A stretch of 45,710 bases of DNA, from positions 1 to 45,710 of the forward strand of contig JAUNPI010000003.1 in assembly GCA_030536875.1 (NCBI GenBank), given 5' to 3'. Below, in pieces: positions 1 through 45,710 of this stretch (positions are counted from its first letter, which is position 1; the number at the start of each line of letters is the position of its first letter). This DNA is from Clostridia bacterium (GTDB lineage Bacteria > Bacillota > Clostridia > Christensenellales > Aristaeellaceae). The notes below the pieces were generated by a model. It was not told the origin of the DNA, ran no database searches, and saw only the letters and a program-made list of their open reading frames with translations. A program made the position numbers and the translations under genes.

Positions 1-96
1 CTGGTGCTGCCGGTGCGCGTGTTCGGCGCGTGAGCGGCGGAGATCGTGTAAGAGATCCTGTAAGAGAGCCTGAATAGGGAAGGCCGAAGAGGGCGT

Positions 97-1191
97 ATGC
101 GCGTCAAGTCATTAGAGGTACACAACTTCAGAAACTATCAGAGCGTGCGCATAGAGCCCGGCAGCGGCGTGACCGTGTTCACGGGGCCCAACGCGCAGGG
201 CAAGACGAATATCCTGGAAGCCATCCACCTGTGCTGCCTCGGCCGAAGCCACAGAACGCCGAGGGATGAGGAGCTCATTCGCTGGGGCGAGACGTCTGCG
301 CGCGTCACCACGAAGACCGAGCAGCGCGACGGCACGCATGAGGTCACCGTGCTGCTCGCCAAGGGGCAAAAACGGCGGAAGACCGTCAAGATCGGCTCCC
401 GGCAGGCGGAGCGCATCGGCGAGCTGTTCGGCCACGTCTGCGGCGTGCTCTTTGCGCCGGAGGATCTGCAGATCGTCAAAAGCGGCCCGGCGGAGCGAAG
501 GCGCTTTATGGATATGCAGCTTTCGCAGCTGCGCCCGGCCTACTTTTATGCGCTTCAGCGCGCGGTGCGCACGCTGAACCAGCGAAACGCGCTGCTGCGC
601 GAGATCGCCAAAGACGGCGCGCTGATCAAAACGCTGGATCTGTGGGACGAGCAGCTTGCCGACTGCGGCGCGCAGATTGTGCTCCACCGCCGGGAGATGG
701 TGGCCAAGCTCGGCCAATACGCCGCGCAGGCGCATGCCTCGCTGACAGGCGGGCGCGAGGAGCTCAGGCTTTGGTATATTTCACAGGCGGCGGACGCCGA
801 AGACCCCAGGGAGAGGCTGCTTATGCGCCTCAAAGCCGCGCGCGCGGAGGATTTGCGCCGGATGACCACGAGCGTGGGCGTTCATCGCGACGACATCGGC
901 ATTTCAATTAACGGCAAGGAGGCGCGCATGTTTGCCTCGCAGGGGCAGCAGCGCAGCGCGGTGTTGTCCCTCAAGCTCGCGCAGCTGGAGCTGGCGTGGC
1001 AGGAGAGAGGCGAGGCGCCGGTGCTCATGCTCGACGATGTGATGAGCGAATTGGATCCCGGGCGCAGGCGCGAGCTGCTGGAGCGAATCGATCGCGTGCA
1101 GACGTTCGTGACCTGCACGGATATCTCCGATTTGGCCGGAGCCAAGCAGGAAGCGGTGTACCATGTGGATAACGGAACGCTGACGCCGTAG
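97..1191 (+). CDS. recF: DNA replication and repair protein RecF
   Basis: 364-aa ORF. Walker A 'GPNAQGKTNILEA', signature-like 'ASQGQQRS' and Walker B 'PVLMLDDVMSELD' occur in the order and spacing typical of RecF. Confidence 0.95.
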   Translation: MRVKSLEVHNFRNYQSVRIEPGSGVTVFTGPNAQGKTNILEAIHLCCLGRSHRTPRDEELIRWGETSARVTTKTEQRDGTHEVTVLLAKGQKRRKTVKIGSRQAERIGELFGHVCGVLFAPEDLQIVKSGPAERRRFMDMQLSQLRPAYFYALQRAVRTLNQRNALLREIAKDGALIKTLDLWDEQLADCGAQIVLHRREMVAKLGQYAAQAHASLTGGREELRLWYISQAADAEDPRERLLMRLKAARAEDLRRMTTSVGVHRDDIGISINGKEARMFASQGQQRSAVLSLKLAQLELAWQERGEAPVLMLDDVMSELDPGRRRELLERIDRVQTFVTCTDISDLAGAKQEAVYHVDNGTLTP

Positions 1192-1257
1192 TGCAGCCTT
1201 TTGGGGAGAGGCTTAAAAAGCGAGGCAGCGCTTCAAAGAAAGCCGTTTTCCCTCCGG

Positions 1258-1438
1258 TTTTCCACATCTGTCCACAAATTCTCGACAGTTTTCCACATTC
1301 GTGTGGAAAACTCTGTGGAAAACTGTTGAGAAGCGTCTGGAAAACCGCGGAAGCGGGACCCCAAAACGCCCCCAAAAAGCGAGCGTTTACCGAGGTTTTG
1401 GCGGGAACAAGCGCTGTGGGTTTTCCAAAAGTGGAAAA
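1258..1438. promoter_or_regulatory. Cluster of DnaA-box-like 9-mers in the noncoding gap after recF
   Basis: TTTTCCACA at 1258-1266 and 1289-1297. CTGTCCACA at 1268-1276. TGTGGAAAA (reverse orientation) at 1302-1310 and 1314-1322. Weaker copies are TCTGGAAAA 1336-1344, TTTTCCAAA 1421-1429 and AGTGGAAAA 1430-1438. The consensus DnaA box is TTATCCACA. Boxes 1289-1297 and 1302-1310 form a head-to-head palindrome. Confidence 0.65.
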
Positions 1439-1552
1439 GTCGCATGTTTTGGCTTGCGGGGAGGCATCCTAAGGGCCAAAGACGGGGCGGCGCCGGGAAA
1501 GGTTTGGGCGCGGCGAACCGGTCTTGAGCTGAGAGGGAAGAAGGGATCATCG

Positions 1553-1795
1553 TTGAACGTCTTATATGAACAGGGGCTTGAGGACGTCGCCGCGCAGCTT
1601 TCCGGCATGGGATACGCCATGCACGCGATGCGAAGCGCCGTCGCGGCGGATGCCGTGCTCTATGTCAGCGACATTCGCGCCGCGCTTTCGGCGACGGCGG
1701 CCAAGGGCGGCGCGCCGGTTTTGTGCGTCCGCGGCATGAGCGCGGGGGAGATCAGCTCCTGCATCGCCAGAAGGGCAAGCGCGGCGCTGTTTTAA
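1553..1795 (+). CDS. Small YkuS/UPF0180-like protein (80 aa), function unknown
   Basis: An in-frame TTG is preceded by 'GGGAAGAAGGGA'. The product 'LNVLYEQGLEDVAAQLSGMGYAM...VLCVRGMSAGEISSCIARR' follows the YkuS-family pattern as I remember it (N-terminal E.GL..V...L...GYEV and C-terminal G.t.eEI). The start codon is uncertain. Confidence 0.5.
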   Translation: MNVLYEQGLEDVAAQLSGMGYAMHAMRSAVAADAVLYVSDIRAALSATAAKGGAPVLCVRGMSAGEISSCIARRASAALF

Positions 1796-1842
1796 CCGGG
1801 CGCCGCGCGCCGAGCATATGGGAAAGGAACATCAACACACTC

Positions 1843-3039
1843 ATGGATCGCAGAAAAAAGCGGGGCGCCGTGGTCAGCGGGGTGAGCGGCTCCTATCGCA
1901 GTTATGGGTTGAGCGGCGAGAGCACAAAAAAGAAAAAGCAGGGCTTGGACCGCATGCGCATTGCGTTGGCCCTGATCGCGCTTGCGGCGCTGATAGCCAT
2001 CGTGGTGGCGTATGCGCTTACGGGTTCGGGGCGCGAGGGCGTGGGCAGGGTGACGCGCATCGGCGCGACGCTCTCGCAGAACGTGAGGCCCTTCGGCGAC
2101 AGCGTCATCTTTTATGACGGTACGACGCTTCACTGCGTCGCGGCGACGGGCGGAAACGAGTGGAGCTACCAAATCGGCGCGAATGCCGACTACGATTGCA
2201 CGCAGAAGCGCATCGTCGCGTGGTCGGGCAACGACATTTTCATCCTCAACAACCGGGGACGCCTGATTTACAACAACAAGATGAGCGACACCATCCAGTT
2301 TGCCAGCGCGGGCGACAACTATGTGGCGGCCTTTATCGGCGAGGCGGACAACGGCGTCATCAGCGTTATCGGAAGCGACGGGCAGATTGTGGACAACATC
2401 ACCATCGAGAACCAGACGCTGCTGGATATCGGCTTTTTCTACTCGTCGACCTCCTCGAGCGCGCAGGAGACGGAGCTGATGTGGGTGCTTGGGCTGGATA
2501 CCACGGGCACGGTCATTTCCACCGAGCTGCAGACCTTCCAGCCGGGCAAGCTCTCCACCGGCAAGAGCTCCCTGGGCGAGCACATCGCCTATTCCGTCTA
2601 TGCCACGGGCGGCACGCTGAACGTCGTGGATACGAGGCAGATCACGCATTACAATTACCGCGTGCTCGAGCAGGGGAGCGCGACGCTCATCTACGGCTAC
2701 ACGATGGAGGATATCCGCCAGAGCGGCACGACGACCTATCAGCTGCTCATCCCCGCTCAGGAGCAAAACGAGGGGACGAGCATCAGCAATGTGCGGCTGA
2801 TGGCGGGGAGCGTCGACCGCGTGCTGCACCTGCCCAGCGAGTGCCTTGCGGCGAAGCTGGGCTCGCGCTCGGTCTACGGCTTTTCCTCAAGCGCGGTCTA
2901 TGTCTGCCGCTTCGGGGAGACGTCGTTTTCCAGCTATTCGCTGCCCATCACCGTCACGGCCGTGCTCGGCATGATCACGGATAACCGGGCGGTCGTCGCT
3001 TCGGGATCGGAAATTTACGTCGTGGAGCTGCCGGATTGA
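1843..3039 (+). CDS. Membrane-anchored hypothetical protein with a repeat/beta-rich extracytoplasmic domain (resembles the DUF5711 family of Clostridia)
   Basis: ATG at 1843. It has a basic N-terminus 'MDRRKKRG', one TM segment 'IALALIALAALIAIVVAYAL', then about 330 aa rich in G/S/T/Y beta-strand-like repeats. The family assignment is from memory only. Confidence 0.65.
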   Translation: MDRRKKRGAVVSGVSGSYRSYGLSGESTKKKKQGLDRMRIALALIALAALIAIVVAYALTGSGREGVGRVTRIGATLSQNVRPFGDSVIFYDGTTLHCVAATGGNEWSYQIGANADYDCTQKRIVAWSGNDIFILNNRGRLIYNNKMSDTIQFASAGDNYVAAFIGEADNGVISVIGSDGQIVDNITIENQTLLDIGFFYSSTSSSAQETELMWVLGLDTTGTVISTELQTFQPGKLSTGKSSLGEHIAYSVYATGGTLNVVDTRQITHYNYRVLEQGSATLIYGYTMEDIRQSGTTTYQLLIPAQEQNEGTSISNVRLMAGSVDRVLHLPSECLAAKLGSRSVYGFSSSAVYVCRFGETSFSSYSLPITVTAVLGMITDNRAVVASGSEIYVVELPD

Positions 3040-3067
3040 CAGCCCGACTTGTGAGAAAGGAGTCCGC

Positions 3068-3760
3068 ATGAATATCATCGACATCGTCATCCTCGCGGTG
3101 CTTGCCGTGAGCGTGATATTGGGCATGTACCGCGGGTTTATCAGCGGCGTTTTGAGCGTCGCCGCGCTCATCGGCTCGGCGGCGTTCGCCTTCGCGGCAA
3201 GCGGAGAGCTGGCGGCGTGGCTTCAAGGCAACAAGACGCTTGTGGATACGCTGCTCTATTACACCGACGCGGGAAGCCGCATTTCCGACCTCGAGCTCTC
3301 GCTGCTCTCCGTCTCCCAGGTGACGGAGAGCGCGCTTTCACAGATCCTGCAGGGGGCGAGCCTGCCCGCCGCGTTTGAAAGCGCGTTTTTGACGGGGATG
3401 GGAACGGCTCCCGCCTCGATGACCATCGCCGACCTGCTCAGCAACACGATTGTGAACGTATCGCTCTCCATTTTGAGCTTCCTCATCTGCTTTTTGATCG
3501 CCTATATCGTTCTCACGTTCGTGATTCATCTGATCAACTACGTCTTTGAATTGCCCGTGCTCCGCCACCTCGACGCGCTGGCGGGCGGCGTGTTTGGGCT
3601 TTTGCGCGGCGTCATGCTGCTGTTCATCTTCTTTGCGCTGGTGCCCATCGTGCTGGCCGTCGTGCCGCTCGAGCAGGTCGAGACGCTGATTGCGCAGTCC
3701 GCCCTCGCGCCGATGTTCGACAGTCAGCTGATTTTGTCGATCCTCCAGCGGGCGGTCTGA
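3068..3760 (+). CDS. cvpA: CvpA-family membrane protein (colicin V production protein-like)
   Basis: N-terminus 'MNIIDIVILAVLAVSVILGMYRGFISGVLS' plus several further TM segments match the typical CvpA layout. A GGAG ribbon-binding site lies upstream. Confidence 0.8.
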   Translation: MNIIDIVILAVLAVSVILGMYRGFISGVLSVAALIGSAAFAFAASGELAAWLQGNKTLVDTLLYYTDAGSRISDLELSLLSVSQVTESALSQILQGASLPAAFESAFLTGMGTAPASMTIADLLSNTIVNVSLSILSFLICFLIAYIVLTFVIHLINYVFELPVLRHLDALAGGVFGLLRGVMLLFIFFALVPIVLAVVPLEQVETLIAQSALAPMFDSQLILSILQRAV

Positions 3761-3836
3761 TCGACCGGCCGGTTTTTCCCACGAGGGCGAGGGTAAGAAA
3801 ACGTGAGCGCATCGCGAAAAGAAGGGGTTTTTGAGC

Positions 3837-4460
3837 ATGTCCAGAAATGAATCCGCCCAAAGCGGCGCCATTCGCCTGACCAACAGGACGGCGCGCGCGC
3901 TGCGGCGCTGCGCGCAGCGGGAGAGGAGCGTCTGCCGGGCGGCGGTCGTGATCCTGACGCTGGGGCTGGCCGTATCTTCGGTCGCGCTGGGCGTCGTTTG
4001 GCTGCCGGCGGTGCCGCTTATGCTCCTGGCCGCGGCGATTGTCGACGCGCTGCTGCTGGTGTACGGGAGGAGCCGGTATCTCTCTTTGATCGGCCAGGCG
4101 ATCTGCACGGAGGCCGCCGCGCGCGGCATCCGCGATCAGGGAAATGAAAAGCGCAGGCGGCGTCAGGCGCTCAGCGACCTGGCGGGGATTCGCGAAGACA
4201 TGAAGCGCATGACCGGCGAGGAGGCGGCCGAGGAGGACGACGACCTGCTGCCCGCGCTCGAGCTGCGCGCAAAGCCCGAGGGCCGTCCCGAAGCGGCAAG
4301 GGCGAAGGGAGAGGACACCAAGCGCGTTCAAAGGGCTCAGGCCCCTGCGCGCCGCCGGCGCAGACAGGCGGCGTTTCAGGTGCTCCAGAGCGAACAGACA
4401 GATGCTCCCGGCGGCGTCCAAGGCGACGCCGAAGGATGGCAGCATAAAGCGAGGCATTGA
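3837..4460 (+). CDS. Hypothetical membrane protein with a highly charged C-terminal tail
   Basis: ATG is preceded by 'GAAGGGG' at 9-nt spacing. Two hydrophobic segments ('AAVVILTLGLAVSSVALGVVWLPAVPLMLLAAAIVDALLLV') are followed by an R/E/K-rich tail. The stop overlaps the start region of the next gene. I recognise no family. Confidence 0.5.
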   Translation: MSRNESAQSGAIRLTNRTARALRRCAQRERSVCRAAVVILTLGLAVSSVALGVVWLPAVPLMLLAAAIVDALLLVYGRSRYLSLIGQAICTEAAARGIRDQGNEKRRRRQALSDLAGIREDMKRMTGEEAAEEDDDLLPALELRAKPEGRPEAARAKGEDTKRVQRAQAPARRRRRQAAFQVLQSEQTDAPGGVQGDAEGWQHKARH

Positions 4461-4462
4461 CG

Positions 4463-6376
4463 ATGGCGGCGACGCTGTATTTGATTTTGTTTCTTGTGAG
4501 CGGCATGATGATCGTGCGTCTGCTGCTGCCGCGGCTCAGCCCGCTCGTGCGCGCATGGCTGGGGCTCTCGCTGGGGCTATTGCTGATGATGCAGCTTCCG
4601 GCGCTGTGCGCGTATGCGCTGTCCTTTACGGTGAAGGCGCATATCGCGGCGGCGGGGCTTTTGCTCCTGCTTGTCGCGCTTTGCTATGCGCTGCGCGAGC
4701 GATCCCATGTTTCGGCCATGAAGGAGGGCGAGCGGGAGATGCTCGCCGTGATGGCGGCGTTTGTCCTGCCGCTTACGGCGCTGTCCGCTTACCTGCAATA
4801 TACGCACATGATCATGCCGAGGGCGGACGGTTCCTATTGGTGCGGGCAGTCGACCTACGGCGACCTGTGCATGCATTTGGCGTTCGTGACCTCGATGAAG
4901 GACATGGCCTTCCCGCCCACCTATAACCTGCTTGCGGGGACGCCGCTCTCGTATCCCTATCTGGTCGATTCGCTCTCCACAAGCTTTTATCTGCTGGGGA
5001 TGGATCTCAATCTCGCGCTCGTCGTGCCGGGCACGCTGATGATGGCGCTGACCTACGCGGGGTATATGCTCCTGGCGAGGGAGGTGCTCGGCGGGCGGCG
5101 CAAGGCCGTGGCGGTTGCGGCGCTCTTGTTCTTTTTGAACGGCGGGCTGGGGTTCCTCTACGACTTTGACATGATGGGCCGGGACGGGTTTGCCAAGATC
5201 CGGGAGATCTTCACCGGCTATTACAAGACGCCGGCGAACCAGCCCGACCTCAACCTGCGCTTTTCCAACGTCATCGCCGATCTGATGATCCCCCAGCGCG
5301 CGCTGATGGGCGGCTGGGCGATGGTGCTGCCCGCGCTGTATCTGCTCATTCGCTCGGCGAAGGAGCGCTCCATGCGCAAGACGGTGATGCTCGCGCTCTG
5401 GGCGGGCGCGCTCCCGCTTGTGCATACGCATACGTTTCTCGCGCTGGCTCTCTTCTCCGGCGGGTATCTTGTGGGCCGCGTGATCATGGAGCCGGACGAC
5501 TGGAGCGGCATCCTTGTGCGCGCGATTGTGTATCTGGGCATCGTGCTCGCGCTTGCGCTGCCGCAGGTGCTCTCCGGCGCGGTGCGCCAGACGGTCGAGG
5601 GAGGCGTTTTGCGCTTCCAGTTCAACTGGGTCAACAACAGCAACGGAAACGGGATGATCGACGGCTATTTCTTCTTCTGGGTGAAGAACGTCGGCCTGCC
5701 GTTTATCCTGATCGTCTGCGCCTGCCTGAACGCGCGCAGGCGCGGTCAGCTGGATATCGCGCTGGGCATGGCGGGCATCTTCGTCGTCGCCGAGACGATC
5801 CTCTTCCAGCGCAACGAGTACGACAACAACAAGCTGTTTTACATCTGGTATATGTTTGGCGCGATGCTCGCGGCGGACTACGGCTCCATTCTCATGCAGC
5901 GTCTGGCAGGACTGAGGGGGCGCGCGCTGCTGTGTACACTCTTCCTTATGGGAAGCACGCTGTCCGGCGCGCTGTCCATTGCCCGCGAGGCCGTCTCCGG
6001 CTATCAGCTCTTCGGGAGCAGCGCCGTTCAGGCGGGCAAATGGATTGAGGAGAACACCGAGAAGGACAGCGTCTTCCTCACGGGCCAGCAGCATATCAAC
6101 CCCGTCTGTTCGCTTGCGGGGCGGCAGATTGTGTGCGGCAGCGATTTGTATGTCTATTTCCACGGGCTTCACTACCAGCAGCAGGCGGAGGACTGCCAGC
6201 GTTTTTACGAGGATCCGGCAAACAATGCCGATGTGCTCAACCTTTACGACGTGGACTACATCTATGTGAGCGATTACGAGCGGAGCGATTTTGACGTCGA
6301 CCTGCGCGCGCTGGACGAGGCGTATGAGCTGGTCTACGAGAATCCCGACGTGCGCATCTACGTCGTCGGGGAATAG
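4463..6376 (+). CDS. Large polytopic membrane protein, GT-C-fold glycosyltransferase-like (ArnT/PMT-like architecture), specific function unknown
   Basis: About 637 aa with at least 10 hydrophobic segments and a roughly 130-aa soluble C-terminal domain. GAGG lies 8 nt before the ATG at 4463; the ORF opens at TTG 4457. The call rests on architecture only, with no catalytic motif verified. Confidence 0.6.
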   Translation: MAATLYLILFLVSGMMIVRLLLPRLSPLVRAWLGLSLGLLLMMQLPALCAYALSFTVKAHIAAAGLLLLLVALCYALRERSHVSAMKEGEREMLAVMAAFVLPLTALSAYLQYTHMIMPRADGSYWCGQSTYGDLCMHLAFVTSMKDMAFPPTYNLLAGTPLSYPYLVDSLSTSFYLLGMDLNLALVVPGTLMMALTYAGYMLLAREVLGGRRKAVAVAALLFFLNGGLGFLYDFDMMGRDGFAKIREIFTGYYKTPANQPDLNLRFSNVIADLMIPQRALMGGWAMVLPALYLLIRSAKERSMRKTVMLALWAGALPLVHTHTFLALALFSGGYLVGRVIMEPDDWSGILVRAIVYLGIVLALALPQVLSGAVRQTVEGGVLRFQFNWVNNSNGNGMIDGYFFFWVKNVGLPFILIVCACLNARRRGQLDIALGMAGIFVVAETILFQRNEYDNNKLFYIWYMFGAMLAADYGSILMQRLAGLRGRALLCTLFLMGSTLSGALSIAREAVSGYQLFGSSAVQAGKWIEENTEKDSVFLTGQQHINPVCSLAGRQIVCGSDLYVYFHGLHYQQQAEDCQRFYEDPANNADVLNLYDVDYIYVSDYERSDFDVDLRALDEAYELVYENPDVRIYVVGE

Positions 6377-6382
6377 GGGGCC

Positions 6383-6619
6383 TTGAGGGTGGTCGAGCGT
6401 TTTTTGCGCTATTCGCTGGAGCGGGGGCAGAGGATCTGCGTCGTCACGATGGATGAGGCGGGCGCGATGGCGAAGATGAACCTGCTCGTCACCGCCATCG
6501 ACGAGGATGGGGCGGGCTTTACCGCCAAACGTCCGGGGAGAAAGCTTTCAAAACACTATGCGCTCTCGAGCGTGCTGACCGCGACGTATGCGCGCGGGGA
6601 TCAGGGCGCGCTGGAGTAG
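6383..6619 (+). CDS. Small hypothetical protein (78 aa)
   Basis: The ORF starts at TTG directly after the previous stop. It fills a gap that is otherwise noncoding. I recognise no motif. Confidence 0.35.
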   Translation: MRVVERFLRYSLERGQRICVVTMDEAGAMAKMNLLVTAIDEDGAGFTAKRPGRKLSKHYALSSVLTATYARGDQGALE

Positions 6620-6640
6620 CGCCAAGGAGAGGCTTCGGCT

Positions 6641-7276
6641 ATGAATATCGTCTTTCAGTTCGGGGAGTGGATTGGGACGGCGGCTTTCGCCGTCTCCGGC
6701 GCGATGGTCGCCGTCGACAAAAAAACGGACATCTTCGGCGTGATCCTGCTCGCCGTCATCACGGCGCTGGGCGGCGGCACGGTGCGCGACATGCTGCTGG
6801 GGCAGCTGCCGCCGAGGATGTTTTCCAATTTCCAATACGTGCTGCTCTCGACGGTCTGCGCTGTAACGGTGTTCCTGCTCGCGCGCATCTTCAAAGAAAA
6901 GTTCGTGGAGAAGGAACACGCCATCGAGCAGATCAACAACGTCTTTGACGCCATTGGGCTGGGCGTCTTCGCCGTCTCCGGCGCGCATATCGGCATGGAG
7001 GCCGGTTATGGCGACAACGTCTTCCTCATGACGTTTCTGGGGATGACGACGGCTGTCGGCGGCGGCATGCTCCGCGACATGATGATTCAGGAGATTCCCT
7101 TTGTGCTCAAAAAGCGCATCTACGCCGTCGCCGCCATCGCCGGGGCGCTGACGTTTGTCTTCATCGCCCGCGCGGGCGTCTCCTCCGCGGTGGCCTATGG
7201 CGCGGGCTGCGCCGTCACCACGACGCTCAGGATGCTGGCGACGGTGTTCCGGTGGAATTTGCCGAGGGCGCTGTGA
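6641..7276 (+). CDS. TRIC/UPF0126-family cation channel (YadS/YicG-like)
   Basis: The hallmark motif is duplicated as 'ALGGGTVRDMLLG' and 'AVGGGMLRDMMIQ'. There are about 7 TM segments in 211 aa. Confidence 0.85.
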   Translation: MNIVFQFGEWIGTAAFAVSGAMVAVDKKTDIFGVILLAVITALGGGTVRDMLLGQLPPRMFSNFQYVLLSTVCAVTVFLLARIFKEKFVEKEHAIEQINNVFDAIGLGVFAVSGAHIGMEAGYGDNVFLMTFLGMTTAVGGGMLRDMMIQEIPFVLKKRIYAVAAIAGALTFVFIARAGVSSAVAYGAGCAVTTTLRMLATVFRWNLPRAL

Positions 7277-7362
7277 GAAAATAGGAGATCTCGTGATCCG
7301 GATGCAGAAGAGGATGGGCCGGGGTGCCCGACACGGGGCGCAAGCCTAAGAAGGAGAGCAGC

Positions 7363-7605
7363 ATGAGGGAGATTCAAACAGGCCGCACATACCGGCATTT
7401 TAAGGGAAACCGTTACCTGACCATCGCCATCGCGAAGCATTCGGAGACCGGCGAAATGTTTGTGGTCTACAAGCCGCTGTATGGCGACGGGCAGGTCTAC
7501 GTGAGGCCCTACGAGATGTTTGCCTCCGAGGTCGACCGCGCCAAATATCCGGAGGCCGCACAGAAATACCGGTTTGAGCTGATCGAGGATCAGACGGACG
7601 AATGA
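7363..7605 (+). CDS. DUF1653-domain protein
   Basis: '[32 protein letters not shown]' matches the DUF1653 core (Y.H.KG..Y...A.HSET.E..VVY..LY). 'AAGGAGAG' precedes the ATG at 7363. Confidence 0.75.
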
Positions 7606-7698
7606 CATGTGAACCCTGCGCCAAAGGGCTCGCCTGATTGCGTCTTAGACAGTATAGCAACTTATGATATTTATATACCACGAAAGGAGCCTGCGTGT

Positions 7699-8532
7699 AT
7701 GCCGAAGCCCATTGTCGCTGTGATGTACGATTTTGATAAGACGCTGTGTACGAAGGACATGCAGGAATACGGCTTTATCCCGTCTTTGGGCATGAGCGCA
7801 GAGGATTTCTGGGACGAGGTGACGCGCCTCACGGACCGGCAGCAGATGGACAGCATCCTCGCCTACATGTATCAGATGGTCGAAAAGGCGAGGGAGCGCC
7901 AAATCCCGGTCACGCGAAGCACATTCGAACAGATGGGGGCGGGCGTCGAGTATTTCGAGGGCGTACAGACGTGGTTTGAGCGCGTAAGCCGCTATGGCGA
8001 GGAGATTGGCGCGCAGGTGGAGCACTATATCGTCTCCTCCGGCATCAAGGAGATCATCGAGGGAACGGAAATCGCCCGATATTTCAAGAGGATTTACGCC
8101 TGCGAGTTCATGTACGGCGAAGACGGGAGCATTCGGTGGCCCAAATTTGCCGTCAACTATACGGCAAAGACGCAGTTTCTCTTTCGGATCAACAAGGGCG
8201 TGTTGAATATCGACAGCCGGAGCGCCAACCAGCTCAACCAGTATACCCCGGAGAAAAGGCGCCGCGTGCCGTTTCACAACATGATCTACATCGGCGACGG
8301 CATCACGGATGTGCCCTGCATGCGGCTGGTCAAATCCTATGGAGGGCAGTCCGTCGCGGTATATGATCCTCAGAAGGGGAGCGAAGCGGCCGAGGCGCTT
8401 CGCGAGGCGGGAAGGGTCAACTACGTCGTTCCGGCGGATTACACGGCCGGAAGCCAAATTGAAACGCTCGTGAAGGCGATCATCAAGAAGGTGCAGGCCG
8501 AGTGGGAGATGCTCTCCTACGGGCGGGAATGA
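7699..8532 (+). CDS. HAD-superfamily hydrolase
   Basis: Motif I is 'VMYDFDKTL' (DxDxT) and motif IV is 'YIGDGITDVP'. 'GAAAGGAG' lies upstream of the ATG at 7699. Confidence 0.8.
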   Translation: MPKPIVAVMYDFDKTLCTKDMQEYGFIPSLGMSAEDFWDEVTRLTDRQQMDSILAYMYQMVEKARERQIPVTRSTFEQMGAGVEYFEGVQTWFERVSRYGEEIGAQVEHYIVSSGIKEIIEGTEIARYFKRIYACEFMYGEDGSIRWPKFAVNYTAKTQFLFRINKGVLNIDSRSANQLNQYTPEKRRRVPFHNMIYIGDGITDVPCMRLVKSYGGQSVAVYDPQKGSEAAEALREAGRVNYVVPADYTAGSQIETLVKAIIKKVQAEWEMLSYGRE

Positions 8533-8548
8533 TCCTGTGCATAGAAAA

Positions 8549-8593
8549 CCCCCGCCTGCCGGGCGCGGCGTTTAGCCGCCCGGCAGGCGGGGG
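8549..8593. terminator. GC-rich hairpin between convergent genes (likely bidirectional terminator)
   Basis: The 15-nt arms CCCCCGCCTGCCGGG (8549-8563) and CCCGGCAGGCGGGGG (8579-8593) are perfectly complementary. An A-run lies upstream. The hairpin sits between the HAD stop (8532) and the Nudix stop (8614). Confidence 0.7.
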
Positions 8594-8613
8594 TGCTGTG
8601 ACAAAGGGGGCTT

Positions 8614-9111
8614 TTATGGCGCAGGGGTTTGCGCCATCCTGTATTGGCTCACGAGCCGGTAGGCCGGGCCGCCGGGGCGCATGGCCGCCTGAGCGTCCGC
8701 CGGGCTCATCCACGCGGCGTCCTTGATCTCGCTGGAAAGCGTAAACGGCGCTTTTTTCACGCGGGCAAAGAAGCCCAGCATGAGCTGTTCTCTGCGATCG
8801 AACCAATATGTCCGAACCGGCTCGAGCGCATGGACGGGCAGGCCGAGCTCCTCGGCAATCTCCCGCCGCGCGGTCTCCTCGGCGCATTCCCCGGGCTTGA
8901 CGTAACCGGCGACGAGGCCGCCATAGGGTCTGCTGTTCTCCCGAAGGACGGCGATTTCGCCCAGCTCGTTGACGACCAGCGCGATGACACAGGTTGAAAA
9001 GCTGTCAAAATAGGGCCTTTCGCATGCCTCGCACCACGGCACGTCGCCCTCGTCGCCGAGCGAGCGGCAAGCGAGTTTTTTTCCGCACAGCGGACAATAG
9101 ATTGATCTCAT
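8614..9111 (-). CDS. Nudix hydrolase with N-terminal zinc ribbon (NudC-like architecture)
   Basis: Nudix box 'GGLVAGYVKPGECAEETARREIAEELGL'. The N-terminal Cys pairs are 'CPLCG' and 'CEAC'. Confidence 0.85.
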   Translation of the reverse strand: MRSIYCPLCGKKLACRSLGDEGDVPWCEACERPYFDSFSTCVIALVVNELGEIAVLRENSRPYGGLVAGYVKPGECAEETARREIAEELGLPVHALEPVRTYWFDRREQLMLGFFARVKKAPFTLSSEIKDAAWMSPADAQAAMRPGGPAYRLVSQYRMAQTPAP

Positions 9112-9139
9112 GGAGGTTCAGGCTTCCTTTGCTTTTTTC

Positions 9140-9517
9140 TCATGGTTGGGCGTGCAGCGCTTGGCCGAGAGCATCGACAAGCTCATTGGACGGCGAATGG
9201 TTTTTCCTTTTGTATTCCATCCCCCAGTCGAACATCGCGCTGATAATGGGCTTCAGGCTCTCGCCCGTCTCCGTGAGCGTATACTCCACGCGCGGGGGAA
9301 CCTCGGGGTAGGCCTTGCGCGTCAGAAGGCCGCTTGCCTCCATATCCTTGAGGTTCGCGGTCAGCACCTTCTGGGAAATGCCCGAAAGCGACTTTTTGAG
9401 TTCGCCGAAGCGTTTGGTTCCGGTGAACAGATCCCGCAGGATGAGCACCTTCCAGCGGTCGGAAATCAGCGTCAGCGTCGTTTCCACCGGACAGAGGGGC
9501 AGCTCCTTCTTCTCCAT
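9140..9517 (-). CDS. HxlR-family transcriptional regulator
   Basis: 'CPVETTLTLISDRWKVLILRDLFTGTKRFGELKKSLSGISQKVLTANLKDMEASGLLTRKAYPEVPPRVEYTLTE' is a canonical HxlR winged helix. AGGAGG-type 'GGAGGA' precedes the ATG at 9517. Confidence 0.85.
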   Translation of the reverse strand: MEKKELPLCPVETTLTLISDRWKVLILRDLFTGTKRFGELKKSLSGISQKVLTANLKDMEASGLLTRKAYPEVPPRVEYTLTETGESLKPIISAMFDWGMEYKRKNHSPSNELVDALGQALHAQP

Positions 9518-9662
9518 CCGTAGTCCTCCTTGCATGTATACGAAGTTTTGAACAGGCTGTAAGCTGATTATAATGGCAATCAGCATGCATGTCAATTTCC
9601 TAAAAATTTTTTGGGCGTTGGATGGCGGAAAAAAGCCTTGCGGCGCAAAAAGGTTTCACAAA

Positions 9663-9683
9663 GGTAACTGTCCATTGGTTACC
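9663..9683. promoter_or_regulatory. Inverted repeat GGTAAC-N9-GTTACC in the hxlR / PNPOx-like divergent intergenic region (candidate operator)
   Basis: The 6-bp arms at 9663-9668 and 9678-9683 are perfect. The repeat lies between two divergently transcribed genes. The operator assignment is inferred from position only. Confidence 0.35.
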
Positions 9684-9812
9684 AGCCGGTGCCTATGCCA
9701 CAAAAAAGTGCGTACTTGTAAGGATTTTTTCGCTGTGCTATTCTATCGTCGCAGGCAGGAAGGGCAAGAAAAACGCAGGACCTGCAGCAAAAAAACCTTA
9801 GGAGGCATCCCC

Positions 9813-10214
9813 ATGAATGAAGTTGTGAAGTTCCTTTCCGAAAACCCCGTGCAGTATCTGGCTACGGTCGGCCGCGACGGCAAGGCCAAGTGCCGCCCCT
9901 TCATGTTCGCCGGCGAGATGGACGGTAAGCTCTGGTTCTGCACCAACAACCAGAAGGACGTGTACAAGGATCTGAAGGAGAACCCGTACACCGAGATCTC
10001 CGTTTCCAGCCCGACCTACGCGTGGATTCGCCTGAATGGCAAGGCCGTGTTTGAAAACAACATGGCGGTCAAGGAGATGTGCATGGCCAACCCCATCGTG
10101 AAGGGCCAGTATCAGACGGCGGATAACCCGATCTTCGAGGTATTCTATCTCGACGGCGCGAAGGCCGTGATCGCGGACTTCTCCGGCAACCCGCCGAGGA
10201 GCTACGCGCTTTGA
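9813..10214 (+). CDS. Pyridoxamine 5'-phosphate oxidase-like FMN-binding split-barrel protein
   Basis: 133 aa, 'VVKFLSENPVQYLATVGRDGKAKCRPFMFAGEMDGKLWFCTNNQKDVYKDLKENPYTEIS', typical of small PNPOx-like proteins. 'GGAGG' lies 7 nt before the ATG. Divergent pairing with HxlR regulators is common. Confidence 0.75.
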   Translation: MNEVVKFLSENPVQYLATVGRDGKAKCRPFMFAGEMDGKLWFCTNNQKDVYKDLKENPYTEISVSSPTYAWIRLNGKAVFENNMAVKEMCMANPIVKGQYQTADNPIFEVFYLDGAKAVIADFSGNPPRSYAL

Positions 10215-10336
10215 TATGAAGCTGTAAAGAAGAAATCGCTTCAATCAAACGGCCCAACGGCTTTAATCCATCGCTTCGCACACGGCGGCTGGGGCATGGC
10301 TGCCTGAAGGCGACCATGCCGCTTTGCCGCAAGGAT

Positions 10337-10371
10337 TGGCGCGCCGGAATCCAGCGCGCCATCCTTTCTTC
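10337..10371 (+). terminator. Putative Rho-independent terminator
   Basis: Stem TGGCGCGC (10337-10344) pairs with GCGCGCCA (10354-10361) around a 9-nt loop. A T-rich 'TCCTTTCTT' follows. Confidence 0.45.
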
Positions 10372-10400
10372 ATTACAGGCATCTTACGGAGGCGTTCGCC

Positions 10401-11045
10401 ATGACCACCACAGAAATTTTGACTATGCTGCAAAGGGACATCCACACCGCTGTCTTTGCGACTGTGGACGAACAGGGGCTTCCCCAAACCTGTGTCATCG
10501 ACCTGATGCTCGCCGATGAAAACGGGCTGTACTTCCTCACCGCGAAGGGCAAGGCGTTTTATGACCGCCTGATGGCGAGGCGGTTTGTGGCCATCAGCGG
10601 CATGAAGGGCGAGGACACGCTCAGCAGCATCGCCATCTCCGTGCGCGGGCGGGTGCGCCCGATCGGCAGGGAGCGCCTTGCGGAGATCTTTGAAAAGAAC
10701 CCCTATATGGCGAAGATCTATTCCACGGAAAAGAGCCGGGAGGCGCTCGTCGTGTTTCACCTTGATCAGGGGGAAGGGGAGTATTTCGATCTCTCCCAGC
10801 TTCCGCCTTTCCGCCAGAGCTTTGGCTTCGGCGGCGGGAATGCGCAGCAGAGCGGGTATCGCATCCGGGTGGAGAAGTGCATCGGTTGTCAGGGATGCCT
10901 GAGCGTTTGCCCGACGGGCTGCATCAGCCGGACGGTTCCCCGCGTCATCGACGAGAGCCATTGCCTGCACTGCGGCAACTGCCTGAATATTTGCCCGGTT
11001 GGCGCGGTGGAAAGGCACACGGGGGAGCAAGGGGAAAACCGGTAA
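10401..11045 (+). CDS. PNPOx-like flavoprotein fused to a 2x[4Fe-4S] ferredoxin domain
   Basis: The N-terminal split-barrel-like region is 'LQRDIHTAVFATVDEQGLPQTCVIDLMLADENGLYFLTAKG'. The C-terminal cluster motifs are 'CIGCQGCLSVCP' and 'CLHCGNCLNICP'. Confidence 0.8.
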   Translation: MTTTEILTMLQRDIHTAVFATVDEQGLPQTCVIDLMLADENGLYFLTAKGKAFYDRLMARRFVAISGMKGEDTLSSIAISVRGRVRPIGRERLAEIFEKNPYMAKIYSTEKSREALVVFHLDQGEGEYFDLSQLPPFRQSFGFGGGNAQQSGYRIRVEKCIGCQGCLSVCPTGCISRTVPRVIDESHCLHCGNCLNICPVGAVERHTGEQGENR

Positions 11046-11103
11046 GCGGGCGGCCGGCGCAGACCGGCCGTTGAATCGACGAGGAATGGAGAGGGGAGTT
11101 CAC

Positions 11104-11895
11104 ATGAATCAGGCTGAGCGCAGAGCCTATTTGATTCGGGCGCTGCTCGCCGAGCAGCCGGGCAGATACGCGGGCATGACGGTTCCCGCAGATATGGCCG
11201 GGCAGCGCAGGCTGCTGCGGGGGCTGATGAACGTGCGCCCGCCATTGAGCGCGCCGCCTGAATTTTTGCAGGCGCAGGATGCGTATCTGCAGGAGGAGCT
11301 TGCGCGCAAGGGAATCACGGACGCGGATGCGATCGAGGAACTGCAAGAGGGCGTCTGCCTTTGGAGAGGCGACATCACGACGCTGAAATGCGACGCGATT
11401 GTCAACGCGGCCAACAGCGCGCTGCTGGGCTGCTTCTGCCCGAATCACGGCTGTATCGACAATGCGATCCATACGTATGCCGGGATTCAGCTTCGATCGG
11501 CGTGCGAGGAGATCATGGAGCGCCAAGGGCATGAGGAGCCGACGGGCGGATGCAAGATCACGCCCGCGTTCAATCTGCCCAGCCGCTATGTGCTCCATAC
11601 CGTGGGGCCGATCGTCAGGGAACATGTGACCGCTCAGGATCGGGAGGACTTGGCGTCCTGCTATCGGGCCTGTCTCGACCTTGCGGATCGAGAAGGGCTG
11701 CGAAGCGTGGCGTTTTGCTGCATTTCCACCGGGGAATTCCGCTTTCCCAACGAACAGGCGGCGCGCATCGCCGTCAAGACCGTCTGCGAACACGAGGCTG
11801 TTCGACAAAAAAGAATCAGGGTGATCTTCAATGTTTTCAAAGAGCAGGACGAAGCCGTCTACCGCCGAATCCTTACGGCAGATCGAGAGGCTTAA
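11104..11895 (+). CDS. Macrodomain protein of the protein-ADP-ribose hydrolase type (the type found next to SirTM sirtuins)
   Basis: The macro core is 'LWRGDITTLKCDAIVNAANSALLGCF...NHGCIDNAIH' plus 'CCISTGEFRFP'. An N-terminal helical extension of about 70 aa precedes it. 'GGAGAGGGGAG' lies upstream of the ATG at 11104. Confidence 0.85.
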   Translation: MNQAERRAYLIRALLAEQPGRYAGMTVPADMAGQRRLLRGLMNVRPPLSAPPEFLQAQDAYLQEELARKGITDADAIEELQEGVCLWRGDITTLKCDAIVNAANSALLGCFCPNHGCIDNAIHTYAGIQLRSACEEIMERQGHEEPTGGCKITPAFNLPSRYVLHTVGPIVREHVTAQDREDLASCYRACLDLADREGLRSVAFCCISTGEFRFPNEQAARIAVKTVCEHEAVRQKRIRVIFNVFKEQDEAVYRRILTADREA

Positions 11896-12697
11896 GGACA
11901 GACTGGAAAAGGCGGACGCGGTCTTGGTCGGCGCGGGCGCAGGTCTTTCCACGTCGGCGGGGCTCACCTATTCCGGCGAGCGCTTTCAAAAGACCTTTTC
12001 CGACTTTGCGCAGAAGTACGGCATCAAAGACATGTATTCCGGAGGCTTTTATCCCTTCGACACGCTGGAGGAATACTGGGCGTGGTGGAGCCGGCAAATC
12101 CTTGTCAACCGCTACGACGTGCCTGTGGGGAAGCCCTATCTCGACCTGCTTGAGCTGCTTCGGGGCAAGGACTATTTTGTCTTGACCACGAATGTGGATC
12201 ACCAGTTCCAGCGGGCGGGCTTTGACAAAAAAAGATTGTTTTATACGCAGGGGGATTACGGCCTGTGGCAGTGCTCAAGGGCCTGCCACGACAAGACCTA
12301 TGACAACGAAGAGCCGGCTTATCGGATGGTGAAGAGCCAGAAGGACATGAAAATCCCCGGCGAGCTCGTGCCGCGCTGCCCCGTATGCGGCGCGCCGATG
12401 ACCATGAACCTGCGCTGCGACGACCTGTTTGTTCAGGACGAGGGCTGGTATGCGGCGCAATCGCGCTATGACGACTTTGTCCGCAGGCATGAGAAGATGA
12501 ATACCGTATATCTGGAGTTGGGCGTGGGGCTCAACACACCCGGCATCATCAAACTGCCCTTCTGGCAGATGACCATGCGCAACCCCCGCGCGACCTATGC
12601 GTGCATCAACATGGGGGAGGCCTATGCGCCGGAGGAAATCAGAGACCGCTCCATCTGTATGGATGGAGATATTGGGGAGATATTCGAACTGTTATAA
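11831..12697 (+). CDS. SIR2-family protein, class-M (SirTM)-like
   Basis: 'AVLVGAGAGLSTSAGL' is the NAD-binding motif, followed by 'VLTTNVDHQF' and a Zn ribbon including 'CPVCG'. The gene overlaps the preceding macrodomain gene by 65 nt. Class assignment comes from motif resemblance and the macrodomain linkage. Confidence 0.8.
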   Translation: MFSKSRTKPSTAESLRQIERLKDRLEKADAVLVGAGAGLSTSAGLTYSGERFQKTFSDFAQKYGIKDMYSGGFYPFDTLEEYWAWWSRQILVNRYDVPVGKPYLDLLELLRGKDYFVLTTNVDHQFQRAGFDKKRLFYTQGDYGLWQCSRACHDKTYDNEEPAYRMVKSQKDMKIPGELVPRCPVCGAPMTMNLRCDDLFVQDEGWYAAQSRYDDFVRRHEKMNTVYLELGVGLNTPGIIKLPFWQMTMRNPRATYACINMGEAYAPEEIRDRSICMDGDIGEIFELL

Positions 12698-12750
12698 TGC
12701 ATCATATACAATTAACATAACACTCCGGACATGACGAAGTTTCCTTTTTC

Positions 12751-13572
12751 TCAGCCATGAATTTGACGGCATGGCTTGCGGGCAATATAAAAGGTGACGT
12801 TTGCCTCGCTGTCTGTTATGGGAATCGACACCCGCCCATACTCCGCCGCCCGGCGGTTTGCGTTGTCATAATCCGTGGTAAAGCAGGGAAGAGAAGAGGA
12901 TCGAACGAGCTCCTGAAAGGTAAAATCGTCCGCCTGCACCAGAAATTTTGAAGCGGGCATTTTTTGCCGGCAGAGCATGTCCCAAAAGCCCAATTCCGTG
13001 CGCAGCAGAAAGTTGAAGCCGTTGATCTCCGCGAAAGTCACCTCACGGCAGCCTGAGAGCGCATGCTCGGGCGGAACGCAGATATACAGGTGCTCTTCCA
13101 TCCATTTTTCCGTCTTGCCCTTTCCGGCGGAGATGGGAAAGGGCAGAATGACCACGTCGCAGTCGCCGTTTTCCCATGCGGACAGCGCCTCTTCGTTTTG
13201 GCAGATGCTGGAGGAGACTGTGAGACCGGGATGGCTTTCGCTCAGCCTTTTCATCAGCTTCCACAGGGGGGCCGGAGCGCAGGATTTGACCACAAGGCTT
13301 TTTCGCCTCGCGTCGAGCGCCCGAATCCGGCGAACCGCTTCTTCCGCTTCCTGAAGGAGCTTTCCGGCCAGTTCCACGGCGGCCTGGCCGTTTTCGTTCA
13401 ACTCGATTTTGTTTTTGCTGCGGGTAAACAGAGGAACGCCGAAGCTGTCCTCCAGATTTTGCATGGCGCGCGTCACGGACGGTGTGGAAATGTGGAATGC
13501 TTCGGCTACCCGGGACAGCGTCCCCAGCTCGGCAAAAGCTGTCAACTGTTCCAACTCGTACAGATCCAACAT
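12751..13572 (-). CDS. LysR-family transcriptional regulator
   Basis: The N-terminal HTH is 'LEQLTAFAELGTLSRVAEAFHISTPSVTRAMQNLEDSFGVPLFTR'. 'GAGGGAGG' precedes the ATG at 13572. The gene is divergent from the aldo/keto reductase gene. Confidence 0.85.
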   Translation of the reverse strand: MLDLYELEQLTAFAELGTLSRVAEAFHISTPSVTRAMQNLEDSFGVPLFTRSKNKIELNENGQAAVELAGKLLQEAEEAVRRIRALDARRKSLVVKSCAPAPLWKLMKRLSESHPGLTVSSSICQNEEALSAWENGDCDVVILPFPISAGKGKTEKWMEEHLYICVPPEHALSGCREVTFAEINGFNFLLRTELGFWDMLCRQKMPASKFLVQADDFTFQELVRSSSLPCFTTDYDNANRRAAEYGRVSIPITDSEANVTFYIARKPCRQIHG

Positions 13573-13706
13573 AGGCTGGCCTCCCTCAGTGCGTTTCATA
13601 TTTTGAAAACCGGATTGCGATATCGATAGTGTACATCCGATTGAAAATGATGTAAAGTAGGAGATGGACATCGGATCCATATTTCAAAAAGCAGGAGGAT
13701 ACGGAG

Positions 13707-14546
13707 ATGGAATATGTAACGCTGAACAATGGCATCAAAATGCCGAAGCTTGGCTACGGCGTCTATCAGACCCCGCCCGAGGACACCAAGCGCTGTGTGC
13801 TGGACGCGGTTGAGGTGGGCTATCGCAGCATAGACACCGCTCAGGCCTATGGCAACGAGGAGGGCGTGGGCGCAGCCCTGCGGGAAAGCGGCTTGCCCCG
13901 GGAGGAATTCTTCCTGACCACCAAGGTGTGGATCACCAACGCCGGATATGAGAAGGCGAAACAGTCTATTGAGGAATCCCTTCAAAAGCTGCGAACGGAC
14001 TATCTGGATTTGCTGCTGATCCACCAGCCCTTCGGCGATTATTACGGAACATGGCGCGCGATGGAAGAGCTTTATGAGGCCGGAAAGCTGCGCGCGATCG
14101 GCGTATCCAATTTCGGCCCGGACCGTTACCTGGATTTGCAGCACTTTGCTAAGGTCAAGCCCGCCGTCAACCAGATCGAGACGCATGTGTTCCAGCAGCA
14201 GAAGGTTTCCAGAGCATATCTGAAAAAATACGGCTGCCAGATTGAGTCGTGGGGGCCTTTCGCCGAAGGACGCAAGGACATGTTCACCAATCCGGTGCTC
14301 GTGCAGGTCGGCGCGAAATACGGCAAGACCGCGGCGCAGACTGCCCTGCGCTTTCTGCTCCAGAGCGATGTGGTGGTCATTCCCAAATCCGTTCACAAGG
14401 AGCGGATGCAGCAGAACTTTGAACTCTTTGACTTTGAGCTGACAGCGGAGGACATGGCCCTCATCGAGACGCTGGACGGAGGGGAAAGCCTGTTTTTCTC
14501 CCACTATGATCCCCAGACGGTGGAATGGTTTATGTCGATCCTGTGA
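13707..14546 (+). CDS. Aldo/keto reductase (2,5-diketo-D-gluconate reductase-like subgroup)
   Basis: 'GYGVYQ', 'SIDTAQAYGNEEGVG', 'FLTTKVW' and 'LDLLLIHQP' match the AKR catalytic tetrad context (D, Y, K, H). The length is 279 aa. Confidence 0.9.
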   Translation: MEYVTLNNGIKMPKLGYGVYQTPPEDTKRCVLDAVEVGYRSIDTAQAYGNEEGVGAALRESGLPREEFFLTTKVWITNAGYEKAKQSIEESLQKLRTDYLDLLLIHQPFGDYYGTWRAMEELYEAGKLRAIGVSNFGPDRYLDLQHFAKVKPAVNQIETHVFQQQKVSRAYLKKYGCQIESWGPFAEGRKDMFTNPVLVQVGAKYGKTAAQTALRFLLQSDVVVIPKSVHKERMQQNFELFDFELTAEDMALIETLDGGESLFFSHYDPQTVEWFMSIL

Positions 14547-14582
14547 GGAGTTTTAGCCGGTCATCAAAAAAACAACCTTTTC

Positions 14583-14618
14583 CGGTCAACAGCGCGACAG
14601 GCTGTTGGCCGCTTTTTT
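14583..14618 (+). terminator. Rho-independent terminator after the AKR gene
   Basis: Stem CGGTCAACAGC (14583-14593) pairs with GCTGTTGGCCG (14601-14611) with one G-U pair. It is followed by CTTTTTT. Confidence 0.7.
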
Positions 14619-14640
14619 GATGGGGCCAAACGAAACGGGG

Positions 14641-14665
14641 CGTCTGAAGCGTTCAGGCGTTTTTT
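14641..14665 (+). terminator. Second small hairpin plus T-run (tandem terminator)
   Basis: CGTCTGAA (14641-14648) pairs with TTCAGGCG (14652-14659) with one G-U pair and a 3-nt loop. TTTTTT follows at 14660-14665. Confidence 0.45.
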
Positions 14666-14670
14666 ATTCC

Positions 14671-14700
14671 TTGACAAAAGAGGATAGACTATGCTAATAT
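14671..14700 (+). promoter_or_regulatory. Sigma-A-type promoter for the ABC exporter operon
   Basis: The -35 is TTGACA (14671-14676). An extended -10, TGcTAATAT (14692-14700), follows. The promoter lies about 50 nt upstream of the ATG at 14752. Confidence 0.55.
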
Positions 14701-14751
14701 ACTTAAATTAGCGAGAGCTAACAAAAGGAGATCGAGGGGAACGCAAAAAAG

Positions 14752-16488
14752 ATGATGATCAACAAGAGGCTGATCGGCACGGTCAGCGAAAGCAAGGCGT
14801 ATATTGCGGGCAATGTCGCCCTGCAATGGGTGTCTCTTGCGGCGAACATCGCGATGATCGGGGCGGTGTGCCGTCTCATGGAGCGGCTGTATCAGAACTG
14901 CGCTTCGTCCGGCGATATGCTCTTGACGGCGGGCGTTGCGCTCTTGGCCGTCGTCATTCGGTTTGGCTGCCAAATCGGCGCAACGCGAATGGGATATCTT
15001 TCCAGCAAGGCGGTCAAAAAGAAGCTGCGCGAGATGATTTACGGCAAGCTGCTTCGGCTGGGAAGCGCCTATAAGGAAAAGGCCCAGACCAGCGAGGTGG
15101 TTCAGGTGGCTGTGGAGGGCGTCGACCAGCTGGAGACCTACTTCGGCGCATATCTTCCGCAGTTTTTTTACGCCATGCTGGCTCCGCTTACGCTGTTTCT
15201 GGTTTTGTGCTTTGTGAATGTGCCCTCGGCCGTGGTGCTGCTGGTCTGCGTGCCGATGATTCCCATCGCCATCGCGGCCGTGCAGACATGGGCCAAGAAG
15301 CTTTTATCCAAATACTGGGGGCAGTATACCGCCCTTGGAGATACCTTCTTGGAGAACCTTCAGGGTCTCACCACGCTCAAGATCTATCAGGCGGACGCGT
15401 TTAAGCATCAGGAGATGAACGAGGCCTCCGAAAACTTCCGCCGGATCACCATGAAGGTGCTGACCATGCAGCTCAATTCCATCACCATCATGGATCTGGT
15501 GGCCTATGGCGGGGCCGCTGCGGGCATGATTCTGGCCGTCACCCAATTGAAGGCGGGCCATGTGGGGGTGGGAGGCTGTCTGTTGATCATCCTGCTGGCC
15601 GCGGATTTCTTCATTCCCATGCGTCAGCTGGGCAGCTTCTTCCATATCGCGATGAACGGCATGGCCGCCTCCGATAAGATCTTTCGCCTGCTGGATTTGC
15701 CCGAGGAGAAATCGGGGACGCGGGCGGCGCCGGAGGATTGCTCGATCCGCTGCGAAGACCTGAGCTTCGCCTATGAGGCGGGTCGTCCGGTGCTCGAAGG
15801 CGTGAATCTGTATGTCCCGCGCGGCAGCTTTACCGCGATCGTCGGGGAGAGCGGCTGCGGCAAATCCACGGTTGCGTCGATCCTGATGGGGAGAAACAGG
15901 GGATATTCCGGCGTCGTCACGGTCGGCGGCGTCCCCCTTGGCGACCTTTCGGAGGAGAGCCTGCTCAAGAGCCTGACGTATGTCAGCCATCAGAGCTATC
16001 TGTTTAAGGGAACCGTCAGGGAGAACCTGCTGATGGGCCGCCCCGACGCCGGGGAGGACGCCATGTGGCGGGCGCTGGAGCAGGTCAGGCTTGCGGACTT
16101 TTTGCGCGGCGAACAGGGGCTGGATACGCGCCTTGCGGAGAAGGCCTCCAATCTGTCCGGCGGTCAGTGCCAGCGGCTTGCGCTGGCCCGGGCGCTGCTC
16201 CACGACAGCCCGGTCTATATCTTCGACGAGGCGACCTCCAACATCGATGTGGAGAGCGAAAACGACATCATGGCGCAGATCCACAGGCTGGCCAAGACCA
16301 AGACGGTCATCCTCATCTCTCACAGGCTGGCCAATGTGATGGACGCGGATCATATCGACGTGATGGACGGCGGCAGAATCGTGGAAAGCGGCAGGCATGA
16401 AGAGCTGCTGAGGATGGGCGGGCATTACGCCGCGCTTTGGAACGCGCAGCAAGCCCTTGAAAACTACGGAATGGAGAGCATGTCATGA
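14752..16488 (+). CDS. cydD: ABC exporter permease/ATPase fusion, CydD-like (thiol-reductant exporter subunit type)
   Basis: A six-TM domain is followed by an NBD with 'GESGCGKST', 'LSGGQCQRLALARAL' and 'VYIFDEATS'. It pairs with the next gene through a 4-nt ATGA overlap. The CydD/CydC subtype comes from overall resemblance and is less certain than the ABC call. Confidence 0.7.
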   Translation: MMINKRLIGTVSESKAYIAGNVALQWVSLAANIAMIGAVCRLMERLYQNCASSGDMLLTAGVALLAVVIRFGCQIGATRMGYLSSKAVKKKLREMIYGKLLRLGSAYKEKAQTSEVVQVAVEGVDQLETYFGAYLPQFFYAMLAPLTLFLVLCFVNVPSAVVLLVCVPMIPIAIAAVQTWAKKLLSKYWGQYTALGDTFLENLQGLTTLKIYQADAFKHQEMNEASENFRRITMKVLTMQLNSITIMDLVAYGGAAAGMILAVTQLKAGHVGVGGCLLIILLAADFFIPMRQLGSFFHIAMNGMAASDKIFRLLDLPEEKSGTRAAPEDCSIRCEDLSFAYEAGRPVLEGVNLYVPRGSFTAIVGESGCGKSTVASILMGRNRGYSGVVTVGGVPLGDLSEESLLKSLTYVSHQSYLFKGTVRENLLMGRPDAGEDAMWRALEQVRLADFLRGEQGLDTRLAEKASNLSGGQCQRLALARALLHDSPVYIFDEATSNIDVESENDIMAQIHRLAKTKTVILISHRLANVMDADHIDVMDGGRIVESGRHEELLRMGGHYAALWNAQQALENYGMESMS

Positions 16489-18143
16489 AGAAACGAAGCG
16501 GTTTGACGGTGATGCTGCGGCTCATCGGGCTGGTGAAGCCTCTGGTCGGGTTCATGATTCTCGCCGTCGCGATGGGGTTGGCGGGCCATCTGTGCGCCTC
16601 CATGATCACCGTCTTTGGGGGATACGGCGTGCTGAACGTGCTGGGGAGGCCCACGCCGTTAGGGCTTCCCGCGCTGTTTCTATGCGCCGCGCTGTTCGCG
16701 GTGCTTCGGGCCGCCCTGCGCTACGGCGAGCAGGCGTGCAACCACTTTATCGCCTTTAAGCTGCTGGCGCTGATCCGGGATCGGGTCTTTCAGGCGCTGA
16801 GGAAGCTGGCGCCCGCCAAATTGGAGGGAAAGGATAAGGGCAACCTGATTTCCGTCATCACCTCGGACATTGAGCTGTTAGAGGTGTTTTATGCGCACAC
16901 CATATCGCCTGCGGCGATCGCGATCGTGTTTTCCGCGATCCTGTGTCTGTTCATCGGGCGGATTCATGCGCTGCTGGGGCTGATCGCTTTGGCGGCGTAT
17001 CTGGCGGTCGGCGCGGCCATTCCGCTGATCACCTCCAGAGCCAGCGGCGACGACGGCATCAAGTTCCGCACAAAGTCCGGAGATTTGAGCAGCTTTGTGC
17101 TCGACAGCCTGAGAGGGCTCTCCGAAACGCTGCAATACGGCCGTGGGAAAGCGCGGCTGGAGGAAATGAACCGGCGCACGGATGAGCTGGCCGCCGACGA
17201 AGAGAGGATGAAGAGGACGGCGGGCAGGAACATCGCGTGTACCAATACCGTCATCCTCTTCTTTGACCTGTGCATGCTCTTTGCCTCCGCCGCGCTGTAT
17301 CGGAGAGGAGCCATTGAATGGGATGGCGTCCTGATCTCGACCATCGCCATGATGAGCTCGTTCGGCCCCTGCGTGGCCCTTGCCAATCTGGGCAGCACGC
17401 TGCAGAATACGTTCGCCGCAGGAAACCGCGTGCTCGATATTCTGGAGGAAACGCCCGCCGTTGCGGAGATCGCCGGCTGCCCGGAAATCGCGTTTGCCGG
17501 CGCAAAGGCCGAGCATGTCACCTTTGCCTATGACGGCGAAACCGTGCTCAGCGATCTGACGGTGGAGATTCCGGAAAACCGGGTGATCGGCATTGTGGGC
17601 CGCAGCGGAAGCGGCAAATCGACCCTGCTCAAGCTGCTGATGCGCTTCTGGGAGGTGCAGCAGGGCTGCATCTCCATATCCGGCCGGAAGATCGATACAA
17701 TCAATACCGACAATCTCCGGAACATGGAGAGCTTTGTGACCCAAGAGACCCATCTGTTTCACGACTCGATTCGCAATAACATCCGCATCGCCAAGCTGGA
17801 CGCGACCGAGGAAGAGATGATCGCCGCCTGCAGGAAGGCTTCCGTCCACGACTTCATCATGTCGCTGCCCAAGGGCTACGATACGCCTGTGGGCGAGCTG
17901 GGCGATACGCTCTCCGGCGGGGAGAGACAGCGAATCGGCCTTGCAAGAGCCTTTCTCCACGATGCGCCGCTCATGCTCATGGACGAGCCCACCAGCAACC
18001 TAGACAGCCTGAACGAGGCGGTGATTCTCCAATCGCTTCATCGCCAGCGCGAGAACAGAACCGTGATTCTCGTCTCCCACAGGCAATCCACCATGCGCAT
18101 CGCGGACAAGGTCTATTCGGTGGAGCACGGGAGGATGAGCTGA
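16485..18143 (+). CDS. cydC: ABC exporter permease/ATPase fusion, CydC-like
   Basis: A TM domain is followed by an NBD with 'GRSGSGKSTL', 'LSGGERQRIGLARAF' and 'LMLMDEPTS'. It is translationally coupled to the upstream partner. Confidence 0.7.
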   Translation: MKKRSGLTVMLRLIGLVKPLVGFMILAVAMGLAGHLCASMITVFGGYGVLNVLGRPTPLGLPALFLCAALFAVLRAALRYGEQACNHFIAFKLLALIRDRVFQALRKLAPAKLEGKDKGNLISVITSDIELLEVFYAHTISPAAIAIVFSAILCLFIGRIHALLGLIALAAYLAVGAAIPLITSRASGDDGIKFRTKSGDLSSFVLDSLRGLSETLQYGRGKARLEEMNRRTDELAADEERMKRTAGRNIACTNTVILFFDLCMLFASAALYRRGAIEWDGVLISTIAMMSSFGPCVALANLGSTLQNTFAAGNRVLDILEETPAVAEIAGCPEIAFAGAKAEHVTFAYDGETVLSDLTVEIPENRVIGIVGRSGSGKSTLLKLLMRFWEVQQGCISISGRKIDTINTDNLRNMESFVTQETHLFHDSIRNNIRIAKLDATEEEMIAACRKASVHDFIMSLPKGYDTPVGELGDTLSGGERQRIGLARAFLHDAPLMLMDEPTSNLDSLNEAVILQSLHRQRENRTVILVSHRQSTMRIADKVYSVEHGRMS

Positions 18144-18201
18144 TGGACGTTTCCCATGTCATAGCGTCCAAGAGAGAAAAGAGACGATTGGAGAGAGCGC
18201 G

Positions 18202-18588
18202 ATGAAGATCAAGAAAGCGTTGTATCTGGCCCTCGGTTTGATCGGTTTGGGGCTTGGCGCCGTGGGCGCGGTCGTGCCGATGCTGCCCGCCTTTCCCTTC
18301 CTGCTGCTGGCGGCCTTCGGCTTTGGCAAGAGCTCGGAAAAGCTTCACACGTGGTTTGTCGGCACCAAGCTGTACAAGGAAAATTTGGAGACATACGTCG
18401 CCGGCAAGGGCATGACCATGAAGACCAAGGTGCGGATCATGGTCACCGTGACGGTTCTCATGAGCGTCGGCTTTGTCATGATGCATGCCGTCACGGTGGG
18501 CCGTATCGTGCTTTTCTGCGTGTGGGTGTTCCATATTGTGTACTTTGTATTCGGGGTCAAGACCCTTCCCGCGGCGGGCGACGCTTAA
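18202..18588 (+). CDS. DUF454/YbaN-family small inner-membrane protein
   Basis: 'LGLIGLGLGAVGAVVPMLPAFPFLLLAAFGFGKSSEKLHTWF' is the typical YbaN N-terminus. The protein is 128 aa with 3-4 TM segments. Confidence 0.75.
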   Translation: MKIKKALYLALGLIGLGLGAVGAVVPMLPAFPFLLLAAFGFGKSSEKLHTWFVGTKLYKENLETYVAGKGMTMKTKVRIMVTVTVLMSVGFVMMHAVTVGRIVLFCVWVFHIVYFVFGVKTLPAAGDA

Positions 18589-18639
18589 GCCGCGGGCAAG
18601 GCGGATGTACGGAAAAAGGAAAAAAATGCAAAAGAATTG

Positions 18640-18708
18640 AAGGGCTGCCGCAAAGCGAACCGCTCCCTGTCAACAGGACATGAAGCGATCCGCTCTGCGG
18701 CAGCCCTT
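18640..18708. repeat. 13-bp perfect inverted repeat with a 43-nt spacer between convergent ybaN-like and cysK genes
   Basis: AAGGGCTGCCGCA (18640-18652) pairs with TGCGGCAGCCCTT (18696-18708). It is probably a structured bidirectional terminator. Confidence 0.5.
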
Positions 18709-18724
18709 ATGGGTCAATTTGATG

Positions 18725-19657
18725 TCAATCCGCGAAGAGAGGCGTGGAGAGATAGCGATCGCCCGTATCCGGAAGCAGCGCCACGATGGTCTTGCCCCTG
18801 TTTTCCGGGCGCTTGGCCAGCTGAATGGCCGCCCACACCGCCGCGCCGGAGGAGATGCCCACCAGCACGCCTTCGGCCTTGCCGATGCGCTTGCCGGTGG
18901 CGAAAGCGTCGTCGTTTTCCACAGCGATGATCTCGTCATAGACGCCGGTATCCAGCACATCCGGGACGAAGCCCGCGCCGATGCCCTGAATCTTGTGCGC
19001 TCCAGGCGTGCCCTTGCTCAGCACGGGCGAGGAAGCGGGCTCCACGGCGACCACCCTGACGTTCGGGTTTTGGCTCTTGAGGTATTCGCCCACGCCGGTG
19101 ATGGTGCCGCCGGTGCCCACGCCGGCCACAAAGATATCGACCTTGCCGTCGGTGTCATCCCAGATTTCGGGGCCCGTCGTCGCCCTGTGGACGGCCGGAT
19201 TGGCGGGGTTTACAAACTGGCCGGGGATGAAGCTGCCCGGGATCTCCTTGGCCAGTTCCTCCGCCTTGGCGATGGCGCCCTTCATGCCCTTGGCGCCCTC
19301 GGTGAGCACCAGCTCCGCGCCGTAAGCCTTCATCAGCTGGCGGCGTTCCACGCTCATGGTCTCCGGCATCACGATGATGATGCGGTAGCCTCGTGCGGCG
19401 GCAACCGAGGCCAAGCCGATTCCCGTGTTGCCGGAGGTCGGCTCGATGATGACGGAGCCGGGTTTGAGTTTGCCGGTCGCCTCGGCGTCGTCGATCATGG
19501 CTTTGGCGATGCGGTCCTTCACGGAACCGGCGGGATTGAAATATTCCAGCTTGCCGAGGATGCGGGCCTGCAGCCCGTCTTCCCGCTGGATATGGACCAG
19601 CTCCAGCAGCGGAGTTTTTCCGATCAGCTGATCGGCGGACGTGTAAATGTTGCTCAT
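18725..19657 (-). CDS. cysK: Cysteine synthase A (O-acetylserine sulfhydrylase)
   Basis: '[15 protein letters not shown]' carries the PLP lysine. '[13 protein letters not shown]' and '[10 protein letters not shown]' are also present. The length is 310 aa. Confidence 0.95.
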
Positions 19658-19769
19658 TGCGATTCCTCCGTTTCATTTCTTTTCTGTGCGCAATGCGGGA
19701 TTTAGGGTGAAGACCCAGACGGCGTGTACGTCAACATCGAAAAGAGGAGGAGTATCTCTCCATGTTTAT

Positions 19770-19825
19770 TACCAACCTTTCAAGTAGGTTGGTATGATTA
19801 TATGCGAAGAGACCCGCCATGTCAA
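19770..19825 (-). promoter_or_regulatory. Consensus sigma-A promoter of cysK with a 9-bp-arm palindrome at the transcription start region
   Basis: On the minus strand the -35 is TTGACA (19820-19825), the spacer is 17 nt, and the -10 is TATAAT (19797-19802). The palindrome TACCAACCT-N7-AGGTTGGTA (19770-19794) lies immediately downstream. Confidence 0.6.
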
Positions 19826-19847
19826 GCGATTTTCCAAGAAAAATACG

Positions 19848-19887
19848 TTGATTTTCCAATCAACCTTGCTGTATAATGGGTTGATTG
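19848..19887 (+). promoter_or_regulatory. Promoter of the rrf2-family gene bracketed by an inverted repeat
   Basis: TTGATT (19848-19853), an 18-nt spacer and TATAAT (19872-19877). CAATCAACC (19857-19865) and GGTTGATTG (19879-19887) are perfect inverted 9-mers flanking the -10. Confidence 0.55.
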
Positions 19888-19907
19888 TGGTAAAGGAGGG
19901 CAACGAC

Positions 19908-20339
19908 ATGCTGGTTTCGACGAAGGGGCGCTATGCGCTGCAGGTGATGGTCGATCTCGCGGAGCATCGATCGGACGGATATATTCCCCTGAAGACCATC
20001 GCCGACAGGCAGGACATATCGGAAAAGTATTTGGAGAGCATCGTTGTGCTGCTGGTGCGGGCCAATCTGCTCGACGGCGTCAGGGGCAAGGGCGGCGGCT
20101 ACAGGCTGACCCGTTCGCCCGACCAATACACGGTGGGCAGCGTGCTGCGGCTGACCGAAAAGTCGCTCGCTCCGGTTTCCTGCATGGAGGAAGGCTCGCC
20201 CGCCTGCGCGAAAGCGCCCGTCTGCCGCATGCTCCCGCTGTGGGAAGGGCTCGACCGGGTGATTCGCGATTACCTCGACAGCGTCACCATCGAAGACCTG
20301 ATGCAAAAGGGCGAGGCGGGAAACGATTACGTGATCTGA
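19908..20339 (+). CDS. Rrf2-family transcriptional regulator (CymR/IscR-like, with three clustered Cys)
   Basis: The N-terminal wHTH is 'STKGRYALQVMVDLAEH'. The Cys triad lies in 'VSCMEEGSPACAKAPVCRM'. 'AAGGAGGG' is upstream. Confidence 0.85.
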   Translation: MLVSTKGRYALQVMVDLAEHRSDGYIPLKTIADRQDISEKYLESIVVLLVRANLLDGVRGKGGGYRLTRSPDQYTVGSVLRLTEKSLAPVSCMEEGSPACAKAPVCRMLPLWEGLDRVIRDYLDSVTIEDLMQKGEAGNDYVI

Positions 20340-20382
20340 CGGCCATGAGCCGGGCAACATGACAGAAATGGGGCGGAAGGAT

Positions 20383-21150
20383 ATGCTCAATTCATTTTCA
20401 AGGACACAGCTCCTCTTCGGCGGGGAAGGCATGGAGAGGCTATATCGCTCGCGTGTGGCGGTATTCGGCATCGGAGGCGTGGGCGGCTATACGGTGGAGG
20501 CGCTTGCGCGCAGCGGTATCGGCGAGCTCGATCTCATCGACGACGACCGGGTATGCCTGACCAACATCAACCGGCAGATCATCGCCACGCGCAAAACCGT
20601 GGGACAGTTTAAGGTGGATGTGGCCGAACAGCGCGTACACGACATCAATCCCGATGCCGTGGTGCATACTTATAAAACCTTCTATACCGCCGAGACGGCC
20701 GATCAATTCGATTTTACCCGGTACGATTACGTGGTGGACGCGATTGACACCGTCGCCGGCAAGCTTGCGCTCGTGGAGCAGGCGCAGCGGGCGGGCGTGC
20801 CGATCATCAGCAGCATGGGCGCGGGCAACAAGGTCGATCCCACGGCCTTCGAGGTCGCGGATATCTACGAGACGTCCGTCTGCCCGCTTGCGCGCGTCAT
20901 GCGCACCGAGCTGCGCAAGCGCGGCGTCAAGCGTCTCAAGGTCGTCTACTCGAAGGAACCCGCGATGACGCCGATAGACGATCTGTCCGCCAGCTGCAAG
21001 GCAAACTGCGTCTGCCCGCCCGGAACGGCCAGAACCTGTACCCAGCGCCGCCAAGTGCCGGGGAGCAACGCCTTTGTTCCGCCGGTGGTCGGGTTGATCA
21101 TCGCCGGCGAGGTCGTCAAGGATCTCTCCGGTTTCAGCGGCGGAGCATGA
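20383..21150 (+). CDS. tcdA: tRNA threonylcarbamoyladenosine dehydratase (ThiF/MoeB-like E1 fold)
   Basis: 'FSRTQLLFGGEGMERLYRSRVAVFGIGGVGGYTVEALARSGIGELDLIDDDRVCLTNINRQ' matches the typical TcdA N-terminus. The start is uncertain because the ORF opens at 20359. Confidence 0.75.
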   Translation: MLNSFSRTQLLFGGEGMERLYRSRVAVFGIGGVGGYTVEALARSGIGELDLIDDDRVCLTNINRQIIATRKTVGQFKVDVAEQRVHDINPDAVVHTYKTFYTAETADQFDFTRYDYVVDAIDTVAGKLALVEQAQRAGVPIISSMGAGNKVDPTAFEVADIYETSVCPLARVMRTELRKRGVKRLKVVYSKEPAMTPIDDLSASCKANCVCPPGTARTCTQRRQVPGSNAFVPPVVGLIIAGEVVKDLSGFSGGA

Positions 21151-21196
21151 CCCTCTGCGATGCGCGGTTTGCCGTGACCCAATCCCGCATAGGGGG

Positions 21197-21246
21197 TTGA
21201 CAAATACCCGGAAGGGGTATATACTGTGAATACCCCTGAGGGGTAT
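21197..21246 (+). promoter_or_regulatory. cop promoter with two CsoR-type operators
   Basis: The -35 is TTGACA (21197-21202), the spacer is 17 nt, and the -10 is TATACT (21220-25). One GC-tract palindrome, ATACCCGGAAGGGGTAT (21204-21220), lies inside the spacer. The second, ATACCCCTGAGGGGTAT (21230-21246), lies just downstream. Both have the TACCC-N-GGGTA form known for CsoR boxes. Confidence 0.75.
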
Positions 21247-21260
21247 GAAAGGAGTCTGCT

Positions 21261-21563
21261 ATGGAGGATCAGGCGTGCTGCTGCCACAAGACGAAGGAGA
21301 GGAGCCCGGAGGAATACAAGAGCCTCATCCACCGGCTGAACCGCATCGAGGGGCAGGTTCGGGGAATTCGCGGTATGCTGGAAAAGAACGCGTATTGCAC
21401 GGATATCTTGGCGCAGGTGGCCGCGGCCAACGCGGCGCTGAGCGCGTTCAGCAAGGAGCTGCTGGCCGAGCACATCCGTACCTGCGTGGCGCAGGATATC
21501 AGGGACGGCAAGGACGAGACCATCGACGAGCTGGTTGCGATCTTGAAGAGGCTGATGAAGTGA
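21261..21563 (+). CDS. csoR: CsoR-family copper-sensing transcriptional repressor
   Basis: 'LIHRLNRIEGQVRGIRGMLEKNAYCTDILAQV...EHIRTC' carries the C-H-C Cu(I) ligand pattern. An extra N-terminal 'ACCCH' is present. Confidence 0.9.
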   Translation: MEDQACCCHKTKERSPEEYKSLIHRLNRIEGQVRGIRGMLEKNAYCTDILAQVAAANAALSAFSKELLAEHIRTCVAQDIRDGKDETIDELVAILKRLMK

Positions 21564-21625
21564 CCGGATGAGGGCAGAAGGGGTCTAAAGCCGCCCACGC
21601 GGCGAGCGATTGTTCGGAGGGAATC

Positions 21626-24157
21626 ATGAAACAGTATAACGTCACTGGCATGAGCTGCGCGGCTTGCAGTGCCAGAGTGGAAAAAGCCGTATCGAAGGTG
21701 CCGGGCGTGACGTCCTGCTCCGTCAGCCTGCTGACCAACTCGATGGGCGTGGAGGGCACGGCCTCCCCGCAGGAGATCGTCGCGGCTGTGGAGGCGGCCG
21801 GCTATGGCGCGTCCGAAAAGGGGGCGGCGGCCGAGCGGAGAAGCGCCGGCGTCTCGGAGGCGGAGGATGCCCTGAAAGACCGGGATACCCCGGTGCTCAA
21901 GCGCCGCCTGATCTGGTCCGTGGGCTTTCTGATCGTCCTGATGTACTTTTTAATGGGCCACATGATGTGGGGGTGGCCTTTGCCGCCTTTCTTGGACGGC
22001 AACCATGTGGCGATGGGGCTGACGCAGATGCTGCTGACGATTGTCATCATGGTCATCAATCAGAAGTTTTTCATCAGCGGATTCAAGAGCCTCTGGCATC
22101 GCTCGCCCAATATGGATACGCTGGTGGCGCTGGGGTCTACGGCTGCCTTTGTGTACAGCACGTACGCTCTGTTCGCCATGACCGACGCGCAGGTCAGAAT
22201 GGATATGGACGGCGTCATGCACTACATGATGGAATTCTACTTCGAATCGGCCGCCATGATTCTGACGCTGATCACCGTGGGCAAGATGCTGGAGGCCCGC
22301 TCGAAGGGGAAGACCACCGACGCGCTGAAGGGCCTGATGAAGCTCGCGCCCAAGACCGCCGTGGTGGTGCGGGACGGCGCCGAAACGGTCGTCTCCATCG
22401 AGCAGGTGCAAAAGGGCGATATCTTTGTCGTCCGTCCGGGCGAGCATATCCCGGTGGACGGCGTTGTGCTCGAGGGAAGCAGCGCGGTCAACGAATCCGC
22501 GCTGACCGGAGAGAGCATTCCCGTGGACAAGGCTGCGGGCGACGCCGTCTCCGCGGCGACGCTCAATCAGTCCGGCTTCATCAAGTGTCAGGCCACGCGT
22601 GTGGGCGAGGATACGACGCTCTCCCAGATTATCCAGATGGTCAGCGACGCGGCGGCCACCAAGGCGCCCATCGCCAAGGTTGCCGACAAGGTCTCCGGCG
22701 TTTTTGTGCCGGCGGTTATCGCCATCGCCGTCGTCACCACGGCCGTGTGGCTGCTTCTGGGGCAAAGCGTGGGCTATGCGCTGGCCCGGGGAATCTCCGT
22801 GCTCGTGATCAGCTGCCCATGCGCGCTGGGCCTTGCCACGCCGGTGGCCATCATGGTGGGCAACGGCATGGGCGCCAAAAACGGCATTTTGTTTAAGACC
22901 GCGGTCTCTCTGGAAGAGACCGGAAACGTGCAGATCGTGGCGCTGGATAAGACGGGAACCATCACCAGCGGCGAGCCGAAGGTGACGGATATCATCCCGG
23001 CTTCCGGCGTGGGGGAGGAAGAGCTGCTGCGCCTGGCGGTCGCGCTGGAAAAGAAGAGCGAGCATCCATTGGCCCGCGCCATTCTCGCCAAGGCGGAGGA
23101 GAGGCGGATGCAGGCCGAGGAGGTCGCCGATTTCCGGGCGCTGCCCGGCAACGGCCTGACCGCCGTGTGGAACGGCGCGGCGCTCAGCGGCGGCAGCCTC
23201 AAATTCATGCAGACGCAGGCCGGCATTCCCGACGACATCGCCGCCCAAGCCGGAGAGCTGGCGGAGCAGGGCAAGACCCCCCTGTTCTTCAGCCGGGACG
23301 GAAAACTCGCCGGCATCATCGCCGTGGCGGACGTCATCAAGGAGGACAGCCCGCAGGCCGTGCGCGAGATGCAGAACATGGGAATTCGCGTGGTCATGCT
23401 GACCGGCGACAACGAACGGACGGCCAAGGCCATCGGCAGGCAGGCGGGCGTGGACGAGGTCATCGCCGGCGTGCTGCCGGACGGCAAGGAGAGCGTCATC
23501 CGGGCGCTTAAGCAAAAGGGAAAGGTCGCGATGGTGGGCGACGGAATGAACGACGCGCCGGCCCTCACGCGCGCGGACATCGGCATCGCGATCGGCGCGG
23601 GCGCCGACGTGGCGATCGACGCCGCGGATGTGGTGCTCATGAAGAGCCGCCTCTCCGACGTGCCGGCCGCCATCCGCCTGAGCCGCGCGACGTTGCGCAA
23701 CATCCACGAAAATCTGTTCTGGGCGTTTTTCTACAACACCATCGGCATACCGCTGGCCGCGGGCGTGTTCGTTCCGCTCGGGCTGACGCTCAATCCGATG
23801 TTCGGCGCGGCGGCGATGAGCCTGAGCAGCTTCTGCGTGGTCACAAACGCGCTGAGGCTCAATCTGTTCAAGCTTCGCGACCCCAGCAAGGACAGGCGCA
23901 TCAAAGCGAGGCGCACGAAAGCGGCGAAGACCCGGCAGAAGACGCTGAGCCAAAAGACGCTGAGCATTGAGGGCATGATGTGCGGGCACTGCGAAGCGCG
24001 CGTCAAGAAGGCGCTGGAGGCCCTGCCGGAAGTGGAGCAGGCCGTGGTCAGCCACGAGGCCGGCACGGCGGTGGTGACCCTCAAGCAAGAGGCGGAAGAC
24101 GAGGCGCTCAAAAAGGCCGTGGAGGATCAGGATTACACGGTGACGGCCATCCGATGA
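21626..24157 (+). CDS. copA: Copper-translocating P1B-type ATPase with N- and C-terminal HMA domains
   Basis: The N-terminal HMA has 'GMSCAAC'. The TM motif is '[11 protein letters not shown]', the phosphorylation site 'DKTGTIT', and the hinge 'GDGMNDAP'. A C-terminal second HMA has '[18 protein letters not shown]'. Confidence 0.95.
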
Positions 24158-24200
24158 GCGGATCACGGAAAGCCCCGAAGGAAGCTTGAAAAATGGATAG

Positions 24201-24256
24201 ACAGACCGGAGATTCGCGCGAAGGCAGATCGTGCGAGATCCCCGGTCTGTTGTTTT
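24201..24256 (+). terminator. Rho-independent terminator after copA
   Basis: ACAGACCGG (24201-24209) pairs with CCGGTCTGT (24242-24250) around an internally structured loop. TGTTTT follows. Confidence 0.55.
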
Positions 24257-24267
24257 GAGGGGAGAGC

Positions 24268-26019
24268 CTATGCTTTTTGCTTATGATCCCTCTGAAGGAT
24301 GCGCCAAAGGGTTGTTCTGCCGATTCCCAGCCTCTCGGCGGCTTTGGTCTTGTTCATGTTTTCTTCTTTAAGGACACTGCAGACGACGGAATACGTGATT
24401 TCATCCAGTGTCCCCAGTGCGGATAGGGAGATACAGGAAGCGGCGGCGTTCTCCTCGCAGAGGATGGATTTGACTGCTTCACAGGTGATTTTGCTTCCTT
24501 CCGTGCAGCTGACGAGCTTTTGAATGACGCGATAGAGTTGAGCGGAGTTTTCCGGCCAATCGAATTGGGTCATGAGCTCAAGCGCGCTGTCGTCGAACCC
24601 GACGATTTGTTTGGTATAGTCGTAGTTGAATAGACTCGTGAGCTGCGTGGCGATTGTGGGAATATCGGCTTTTCGCTCGCGAAGAGGAGGAACCCGGCAG
24701 CAGATCAAAGACTGTTCGTTGACAAGATAGCTGTATAGCGGGCATTCTCGGTTTGCCGGAGAAATTCGGACAATGCCTTTGTTGCGTTTGAAGAGCAGGC
24801 TGGAGGCGATGCATTCGATGAGCTGTTTTTGCTGGGAATCTGAAAGAAAGTCGACATTGTCCAAGAAAAGAACGTGGTGATTCTCGCTGAAAGGCGAGTT
24901 TTCTTTGTGCAGGAGCGATTGAAAAGCGCTTTCACGCAGGTAGCGGAAATCGATCCGAACGAAGGGCTCTTTGCTGTAGAGGCTGTTGGCGTGCAGCACA
25001 TTGAGAAGCATGGAGAGATCCGTCCCCTCTTCGGCCAGAAGGAGGATGCTGTTTTTAAGGGGAGCTGCGCTTGAGAGGGTCTTTTCTAGGCTTTGCATGC
25101 AGCCGGTGTGATCGTAGTATGGCATTTCACCCGGCTGTTTGTATGAATATGCAAGAGCGCTGTCGTTCCAGACGCCTTTCTTTTCGCGCAGGGAGACAAG
25201 GGTACAGGGACTGCCCATGTATTCGTGTGCAGAAACCGCAACCAGATAGGTGCGGCCGGATAAGCGCTTGATCGATGTACTGTCCGGCGTGCTAGGGGCG
25301 GATGGGCAAAGATCGGACAGATCGCATACGCAACCCAGAACAGAAGGGGAACACTCGGAGAAAACGGGCTTGTTTTGGTTGTCGAAGAGGAGATATTCGA
25401 CGCCTTGCTGGGCGAGCACGTGCTTGAGAAGTTTCGCCTGCTGCGTCTTTTTTTCTAATGTGGAGAACATGGAGACGGCTTCATCCAGCGCGGCGGTGAT
25501 GCTCTCTATGCCGGAAGGGATTAGAATGCCATTCATTTGCTGAGATTTGGCTTCGCTGACGGCGATCGTATCGCCGATGACGACCGTATACCCGTCCTGA
25601 CGCAGTTTCAGAATGGTATCATGAACCATTTCTTCGCTTGTGATGGTGACGACTTTGATGGTTGTGCGGAGCATATCCGCAATTTCATTGATGCAGCTTG
25701 TCATGTTGGGGTAACCGACCAGCGCGACGCCGCTGCCGTGGCTGCCGACCAAACGAATGACCCGCAGAAGATCGTAGATGGTCGCGCGGATTTCGACAAC
25801 GGGCTTGCTCATATGCTGGGCCAGCAGGCGCGCGGTGCCGCCGCGAGAGAGGATCAGGTCGTAGGTTGAGCTATCCACGGCTTTGCACAGAGCCAGACCG
25901 GCGGAGAGGTTTCCGATTTTGATGGTGACAGACAGATCGTTCCGTGTTTTGCAGACATCGGATAAGACCTTGGCAAGCCCTTCGTTCGGCATGATGGCTA
26001 AAAGACGAATCTGACGCAT
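24268..26019 (-). CDS. PrpR_N-domain transcriptional regulator with a degenerate sigma-54-type AAA+ module and a C-terminal Fis-type HTH
   Basis: The N-terminal part, 'IRLLAIMPNEGL...LILSRGGTARLLAQHMSKPVVEIRATIYDLLRVI...VALVGYPN', is PrpR_N-like. The central region aligns to the bEBP AAA+ ('PLRERKADIP', 'FDWPEN') but lacks an intact Walker A, GAFTGA and Walker B. The C-terminal HTH is 'NKTKAAERLGIGRTTLWRIL'. AGGAGG lies 6 nt before the ATG at 26019. Confidence 0.8.
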   Translation of the reverse strand: MRQIRLLAIMPNEGLAKVLSDVCKTRNDLSVTIKIGNLSAGLALCKAVDSSTYDLILSRGGTARLLAQHMSKPVVEIRATIYDLLRVIRLVGSHGSGVALVGYPNMTSCINEIADMLRTTIKVVTITSEEMVHDTILKLRQDGYTVVIGDTIAVSEAKSQQMNGILIPSGIESITAALDEAVSMFSTLEKKTQQAKLLKHVLAQQGVEYLLFDNQNKPVFSECSPSVLGCVCDLSDLCPSAPSTPDSTSIKRLSGRTYLVAVSAHEYMGSPCTLVSLREKKGVWNDSALAYSYKQPGEMPYYDHTGCMQSLEKTLSSAAPLKNSILLLAEEGTDLSMLLNVLHANSLYSKEPFVRIDFRYLRESAFQSLLHKENSPFSENHHVLFLDNVDFLSDSQQKQLIECIASSLLFKRNKGIVRISPANRECPLYSYLVNEQSLICCRVPPLRERKADIPTIATQLTSLFNYDYTKQIVGFDDSALELMTQFDWPENSAQLYRVIQKLVSCTEGSKITCEAVKSILCEENAAASCISLSALGTLDEITYSVVCSVLKEENMNKTKAAERLGIGRTTLWRILQRDHKQKA

Positions 26020-26100
26020 AACGCCTCCTGATTGGTTCATTTTTAAACAAATCATATCACAAAAAAACAAGATTTTCAATATTTAAAAGATAAATTCCAT

Positions 26101-26169
26101 AAATGTTTCAAATAAAAACATTTTTGCAAGAATGAAATGTTTACATTTGAGATTGTTTTAGGCTATGAT
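26101..26169 (+). promoter_or_regulatory. AT-rich control region with AAATGT/ACATTT palindromes overlapping a putative sigma-A promoter for the catabolic operon
   Basis: AAATGTTT (26101-26108) and AAACATTT (26116-26123) form one palindrome. AAATGT-TT-ACATTT (26135-26148) overlaps a -35-like TTTACA (26140-26145). An 18-nt spacer leads to TATGAT (26164-26169). Confidence 0.45.
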
Positions 26170-26230
26170 AAAAAACGAAATAGAGATGAAATAAGAATAC
26201 TTGGCTGCCCAAATTCAAATTAAGGACGTG

Positions 26231-27262
26231 ATGCGCGTGAGACCTAAGCTGGCGATTACAATGGGAGATCCTTTGGGAATTGGGCCGGAAGTTACGGTAA
26301 AGGCGTTGGCGGATCTCTCCGAAAAGGAGTGTGTGCCGGTTGTGATTGGGGATGGGATGGTGCTGAAGGATGCGCTCGAATATTGCCGTCTCTCTTTGCC
26401 GCTCAGGCGGATTGAATCCCCTCTCGAGGCGAGTGGAAAACTGGGCGTTATCGAGTATATTGAACCGGTCAGCCTGCCCAGAGAAGACTATCGCTACGGG
26501 CAGGTGAGTGCTTCCGCAGGAGAATCGGCGTTTCAATATGTGACGGCTGCCATTGGCTATGCCATGAAGCGCGAGGTTGACGGCGTTGTGACAGGCCCCA
26601 TCAACAAAGAAGCCATTCATTTGGCCGGTCATCCCTATTCCGGGCACACGGAGATTTTTTCGGATTATACCCATACGAAGCAATATGCGATGCTGCTGAT
26701 GAGCGGGCATTTGAGGGTCATTCACTGCACGACACACGTCTCCATGCGGCAGGCCTGCGATCTGATCACCACAGATAGGGTCTATCATGTGATCGAATTG
26801 GCGGATCAGGCGATGAAGATGCTGGGGCTGGAGCGCTATCGGATCGGCGTAGCGGGTTTGAATGCGCACTGTTCCGAGAATGGATTGTTTGGAACGGAAG
26901 AGGAGCAGGCTATTATCCCTGCGATCAAGCTTGCCCGCAGCAAGGGAATCTGCGTGGAAGGACCGGTTCCGCCGGATACGGTCTTTGTTAAAGCGGTGGG
27001 CGGCCAATACGACGTCGTCGTTGCGATGTACCACGATCAGGGGCATATTCCGCTCAAGCTGATGGGATTTCGAATGGATGCGCAAAGCGGGACGTTTGCA
27101 TCGGTGAGCGGAATCAATACGACCATTGGGCTGCCCATCCTTCGCACGTCTGTGGATCATGGAACGGCATTTGACAGGGCGGGAAAGAACATGGCCAATG
27201 AGCAGAGCATGCTCGAAGCAATACGGCTTGCCGTTCAGATGGCGCCGTTCTATAGGGAATGA
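26231..27262 (+). CDS. PdxA-family NAD-dependent 4-phospho-hydroxyacid dehydrogenase (PdxA2-like)
   Basis: 'ITMGDPLGIGPEV', 'GHPYSGHTEIF', 'AMYHDQGHIPLK' and 'RTSVDHGTAFD' are hallmark PdxA motifs. It is adjacent to a DUF1537 kinase. Confidence 0.85.
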   Translation: MRVRPKLAITMGDPLGIGPEVTVKALADLSEKECVPVVIGDGMVLKDALEYCRLSLPLRRIESPLEASGKLGVIEYIEPVSLPREDYRYGQVSASAGESAFQYVTAAIGYAMKREVDGVVTGPINKEAIHLAGHPYSGHTEIFSDYTHTKQYAMLLMSGHLRVIHCTTHVSMRQACDLITTDRVYHVIELADQAMKMLGLERYRIGVAGLNAHCSENGLFGTEEEQAIIPAIKLARSKGICVEGPVPPDTVFVKAVGGQYDVVVAMYHDQGHIPLKLMGFRMDAQSGTFASVSGINTTIGLPILRTSVDHGTAFDRAGKNMANEQSMLEAIRLAVQMAPFYRE

Positions 27263-27269
27263 TGGAAAG

Positions 27270-28463
27270 ATGATCAAACTGGCTATTTTGGCGGATGATT
27301 TTACCGGCGCGCTTGATACGGCGGTTCAGTTTTCTTCGAAAGGAGCCGCCACCATGCTGCTCAAACCGGAAGCGCTGTCGAGAGGTTCCCTTTTCGATTG
27401 TCAGGTGGTTGCACTTGACATGCAGACCCGGCATCTCGCCAGAGACGATGCGTATGCTTCGGTTTATGCGGCCGCAAAGCGCATTCGGGAAAACGGAATT
27501 CCCTATCTCTATGTCAAGACGGATTCCGCGCTTCGCGGCAATATTGGCGCAACGCTGGAAGCGGTGGTCGGCGCATGGGGAGAAAGCGTGATCTTTGCGC
27601 CTTCCTATCCGGATACGGGCAGGATTGTACAGCGGGGAGTGCTGACCATAGAGGGGATTCCGGCGTCTCAAAGCCATTTTGCGCAGGATTTGTTCAATCC
27701 GGTTGTCCACGACAGCGTATGTGACATCATCGCGGAGCAATCTACAATCTTTGTGTCGGACAAGACATGTGCAGAGCGCGCCGTTGTGCTCAAGGATGCG
27801 GCGGACAATGCGGAGCTTCAACATATCGCAAGGGAAGCCGTTCAATCGGGAAGCACGCTGATGGCCGGATGCGCAGGATTGGCCCGCTTTTTGCCGGATG
27901 CGCTGCACTTGGAAACGCAAGGGGCGCCGATGCCAAAGGTCAGCTGGCCGATGGTCGTGATTTCCGGGAGCACGAGTCCGGTCAGCCTTGAGCAACTGCG
28001 GCGCGGGAAAGAGTATGGGTTTAGGTCGTATGTTTTTGAGGATGTCTTAGAGGAAAAGGCGAAAATTTTCCCGATTGTTCAGGGCGTAAAGCAGCTTGGC
28101 AGCGAGATGGGATTGATCATCGAAGTGGGGCGGAAGGCGGAAGGCGTTTCCGATTTGGCTTCCTTTGAGGAGAAGGGAAAGCGGATTGCGGATAATTTGG
28201 GGAAGGCGACCGAGCAAATCGTTCGTTCGGGATTTTCGGGTACGTTGTTTGTCTTCGGAGGCGATACGCTGGCCAGCGTGATCCGCCGATTGGGCGTGAC
28301 AAGCATTCAGCCCATATGCGAAATCGAATGCGGCGTGGTGGTCTCCCAAATCGACATCAATGGGCGCAAGCTTCCGCTGATTTCCAAATCTGGCAGCTTT
28401 GGCTCGGCAAACGTGCTGAAACACATATGTGAACGTTATATGAGAAGGGAATGGATTGCATGA
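27270..28463 (+). CDS. DUF1537-family four-carbon acid-sugar kinase (OtnK/DtnK-like)
   Basis: N-terminal 'LAILADDFTGALDTAVQF' and 'YVKTDSALRGNIG' are present. The length of about 398 aa fits the family. Confidence 0.85.
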   Translation: MIKLAILADDFTGALDTAVQFSSKGAATMLLKPEALSRGSLFDCQVVALDMQTRHLARDDAYASVYAAAKRIRENGIPYLYVKTDSALRGNIGATLEAVVGAWGESVIFAPSYPDTGRIVQRGVLTIEGIPASQSHFAQDLFNPVVHDSVCDIIAEQSTIFVSDKTCAERAVVLKDAADNAELQHIAREAVQSGSTLMAGCAGLARFLPDALHLETQGAPMPKVSWPMVVISGSTSPVSLEQLRRGKEYGFRSYVFEDVLEEKAKIFPIVQGVKQLGSEMGLIIEVGRKAEGVSDLASFEEKGKRIADNLGKATEQIVRSGFSGTLFVFGGDTLASVIRRLGVTSIQPICEIECGVVVSQIDINGRKLPLISKSGSFGSANVLKHICERYMRREWIA

Positions 28464-29371
28464 CGAATATCCGAGGGATTGTTGCGGCGATGCTGACGCC
28501 GATGAACCGGGATGAGAGCATCAACGTGGCCGAACTGCGCAGTCAAACCGAACGAATGATCGGCGCAGGGATGCACGGACTTTTCTGCCTAGGAACCAGT
28601 GGAGAAGCCTATGCCCTTGAAGAGAGGGAAAAGATTCGGGTGATCGCTGAGGTCGTTGATCGGTGTGCGGGGAGAGTGCCGGTGTATGCCGGATGCGGTT
28701 GTGTGACGACGGCGGAAACGGTGCGGCTTGCCAAGGCGGCAGAGAGGATCGGCGCCGATGTGCTTTCGGTTATCTGCCCCTATTTTGCGGTTGCGTCGCA
28801 GGAGGAGCTGTACAGGCATTTTATGGAGGTCGCCGACGCTGTTCATATTCCGGTTGTGCTGTACAACATGCCGGCGCGCACGGGCGTCAATTTGGACGTG
28901 GATACTGTGGGACGTTTATCCAAGGCCGGCAATATTGCGGGCATCAAGGATTCGAGCGGGAATTTTGACCAGATTCTTCAGCTGATCGAAAACACGGCGG
29001 ATGACTTTGCCGTCCTCTCCGGAAACGATTCGCTGGTGCTGTGGACGCTTCAGGCCGGGGGAAAGGGCGGAATATGCGCAATCGCCAACCTGTTTCCGCA
29101 GACGATGGCGTCGATCTATGAACTGTGGCGTCAAGGAGAATTCACCAAGGCCAAGGAAGCGCAGGATTCCATTCGAGCCATACGTCGTTTGCTGAAGCTG
29201 GGAAATCCGAACACGATGGTGAAGCTGACGGCAAATTTGATCGGACAGCCTGTGGGGCCATGCAGAAAACCATTTTGGACGGAGGATCAGCGCCTGATCG
29301 ATGAAATATCAAGGGTATTGAAGGAGCATTATGGAATACGCGTTGACGGAAAGGAATGGGGCTATGTGTGA
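28460..29371 (+). CDS. DHDPS/N-acetylneuraminate-lyase-family class I (pyruvate-dependent) aldolase
   Basis: 'LGTSGEAYALEEREK' is GTTGE-like and 'IAGIKDSSGN' holds the Schiff-base Lys context. The start overlaps the kinase stop as ATGA. Confidence 0.85.
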   Translation: MTNIRGIVAAMLTPMNRDESINVAELRSQTERMIGAGMHGLFCLGTSGEAYALEEREKIRVIAEVVDRCAGRVPVYAGCGCVTTAETVRLAKAAERIGADVLSVICPYFAVASQEELYRHFMEVADAVHIPVVLYNMPARTGVNLDVDTVGRLSKAGNIAGIKDSSGNFDQILQLIENTADDFAVLSGNDSLVLWTLQAGGKGGICAIANLFPQTMASIYELWRQGEFTKAKEAQDSIRAIRRLLKLGNPNTMVKLTANLIGQPVGPCRKPFWTEDQRLIDEISRVLKEHYGIRVDGKEWGYV

Positions 29372-30446
29372 GATCGTCCATGAGCTGCCGTGCCGGATCC
29401 TTCATGGACGCGGAGCGGTAGAGAAGCTGGCTGGCCGGCTGCCTGAAGAAAAGCTGGTCGTGATGAGCGAGGAGAACCTTGCCCAAACGGAGGTATTTGA
29501 GCGAATAAAAACGTCTTTTCCGAAAGCGAAATTCTATCTTCAATGGGGAGGGGAACCGAAGATATCGGACGTTCAGCGGGCGCTGGACGCCTTGCGGAGC
29601 GATCAACCGACGGCAATCGTCGGTGTGGGCGGAGGAAGTGTTTTGGATGTCGCAAAGGCGACGGCGCTGTTGATCGACAAGGGCAAGCCGGCCGCAGAGG
29701 CAATGGGACACGCCGATATGAAGCGAAGCGTCGCGCTGGCCCTGATCCCGACGACGGCGGGGACAGGAAGCGAGACGACGCCTAACTGCCTGTTGATCGA
29801 TGATCGTGACGGCGTGAAACGAGCGCTCATCGCCGGCGGCTGTGTTCCGGATATCGCCGTGTTGGACCCGGGAGCGACGCGTTCGCTGCCTGCGCCGGTT
29901 GCCGCCTATACGGGTGTCGACGCGCTGTGTCACTGTGTGGAATCCTCGATCTCGGTCAAGGCGAACGAGATCAGCAGGGCATGGTCCTTAGCGGGTATAC
30001 GTCTCATTTTGGCTTATTTGCCTAAGGCCGTCATGTCTCCAGAGGATGAAGAGGCCAGAGAAAAGATGCTCTTTGCCAGCTTCTTTGGCGGAGCCGCGCT
30101 GGCTGTTGCCGGAACGACGGCCGTCCACGCACTGGCTTATTCCCTTGGAAAGAGAGGCGTTCCGCACGGCGTTTCCAATAGCCTGCTATTTGAAATGGTG
30201 ATGGAGCATACGCTTGGCGAACCAAGGCGGTATATCGAGCATTATGACGATTGCGTGAACCTGATTCACAGTCTTCCCATCCCCACGATTGACCGTTATA
30301 ACGTGCAGGAACAGGAATGCGAGGCAATGGCGAGGGAGGCGATGGAACAGATCAGGCTGCTGGGCAATCACCCGGTTCAGGTGACGCAGGCATGTGCGGA
30401 TCGAATTTTCCGGTCGCTGTTTGAGAAGGAAGGGAAGAGGCGATGA
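29364..30446 (+). CDS. Iron-containing (group III) alcohol dehydrogenase family oxidoreductase
   Basis: 'AIVGVGGGSVLDVAKA', 'IPTTAGTGSETT' and His-rich 'CHCVES...HALAY...PHGV' are present. The gene overlaps the aldolase gene by 8 nt. Confidence 0.85.
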   Translation: MCEIVHELPCRILHGRGAVEKLAGRLPEEKLVVMSEENLAQTEVFERIKTSFPKAKFYLQWGGEPKISDVQRALDALRSDQPTAIVGVGGGSVLDVAKATALLIDKGKPAAEAMGHADMKRSVALALIPTTAGTGSETTPNCLLIDDRDGVKRALIAGGCVPDIAVLDPGATRSLPAPVAAYTGVDALCHCVESSISVKANEISRAWSLAGIRLILAYLPKAVMSPEDEEAREKMLFASFFGGAALAVAGTTAVHALAYSLGKRGVPHGVSNSLLFEMVMEHTLGEPRRYIEHYDDCVNLIHSLPIPTIDRYNVQEQECEAMAREAMEQIRLLGNHPVQVTQACADRIFRSLFEKEGKRR

Positions 30447-31825
30447 GCAGAATTTTGTTCTTTGACGATCGCTTTCTCCATGTCGTCCGTCATGCCAGAC
30501 GGCATATGGGTAGGGCGAAACTGATGGCCGATACGCTGTACGGAGATCCTGACCCGAATATTTTTGCCAACATTCCCAACGTGTTTTACAGCCCGACGAT
30601 CGGAAAATGGCTTATGTTGACATATGGCATGCATCTTCGAACGTTTGACGACGTCGTCCTTCTGCACGAGAGCGACGACGGCCTGCATTGGCGGCCATGC
30701 GATACGCGGGAGGAACTGACGCTTCAAACGCGCCGTTTTTCCCATCAGCTGTTTGAATTAGGGGCTTGCGGAGAGTACTCTCTCTATGTCGATGAGCGAG
30801 AGGAGAAGGAAGAGGAGCGCTTCAAATTGCTCGCCGTGCGCAAAGGCGGAAAAAAGGGGCTTGAATCCTGTCTGTTCACTTCCGCAGACGGCCTGCATTG
30901 GCAAGACAAACAGGTGGAGTGGCATCCGTCTCCGCCTGATTTGGGCCCTCTGTGTATATACTGGAATGCTCACAGGGGCAGCTATGTCATTGCGGCGAGA
31001 CCGGCGATGGTAGACCGGCGCGTGGCGCTGATTGAAACGACGGATTGGCGGCATTTTACAAAGCCGCAGGTCGTCTTGGAGACCGATGCGTTGGATACGC
31101 CGGTATGCGAATCCTATGGCCTGACCGTTTTGCCCTATGATGGTCACTATTTGGGGTTATATTGGCTTTTTCATCCCAATGCGGAACAGGTTGTCGGCAT
31201 GCCGGGCGGAACGAGCGGAAAATATTTTGACGGCTATGTGGACGCGCAGATGACGTGCAGCGAAAACGGATGGTATTTTAAACGCTCCCTTCGCGAGCCT
31301 GTGCTTGCCAACGGCGTGCCTGGCGAACCGGATTGCGGCTGCATCTATCCGCGTGGAATGCGCATGGATGGGAAGGGGCATATTCTCGTCGACGCCTGCG
31401 TTTATCCCTATGAGCATGGGAGATGGCGGGAATTTGTCCATGAGGAAAGGCCGCACAAGAGCATTGGCGTGTATACGATCAGAGAGGACGGCTTCTGTTA
31501 CTATCAAAACGAGGGCGGAGAGGCGTTTCTGGGATCCAGAGCGCTGTTGTATGAAAGCGGCGAAGTTGCTTTTAATGTCGAATGTCCGACAGGTTCGTTC
31601 AAGGTACAGGTGACGGATGTATTCGGCCGCGTCATGGAACATTATTCCTTTGACGAGTGTATTCCGTTTGTCGGGAATTCGCTTCGATATGCGCCCCGAT
31701 GGCACGGCGGTTACGATCTGACAGGATTAAAGGGAAAGACGTTTCGATTGGAGATGCGGCTAAAAACAGGGAGGCTGTATGCGATTCACGGGGGGCTGAA
31801 GCTGATTTTAAACCCCAATGCGTGA
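30443..31825 (+). CDS. Uncharacterised 460-aa protein, predicted beta-propeller glycosidase-like fold
   Basis: S/T-x-D-G-x-x-W-like blade motifs recur as 'ESDDGLHWRP', 'TSADGLHWQD' and 'TTDWRHFTKP'. There is no signal peptide or TM segment. An ATGA overlap links it to the ADH gene. I recognise no family with confidence. Confidence 0.65.
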   Translation: MSRILFFDDRFLHVVRHARRHMGRAKLMADTLYGDPDPNIFANIPNVFYSPTIGKWLMLTYGMHLRTFDDVVLLHESDDGLHWRPCDTREELTLQTRRFSHQLFELGACGEYSLYVDEREEKEEERFKLLAVRKGGKKGLESCLFTSADGLHWQDKQVEWHPSPPDLGPLCIYWNAHRGSYVIAARPAMVDRRVALIETTDWRHFTKPQVVLETDALDTPVCESYGLTVLPYDGHYLGLYWLFHPNAEQVVGMPGGTSGKYFDGYVDAQMTCSENGWYFKRSLREPVLANGVPGEPDCGCIYPRGMRMDGKGHILVDACVYPYEHGRWREFVHEERPHKSIGVYTIREDGFCYYQNEGGEAFLGSRALLYESGEVAFNVECPTGSFKVQVTDVFGRVMEHYSFDECIPFVGNSLRYAPRWHGGYDLTGLKGKTFRLEMRLKTGRLYAIHGGLKLILNPNA

Positions 31826-31859
31826 GAAATGAAATACATCGTAACAGGAGGTAAAGAAC

Positions 31860-32795
31860 ATGCGAAATCCAGCGGTAAGCGATGGGAGCCTGAGGGAGCG
31901 GCTTCGTCCCTATGCGCGGAACGTTGATCTGTATCTGTTTGTCGTCCCAGCTCTTGTCTATCTGTTTCTTTACTGCTATCTGCCCATGTACGGCATACAG
32001 ATTGCCTTTAAGGATTTTCGCATCGGGATGGGCATATGGGACTCTCCGTGGGTTGGCCTGAAACACTTTGAAAAATTTCTGGGCAATTCAACGAGCCGGC
32101 AGCTGATTTGGAATACGCTCAGGCTCAGCTTGATGACGCTGGTGTTCGGCTTTCCTCTGCCGATTGTGTTTGCGCTGCTTTTGAATGAGGTGAGGTATCC
32201 GCGGTTCAAGAAGGTTGTTCAGACCGTCTCTTATGCGCCTCATTTCATATCGACCGTGGTGCTGGTCAGCATGCTTTCGCTCTTTCTGGACAGCAACAAT
32301 GGCATCGTCAACAAGCTGATCGGCTTGTTTGGCATAGGACCATATAATTTCATGTCCAGTTCCGCGTGGTTTCCGAACATCTATGTGATATCGGATATTT
32401 GGCAGAACCTTGGCTGGAATGCGGTGATCTATATCAGCGCTCTGGCAGGCGTGGATATTGAATTGCACGAGGCCGCCAAGATTGACGGCGCCAATCGTTT
32501 GCAACGAATTTGTCATGTGGATATCCCATCCATCTTTCCGACGATTGCGATCATGCTGATCCTTCAAACGGGCAATTTGATGACGGTTGGATTTGAAAAG
32601 GCGTATCTGATGCAGAATGCGCTCAATACAGGGACATCGGAGATTATATCGACGTATGTCTATAAAATGGGTCTCTTATACAACCAGTACAGCTATTCGA
32701 CGGCCATCAATTTGTTTAATTCCGTTGTGAACTGCATCCTCTTGGTGACGGTTAACGGCATTGTACGCAGGCTGAGCGATTCGGGCCTATGGTAA
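31860..32795 (+). CDS. Carbohydrate ABC transporter permease (LplB/YtcP type)
   Basis: Six TM segments. The EAA loop is 'EAAKIDGANRLQRICHVDIP'. 'AGGAGG' is upstream. Confidence 0.9.
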   Translation: MRNPAVSDGSLRERLRPYARNVDLYLFVVPALVYLFLYCYLPMYGIQIAFKDFRIGMGIWDSPWVGLKHFEKFLGNSTSRQLIWNTLRLSLMTLVFGFPLPIVFALLLNEVRYPRFKKVVQTVSYAPHFISTVVLVSMLSLFLDSNNGIVNKLIGLFGIGPYNFMSSSAWFPNIYVISDIWQNLGWNAVIYISALAGVDIELHEAAKIDGANRLQRICHVDIPSIFPTIAIMLILQTGNLMTVGFEKAYLMQNALNTGTSEIISTYVYKMGLLYNQYSYSTAINLFNSVVNCILLVTVNGIVRRLSDSGLW

Positions 32796-32817
32796 AGGGA
32801 AGGAGACGTGATCAGGA

Positions 32818-33732
32818 ATGAGAAACGGGACGCAGGGCGCTTCTTTGAGAAGCTGGGATGATCGGGTGTTTGACGGAATTGCAGTCGCGTTATGCGCATT
32901 GGTGCTTGTGATGGTAGCGTATCCGCTCTATTATGTGATCATTTGTTCTTTCAGCGATCCGAATGCTGTGAATATGGGAAAGGTAGTCTTCTGGCCGTCT
33001 GGATTTACGCTGGAGGGATATCAGACCATTATGGATTATCAGCCGATTTGGGTCGGATACCGCAATACGATCTTTTATGCAATCGTCGGAACGGCATTTA
33101 ATTTGGCGCTGACGCTGCCATGCGCGTATGCGTTGTCGAGACCGGACTTCAAAGGGCGCAATGTCATCATGATGCTCTTCACGTTTACCATGTTCTTTAG
33201 CGGCGGAACGATTCCAACCTATCTGGTCATGAAGAATTTGAAATTGCTCGATTCCATTTGGGCCATGATTCTTCCGGGCGCTGTCAACGTCATGAACCTG
33301 ATCATCGCACGAACCTATTTTGCCAGCAGCGTTCCCTATGAGATTCAGGAAGCCGCCATGATTGACGGATGCAGCAACAGAAAGCTGTTTGTCAGTATCG
33401 TCTTGCCGCTCTCCATGCCGATGATTGCGGTCATCATGCTCTATTATTTGGTGACGCATTGGAACGTTTATTTTCGGGCGCTGCTCTACATGTCTTCTCC
33501 GTCGAAATATCCGCTGCAATTGTATTTGAGAAATATTCTTCTGCTCGATCAGATGTTGGATATGATGGAGGGCGATGCGGAAGCCATCGAGGCGATGACA
33601 AGGCGGCTTCAGATGAGGGCGTCGATCAAATACGGAATCGTTGTGGTTTCCTCAATGCCGGTGCTGATTCTGTATCCGCTTTTACAGAAGTATTTTGCCA
33701 AAGGCGTCATGGTTGGCGCTGTGAAAGGGTGA
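32818..33732 (+). CDS. Carbohydrate ABC transporter permease (LplC type)
   Basis: The EAA loop is 'EAAMIDGCSNRKLFVSIVLP'. The protein is polytopic. Confidence 0.9.
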   Translation: MRNGTQGASLRSWDDRVFDGIAVALCALVLVMVAYPLYYVIICSFSDPNAVNMGKVVFWPSGFTLEGYQTIMDYQPIWVGYRNTIFYAIVGTAFNLALTLPCAYALSRPDFKGRNVIMMLFTFTMFFSGGTIPTYLVMKNLKLLDSIWAMILPGAVNVMNLIIARTYFASSVPYEIQEAAMIDGCSNRKLFVSIVLPLSMPMIAVIMLYYLVTHWNVYFRALLYMSSPSKYPLQLYLRNILLLDQMLDMMEGDAEAIEAMTRRLQMRASIKYGIVVVSSMPVLILYPLLQKYFAKGVMVGAVKG

Positions 33733-33779
33733 TTGTAACCCATCGGAAGTGGGTGCAAATAAGAAAAGGAGGTTTACTC

Positions 33780-35408
33780 ATGAAAAACAGACTCAGAATC
33801 TTAGCGATGGTATTGGCGCTGCTGCTGACATGCGCGCCTATGGCTGCTTTGGGCGAAACAGAAGCAGATGCGATCGCTGCGCTCAACGCGTATCTCGTGC
33901 TTCCGACACCGGAACTTCCGGTTGTTCAGGAGCCGATGACGCTGACCGTCACCTTCCCCCGAAACGTGAAACACGGCAGTTTCGACAAGATGTGGTATAT
34001 TCAGGAATTGGCCTCCAAGACCGGCGTCACGCTTGACATTCAGGCGATCGAAGAATCCGGATGGGACGAGAAGATCGGGCTTCTCTTCTCTTCCGGAGAT
34101 TATGGGGACATTTTCCTCTATGGCCTTTCCATCAACGAGGCGAATCAGTACGGTATGGCCGGTTTGCTCAGACCGCTTGACGACCTGATTGCAGAGTATT
34201 CGCCGAATACGCAGAAGATCTATGAATCCTTTCCGGAGACGCTGCGCAATTTGACGGCGGACGACGGGCATATCTACATCGCGCCGGCCTACAACAATAC
34301 GCCTCGCGATATGCTTTTACAGTATTCCGATTGGGTCAACGCAGAGTGGATCGCCAATGTGGGCATGGAGATGCCTAAAACGCTGGATGAATTCTATCAG
34401 CTGCTAGTTGCCTTTCAAAACGAGGATCCGAACGGAAACGGCGTGGCGGACGAAATCCCGTGGTCCTTCATTTACAACGGGGATGGATATAACATGGCGC
34501 TTGGCGCGTTTGGCTACGTCAATGCCCGTCACGACGTGATCGACGGCGAGTATGTCTATGTACCCGCTCAGGAAAATTTCCGCCATTATCTGGAATTTAT
34601 GAGCAAGTGCTATCGGGAAGGGCTGCTGGACAGCGATATCTTCACCATGACGACCGACGACTACTTGACCAAGGTGATGAGCCTGAACGTAGGCTCTACG
34701 ATCGAGTACAACGTGACCTCCGAGGAAGAGGTGCTGAGGCGTCAGCTTCTTTCGCCGCTGGTCAGCGAATACAACGATACGCCCTGTCACCCGGGACGCA
34801 ATCAGGAGAAGACGGACAGCGGTTTGTGCATTTCGGTTCACGCTACGCAGGAAGAGGCCGTCGCCGCAGTGAAGCTGTTGGATTACTGGTACAGCGAAGA
34901 GGGAACATTCGAGATCAAGTGCGGCCCGGAATATGGCGTGAACGGCGCGGATTGGGGTTACATCCGCACGGTCAACGAGGACGGTTCCTACAGCTACGAG
35001 ATCATTTACGACGAGGAAGCCTTTGGCGGAAGCTATTTCGATTGCCGCATGTACAATGGGCTGGGCAATATGCCGTTCTGCTACACGCAGGCCCACGCCG
35101 ACGTGATCATCGGTGCGAATGTGAGTAATCAGTGGGTCACGACCTGCGTGGAAAACGCAGGGTTGTTGGAAGCCCGCCGCGTTGGTTATCCCGAGGGCGT
35201 GACCTTTACCGTGGACGAGCAGGATACCCTTGCGCTGTATGTGTTAATGGACAGTTATGTGGACCGCATGGTGGCCGAATTCATCACAGGCGCCGTTGAG
35301 CTGAGCGACGAAACATGGAACGCGTATGTGAGCACGCTTGAAGACATGGATTTGGAGACCTTGGTATCCGTGCGGCAGACTGCTTATGACCGCTGGAATA
35401 GCCGATAA
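33780..35408 (+). CDS. Large extracellular solute-binding protein (LplA type) of the sugar ABC importer
   Basis: The signal peptide is 'MKNRLRILAMVLALLLTCAPMAALG', possibly with a lipobox Cys. The roughly 540-aa size is typical of LplA-like oligosaccharide binders. 'AAAGGAGG' is upstream. The ORF-track N-terminal extension from 33369 overlaps the permease gene and is ignored. Confidence 0.85.
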   Translation: MKNRLRILAMVLALLLTCAPMAALGETEADAIAALNAYLVLPTPELPVVQEPMTLTVTFPRNVKHGSFDKMWYIQELASKTGVTLDIQAIEESGWDEKIGLLFSSGDYGDIFLYGLSINEANQYGMAGLLRPLDDLIAEYSPNTQKIYESFPETLRNLTADDGHIYIAPAYNNTPRDMLLQYSDWVNAEWIANVGMEMPKTLDEFYQLLVAFQNEDPNGNGVADEIPWSFIYNGDGYNMALGAFGYVNARHDVIDGEYVYVPAQENFRHYLEFMSKCYREGLLDSDIFTMTTDDYLTKVMSLNVGSTIEYNVTSEEEVLRRQLLSPLVSEYNDTPCHPGRNQEKTDSGLCISVHATQEEAVAAVKLLDYWYSEEGTFEIKCGPEYGVNGADWGYIRTVNEDGSYSYEIIYDEEAFGGSYFDCRMYNGLGNMPFCYTQAHADVIIGANVSNQWVTTCVENAGLLEARRVGYPEGVTFTVDEQDTLALYVLMDSYVDRMVAEFITGAVELSDETWNAYVSTLEDMDLETLVSVRQTAYDRWNSR

Positions 35409-35440
35409 TGAATGGACGGGTTCAAATCATTGGTTCAAAA

Positions 35441-35482
35441 GGGCTTCGCACCGGACGAAAAACCGGGGCGAAGCCCTTTTTT
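35441..35482. terminator. Bidirectional Rho-independent terminator
   Basis: AAAA, then GGGCTTCGC (35441-35449), an 18-nt loop, GCGAAGCCC (35468-35476) and TTTTTT (35477-35482). It lies between convergent genes. Confidence 0.8.
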
Positions 35483-35526
35483 GCGGCGCGCGTTTCTAAA
35501 GGTCTGCTTTTTTTCTATTCTTTTTC

Positions 35527-36081
35527 TCAGCCCTCGCGAAGCGTTTCATAAAAGGAATAATCCACAAAACCGCTGATTCGATTAAGCGCGCCCCTTTCCA
35601 ATTCCTTGACCATCAAGCAATCAGGGTGCGGCAGCTTTACATTCGGACCGGCCTTTATGCCGAATTTGTAGCTGGCCTCAAAACCGCGGGGATTGTAGTT
35701 TCTGGGATCGCCTTCAACGAGTATGGCCTTGAAGCCCAAAGCTTTCGCCCTCTCAAATCCATATTCCAGCAGCTCCTTGGAGATATGCTGCCTTTGCAGC
35801 TCTGTTTTCACAGCAACAGGCGTCAGAATTAACAACTCGTTTTCATACCGCCCTTCGATATGGAACCGCGAGAACATGGCATATCCGATGATCTCATCCT
35901 TTTCGTTGACCATGATCAGCTCTAATTCCGGGATATAGTATTTCTTTGTCCGAATTTCTTCAACCAGCCGCCGCACAGCTTTGCCCTCCTCCGGGCTATC
36001 CCATTTGGTGAAGACATCCTCAACCAATTCCAGCGACGGAAGGAGATACGGATCCTCCATAGATTTGATGATTCTTTCCAT
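35527..36081 (-). CDS. GNAT-family N-acetyltransferase (YhbS-like)
   Basis: 'IGYAMFSRFHIEG...LTPVAVKTELQRQHISKELLEYGFERAKALGFKAILVEG' has the acetyl-CoA-binding Q/R-x-x-G-x-G/A-like region. 'GAGGGAG' lies 9 nt before the ATG at 36081. Confidence 0.8.
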   Translation of the reverse strand: MERIIKSMEDPYLLPSLELVEDVFTKWDSPEEGKAVRRLVEEIRTKKYYIPELELIMVNEKDEIIGYAMFSRFHIEGRYENELLILTPVAVKTELQRQHISKELLEYGFERAKALGFKAILVEGDPRNYNPRGFEASYKFGIKAGPNVKLPHPDCLMVKELERGALNRISGFVDYSFYETLREG

Positions 36082-36216
36082 TTCGTTTCGCTCCCTCAAG
36101 TTTTCGTTTTCATCCGGTCTGTCGGCCAAAGGCCGGGGGCGGTAAGCCCCGCCGCATAGAGCTTGCGCGCTTGCTGCCCTCGCCGCTTCCAAGACGGCCC
36201 CCGAAGCGCACCCGGC

Positions 36217-36269
36217 AAGAGAAAGAGCGAGGGGCCGCTCAGCCGTTTGGGCTGGGCGCCCCCTCGCTC
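36217..36269 (-). terminator. Rho-independent terminator of the flavin reductase gene
   Basis: The 10-bp stem pairs GAGCGAGGGG (36225-36234) with CCCCTCGCTC (36260-36269). On the minus strand it is followed by TTTCTCTT. Confidence 0.6.
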
Positions 36270-36288
36270 GTTTGGAAAGCGTATCAGC

Positions 36289-38337
36289 TTACTTTCCGGC
36301 GACGGCGTTTTCAGCCGCCACGCGCCCGTAATAGACCGCGGAGCCGATCGCCATGCCGCAGCAGGGATATTCCGCGTCAAACAGGCCGGTGAAGGCGACC
36401 TCGCCCGCAGCGTAGAGACCCGGAATCGGCGCGTCGTTCGTATCCAGAACGTGCGCGTCCGTGTCGATCTCAAGGCCGCCGAAGGTGACGGAGCTGCCCG
36501 GCGTCATCCGGAAGGCGTAATACGTCTCGCCTTCGACCGGGATCATGTACTCCGCGGGCTTGCCAAAGTCGTCGTCCGTACCCTTGGCGCAAAGCTCGTT
36601 GTAGCGCTCGACGGTGGAGGCCAGCGCCTCGCCGTCCACGCCGATCAGGCTCGCGAGCTCCTCGATGGTCGCCGCATGCGGCACATGCTCCATCGTCACG
36701 CCCCAAGCCAGCATCGGATAGGGCTCCACGCAGGCGCCGTCCTTGACGGCGGTGATGTAGAAGCCGCACGTGCTGTCCGCATCTGCCAGCGCCTGCGCCA
36801 CGTGGGACTGGTACGACCATTCGTTCACGACGCGCTCGCCGTCCTCGGAGACGATCAGGCCGGATTCCTCGTTGATGCCGCAGTAGCAGTCATAGCTCAC
36901 GTAGACGAGCTGGAGGCCCGGAGCGTCGAAGTTCTTCGCCCCGACAGCCTCGGCCATCGTCAGGCCGTCGCCGACGTTGCCCATCGGCACGCCGGAATTG
37001 ACGTTTGTGGGCAGGAAGACGTTGTACTTGGCGAGCATTTCCTCGTTGTGCGCGTAGCCGCCGGTCGCCAGAATGACGGCCTTCGCGTTCACCGTCACCT
37101 TGCCGCCGTCCGCCTTGTCGGCCTTGAGGCCCACCACGGCGCCGGTTTCATCGGTGATCAGCTCGGTTGCGCGGCAGTTGTAGAGAACCTTGCCGCCGTT
37201 CTCCTCGTAGAGATTGGTCAGCGGCACGGTGAAGTGACCGCCGTGGCCGCTCGTCTGTCCGCCGCCGCCCTGCACGTTGTGGACGCGCCACGGGGTCAGG
37301 GAGCTGTGGATCGGCTCGACGTCCTGAATCTGCACGCCGCGGTCGACCAGCCACTGGATGTTCTCGGCGGAGGCTTCGCAGAACGCGGTCACGAGCGCCT
37401 CGCTCATGATGCCGTCGCGGTCGAAGCTCTTGAGATACGCATACATCATCTCGGGCGTGTCCTCGAAGCCCTGCGCGGTCTGCCACGGCGTGCCGGCGCC
37501 GAGGATCTTGCCGCCGCTGCGGGCTGTGGAGCCGCCGGTCACGCCGGCCTTTTCCACCAGCAGCACGTTCGCGCCCGCCTCGAGCGCCGTCTGCGCCGCA
37601 GAGAGGCCGGCCGCGCCTGCGCCCACGACGACGACGTCCACGTCGAACGCCTCGTCGGTCGCCTCAGCCTTTTTGACCGGAGCGGACAGCAGCGCGTCCG
37701 CATGGCCGCCTGCCTCGCTCACGCACGCCGCGACGGCCTGCTTGATCGCCGCGCTGGTCACGGTCGCGCCGGAGACGGCGTCCACCGCCAGGGACTGATG
37801 CTTCACGATCTCACCCGGCAGCGTCTCGATCGGCGCGGTGCTCACCGCGTAGCCGATGCCGTAGGTCTCCTTGTGGTCGGTGACCTTGATGCCGGTGATG
37901 CTCGTTTCGTCGAAGGTGACCTCGACGGTCACATCGCCGTTGTTGCCCTTGGCGGAGGCGCTGTACGTGCCGGCGGTGTAGCCGGTCGCCTCGGGCGCTT
38001 CCTTGCCCATCGCCTCGTCGAGGCACTTTTGAAGCGCCTGCTTGACCGCGTTCGAGGAGACCGTCGCGCCGGCAATGCCGTCGACGTCCGCGGACTGCGC
38101 CGCCAGAATCGCCTCGCTCAGCGGCGCGGCGACCTCGGTGCCCAGATCGGGGGTTTCGCCGGAGGCGTCGATGGTCACCTCGGTGATCGCGCTGTCGCTC
38201 ACCGTCACCGTCACCTCGACGGTGCTGAGCATGCCCTGCGCGCCTGCGGTGTACGTGCCGGGCGTGTAGACCGCTTCCGCCAAGCCGCAGGCGGGAAGCA
38301 TGAGAGCCAGAAACAGAGCCCAGATTCCCTTTTTCAT
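36289..38337 (-). CDS. Extracytoplasmic lipoprotein flavin reductase: two FMN_bind domains plus a fumarate/urocanate-reductase-type FAD domain
   Basis: The signal/lipobox is 'MKKGIWALFLALMLPAC'. The two FMN_bind domains carry the flavinylation-type motifs 'DGIAGATVSS' and 'DAVSGATVTS'. The FAD dinucleotide fold is 'DVVVVGAGAAGLSAAQTALEAGANVLLVEKAGVTGGSTARSGG'. The length is 682 aa. Confidence 0.9.
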   Translation of the reverse strand: MKKGIWALFLALMLPACGLAEAVYTPGTYTAGAQGMLSTVEVTVTVSDSAITEVTIDASGETPDLGTEVAAPLSEAILAAQSADVDGIAGATVSSNAVKQALQKCLDEAMGKEAPEATGYTAGTYSASAKGNNGDVTVEVTFDETSITGIKVTDHKETYGIGYAVSTAPIETLPGEIVKHQSLAVDAVSGATVTSAAIKQAVAACVSEAGGHADALLSAPVKKAEATDEAFDVDVVVVGAGAAGLSAAQTALEAGANVLLVEKAGVTGGSTARSGGKILGAGTPWQTAQGFEDTPEMMYAYLKSFDRDGIMSEALVTAFCEASAENIQWLVDRGVQIQDVEPIHSSLTPWRVHNVQGGGGQTSGHGGHFTVPLTNLYEENGGKVLYNCRATELITDETGAVVGLKADKADGGKVTVNAKAVILATGGYAHNEEMLAKYNVFLPTNVNSGVPMGNVGDGLTMAEAVGAKNFDAPGLQLVYVSYDCYCGINEESGLIVSEDGERVVNEWSYQSHVAQALADADSTCGFYITAVKDGACVEPYPMLAWGVTMEHVPHAATIEELASLIGVDGEALASTVERYNELCAKGTDDDFGKPAEYMIPVEGETYYAFRMTPGSSVTFGGLEIDTDAHVLDTNDAPIPGLYAAGEVAFTGLFDAEYPCCGMAIGSAVYYGRVAAENAVAGK

Positions 38338-38381
38338 GTTCCATCCTCCTGTCGTGAAAAAAATGGGATACTCTTCACATG

Positions 38382-38432
38382 ATTATAAACGAATTGCGCG
38401 TTGGACACAAGACGGCAACGCGCAATTCGTTT
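38382..38432 (-). promoter_or_regulatory. Putative promoter of the flavin reductase gene interlaced with a 16-bp perfect palindrome
   Basis: On the minus strand the -10 is TATAAT (38382-38387) and the -35-like hexamer is TTGTGT (38405-38410), with a 17-nt spacer. The arms AAACGAATTGCGCGTT (38387-38402) and AACGCGCAATTCGTTT (38417-38432) straddle the -35. Confidence 0.5.
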
Positions 38433-38518
38433 GATATTTGTTTGGCAAAAGGGCATGGCGTTTCGTTATTTATCGTTTGTCTTCAAAATTGGTTTCCGTG
38501 GTTTTGAGGGCGCAGCTA

Positions 38519-38547
38519 TTGACACCCGTTTCAAACTCCTTTAAACT
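38519..38547 (+). promoter_or_regulatory. Putative sigma-A promoter for the 38585 gene
   Basis: TTGACA (38519-38524), a 17-nt spacer and TAAACT (38542-38547). Confidence 0.45.
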
Positions 38548-38584
38548 AGAGGAATCATCTGGCGGCGCCGGGAGGAGGGCGGAT

Positions 38585-39637
38585 ATGCTTGGCACAGCCA
38601 AACGTTGGGCGATTGCCGTGCTGGCGCTATGCGCGCTGTTCCTTTTTGCCTGTGCGCTGACGGTGTATCTCGTCGACCCGTTTGAGCATTACCGCGAATC
38701 GGCCATCCTTCCCCTGTACGATCAGGAGAGCTACAATAACCCCGGCATCGCCAGACATTACGCGTATGACGCGGTGATTCTGGGCACGTCGATGGTCGAG
38801 ATGAGCCATCCGTCGGTGGTCGACGCATGCTTCGGCGTCTCGTCGGTGAAGCTGCCCATGCGCGGATCGCACACCGCGCAGATGGGCTGGCAATTGTCCC
38901 ACGTGTTTGATACGCACGAGTTAAAGCTTGCCATTCTCGCCGTGGACGCCTACAGCCTCATGGGCCCGCCGGACGACATGGAGGAAATCTACGACTACCT
39001 CTGGAACGACGACTGGCTTGACGATGTGAACTACCTGCTCAACCGCGACGTGCTGCTGGTGAAGATTCCCAAGATGCTGCGCAATATCGGCAAGCCGACG
39101 GACTCCAAGCGCGACGACATGTTCCAGTGGACGGACGTGGTGTTCTCCGAGGAGAGCGTGCTAAGCAGCTTTTCCTTTATGAGACAGGCGGAGATGACCG
39201 ACCCGGACTACCGGTTGGAGCGCTCGACGGAGAATATCGAGCGTCATATGGCCGGCATGATCGAACAGCACCCCGAGACGACATTCAAGATCTACATGCC
39301 GCCCTATTCCGTTGCCTACTGGTATCAGATGACGCGCGGAGGGCTCGCCGAGCAGCAATTTCGTTCGCGCAGGCGGGTTTGCGAGCTGCTGCTGTGCTAT
39401 CCGAACGTGGAGATCTACGATTTTTCCTGCCGGGCGGAATGGACGACGGCGCTTGACAACTATTTTGACTATTCCCACCACTCGGGCGAGATCAGCGACA
39501 AGATCATGCGCGCGATGGCCGCGGGAGAAAACCGCGTGCTGACCGCAGAGGATATGGAGGCGGGAAGCCAAAGCATCCGCGAGCAGGTGGAGGCGTTCAT
39601 TGAGCAATATGAACCCGAATCCTACAGGACGCCGTGA
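38585..39637 (+). CDS. Membrane-anchored hypothetical protein (possibly a DltD/SGNH-like extracytoplasmic domain)
   Basis: 'GGGAGGAGGG' precedes the ATG. The N-terminal TM segment is 'WAIAVLALCALFLFACALTVYLV'. The motifs 'VILGTSMVE' and 'FDYSHHSGE' are reminiscent of SGNH/DltD-type blocks, but the resemblance is weak. Confidence 0.6.
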   Translation: MLGTAKRWAIAVLALCALFLFACALTVYLVDPFEHYRESAILPLYDQESYNNPGIARHYAYDAVILGTSMVEMSHPSVVDACFGVSSVKLPMRGSHTAQMGWQLSHVFDTHELKLAILAVDAYSLMGPPDDMEEIYDYLWNDDWLDDVNYLLNRDVLLVKIPKMLRNIGKPTDSKRDDMFQWTDVVFSEESVLSSFSFMRQAEMTDPDYRLERSTENIERHMAGMIEQHPETTFKIYMPPYSVAYWYQMTRGGLAEQQFRSRRRVCELLLCYPNVEIYDFSCRAEWTTALDNYFDYSHHSGEISDKIMRAMAAGENRVLTAEDMEAGSQSIREQVEAFIEQYEPESYRTP

Positions 39638-39647
39638 GGAGGACGCT

Positions 39648-40070
39648 ATGACCATCATCGTCATCGACGGGCAGGGAGGCGGCATCGGGCGCGCGCTGAT
39701 CAGCGCGACGCTTCCGCTTCTGCCCGAGAAAACGCAGCTTTACGCCGTGGGCACCAACGCGATGGCGACCGCGACAATGCTGAAGGCCGGCGCGCAGCGC
39801 GGAGCGACCGGCGAAAACGCCGTCCGCTGGGCCGCGGAGCATGCCGACGTGATCATGGCGCCCATCGCGCTGGTGCTCAAGGATTCCATGATGGGCGAGA
39901 TCACGGGGGAGATGGCGGCATGCGTGGGGGCCAGCCGGGCCCGGCGCATCCTCGTGCCGACGGAGCGCTGCGGCACGCATGTGGCCGGCGTCGGCGGCGC
40001 GAGCCTGCAAAGCCTTGTCGACGACGCCGCGCGTCAGGCCGCGGCTTTCGCGAAGTCAGCTGAAATATAG
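39648..40070 (+). CDS. DUF3842-like small protein
   Basis: 'MTIIVIDGQGGGIGRALI...YAVGTNAMATATMLKAGA..GATGENA' matches my memory of the DUF3842 family. 'GAGGAGGA' is upstream. Confidence 0.6.
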   Translation: MTIIVIDGQGGGIGRALISATLPLLPEKTQLYAVGTNAMATATMLKAGAQRGATGENAVRWAAEHADVIMAPIALVLKDSMMGEITGEMAACVGASRARRILVPTERCGTHVAGVGGASLQSLVDDAARQAAAFAKSAEI

Positions 40071-40166
40071 GCCTATAGGAGCCGGTGGTGTGGATATGTA
40101 GTTTATCCTTGATGGGATAGCTATTGTGTGATGTACTGGATTCTGTATCTTTGCGGCTGATTCTAT

Positions 40167-41645
40167 TTATCTGCTCCATTTTACCATAAGTTCATGTGGT
40201 TGATGAGCTCCTCCAATTTCCATCCAGAGGTGACTATTTGGATGTACCCAGAATGCATGACATTCAAATAATATGCTGGATCGATCTGGGGTCACGTGAA
40301 GAAATCTGTCGCAAATGGGAATAAAGAAAGTAATACAATCTTTACACATTATCGGAGTGTCGAAATAATCCAGCTCGGATATAATTGATGTAATCTTATT
40401 GCCTATGGCATTGATATAGATACTTTTGCGTTGTTTGAGCAGGTCTGTTTCCGTTTTGTCATATAGGGCAATTTGTATACGGATTTCATTATACAGGGGT
40501 ATTCCGGAAATAATGAATGATATCTGATTATGTGAATTCCGATAAGCATATGTTTTCAAAATAGTATTTCTAATTGGGAGTACTTCGTCCATTGGAATTT
40601 CTATGGTGGTATTTTCTTGCATTTTGTGGCAAATTTGTGGTGTAAAGTGATCCATCATATGATGAAGGCATTCACGATGGCGGTATTCACTGTCTACTAT
40701 TTTTCTTAGTTCGTCAGGTGAGACAGTATTGTATACAAAAAAAGAATGATTTAGATGAGTTTTATCGATATCGAATATTGAATAAGTAAGCGAAAGTATA
40801 TCATTGAACTGTTTTTTGACACAATTCTTATTAATAATAGCATCTAATTGTGAATAATTAAAATGGGGATTATTCTTGATCCAATAAGCTATATCGTAAA
40901 GGTCGCGCAAATTCCTAGAATGAAACTGAGCCCACGGTGAAAAATTATTTTTATATGCATTAGTAAAAAGATAGAATAGTCCGAATGCATCATTTACACA
41001 TGAAATATTCTTTCCGTTAATAGATAATACCGTAGGAGTATTACCGATTGTATTTATAAGATCGTCCTGAACAAAAGCGTTTTTGTCGGCACTTTTTATT
41101 TCGATTTTATAGCGTTCACCTTTTAAAGGATAAAATACTAATTCATAGGCAGAAGTAATATACTTTTCTATATCTAAGTGTAATCCTTTTGGAACTTGCA
41201 TATAAGGCTCAAAGGAATATCCGTTTTCATAAAGACAATAAAAAGCTGCTCTCAGATCGCTTCTTTTTACAAATATATCGATATCATTGGATTGTCTCAT
41301 GTAAGGCGTGTTGTAAATTAATTGGGAGATAGCGATACCTTTTGTCAAATACGAAGCGATACCATTTTTTGCTAATAGATTTTGAATCTCAATGATATCT
41401 GCTATTCTATGGTCAATAATAATGCGTAGAATAAGTTGCGCAGTTATCCACTTTTTCTTGTGTTCCGGCGGGATAAATTCCTTTAGCAATGAATAACCTA
41501 GAGGGAATAGCTTTTGTTGCATGAAAGTGTCATAGAGTAGATCCCACTCGCACAGATCAAATGTTATTTCATCTTCGTCGAGATTTCCGTTAAGCGAATT
41601 CCTTAATATTTTTTGAATTTTATACTGGACGATTTCAGTATTCAT
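40167..41645 (-). CDS. Nucleotidyltransferase-family protein (PF14907 / NTP_transf_5-like) with a roughly 150-aa C-terminal extension of unknown function
   Basis: 'ASYLTKGIAISQLIYNTPYMRQSNDIDIFVKRSDL' matches the KG...Y....R...DIDhhV core of the uncharacterised nucleotidyltransferase family. The gene is very AT-rich. 'AAAGGAA' lies upstream of the ATG at 41645. Confidence 0.6.
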   Translation of the reverse strand: MNTEIVQYKIQKILRNSLNGNLDEDEITFDLCEWDLLYDTFMQQKLFPLGYSLLKEFIPPEHKKKWITAQLILRIIIDHRIADIIEIQNLLAKNGIASYLTKGIAISQLIYNTPYMRQSNDIDIFVKRSDLRAAFYCLYENGYSFEPYMQVPKGLHLDIEKYITSAYELVFYPLKGERYKIEIKSADKNAFVQDDLINTIGNTPTVLSINGKNISCVNDAFGLFYLFTNAYKNNFSPWAQFHSRNLRDLYDIAYWIKNNPHFNYSQLDAIINKNCVKKQFNDILSLTYSIFDIDKTHLNHSFFVYNTVSPDELRKIVDSEYRHRECLHHMMDHFTPQICHKMQENTTIEIPMDEVLPIRNTILKTYAYRNSHNQISFIISGIPLYNEIRIQIALYDKTETDLLKQRKSIYINAIGNKITSIISELDYFDTPIMCKDCITFFIPICDRFLHVTPDRSSILFECHAFWVHPNSHLWMEIGGAHQPHELMVKWSR

Positions 41646-41663
41646 CGAATGATTTCCTTTCTA

Positions 41664-43448
41664 TTATTGATGTTCTTGGTACTTTTCTGCCTGAGCCTGC
41701 CAAAGCGCTGCATAGCTTCCGCCTTGGGAAAGGAGTTGGGCGTGCGTGCCATATTCGATGATTTTCCCATGATCCAAATAGTATATACAGTCGGCATTTT
41801 TTGTCATGGAAAGCCGATGGGAAATAATAATTGTCGTGATTCCTTCTGTCAGCTTCCACACCCGTTGGTTCAATTCATATTCCATTTGTGGGTCTAGTGC
41901 GGAAGACGGTTCATCTAAGATGAAAAGCGATTTAGTTGTATAATATAGGCGAGCGCTTGCTAAAAGCTGCCCCTGCCCACCGGAAAGCTGTAGTCCTTGG
42001 GCGTCGAATTCCTTTGATATGACAGTTTGAATCCCATGCGGCAATTTGATTCCGCTTTCTATCCATCCACAATTTAAAATGGCCTGCTTTATTTTGTCGG
42101 GATCATATGTATCATCCATTGCAACATTATTGGCAATGGAAAAGGCATATAGGTTGTATTGTTGCAATAAAACGCCATAGCCGTTTATGTATTTCTTTGC
42201 CCATGTCTTCAAGCTGACCTGCTTACCATCCACAAGGACGATGCCGGACTGAGGAGAATAAAGCCCTGACAGCAGTTTGACCAGAGTCGATTTTCCCGCG
42301 CCGTTACGCCCGACGATTGCGATTCGCTTTCCCTTGGGAATGCTCATGGTAAGGCGGTCGATGACGGCTTTTTTACTTCCGGGATACCGAAAAGTGATGT
42401 TTCTCAATTCGATGGATGGACTGGATGGAAGCTCTGGCCTGTATTTTGTATTCGAAGGTTCCGCCTTTCGCATTGCAAATTGCTGGAAATGCTCGATAAA
42501 TGGCCGATATTCATGAAGCTTCGCCACGTATTTCCCAAAAATCTGGTTAAGAGCGTCGGATATCACATGGATTCCTTTGAAAGCTGTTACAAATTGCGTC
42601 AGGCTGATCGTGTGACTTATGATGGCGCTATAGGCAAGATAGGCCATTGCTCCAAAGTTTAGGGCAAATGTTTCGATGATATAGCTTTGCACAAACTCTA
42701 ATCGCGCAAGCCCTATTCCGTCCGCCTGAATCGCCTCTTTCATTTGACGAATCGCATCGTCATATTTTTTTTTAAAAACCACGGCGGCATCATACAGCCG
42801 GATATCCTGTGCGCTGGCGCGCTGAACCAATGATTGTGAAAAATACGTTTTCTTTCTTTCAAAAGGAACAAGCTTTTTCTTTCGGTCGAATTTTCTTTTG
42901 GCAATTTGATTTGAAAGCAGCAGGGAGGCTGAAATCAAGATGAGAAGGAGGCAGAAGTAGGACAGCCCCACCCTTGCATACGCAGCAAGAGAGAGGAAAA
43001 TAGCCGCAATGCTTCCTATAGTCTGTGCGCATAAATGGAGGATCTCCGCCAGTTTTTTGTGCGTATCATTTAACGCTAAAATGGTTTCGTTATAAAAAGC
43101 CGGATCGTCATATGCGGCCAAATCCATGCGTGCCACTTGATCCAAAATTTCTCCCTTAACCAAGCTGCTCATAGTCTCTTCCTGAAACGGCCTGAACTGT
43201 TCGTCGTACCAGCTGAAAAATGCGCCGCTAGCCACATCGTAAACGGTTAGGGCCGCCAAAACCCAAAGCAAACGCTCAAAGCGCTGCCCTGAGGCGAGAA
43301 TGCTGATCATAAAATGATAGACCCATATGTTGTGAATGGCGCTTGAGCATTCCCTGATCAAATGATACAGCAGAGATAAGAAGAAATAACGTGGAAATTT
43401 TTTTCTTATATACTGTAAGGCAAAGGCGATACCATGTCGCTTATTCAC
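41664..43448 (-). CDS. ABC exporter half-transporter (TMD-NBD fusion)
   Basis: 'GRNGAGKSTLVKLL', 'LSGGQGQLLASARL' and 'LFILDEPSSALD' are present. The preferred start is the GTG at 43448, which has AGGAGG (43458-43463) 9 nt upstream and overlaps the upstream stop as GTGAATAA. The ORF opens at 43499. Confidence 0.85.
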   Translation of the reverse strand: MNKRHGIAFALQYIRKKFPRYFFLSLLYHLIRECSSAIHNIWVYHFMISILASGQRFERLLWVLAALTVYDVASGAFFSWYDEQFRPFQEETMSSLVKGEILDQVARMDLAAYDDPAFYNETILALNDTHKKLAEILHLCAQTIGSIAAIFLSLAAYARVGLSYFCLLLILISASLLLSNQIAKRKFDRKKKLVPFERKKTYFSQSLVQRASAQDIRLYDAAVVFKKKYDDAIRQMKEAIQADGIGLARLEFVQSYIIETFALNFGAMAYLAYSAIISHTISLTQFVTAFKGIHVISDALNQIFGKYVAKLHEYRPFIEHFQQFAMRKAEPSNTKYRPELPSSPSIELRNITFRYPGSKKAVIDRLTMSIPKGKRIAIVGRNGAGKSTLVKLLSGLYSPQSGIVLVDGKQVSLKTWAKKYINGYGVLLQQYNLYAFSIANNVAMDDTYDPDKIKQAILNCGWIESGIKLPHGIQTVISKEFDAQGLQLSGGQGQLLASARLYYTTKSLFILDEPSSALDPQMEYELNQRVWKLTEGITTIIISHRLSMTKNADCIYYLDHGKIIEYGTHAQLLSQGGSYAALWQAQAEKYQEHQ

Positions 43449-45264
43449 AAGATTTATCCTCCTGATAGTAATTTGCCTGTGCGGCAAAAAGCGCTGCATA
43501 GGTTCCGCCGAGCTGCATTAATTCATCATGCGTACCGCTTTCGGTGATTTTCTCTCCATTTAGGAACAGCACCCTATCAGCATATTGTGCAGATACAAAC
43601 CGATGGGAAATAAAGATGACCGTCTTGCCGCGGGCAAAATGACGAAGGCGGCGAAACAATTCACTTTCTGCTATGGGATCTAAAGCGGAAGAGGGTTCAT
43701 CCAGAATATAAACGTCATAAGGACGTGTTAGCAGCCGCGCGAGGGCAACGTTCTGCCTTTGTCCAATGGAAAGCTCCATGCCGTCCGAATCGAAAGCGCG
43801 ACCGATATGAGCTTTTAGTCCTTGCGAAACCGAGCCAAGCCACTTATCCATTCCGGAAAAACGAATGACGTTGTCGTCGACAGATTCTTCGCTTTGGCAC
43901 ATAAGGATGTTCTCTTCGAGGCTCATATCATAAATATGGAAGTCCTGCGGCATATAGGCAAAATGTTTTCTATATGCGGCGGGGTTAAACTGCTCAATCG
44001 GTTGTCCGTTGTATAAGATTTCGCCGTGCGTAGGGGAATATAGCCGCAGAAGCAGCTTGACGAGCGTACTTTTCCCAGCGCCGTTCGGGCCGGCGATCAT
44101 CACGATTTCGCCGGCGTTGATTTGGAAGTTTATATCATGGAGAATCTCTTTGCCCTCTTCATATTGGAAACTCAAATGTCTCACTTCGAGCGTTTTTAGA
44201 GGTTCGCCACATGATTTTTCACCTTGAATCGAAGGCGCTTTTTTCAGAAAATTTCTCAATGAATCGATCATGACACTCTTCTCTTGGGCTTCTGCCAGCA
44301 AACCGATCAGACGTCGAACCCTTGAAGCGTACTGAATCACGGCGGAAAATAAAACAGATAATTCTGCAACGCTCATACGATGATCGGACAAAATGCGAAT
44401 GGCGGCATAGACATAGCAGCCTATTTCAATACCATCCACCGAACAGACTGTTCGCCAGAAAGAGAGATGACTGAGCCGCTTTCCGTGCTTTTTGATTGCG
44501 GCCTCCTTCTCTTTGGCTGCGTGCTGAAAAGCATGGTCCAACACATTCTTAATATTGCTTAGACGTAATTCCTGCGCATATTTGCGGTCTAAAAAGATAT
44601 GGCGGACATAATCCTGCTTTCTTTCGTGTTCAAGCACATCTTTTTGCCTTTGGGCACGCAAACGACCATATTGTTTACCTAATTGGTATGTAGCAACGGA
44701 AAACAAGCAAAACAGCAAAAGCCAAGCTTCGATTGTGCATAGAAATACGACGGTATTCATCAGCATCACGCAAAAGGCGATCATGCTGACTATTCCGGAA
44801 AAAATTTGAAAAACCGTTGTATTGACGCAATAGACCGCCTTGTTATATTCTGCGTAAAAATCTGGACGGTCAAAAGAAGCAAGATCCATTTCCGCTGTTT
44901 TGTCAAAAAGCAATGTTTCGAATCCACGCTGAGCGTCAAGGTCTGCACAGTCCTTGACGATGCATTCATAATGTTTTCGCGCGGCAAAATAGACCGCGTA
45001 GGCGGCGCCGGTGCCAAAGATCCATGCCAAAGCTTCTGTAAAGGCACCGCCATTTTCGATAATGTCTACGATTTTGTAAAGCAGCCATAGGGCGCTAAAG
45101 GATTCTAAAAATAGCTCGGACGCCTGAAAGAGGATATCGCCCAAAACCTTTTTGGGCGAAAAGCGGAACATGTTTCGGAGCACAAACCAATAATTAGAAA
45201 TTTTTGAGTGTTCATTCATATCGATCACTGATTCATATAAACATATTGACAGGGGGGAATGCAT
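43441..45264 (-). CDS. ABC exporter half-transporter (TMD-NBD fusion), partner of the downstream gene
   Basis: 'GPNGAGKSTLVKLL', 'LSIGQRQNVALARLL' and 'VYILDEPSSALD' are present. There is no N-terminal C39 peptidase domain. An alternative start is the ATG at 45219 ('MNEHSKISNYWF'). Confidence 0.85.
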   Translation of the reverse strand: MHSPLSICLYESVIDMNEHSKISNYWFVLRNMFRFSPKKVLGDILFQASELFLESFSALWLLYKIVDIIENGGAFTEALAWIFGTGAAYAVYFAARKHYECIVKDCADLDAQRGFETLLFDKTAEMDLASFDRPDFYAEYNKAVYCVNTTVFQIFSGIVSMIAFCVMLMNTVVFLCTIEAWLLLFCLFSVATYQLGKQYGRLRAQRQKDVLEHERKQDYVRHIFLDRKYAQELRLSNIKNVLDHAFQHAAKEKEAAIKKHGKRLSHLSFWRTVCSVDGIEIGCYVYAAIRILSDHRMSVAELSVLFSAVIQYASRVRRLIGLLAEAQEKSVMIDSLRNFLKKAPSIQGEKSCGEPLKTLEVRHLSFQYEEGKEILHDINFQINAGEIVMIAGPNGAGKSTLVKLLLRLYSPTHGEILYNGQPIEQFNPAAYRKHFAYMPQDFHIYDMSLEENILMCQSEESVDDNVIRFSGMDKWLGSVSQGLKAHIGRAFDSDGMELSIGQRQNVALARLLTRPYDVYILDEPSSALDPIAESELFRRLRHFARGKTVIFISHRFVSAQYADRVLFLNGEKITESGTHDELMQLGGTYAALFAAQANYYQEDKSCE

Positions 45265-45275
45265 CGTTTTTTGGA

Positions 45276-45584
45276 TTACGTTTCTTTCCGGATAACTTTT
45301 CCAATAACATCATGTATTGTGATCTCCTGTATCGCCTGTGCATGATCACCCTTGCAGAGCAAACGCCAATTATTTATTTTAATAATTCGATGCACAATTT
45401 GTTTACCTAGAAAGTTAAAAACAATAATATCTCCAACATAGTAATTTGTCGTTTTTGCAACGCGTAACAGGTCGCCATCATGATAGGTGGGTTCCATGCT
45501 GTTACCGCGAACAATAACAGGAATTTCATGCCCTTGTTCCAATTCATTCAAAACTAGCGTCCCTAGCATTTCATCAGCCACCAA
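45276..45584 (-). CDS. Small anchorless S26B (ER/archaeal/SipW-type) signal-peptidase-like protein
   Basis: 'VRGNSMEPTYHDGDLL', 'GDIIVFNF', 'IVHRII' and 'CKGDH' follow the order of SPase boxes B, C, D and E, with His in box D. No TM segment is present. The start is ambiguous among TTG 45584, GTG 45581 and ATG 45569. Confidence 0.6.
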   Translation of the reverse strand: MVADEMLGTLVLNELEQGHEIPVIVRGNSMEPTYHDGDLLRVAKTTNYYVGDIIVFNFLGKQIVHRIIKINNWRLLCKGDHAQAIQEITIHDVIGKVIRKET

Positions 45585-45710
45585 TTATTAATTCATACAA
45601 GGACAGTGCTTGTTTTTGAAGATATTGATATTCTTTTTGTAATGAGACTTCAAAGACAGGGATTGAAGATAATGTTTTGGATAAAATGCCAATTGAATTT
45701 ATAAGATGCT
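45574..45710 (-). CDS. 3' end of an upstream minus-strand gene truncated by the window edge (unknown product)
   Basis: My own reverse-strand translation gives 44 stop-free codons running in from the window edge, ending '...HLINSIGILSKTLSSIPVFEVSLQKEYQYLQKQALSLYELIIGG' with a TGA at 45576-45574. It abuts the peptidase start region. An open frame of this length in AT-rich DNA suggests coding. Confidence 0.4.
   Translation of the reverse strand, partial: HLINSIGILSKTLSSIPVFEVSLQKEYQYLQKQALSLYELIIGG

Follow-up and report, generated by a model that had tools for sequence, protein, structure and literature searches.

A clostridial operon that probably imports a rare C7 plant acid-sugar glycoside and splits it to pyruvate and a glycolytic intermediate

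The window analysed here is a stretch of 45,710 nucleotides from a Clostridia bacterium (contig JAUNPI010000003.1, positions 1 to 45,710). It contains a block of nine genes, comprising eight coupled genes on the + strand (26231–35408) and a divergently oriented regulator (Table 1). The eight co-directional genes described in the first-pass annotation were all recovered at their places, and their labels agree with Pfam and NCBIfam; the regulator had been omitted from the cluster, and the start of the binding-protein gene is set at 33780, with an AAGGAGG ribosome-binding site and a lipoprotein signal peptide carrying the lipobox LLTC. An 8-nt gap separates the PdxA and kinase genes, ATGA overlaps join kinase to aldolase (at 28460) and Fe-ADH to the 460-aa open reading frame (at 30443), and the aldolase and Fe-ADH genes overlap by 8 nt (29364–29371), confirming the overlaps noted previously. 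As had also been reported, the block is of low G+C (0.48–0.58 over 24–36 kb, against 0.60–0.68 in either flank), is bounded by hairpins and includes no ABC ATPase gene. The upstream hairpin, which was missed by a simple terminator scan, separates the end of the regulator gene from a copper ATPase gene upstream. The operon was probably acquired horizontally.

Table 1. Features of the nine-gene block and its boundaries
Feature	Coordinates	Strand	Basis or remarks
Upstream-boundary hairpin	24201..24255	.	CAGACCGG...CCGGTCTG then TTGTTTT; read directly from sequence
Divergent regulator: PrpR_N sensor, degenerate sigma-54-type AAA+ core, AAA_lid_14, HTH_8	24268..26019	-	Pfam
Candidate sigma-70-like operon promoter	26140..26169	+	TTTACA-18-TATGAT, 10/12 in consensus scan; consensus match only
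Decarboxylating 4-phospho-tetronate dehydrogenase of PdxA2 type; would form DHAP + CO2 in the final step	26231..27262	+	Pfam PdxA 347 bits
DUF1537 acid-sugar kinase, predicted tetronate 4-kinase	27270..28463	+	Pfam SBD_N, NBD_C
Class I pyruvate aldolase resembling DapA; predicted products pyruvate + C4 aldehyde-acid from a 2-keto-3-deoxy acid	28460..29371	+	Pfam DHDPS 256 bits
Iron-type alcohol dehydrogenase (Fe-ADH); predicted reduction of aldehyde-acid to tetronate	29364..30446	+	Pfam Fe-ADH, ADH_Fe_C
Cytoplasmic 460-aa protein, predicted glycosidase/phosphorylase on imported glycoside	30443..31825	+	Five-bladed beta-propeller + C-terminal beta-sandwich (model)
ABC permease 1, LplB/UgpA-like	31860..32795	+	BPD_transp_1; weak UgpA, GlcT matches
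ABC permease 2, LplC/UgpE-like	32818..33732	+	BPD_transp_1; weak GlcU, UgpE, MalG matches
Large lipoprotein solute-binding protein, acidic-oligosaccharide type (predicted)	33780..35408	+	SBP_bac_8, SBP_bac_1
Intrinsic terminator, operon end	35441..35483	+	GC-rich hairpin GGGCTTCGC...GCGAAGCCC then TTTTTT, 3' of binding-protein gene

The regulator matches PrpR_N with 151 bits and Sigma54_activat with just 22.7 bits over a partial alignment. Its gene has an AGGAGG ribosome-binding site ahead of the ATG at 26019, and no sigma-54 motif (TGGC-N8-TGC) was found in 26020–26230. A PrpR_N-type regulator adjoins the module formed by the four enzymes (PdxA2, kinase, aldolase and Fe-ADH) in 38 related loci. 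The solved structures nearest to the binding protein are 5xs8/5gx8/5gub, 5g5y and the alginate-binding AlgQ1/AlgQ2; 5xs8/5gub are Smon0123, a binder of unsaturated glycosaminoglycan.

Aligned with DapA (32% identity) and NanA of E. coli, the aldolase retains K161, Y133, T44 and R138. Arg138, which binds the substrate carboxylate, is shared with DapA and replaced by Leu in NanA, whereas the substitutions Y107F and D187N distinguish the protein from canonical DapA. It exceeds the NCBI dapA cut-off (TIGR00674, 227 versus 206 bits). The second-best NCBIfam match is TIGR02313, a DapA-like aldolase that converts a C7 diacid to pyruvate and succinic semialdehyde. The protein is no nearer to the clostridial DapA 3a5f (159 bits) than to the proteobacterial 3flu (176 bits), and databases label its homologues 4-hydroxy-tetrahydrodipicolinate synthase. 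A single Clostridium estertheticum locus contains two copies.

Comparison with the PDB places the PdxA gene product with the PdxA2 clade and not with true PdxA, judging from its sequence scores (2hi1 PdxA2, 300 bits; 6e85 D-threonate 4-phosphate dehydrogenase, 294; true PdxA 1ps6, 181); it passes the TIGR00557 cut-off and otherwise falls below curated equivalog cut-offs. The top NCBIfam match of the kinase is D-threonate kinase (153 bits, under the 450-bit cut-off) and its top PDB match is 4xfr (100 bits). For the Fe-ADH every NCBIfam equivalog lies far under its cut-off, including sulfoacetaldehyde reductase, 4-hydroxybutyrate dehydrogenase and, among the top matches, lactaldehyde reductase (169 bits). 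Identity of the kinase and the ADH across loci is merely 24–56%, and their specificities may therefore differ.

The 460-aa protein returned no sequence match in Pfam, NCBIfam or the PDB. Its AF2 model (pLDDT 92.9) was used for a Foldseek search, which returned GH32, GH130, GH43, GH137 and GH159 structures with TM 0.6–0.67 (target-normalised) and 10–13% identity, and the family profile matches a GH32 invertase (E 3e-5). The protein belongs to an uncharacterised family with 847 representatives at E<=1e-30, and its modelled fold is of the GH32/43/130/137 type, in accord with the earlier guess of a glycosidase-like beta-propeller. No similarity to GH143 (BT1020), which we take to be the sole known DHA-ase, was detected in PDB sequence matches, the top 50 fold matches or the family-profile comparison. 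Rather than freeing the acid, the protein could strip a capping sugar, for example beta-L-arabinofuranose, or act as a phosphorylase. Relatives of the propeller outside Clostridia, in marine and other lineages, adjoin sulfatases, BNR_2, MFS transporters and heparinase-II/III-like genes, and the four-enzyme module is not alongside them.

Recurrence of the gene set was assessed in 45 loci with aldolase homologues (52–74% identical) and at least 5 kb of flank on each side. In 40 of them the PdxA2, kinase and Fe-ADH genes are all found no more than 9 kb from the aldolase gene, in shuffled orders, and four loci carry the same nine genes in other orders. Since the set recurs on other contigs in different orders, the arrangement exceeds chance. 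The block is supported as one functional unit, probably a catabolic operon, as the first-pass annotation had supposed. The module is carried by cultured Alkaliphilus metalliredigens, C. estertheticum, Hydrogenispora, Petroclostridium, Marasmitruncus and Anaerocolumna and by many human-gut contigs; the four-enzyme core is common among gut Clostridia, and its non-plant occurrences include sediment, an alkaline metal reducer and a psychrophile of spoiled meat.

The sister modules employ five kinds of transporter (TAXI-TRAP, DctPQM TRAP, TctABC, CitMHS and LplBC-type ABC), usually with one importer per locus. The first four of these point to a carboxylate as the substrate, probably a polycarboxylate. 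The TctABC variants carry an additional 2-hydroxyacid dehydrogenase and a LarA-like protein, so that the import may be a 2-hydroxy acid and not the free ulosaric acid. Among companion genes, the most frequent encode a cytoplasmic BNR_2 protein with the fold of GH33 sialidases (23 loci) and a DUF386 protein resembling NanQ (20 loci). By structure the BNR_2 model resembles GH33 sialidases and a KDNase (target-normalised TM 0.74 to 1eur, E 4e-17). In human-gut loci the sialidase-fold gene lies beside the ABC importer, in the slot held by the 460-aa propeller in the window; that it also accompanies monomer importers would be unexpected of a glycosidase. An arabinose link is hinted at by a 705–806-aa protein in two sister ABC loci, which in the PDB matches the GH121 beta-L-arabinobiosidase best (E 1.4e-4), and by GH137, an RG-II-active beta-L-arabinofuranosidase, among the Foldseek matches of the propeller.

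From these genes we infer all substrates and the order of the steps as follows. The binding protein and two permeases would take up a small acidic oligosaccharide with an ATPase encoded elsewhere, and the propeller would cut the glycoside in the cytoplasm, either freeing the acid or removing a cap. The aldolase would bind the 2-oxo acid as a Schiff base, its DapA-type Arg138 gripping the distal carboxylate, and cut between C3 and C4 to give pyruvate and 2,3-dihydroxy-4-oxobutanoate. This aldehyde would be reduced by the Fe-ADH to a tetronate, phosphorylated by the kinase to the 4-phosphate and oxidised at C3 by PdxA2, the resulting beta-keto acid losing CO2 to yield DHAP. The net products would be pyruvate, DHAP and CO2 in a redox-neutral scheme. 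The PrpR_N regulator probably detects the acid or an intermediate and switches on a sigma-70-type promoter.

Our leading reading, held tentatively and at slightly less than an even chance, is that the operon catabolises a glycoside of a C7 3-deoxy-2-ulosaric acid, with Dha as the best candidate. Dha is 3-deoxy-D-lyxo-heptulosaric acid and is found in side chain D of pectin RG-II as L-Araf-beta1,5-Dha (bioRxiv 10.64898/2026.03.13.711244). In a hand-drawn Fischer projection D-lyxo Dha, once cleaved and reduced, gives D-threonate; this is the substrate of the best NCBIfam match of the kinase and so fits Dha. The chemistry put forward at first pass stands in part: Arg138, the carboxylate importers, the DUF386 and GH33-fold partners, the PdxA2 clade and the D-threonate derivation support it indirectly, with Dha as a candidate sugar and the propeller as a putative releaser of the acid. 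Several observations count against the Dha scheme. The abundance of the module contrasts with the rarity of Dha as a sugar; the kinase, Fe-ADH and PdxA all score under curated equivalog cut-offs and the aldolase above that of dapA; and the propeller is without detectable GH143 likeness, with its relatives outside Clostridia away from the module. Further points on this side are the monomer importers beside the sialidase-fold gene, the additional genes of the TctABC variants and the low identity of kinase and ADH between loci.

The same pathway logic could serve another acid, a 4-hydroxy-2-oxo dicarboxylate or 2-hydroxy precursor such as another stereoisomer of 3-deoxy-heptulosaric acid, an oxidised heptose or DAH derivative, or an acid set free from microbial, algal or host glycans, and the tetronate could then be D-erythronate. 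We regard this as somewhat unlikely. No result fixes stereochemistry or source, PdxA2-type enzymes reportedly serve 4-phospho-D-threonate and 4-phospho-D-erythronate alike, and the extra dehydrogenase and LarA-like protein of the TctABC variants, the non-plant habitats and the marine propeller relatives beside sulfatases all agree with it. However, the beta-L-arabinofuranosidase-type partner hints and the abundance in human gut fit RG-II, the kinase is closest to D-threonate kinase, and we know of no natural glycosidically bound C7 ulosaric acid besides Dha.

A less likely arrangement is two independent two-step routes that travel together. A Dahms-type branch would use the DHDPS-family aldolase on a 2-keto-3-deoxy-pentonate or -hexonate, giving pyruvate and glycolaldehyde or lactaldehyde, which a FucO-like Fe-ADH would reduce to the diol; the kinase and PdxA2 would follow the published D-threonate/D-erythronate route. 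Each enzyme pair is a self-sufficient known combination, and the best matches of the Fe-ADH include lactaldehyde reductase. Nevertheless, the four genes stay together in 40 of the 45 loci despite altered order, regulator and transporter, most loci have a single importer, and a dehydratase that would supply a 2-keto-3-deoxy-aldonate is absent. Moreover, the retained Arg that binds the carboxylate of the aldehyde partner would be superfluous for a neutral aldehyde, which argues against the Dahms-type branch. A housekeeping or salvage role, in which a true DapA serves lysine synthesis while PdxA and the DUF1537 kinase either contribute to making PLP or recycle 4-hydroxythreonine, is highly improbable: the TIGR00674 and TIGR00557 scores, the database names, the ability of DUF1537 kinases to phosphorylate 4-hydroxythreonine and that of PdxA2 to substitute for PdxA would allow it, but the operon is an inducible one that also encodes an importer and a glycosidase-like protein, dapB, asd and pdxJ are absent nearby, PdxA falls with PdxA2, and the aldolase has its two substitutions, no greater closeness to clostridial than to proteobacterial DapA and a duplicate in one C. 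estertheticum locus.

A literature search on the enzymes and candidate substrates found no paper describing such a cluster, consistent with the earlier claim of an undescribed pathway, and the DUF1537 clusters described in two papers later than Zhang et al. 2016 are only of the ltnD/otnK/otnI/denD/otnC type. A DUF1537 kinase with PdxA2 constitutes the known two-step tetronate route. There is an analogy with sialic acid: since a GH33-fold BNR_2 protein and DUF386 are among the companions, and E. coli nanQ, a member of the latter family, is annotated as an N-acetylneuraminate anomerase, the module fits a sialic-acid-like, ulosonic-acid logic applied by analogy to a C7 3-deoxy-2-ulosaric acid.

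All eight + strand genes that the first-pass annotation had reported were found in the ORF list, the translations and the Pfam and NCBIfam scans, and their coordinates are collected in the table below. The junctions it described are borne out: ATGA overlaps lie at 28460 and 30443, and the genes that meet at 29364-29371 share 8 nt; the kinase gene begins 8 nt downstream of the PdxA gene. Its observations that the block is of lower G+C than its surroundings (0.48–0.58 over 24–36 kb, versus 0.60–0.68 in both flanks) and encodes no ABC ATPase also hold, and the extent it assigned stands for the eight genes and falls short in leaving out the divergent regulator. The neighbours of the block (copper P-type ATPase, Rrf2, ThiF, GNAT and flavoprotein reductase) are unrelated to it, and no clue to the substrate was found in the flanking genes. 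No Rfam match to a riboswitch or leader RNA was obtained anywhere in the window. A second island of much lower G+C (0.37–0.46) occupies positions 40000-45710 of the window and looks like a horizontally acquired export cluster.

Features of the operon, its boundaries and its flanks
Feature	Position	Strand	Basis or remark
PdxA	26231-27262	+	ORF list, translation, Pfam/NCBIfam scans
DUF1537 kinase (SBD_N + NBD_C)	27270-28463	+	Pfam/NCBIfam
DHDPS-family aldolase	28460-29371	+	Pfam/NCBIfam
Fe-ADH	29364-30446	+	Pfam/NCBIfam
460-aa protein without family match	30443-31825	+	Pfam/NCBIfam
BPD_transp_1 permease (first)	31860-32795	+	Pfam
BPD_transp_1 permease (second)	32818-33732	+	Pfam
Solute-binding protein	33780-35408	+	AAGGAGG site precedes start; lipoprotein signal peptide ends LLTC
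Divergent regulator	24268-26019	-	PrpR_N, AAA_lid_14, HTH_8
Strong intrinsic terminator	35441-35483		after binding-protein gene
Long hairpin with T-run	24201-24255
Heavy-metal P-type ATPase, two HMA domains	21626-24157	+	unrelated to operon
FMN_bind + FAD_binding_2 flavoprotein reductase	36289-38337	-	unrelated to operon
NTP_transf_5 nucleotidyltransferase gene	40167-41645	-	second low-G+C island
ABC transporter gene with ATP-binding domain	41664-43499	-	second low-G+C island
Further long ORF	43441-45264	-	second low-G+C island

In the Pfam scan the regulator has PrpR_N and HTH_8 together with a Sigma54_activat match that is partial (22.7 bits). The -24/-12 motif (TGGC-N8-TGC) is absent from the intergenic region upstream of pdxA (26020-26230), where a consensus match to a sigma-70-like promoter candidate is present. 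Neither the intact AAA+ domain nor the -24/-12 promoter of a sigma-54-dependent PrpR-type activator was found, and the regulators of three sister modules (L071-L073) give strong matches to the sigma-54 domain. The window protein, of whose sigma-54 AAA+ domain little is left, may be a sigma-54 activator that has become sigma-70-dependent.

The aldolase is 32% identical to E. coli DapA and scores above the trusted cut-off of the dapA model TIGR00674 (227 versus 206 bits), which is why its homologues are named DapA in databases; passing this cut-off does not fix its function. Alignment with E. coli DapA and NanA indicates that the Schiff-base lysine K161, Y133, T44 and R138 are retained and that D187 is replaced by Asn. 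All ten module-linked sequences have Phe at the position of Tyr107, a residue of the catalytic triad, so that the full DapA residue set is not present. The protein is not NanA (171 versus 281 and 155 versus 382 bits; Arg where NanA has Leu142), and it matches the TIGR02313 model at 201 bits, versus a cut-off of 397. Arg138 is the residue with which DapA holds the carboxylate of its C4 aldehyde-acid, aspartate semialdehyde. Given the residue pattern, and since clostridial DapA (3a5f, 159 bits) is no closer than Neisseria DapA (3flu, 176 bits), the enzyme is taken to be an old DapA-like paralogue whose aldehyde partner would have a distal carboxylate.

With 300 bits to Salmonella PdxA2 (2hi1) versus 181 bits to biosynthetic PdxA (1ps6), and 294 bits to 6e85, whose deposited name is D-threonate 4-phosphate dehydrogenase, the window PdxA is placed by its sequence in the catabolic PdxA2 clade. 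Its score lies below the equivalog cut-off of NF002891, the D-threonate 4-phosphate dehydrogenase model (328 versus 583 bits). The two-domain architecture of the kinase is complete (SBD_N, PF07005, 134 bits; NBD_C, PF17042, 63 bits), and its best NCBIfam match is the D-threonate kinase DtnK, at 153 bits versus a cut-off of 450; the other equivalog cut-offs are likewise not reached (OtnK, 119 versus 350 bits; OiaK, 22 versus 700 bits). Both Pfam domains of the Fe-ADH were recognised (N-terminal, 119 bits; C-terminal, 106 bits), and a GGGS motif and Asp/His metal ligands can be read by eye in the translation. It fits no characterised specificity (FucO, EutG, 4-hydroxybutyrate dehydrogenase, SarD and others), reaching at most 30–40% of the cut-offs, with 146 versus 500 bits for the 4-hydroxybutyrate dehydrogenase model. 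Fe-ADHs that reduce succinic semialdehyde exist, and provide a precedent for the reduction of an aldehyde-acid.

The two BPD_transp_1 permeases and the extracellular lipoprotein binding protein constitute a CUT1/LplABC-type importer. The nearest solved relatives of the binding protein are 5xs8/5gx8/5gub (which we take to be Smon0123, a binder of unsaturated glycosaminoglycan disaccharides), 5g5y (presumably the fructo-oligosaccharide binder FusA) and the alginate-binding AlgQ1/AlgQ2. Binding proteins of this type take up oligosaccharides as ligands, and these are often acidic.

The 460-aa protein has no signal peptide, and a search of the PDB with its single sequence gave no match; it could be placed only by family profile and fold search. 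In its AlphaFold model (pLDDT 92.9) a five-bladed beta-propeller is joined to a C-terminal beta-sandwich like that of GH32. The Foldseek neighbours are GH32, GH130, GH43, GH137 (structure 5mui) and GH159 (probability 1.00, TM 0.6–0.67 normalised to target, 10–13% identity), of which GH137 is a beta-L-arabinofuranosidase of the RG-II system. The family profile matches GH32 invertase at E 3e-5 and GH130 at about 1e-3; by sequence the window protein belongs to none of GH32, GH43, GH130, GH137 and GH159, and it has no Pfam match. Homologues numbered 42 in a word-index search and 847 representatives (E<=1e-30) in an exhaustive profile search; the family, for which Pfam has no model, comprises some 850 representatives at 50% identity. 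Many acidic and arginine residues (D8, D9, D117, D166, R186, R192, D215, D218 and E324) do not vary across the 18-sequence alignment A2, and D117 is also invariant in the wider alignment A1; the RDP aspartate of GH32 aligns with Asn175 of the propeller. We regard the protein as resembling a glycosidase or a phosphorylase; its unclassified family is a candidate new carbohydrate-active enzyme family.

The genome scan for the propeller was run with the 18-sequence alignment, and all 62 matches lie in uncultured MAGs (Chloroflexota, Latescibacterota, Opitutales, Planctomycetes and others). The family is widespread in uncultured marine and other lineages (loci L010-L063). Outside the Clostridia clade, none of the 62 matches has the four enzymes nearby. 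The genes that recur beside these propellers encode sulfatases (26 loci), an unannotated protein of about 900 aa (19), MFS transporters (17) and a BNR_2 protein (12), as well as 2-hydroxyacid dehydrogenase; two more distant relatives from the protein search adjoin a heparinase-II/III-like gene or a GH78 rhamnosidase. GH32N matches among the distant relatives are all sub-threshold. The neighbouring genes of these relatives make up a setting of anionic glycans. A specific link to the Clostridial module through shared accessory genes was rejected, the 2-hydroxyacid dehydrogenase being 31% and the BNR_2 protein 25% identical to the copies in that module.

The gene set, whose recurrence the first-pass annotation had raised as a question, is found in other Clostridia contigs with propeller, importer, four enzymes and regulator type together. 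These relatives show 53–86% identity and differing gene orders, and one is split into two divergent operons. The importer and propeller are 70–82% identical to those of the window, the kinase and ADH 31–56%, so that modules have been recombined with the functional set kept. Aldolase homologues with 56–64% identity occur in the same four-enzyme set in cultured Clostridia, usually with a PrpR_N/sigma-54 activator; carriers include Alkaliphilus metalliredigens QYMF, Clostridium estertheticum, Hydrogenispora ethanolica and Petroclostridium sp. X23, and the set is also found on a contig carrying the Marasmitruncus massiliensis protein. A metagenome scan with the aldolase-subfamily alignment added 80 loci, many from human or animal gut. 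The aldolase closest to that of the window (74% identity) is in locus L082, which nevertheless has no propeller; the slot after its binding protein (L082:15488-17152) holds, from a reading of the sequence, a putative fusion of an FGE/sulfatase-modifying-factor-like and a BNR/sialidase-like part.

To count accessory genes, all neighbouring ORFs were clustered and representatives annotated. Three minus-strand clusters labelled "unknown" (360, 438 and 472 aa) were left out, as they resemble antisense ORFs displacing real genes; an example is found in L082 at the position expected of the DHDPS gene. PrpR-type regulators were counted in 38 loci, the 387-aa BNR_2 protein in 23, DUF386 in 20, LplBC-type permeases and TAXI binding proteins in 19 each, fused DctM in 18, an FAD_binding_2 flavoprotein in 15, 2-hydroxyacid dehydrogenase in 13, DctM of the DctPQM-type TRAP permease in 9, TctABC (TctA / TctC) in 5 and CitMHS in 4. 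The importers are mostly carboxylate systems, TctABC and CitMHS being typical of polycarboxylates. DUF386, the family of E. coli nanQ (annotated as N-acetylneuraminate anomerase), was seen in the clustered loci only with monomer importers and never with the ABC variant. In module variants with TctABC (L094, L113, L129, L152 and L076), genes for a D-2-hydroxyacid dehydrogenase and for a LarA_N-like protein, putatively a 2-hydroxyacid racemase, are present in almost every case. In these variants the imported compound may therefore be a 2-hydroxy acid, which would be converted to the 2-oxo acid by oxidation ahead of the aldolase step.

Gut metagenomes are very rich in the BNR_2 protein, which is cytoplasmic; clusters of more than 3000 sequences go under the name "sialidase family protein". 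Its model (pLDDT 85.6) matches GH33 sialidases and KDNase, with 1eur at TM 0.74 normalised to target (E 4e-17). In human-gut loci, L097 and L147 for example, the order is regulator, kinase, ADH, aldolase, PdxA, BNR_2, two permeases and binding protein, which is the window architecture with a sialidase-fold gene in the slot of the propeller. Homology between the two could not be demonstrated (hhalign probability 22%, driven by Asp-box motifs), and they are accordingly treated as non-homologous occupants of the same slot. The BNR_2 protein accompanies the module (L097, L147, L100, L115, L073 and 18 other loci) even where the importer is of the TRAP or CitMHS type; because these are monomer transporters, its substrate may not be a glycoside. 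Two ABC-type loci carry a protein of 705–806 aa whose best PDB match is a GH121 beta-L-arabinobiosidase (E 1.4e-4). Six human-gut loci (L137, L146, L147, L153, L155 and L159) have an extra 557-aa protein which, from its motifs and a weak Alpha-amylase match, resembles a GH13_18 phosphorylase of sucrose or glucosylglycerate, and in these loci and L156 a P-loop protein of 317–333 aa lies downstream of the sialidase-fold gene. From the variants with these two proteins there is a hint that the substrate may also come as an organic acid linked to glucose.

We propose the following scheme. In the window version a small acidic oligosaccharide would be imported, and the propeller would free Dha or take off an arabinofuranose cap. 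The aldolase would cleave a C7 4-hydroxy-2-oxo dicarboxylate (3-deoxy-2-heptulosaric acid) to pyruvate and 2,3-dihydroxy-4-oxobutanoate, which the Fe-ADH would reduce to a tetronate. The DUF1537 kinase would then phosphorylate the tetronate at position 4, and PdxA2 would decarboxylate the product oxidatively to DHAP and CO2, so that the whole scheme would be redox-neutral. A C7 acid of this kind is predicted because the C4 acid required by the kinase and PdxA2 must have hydroxyls at C3 and C4, and because the aldolase yields pyruvate and keeps the Arg suited to a carboxylate on the aldehyde. Kdo, KDN, Neu5Ac and the 4,5-unsaturated uronate product were rejected, since they would be cleaved to C5, C6 or C3 fragments that cannot feed a tetronate kinase and PdxA2. 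To our knowledge, Dha is the only natural glycosidically bound acid of the 3-deoxy-2-heptulosaric kind. It occurs in side chain D of RG-II as L-Araf-beta1,5-Dha, beta-linked to the galacturonan backbone (bioRxiv 10.64898/2026.03.13.711244). In Fischer projections drawn by hand, C5 and C6 of Dha (D-lyxo) end up, once the acid has been cleaved and reduced, as C3 and C2 of D-threonate; the predicted D-threonate agrees with the best family match of the kinase and with the name given to 6e85, which ranks second among the PDB matches of PdxA.

Several points weigh against the scheme with Dha as the favoured acid. The only curated equivalog thresholds reached are those of dapA and pdxA, both of which we argue are misleading here. 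The propeller has no detectable similarity to GH143, the known DHA-ase: GH143 BT1020 is absent from its PDB sequence and profile matches and from its 50 best fold matches, and GH143 is also absent among the matches of the BNR_2 protein and the 705-aa accessory protein. These match lists, in none of which BT1020 appeared, lend no support to a direct link to this enzyme. Distant relatives of the propeller are found in sulfated-glycan contexts, the sialidase-fold protein also stands beside TRAP and CitMHS importers, which is odd for a glycosidase, the TctABC variants carry a 2-hydroxyacid dehydrogenase and a LarA-like protein, and Dha is rare while the module is abundant. In view of these weak points we give the scheme, with Dha as the favoured acid, somewhat less than an even chance, and regard Dha itself as the substrate only tentatively. 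That the same pathway logic serves an acid other than Dha is a little less probable still. Two independent two-step routes encoded side by side seem unlikely; PdxA, kinase and Fe-ADH lie within 9 kb of the aldolase in 40 of the 45 loci that are flanked by 5 kb or more on each side. A housekeeping DapA/PdxA reading, to which the dapA and pdxA thresholds would point, is highly improbable, with dapB, asd and lysA absent from the window and from the gene tables of six other annotated loci, and PdxA adjoining a DUF1537 kinase with no pdxJ-like gene among the window ORFs scanned.

All the enzyme families of the proposed Dha scheme are known, and what is new is their combination: an upstream branch into the tetronate route, a sialic-acid-like logic and an unclassified glycosidase-like family. 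A full-text search of the literature found neither the gene set nor Dha catabolism described, although an unassigned mention in the neighbourhood network of Zhang et al. 2016 is possible; the searchable literature contained no pathway for Dha after its release and no paper on any organism metabolising it. A bolder reading, which we consider less likely than not, makes the module the first route by which Dha, the seven-carbon ulosaric acid specific to RG-II, is catabolised: a "sialic-acid-like" system, widespread in gut and environmental Clostridia, that would yield pyruvate, DHAP and CO2 via D-threonate, with an ABC importer of side-chain-D fragments in the window and a propeller founding a new GH family (beta-L-arabinofuranosidase or DHA-ase). 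A defined route would close the gap on the fate of Dha after release from RG-II and give a marker for RG-II scavenging by gut Firmicutes, and the module, if this is true, would explain Firmicutes cross-feeding on the rare sugars that Bacteroides free from RG-II. It is abundant, some homologue clusters holding thousands of metagenome sequences with many contigs from human gut, and its members go by the annotations DapA, PdxA and sialidase; if it is catabolic, automated predictions of lysine and vitamin B6 synthesis are wrong in these genomes. The DUF1537/PdxA2 paradigm, so far one of imported tetronates, would come to include tetronates formed intracellularly out of a larger acid. Carriers available in culture include C. 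estertheticum, A. metalliredigens QYMF, M. massiliensis and Anaerocolumna spp., and simple coupled spectrophotometric assays are feasible for all four enzymes.

The core can be read as a system of the sialic-acid type, with Fe-ADH, DUF1537 kinase and PdxA2 in the places of NanK and NanE; given this replacement, the aldehyde product would not be a hexosamine. As in nan utilisation (sialidase, NanQ, NanA), a 3-deoxy-2-ulosonic acid would be freed, its ring opened and the acid cleaved by a class I pyruvate lyase, and sister loci carry a GH33-fold protein and a DUF386/NanQ homologue beside the lyase. Unlike in nan, the lyase is DapA-like, with Arg in place of Leu142, and the window has an unrelated five-bladed propeller instead of BNR_2 and DUF386. 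In glucarate and galactarate catabolism a 2-keto-3-deoxy-aldarate is cleaved to pyruvate and an aldehyde-acid (GarL), which is reduced (GarR) and phosphorylated (GarK). The order of aldolase, semialdehyde reductase and kinase is the same, but the predicted substrate has one more carbon, so that a C4 fragment would arise instead of a C3 one, and for this reason the extra decarboxylating step of PdxA2 would be needed; all four enzymes are of other families (DHDPS not HpcH, Fe-ADH not HIBADH, DUF1537 not glycerate kinase). The DHDPS-family enzyme of TIGR02313 ("HpaI-NOT-DapA") converts a C7 diacid, 2,4-dihydroxyhept-2-ene-1,7-dioate, to pyruvate and succinic semialdehyde. Both this model and that of 4-hydroxybutyrate dehydrogenase match window proteins, far below cut-offs; in contrast to that system, the window has no aromatic-degradation context, and its aldehyde product would have to bear 2- and 3-hydroxyls for the kinase and PdxA2 to be fed.

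In B. thetaiotaomicron, side chain D of RG-II is stripped by BT1020 (GH143 DHA-ase and GH142 beta-L-arabinofuranosidase) and BT0996 (GH137) (bioRxiv 10.64898/2026.03.13.711244). The five-bladed GH137 propeller of BT0996 is a fold match of the window protein, which differs from both enzymes in having no sequence similarity to them, in being cytoplasmic and in its extra GH32-like beta-sandwich. The DUF1537 clusters named in the accessible part of the literature contain ltnD, otnK, otnI, denD and otnC, and the window kinase and PdxA differ from such described clusters in lying well below the curated equivalog cut-offs. D-threonate and D-erythronate are reportedly catabolised by a DUF1537 kinase (DtnK/DenK) and PdxA2. 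The window kinase has the same SBD_N and NBD_C domains and the window PdxA groups with PdxA2 structures, and the last two predicted steps, 4-phosphorylation of a tetronate and oxidative decarboxylation to DHAP, are those of that route; unlike it, the module is tied to glycoside import in the window, and the tetronate is predicted to be made in the cell from a larger acid by the aldolase and Fe-ADH.
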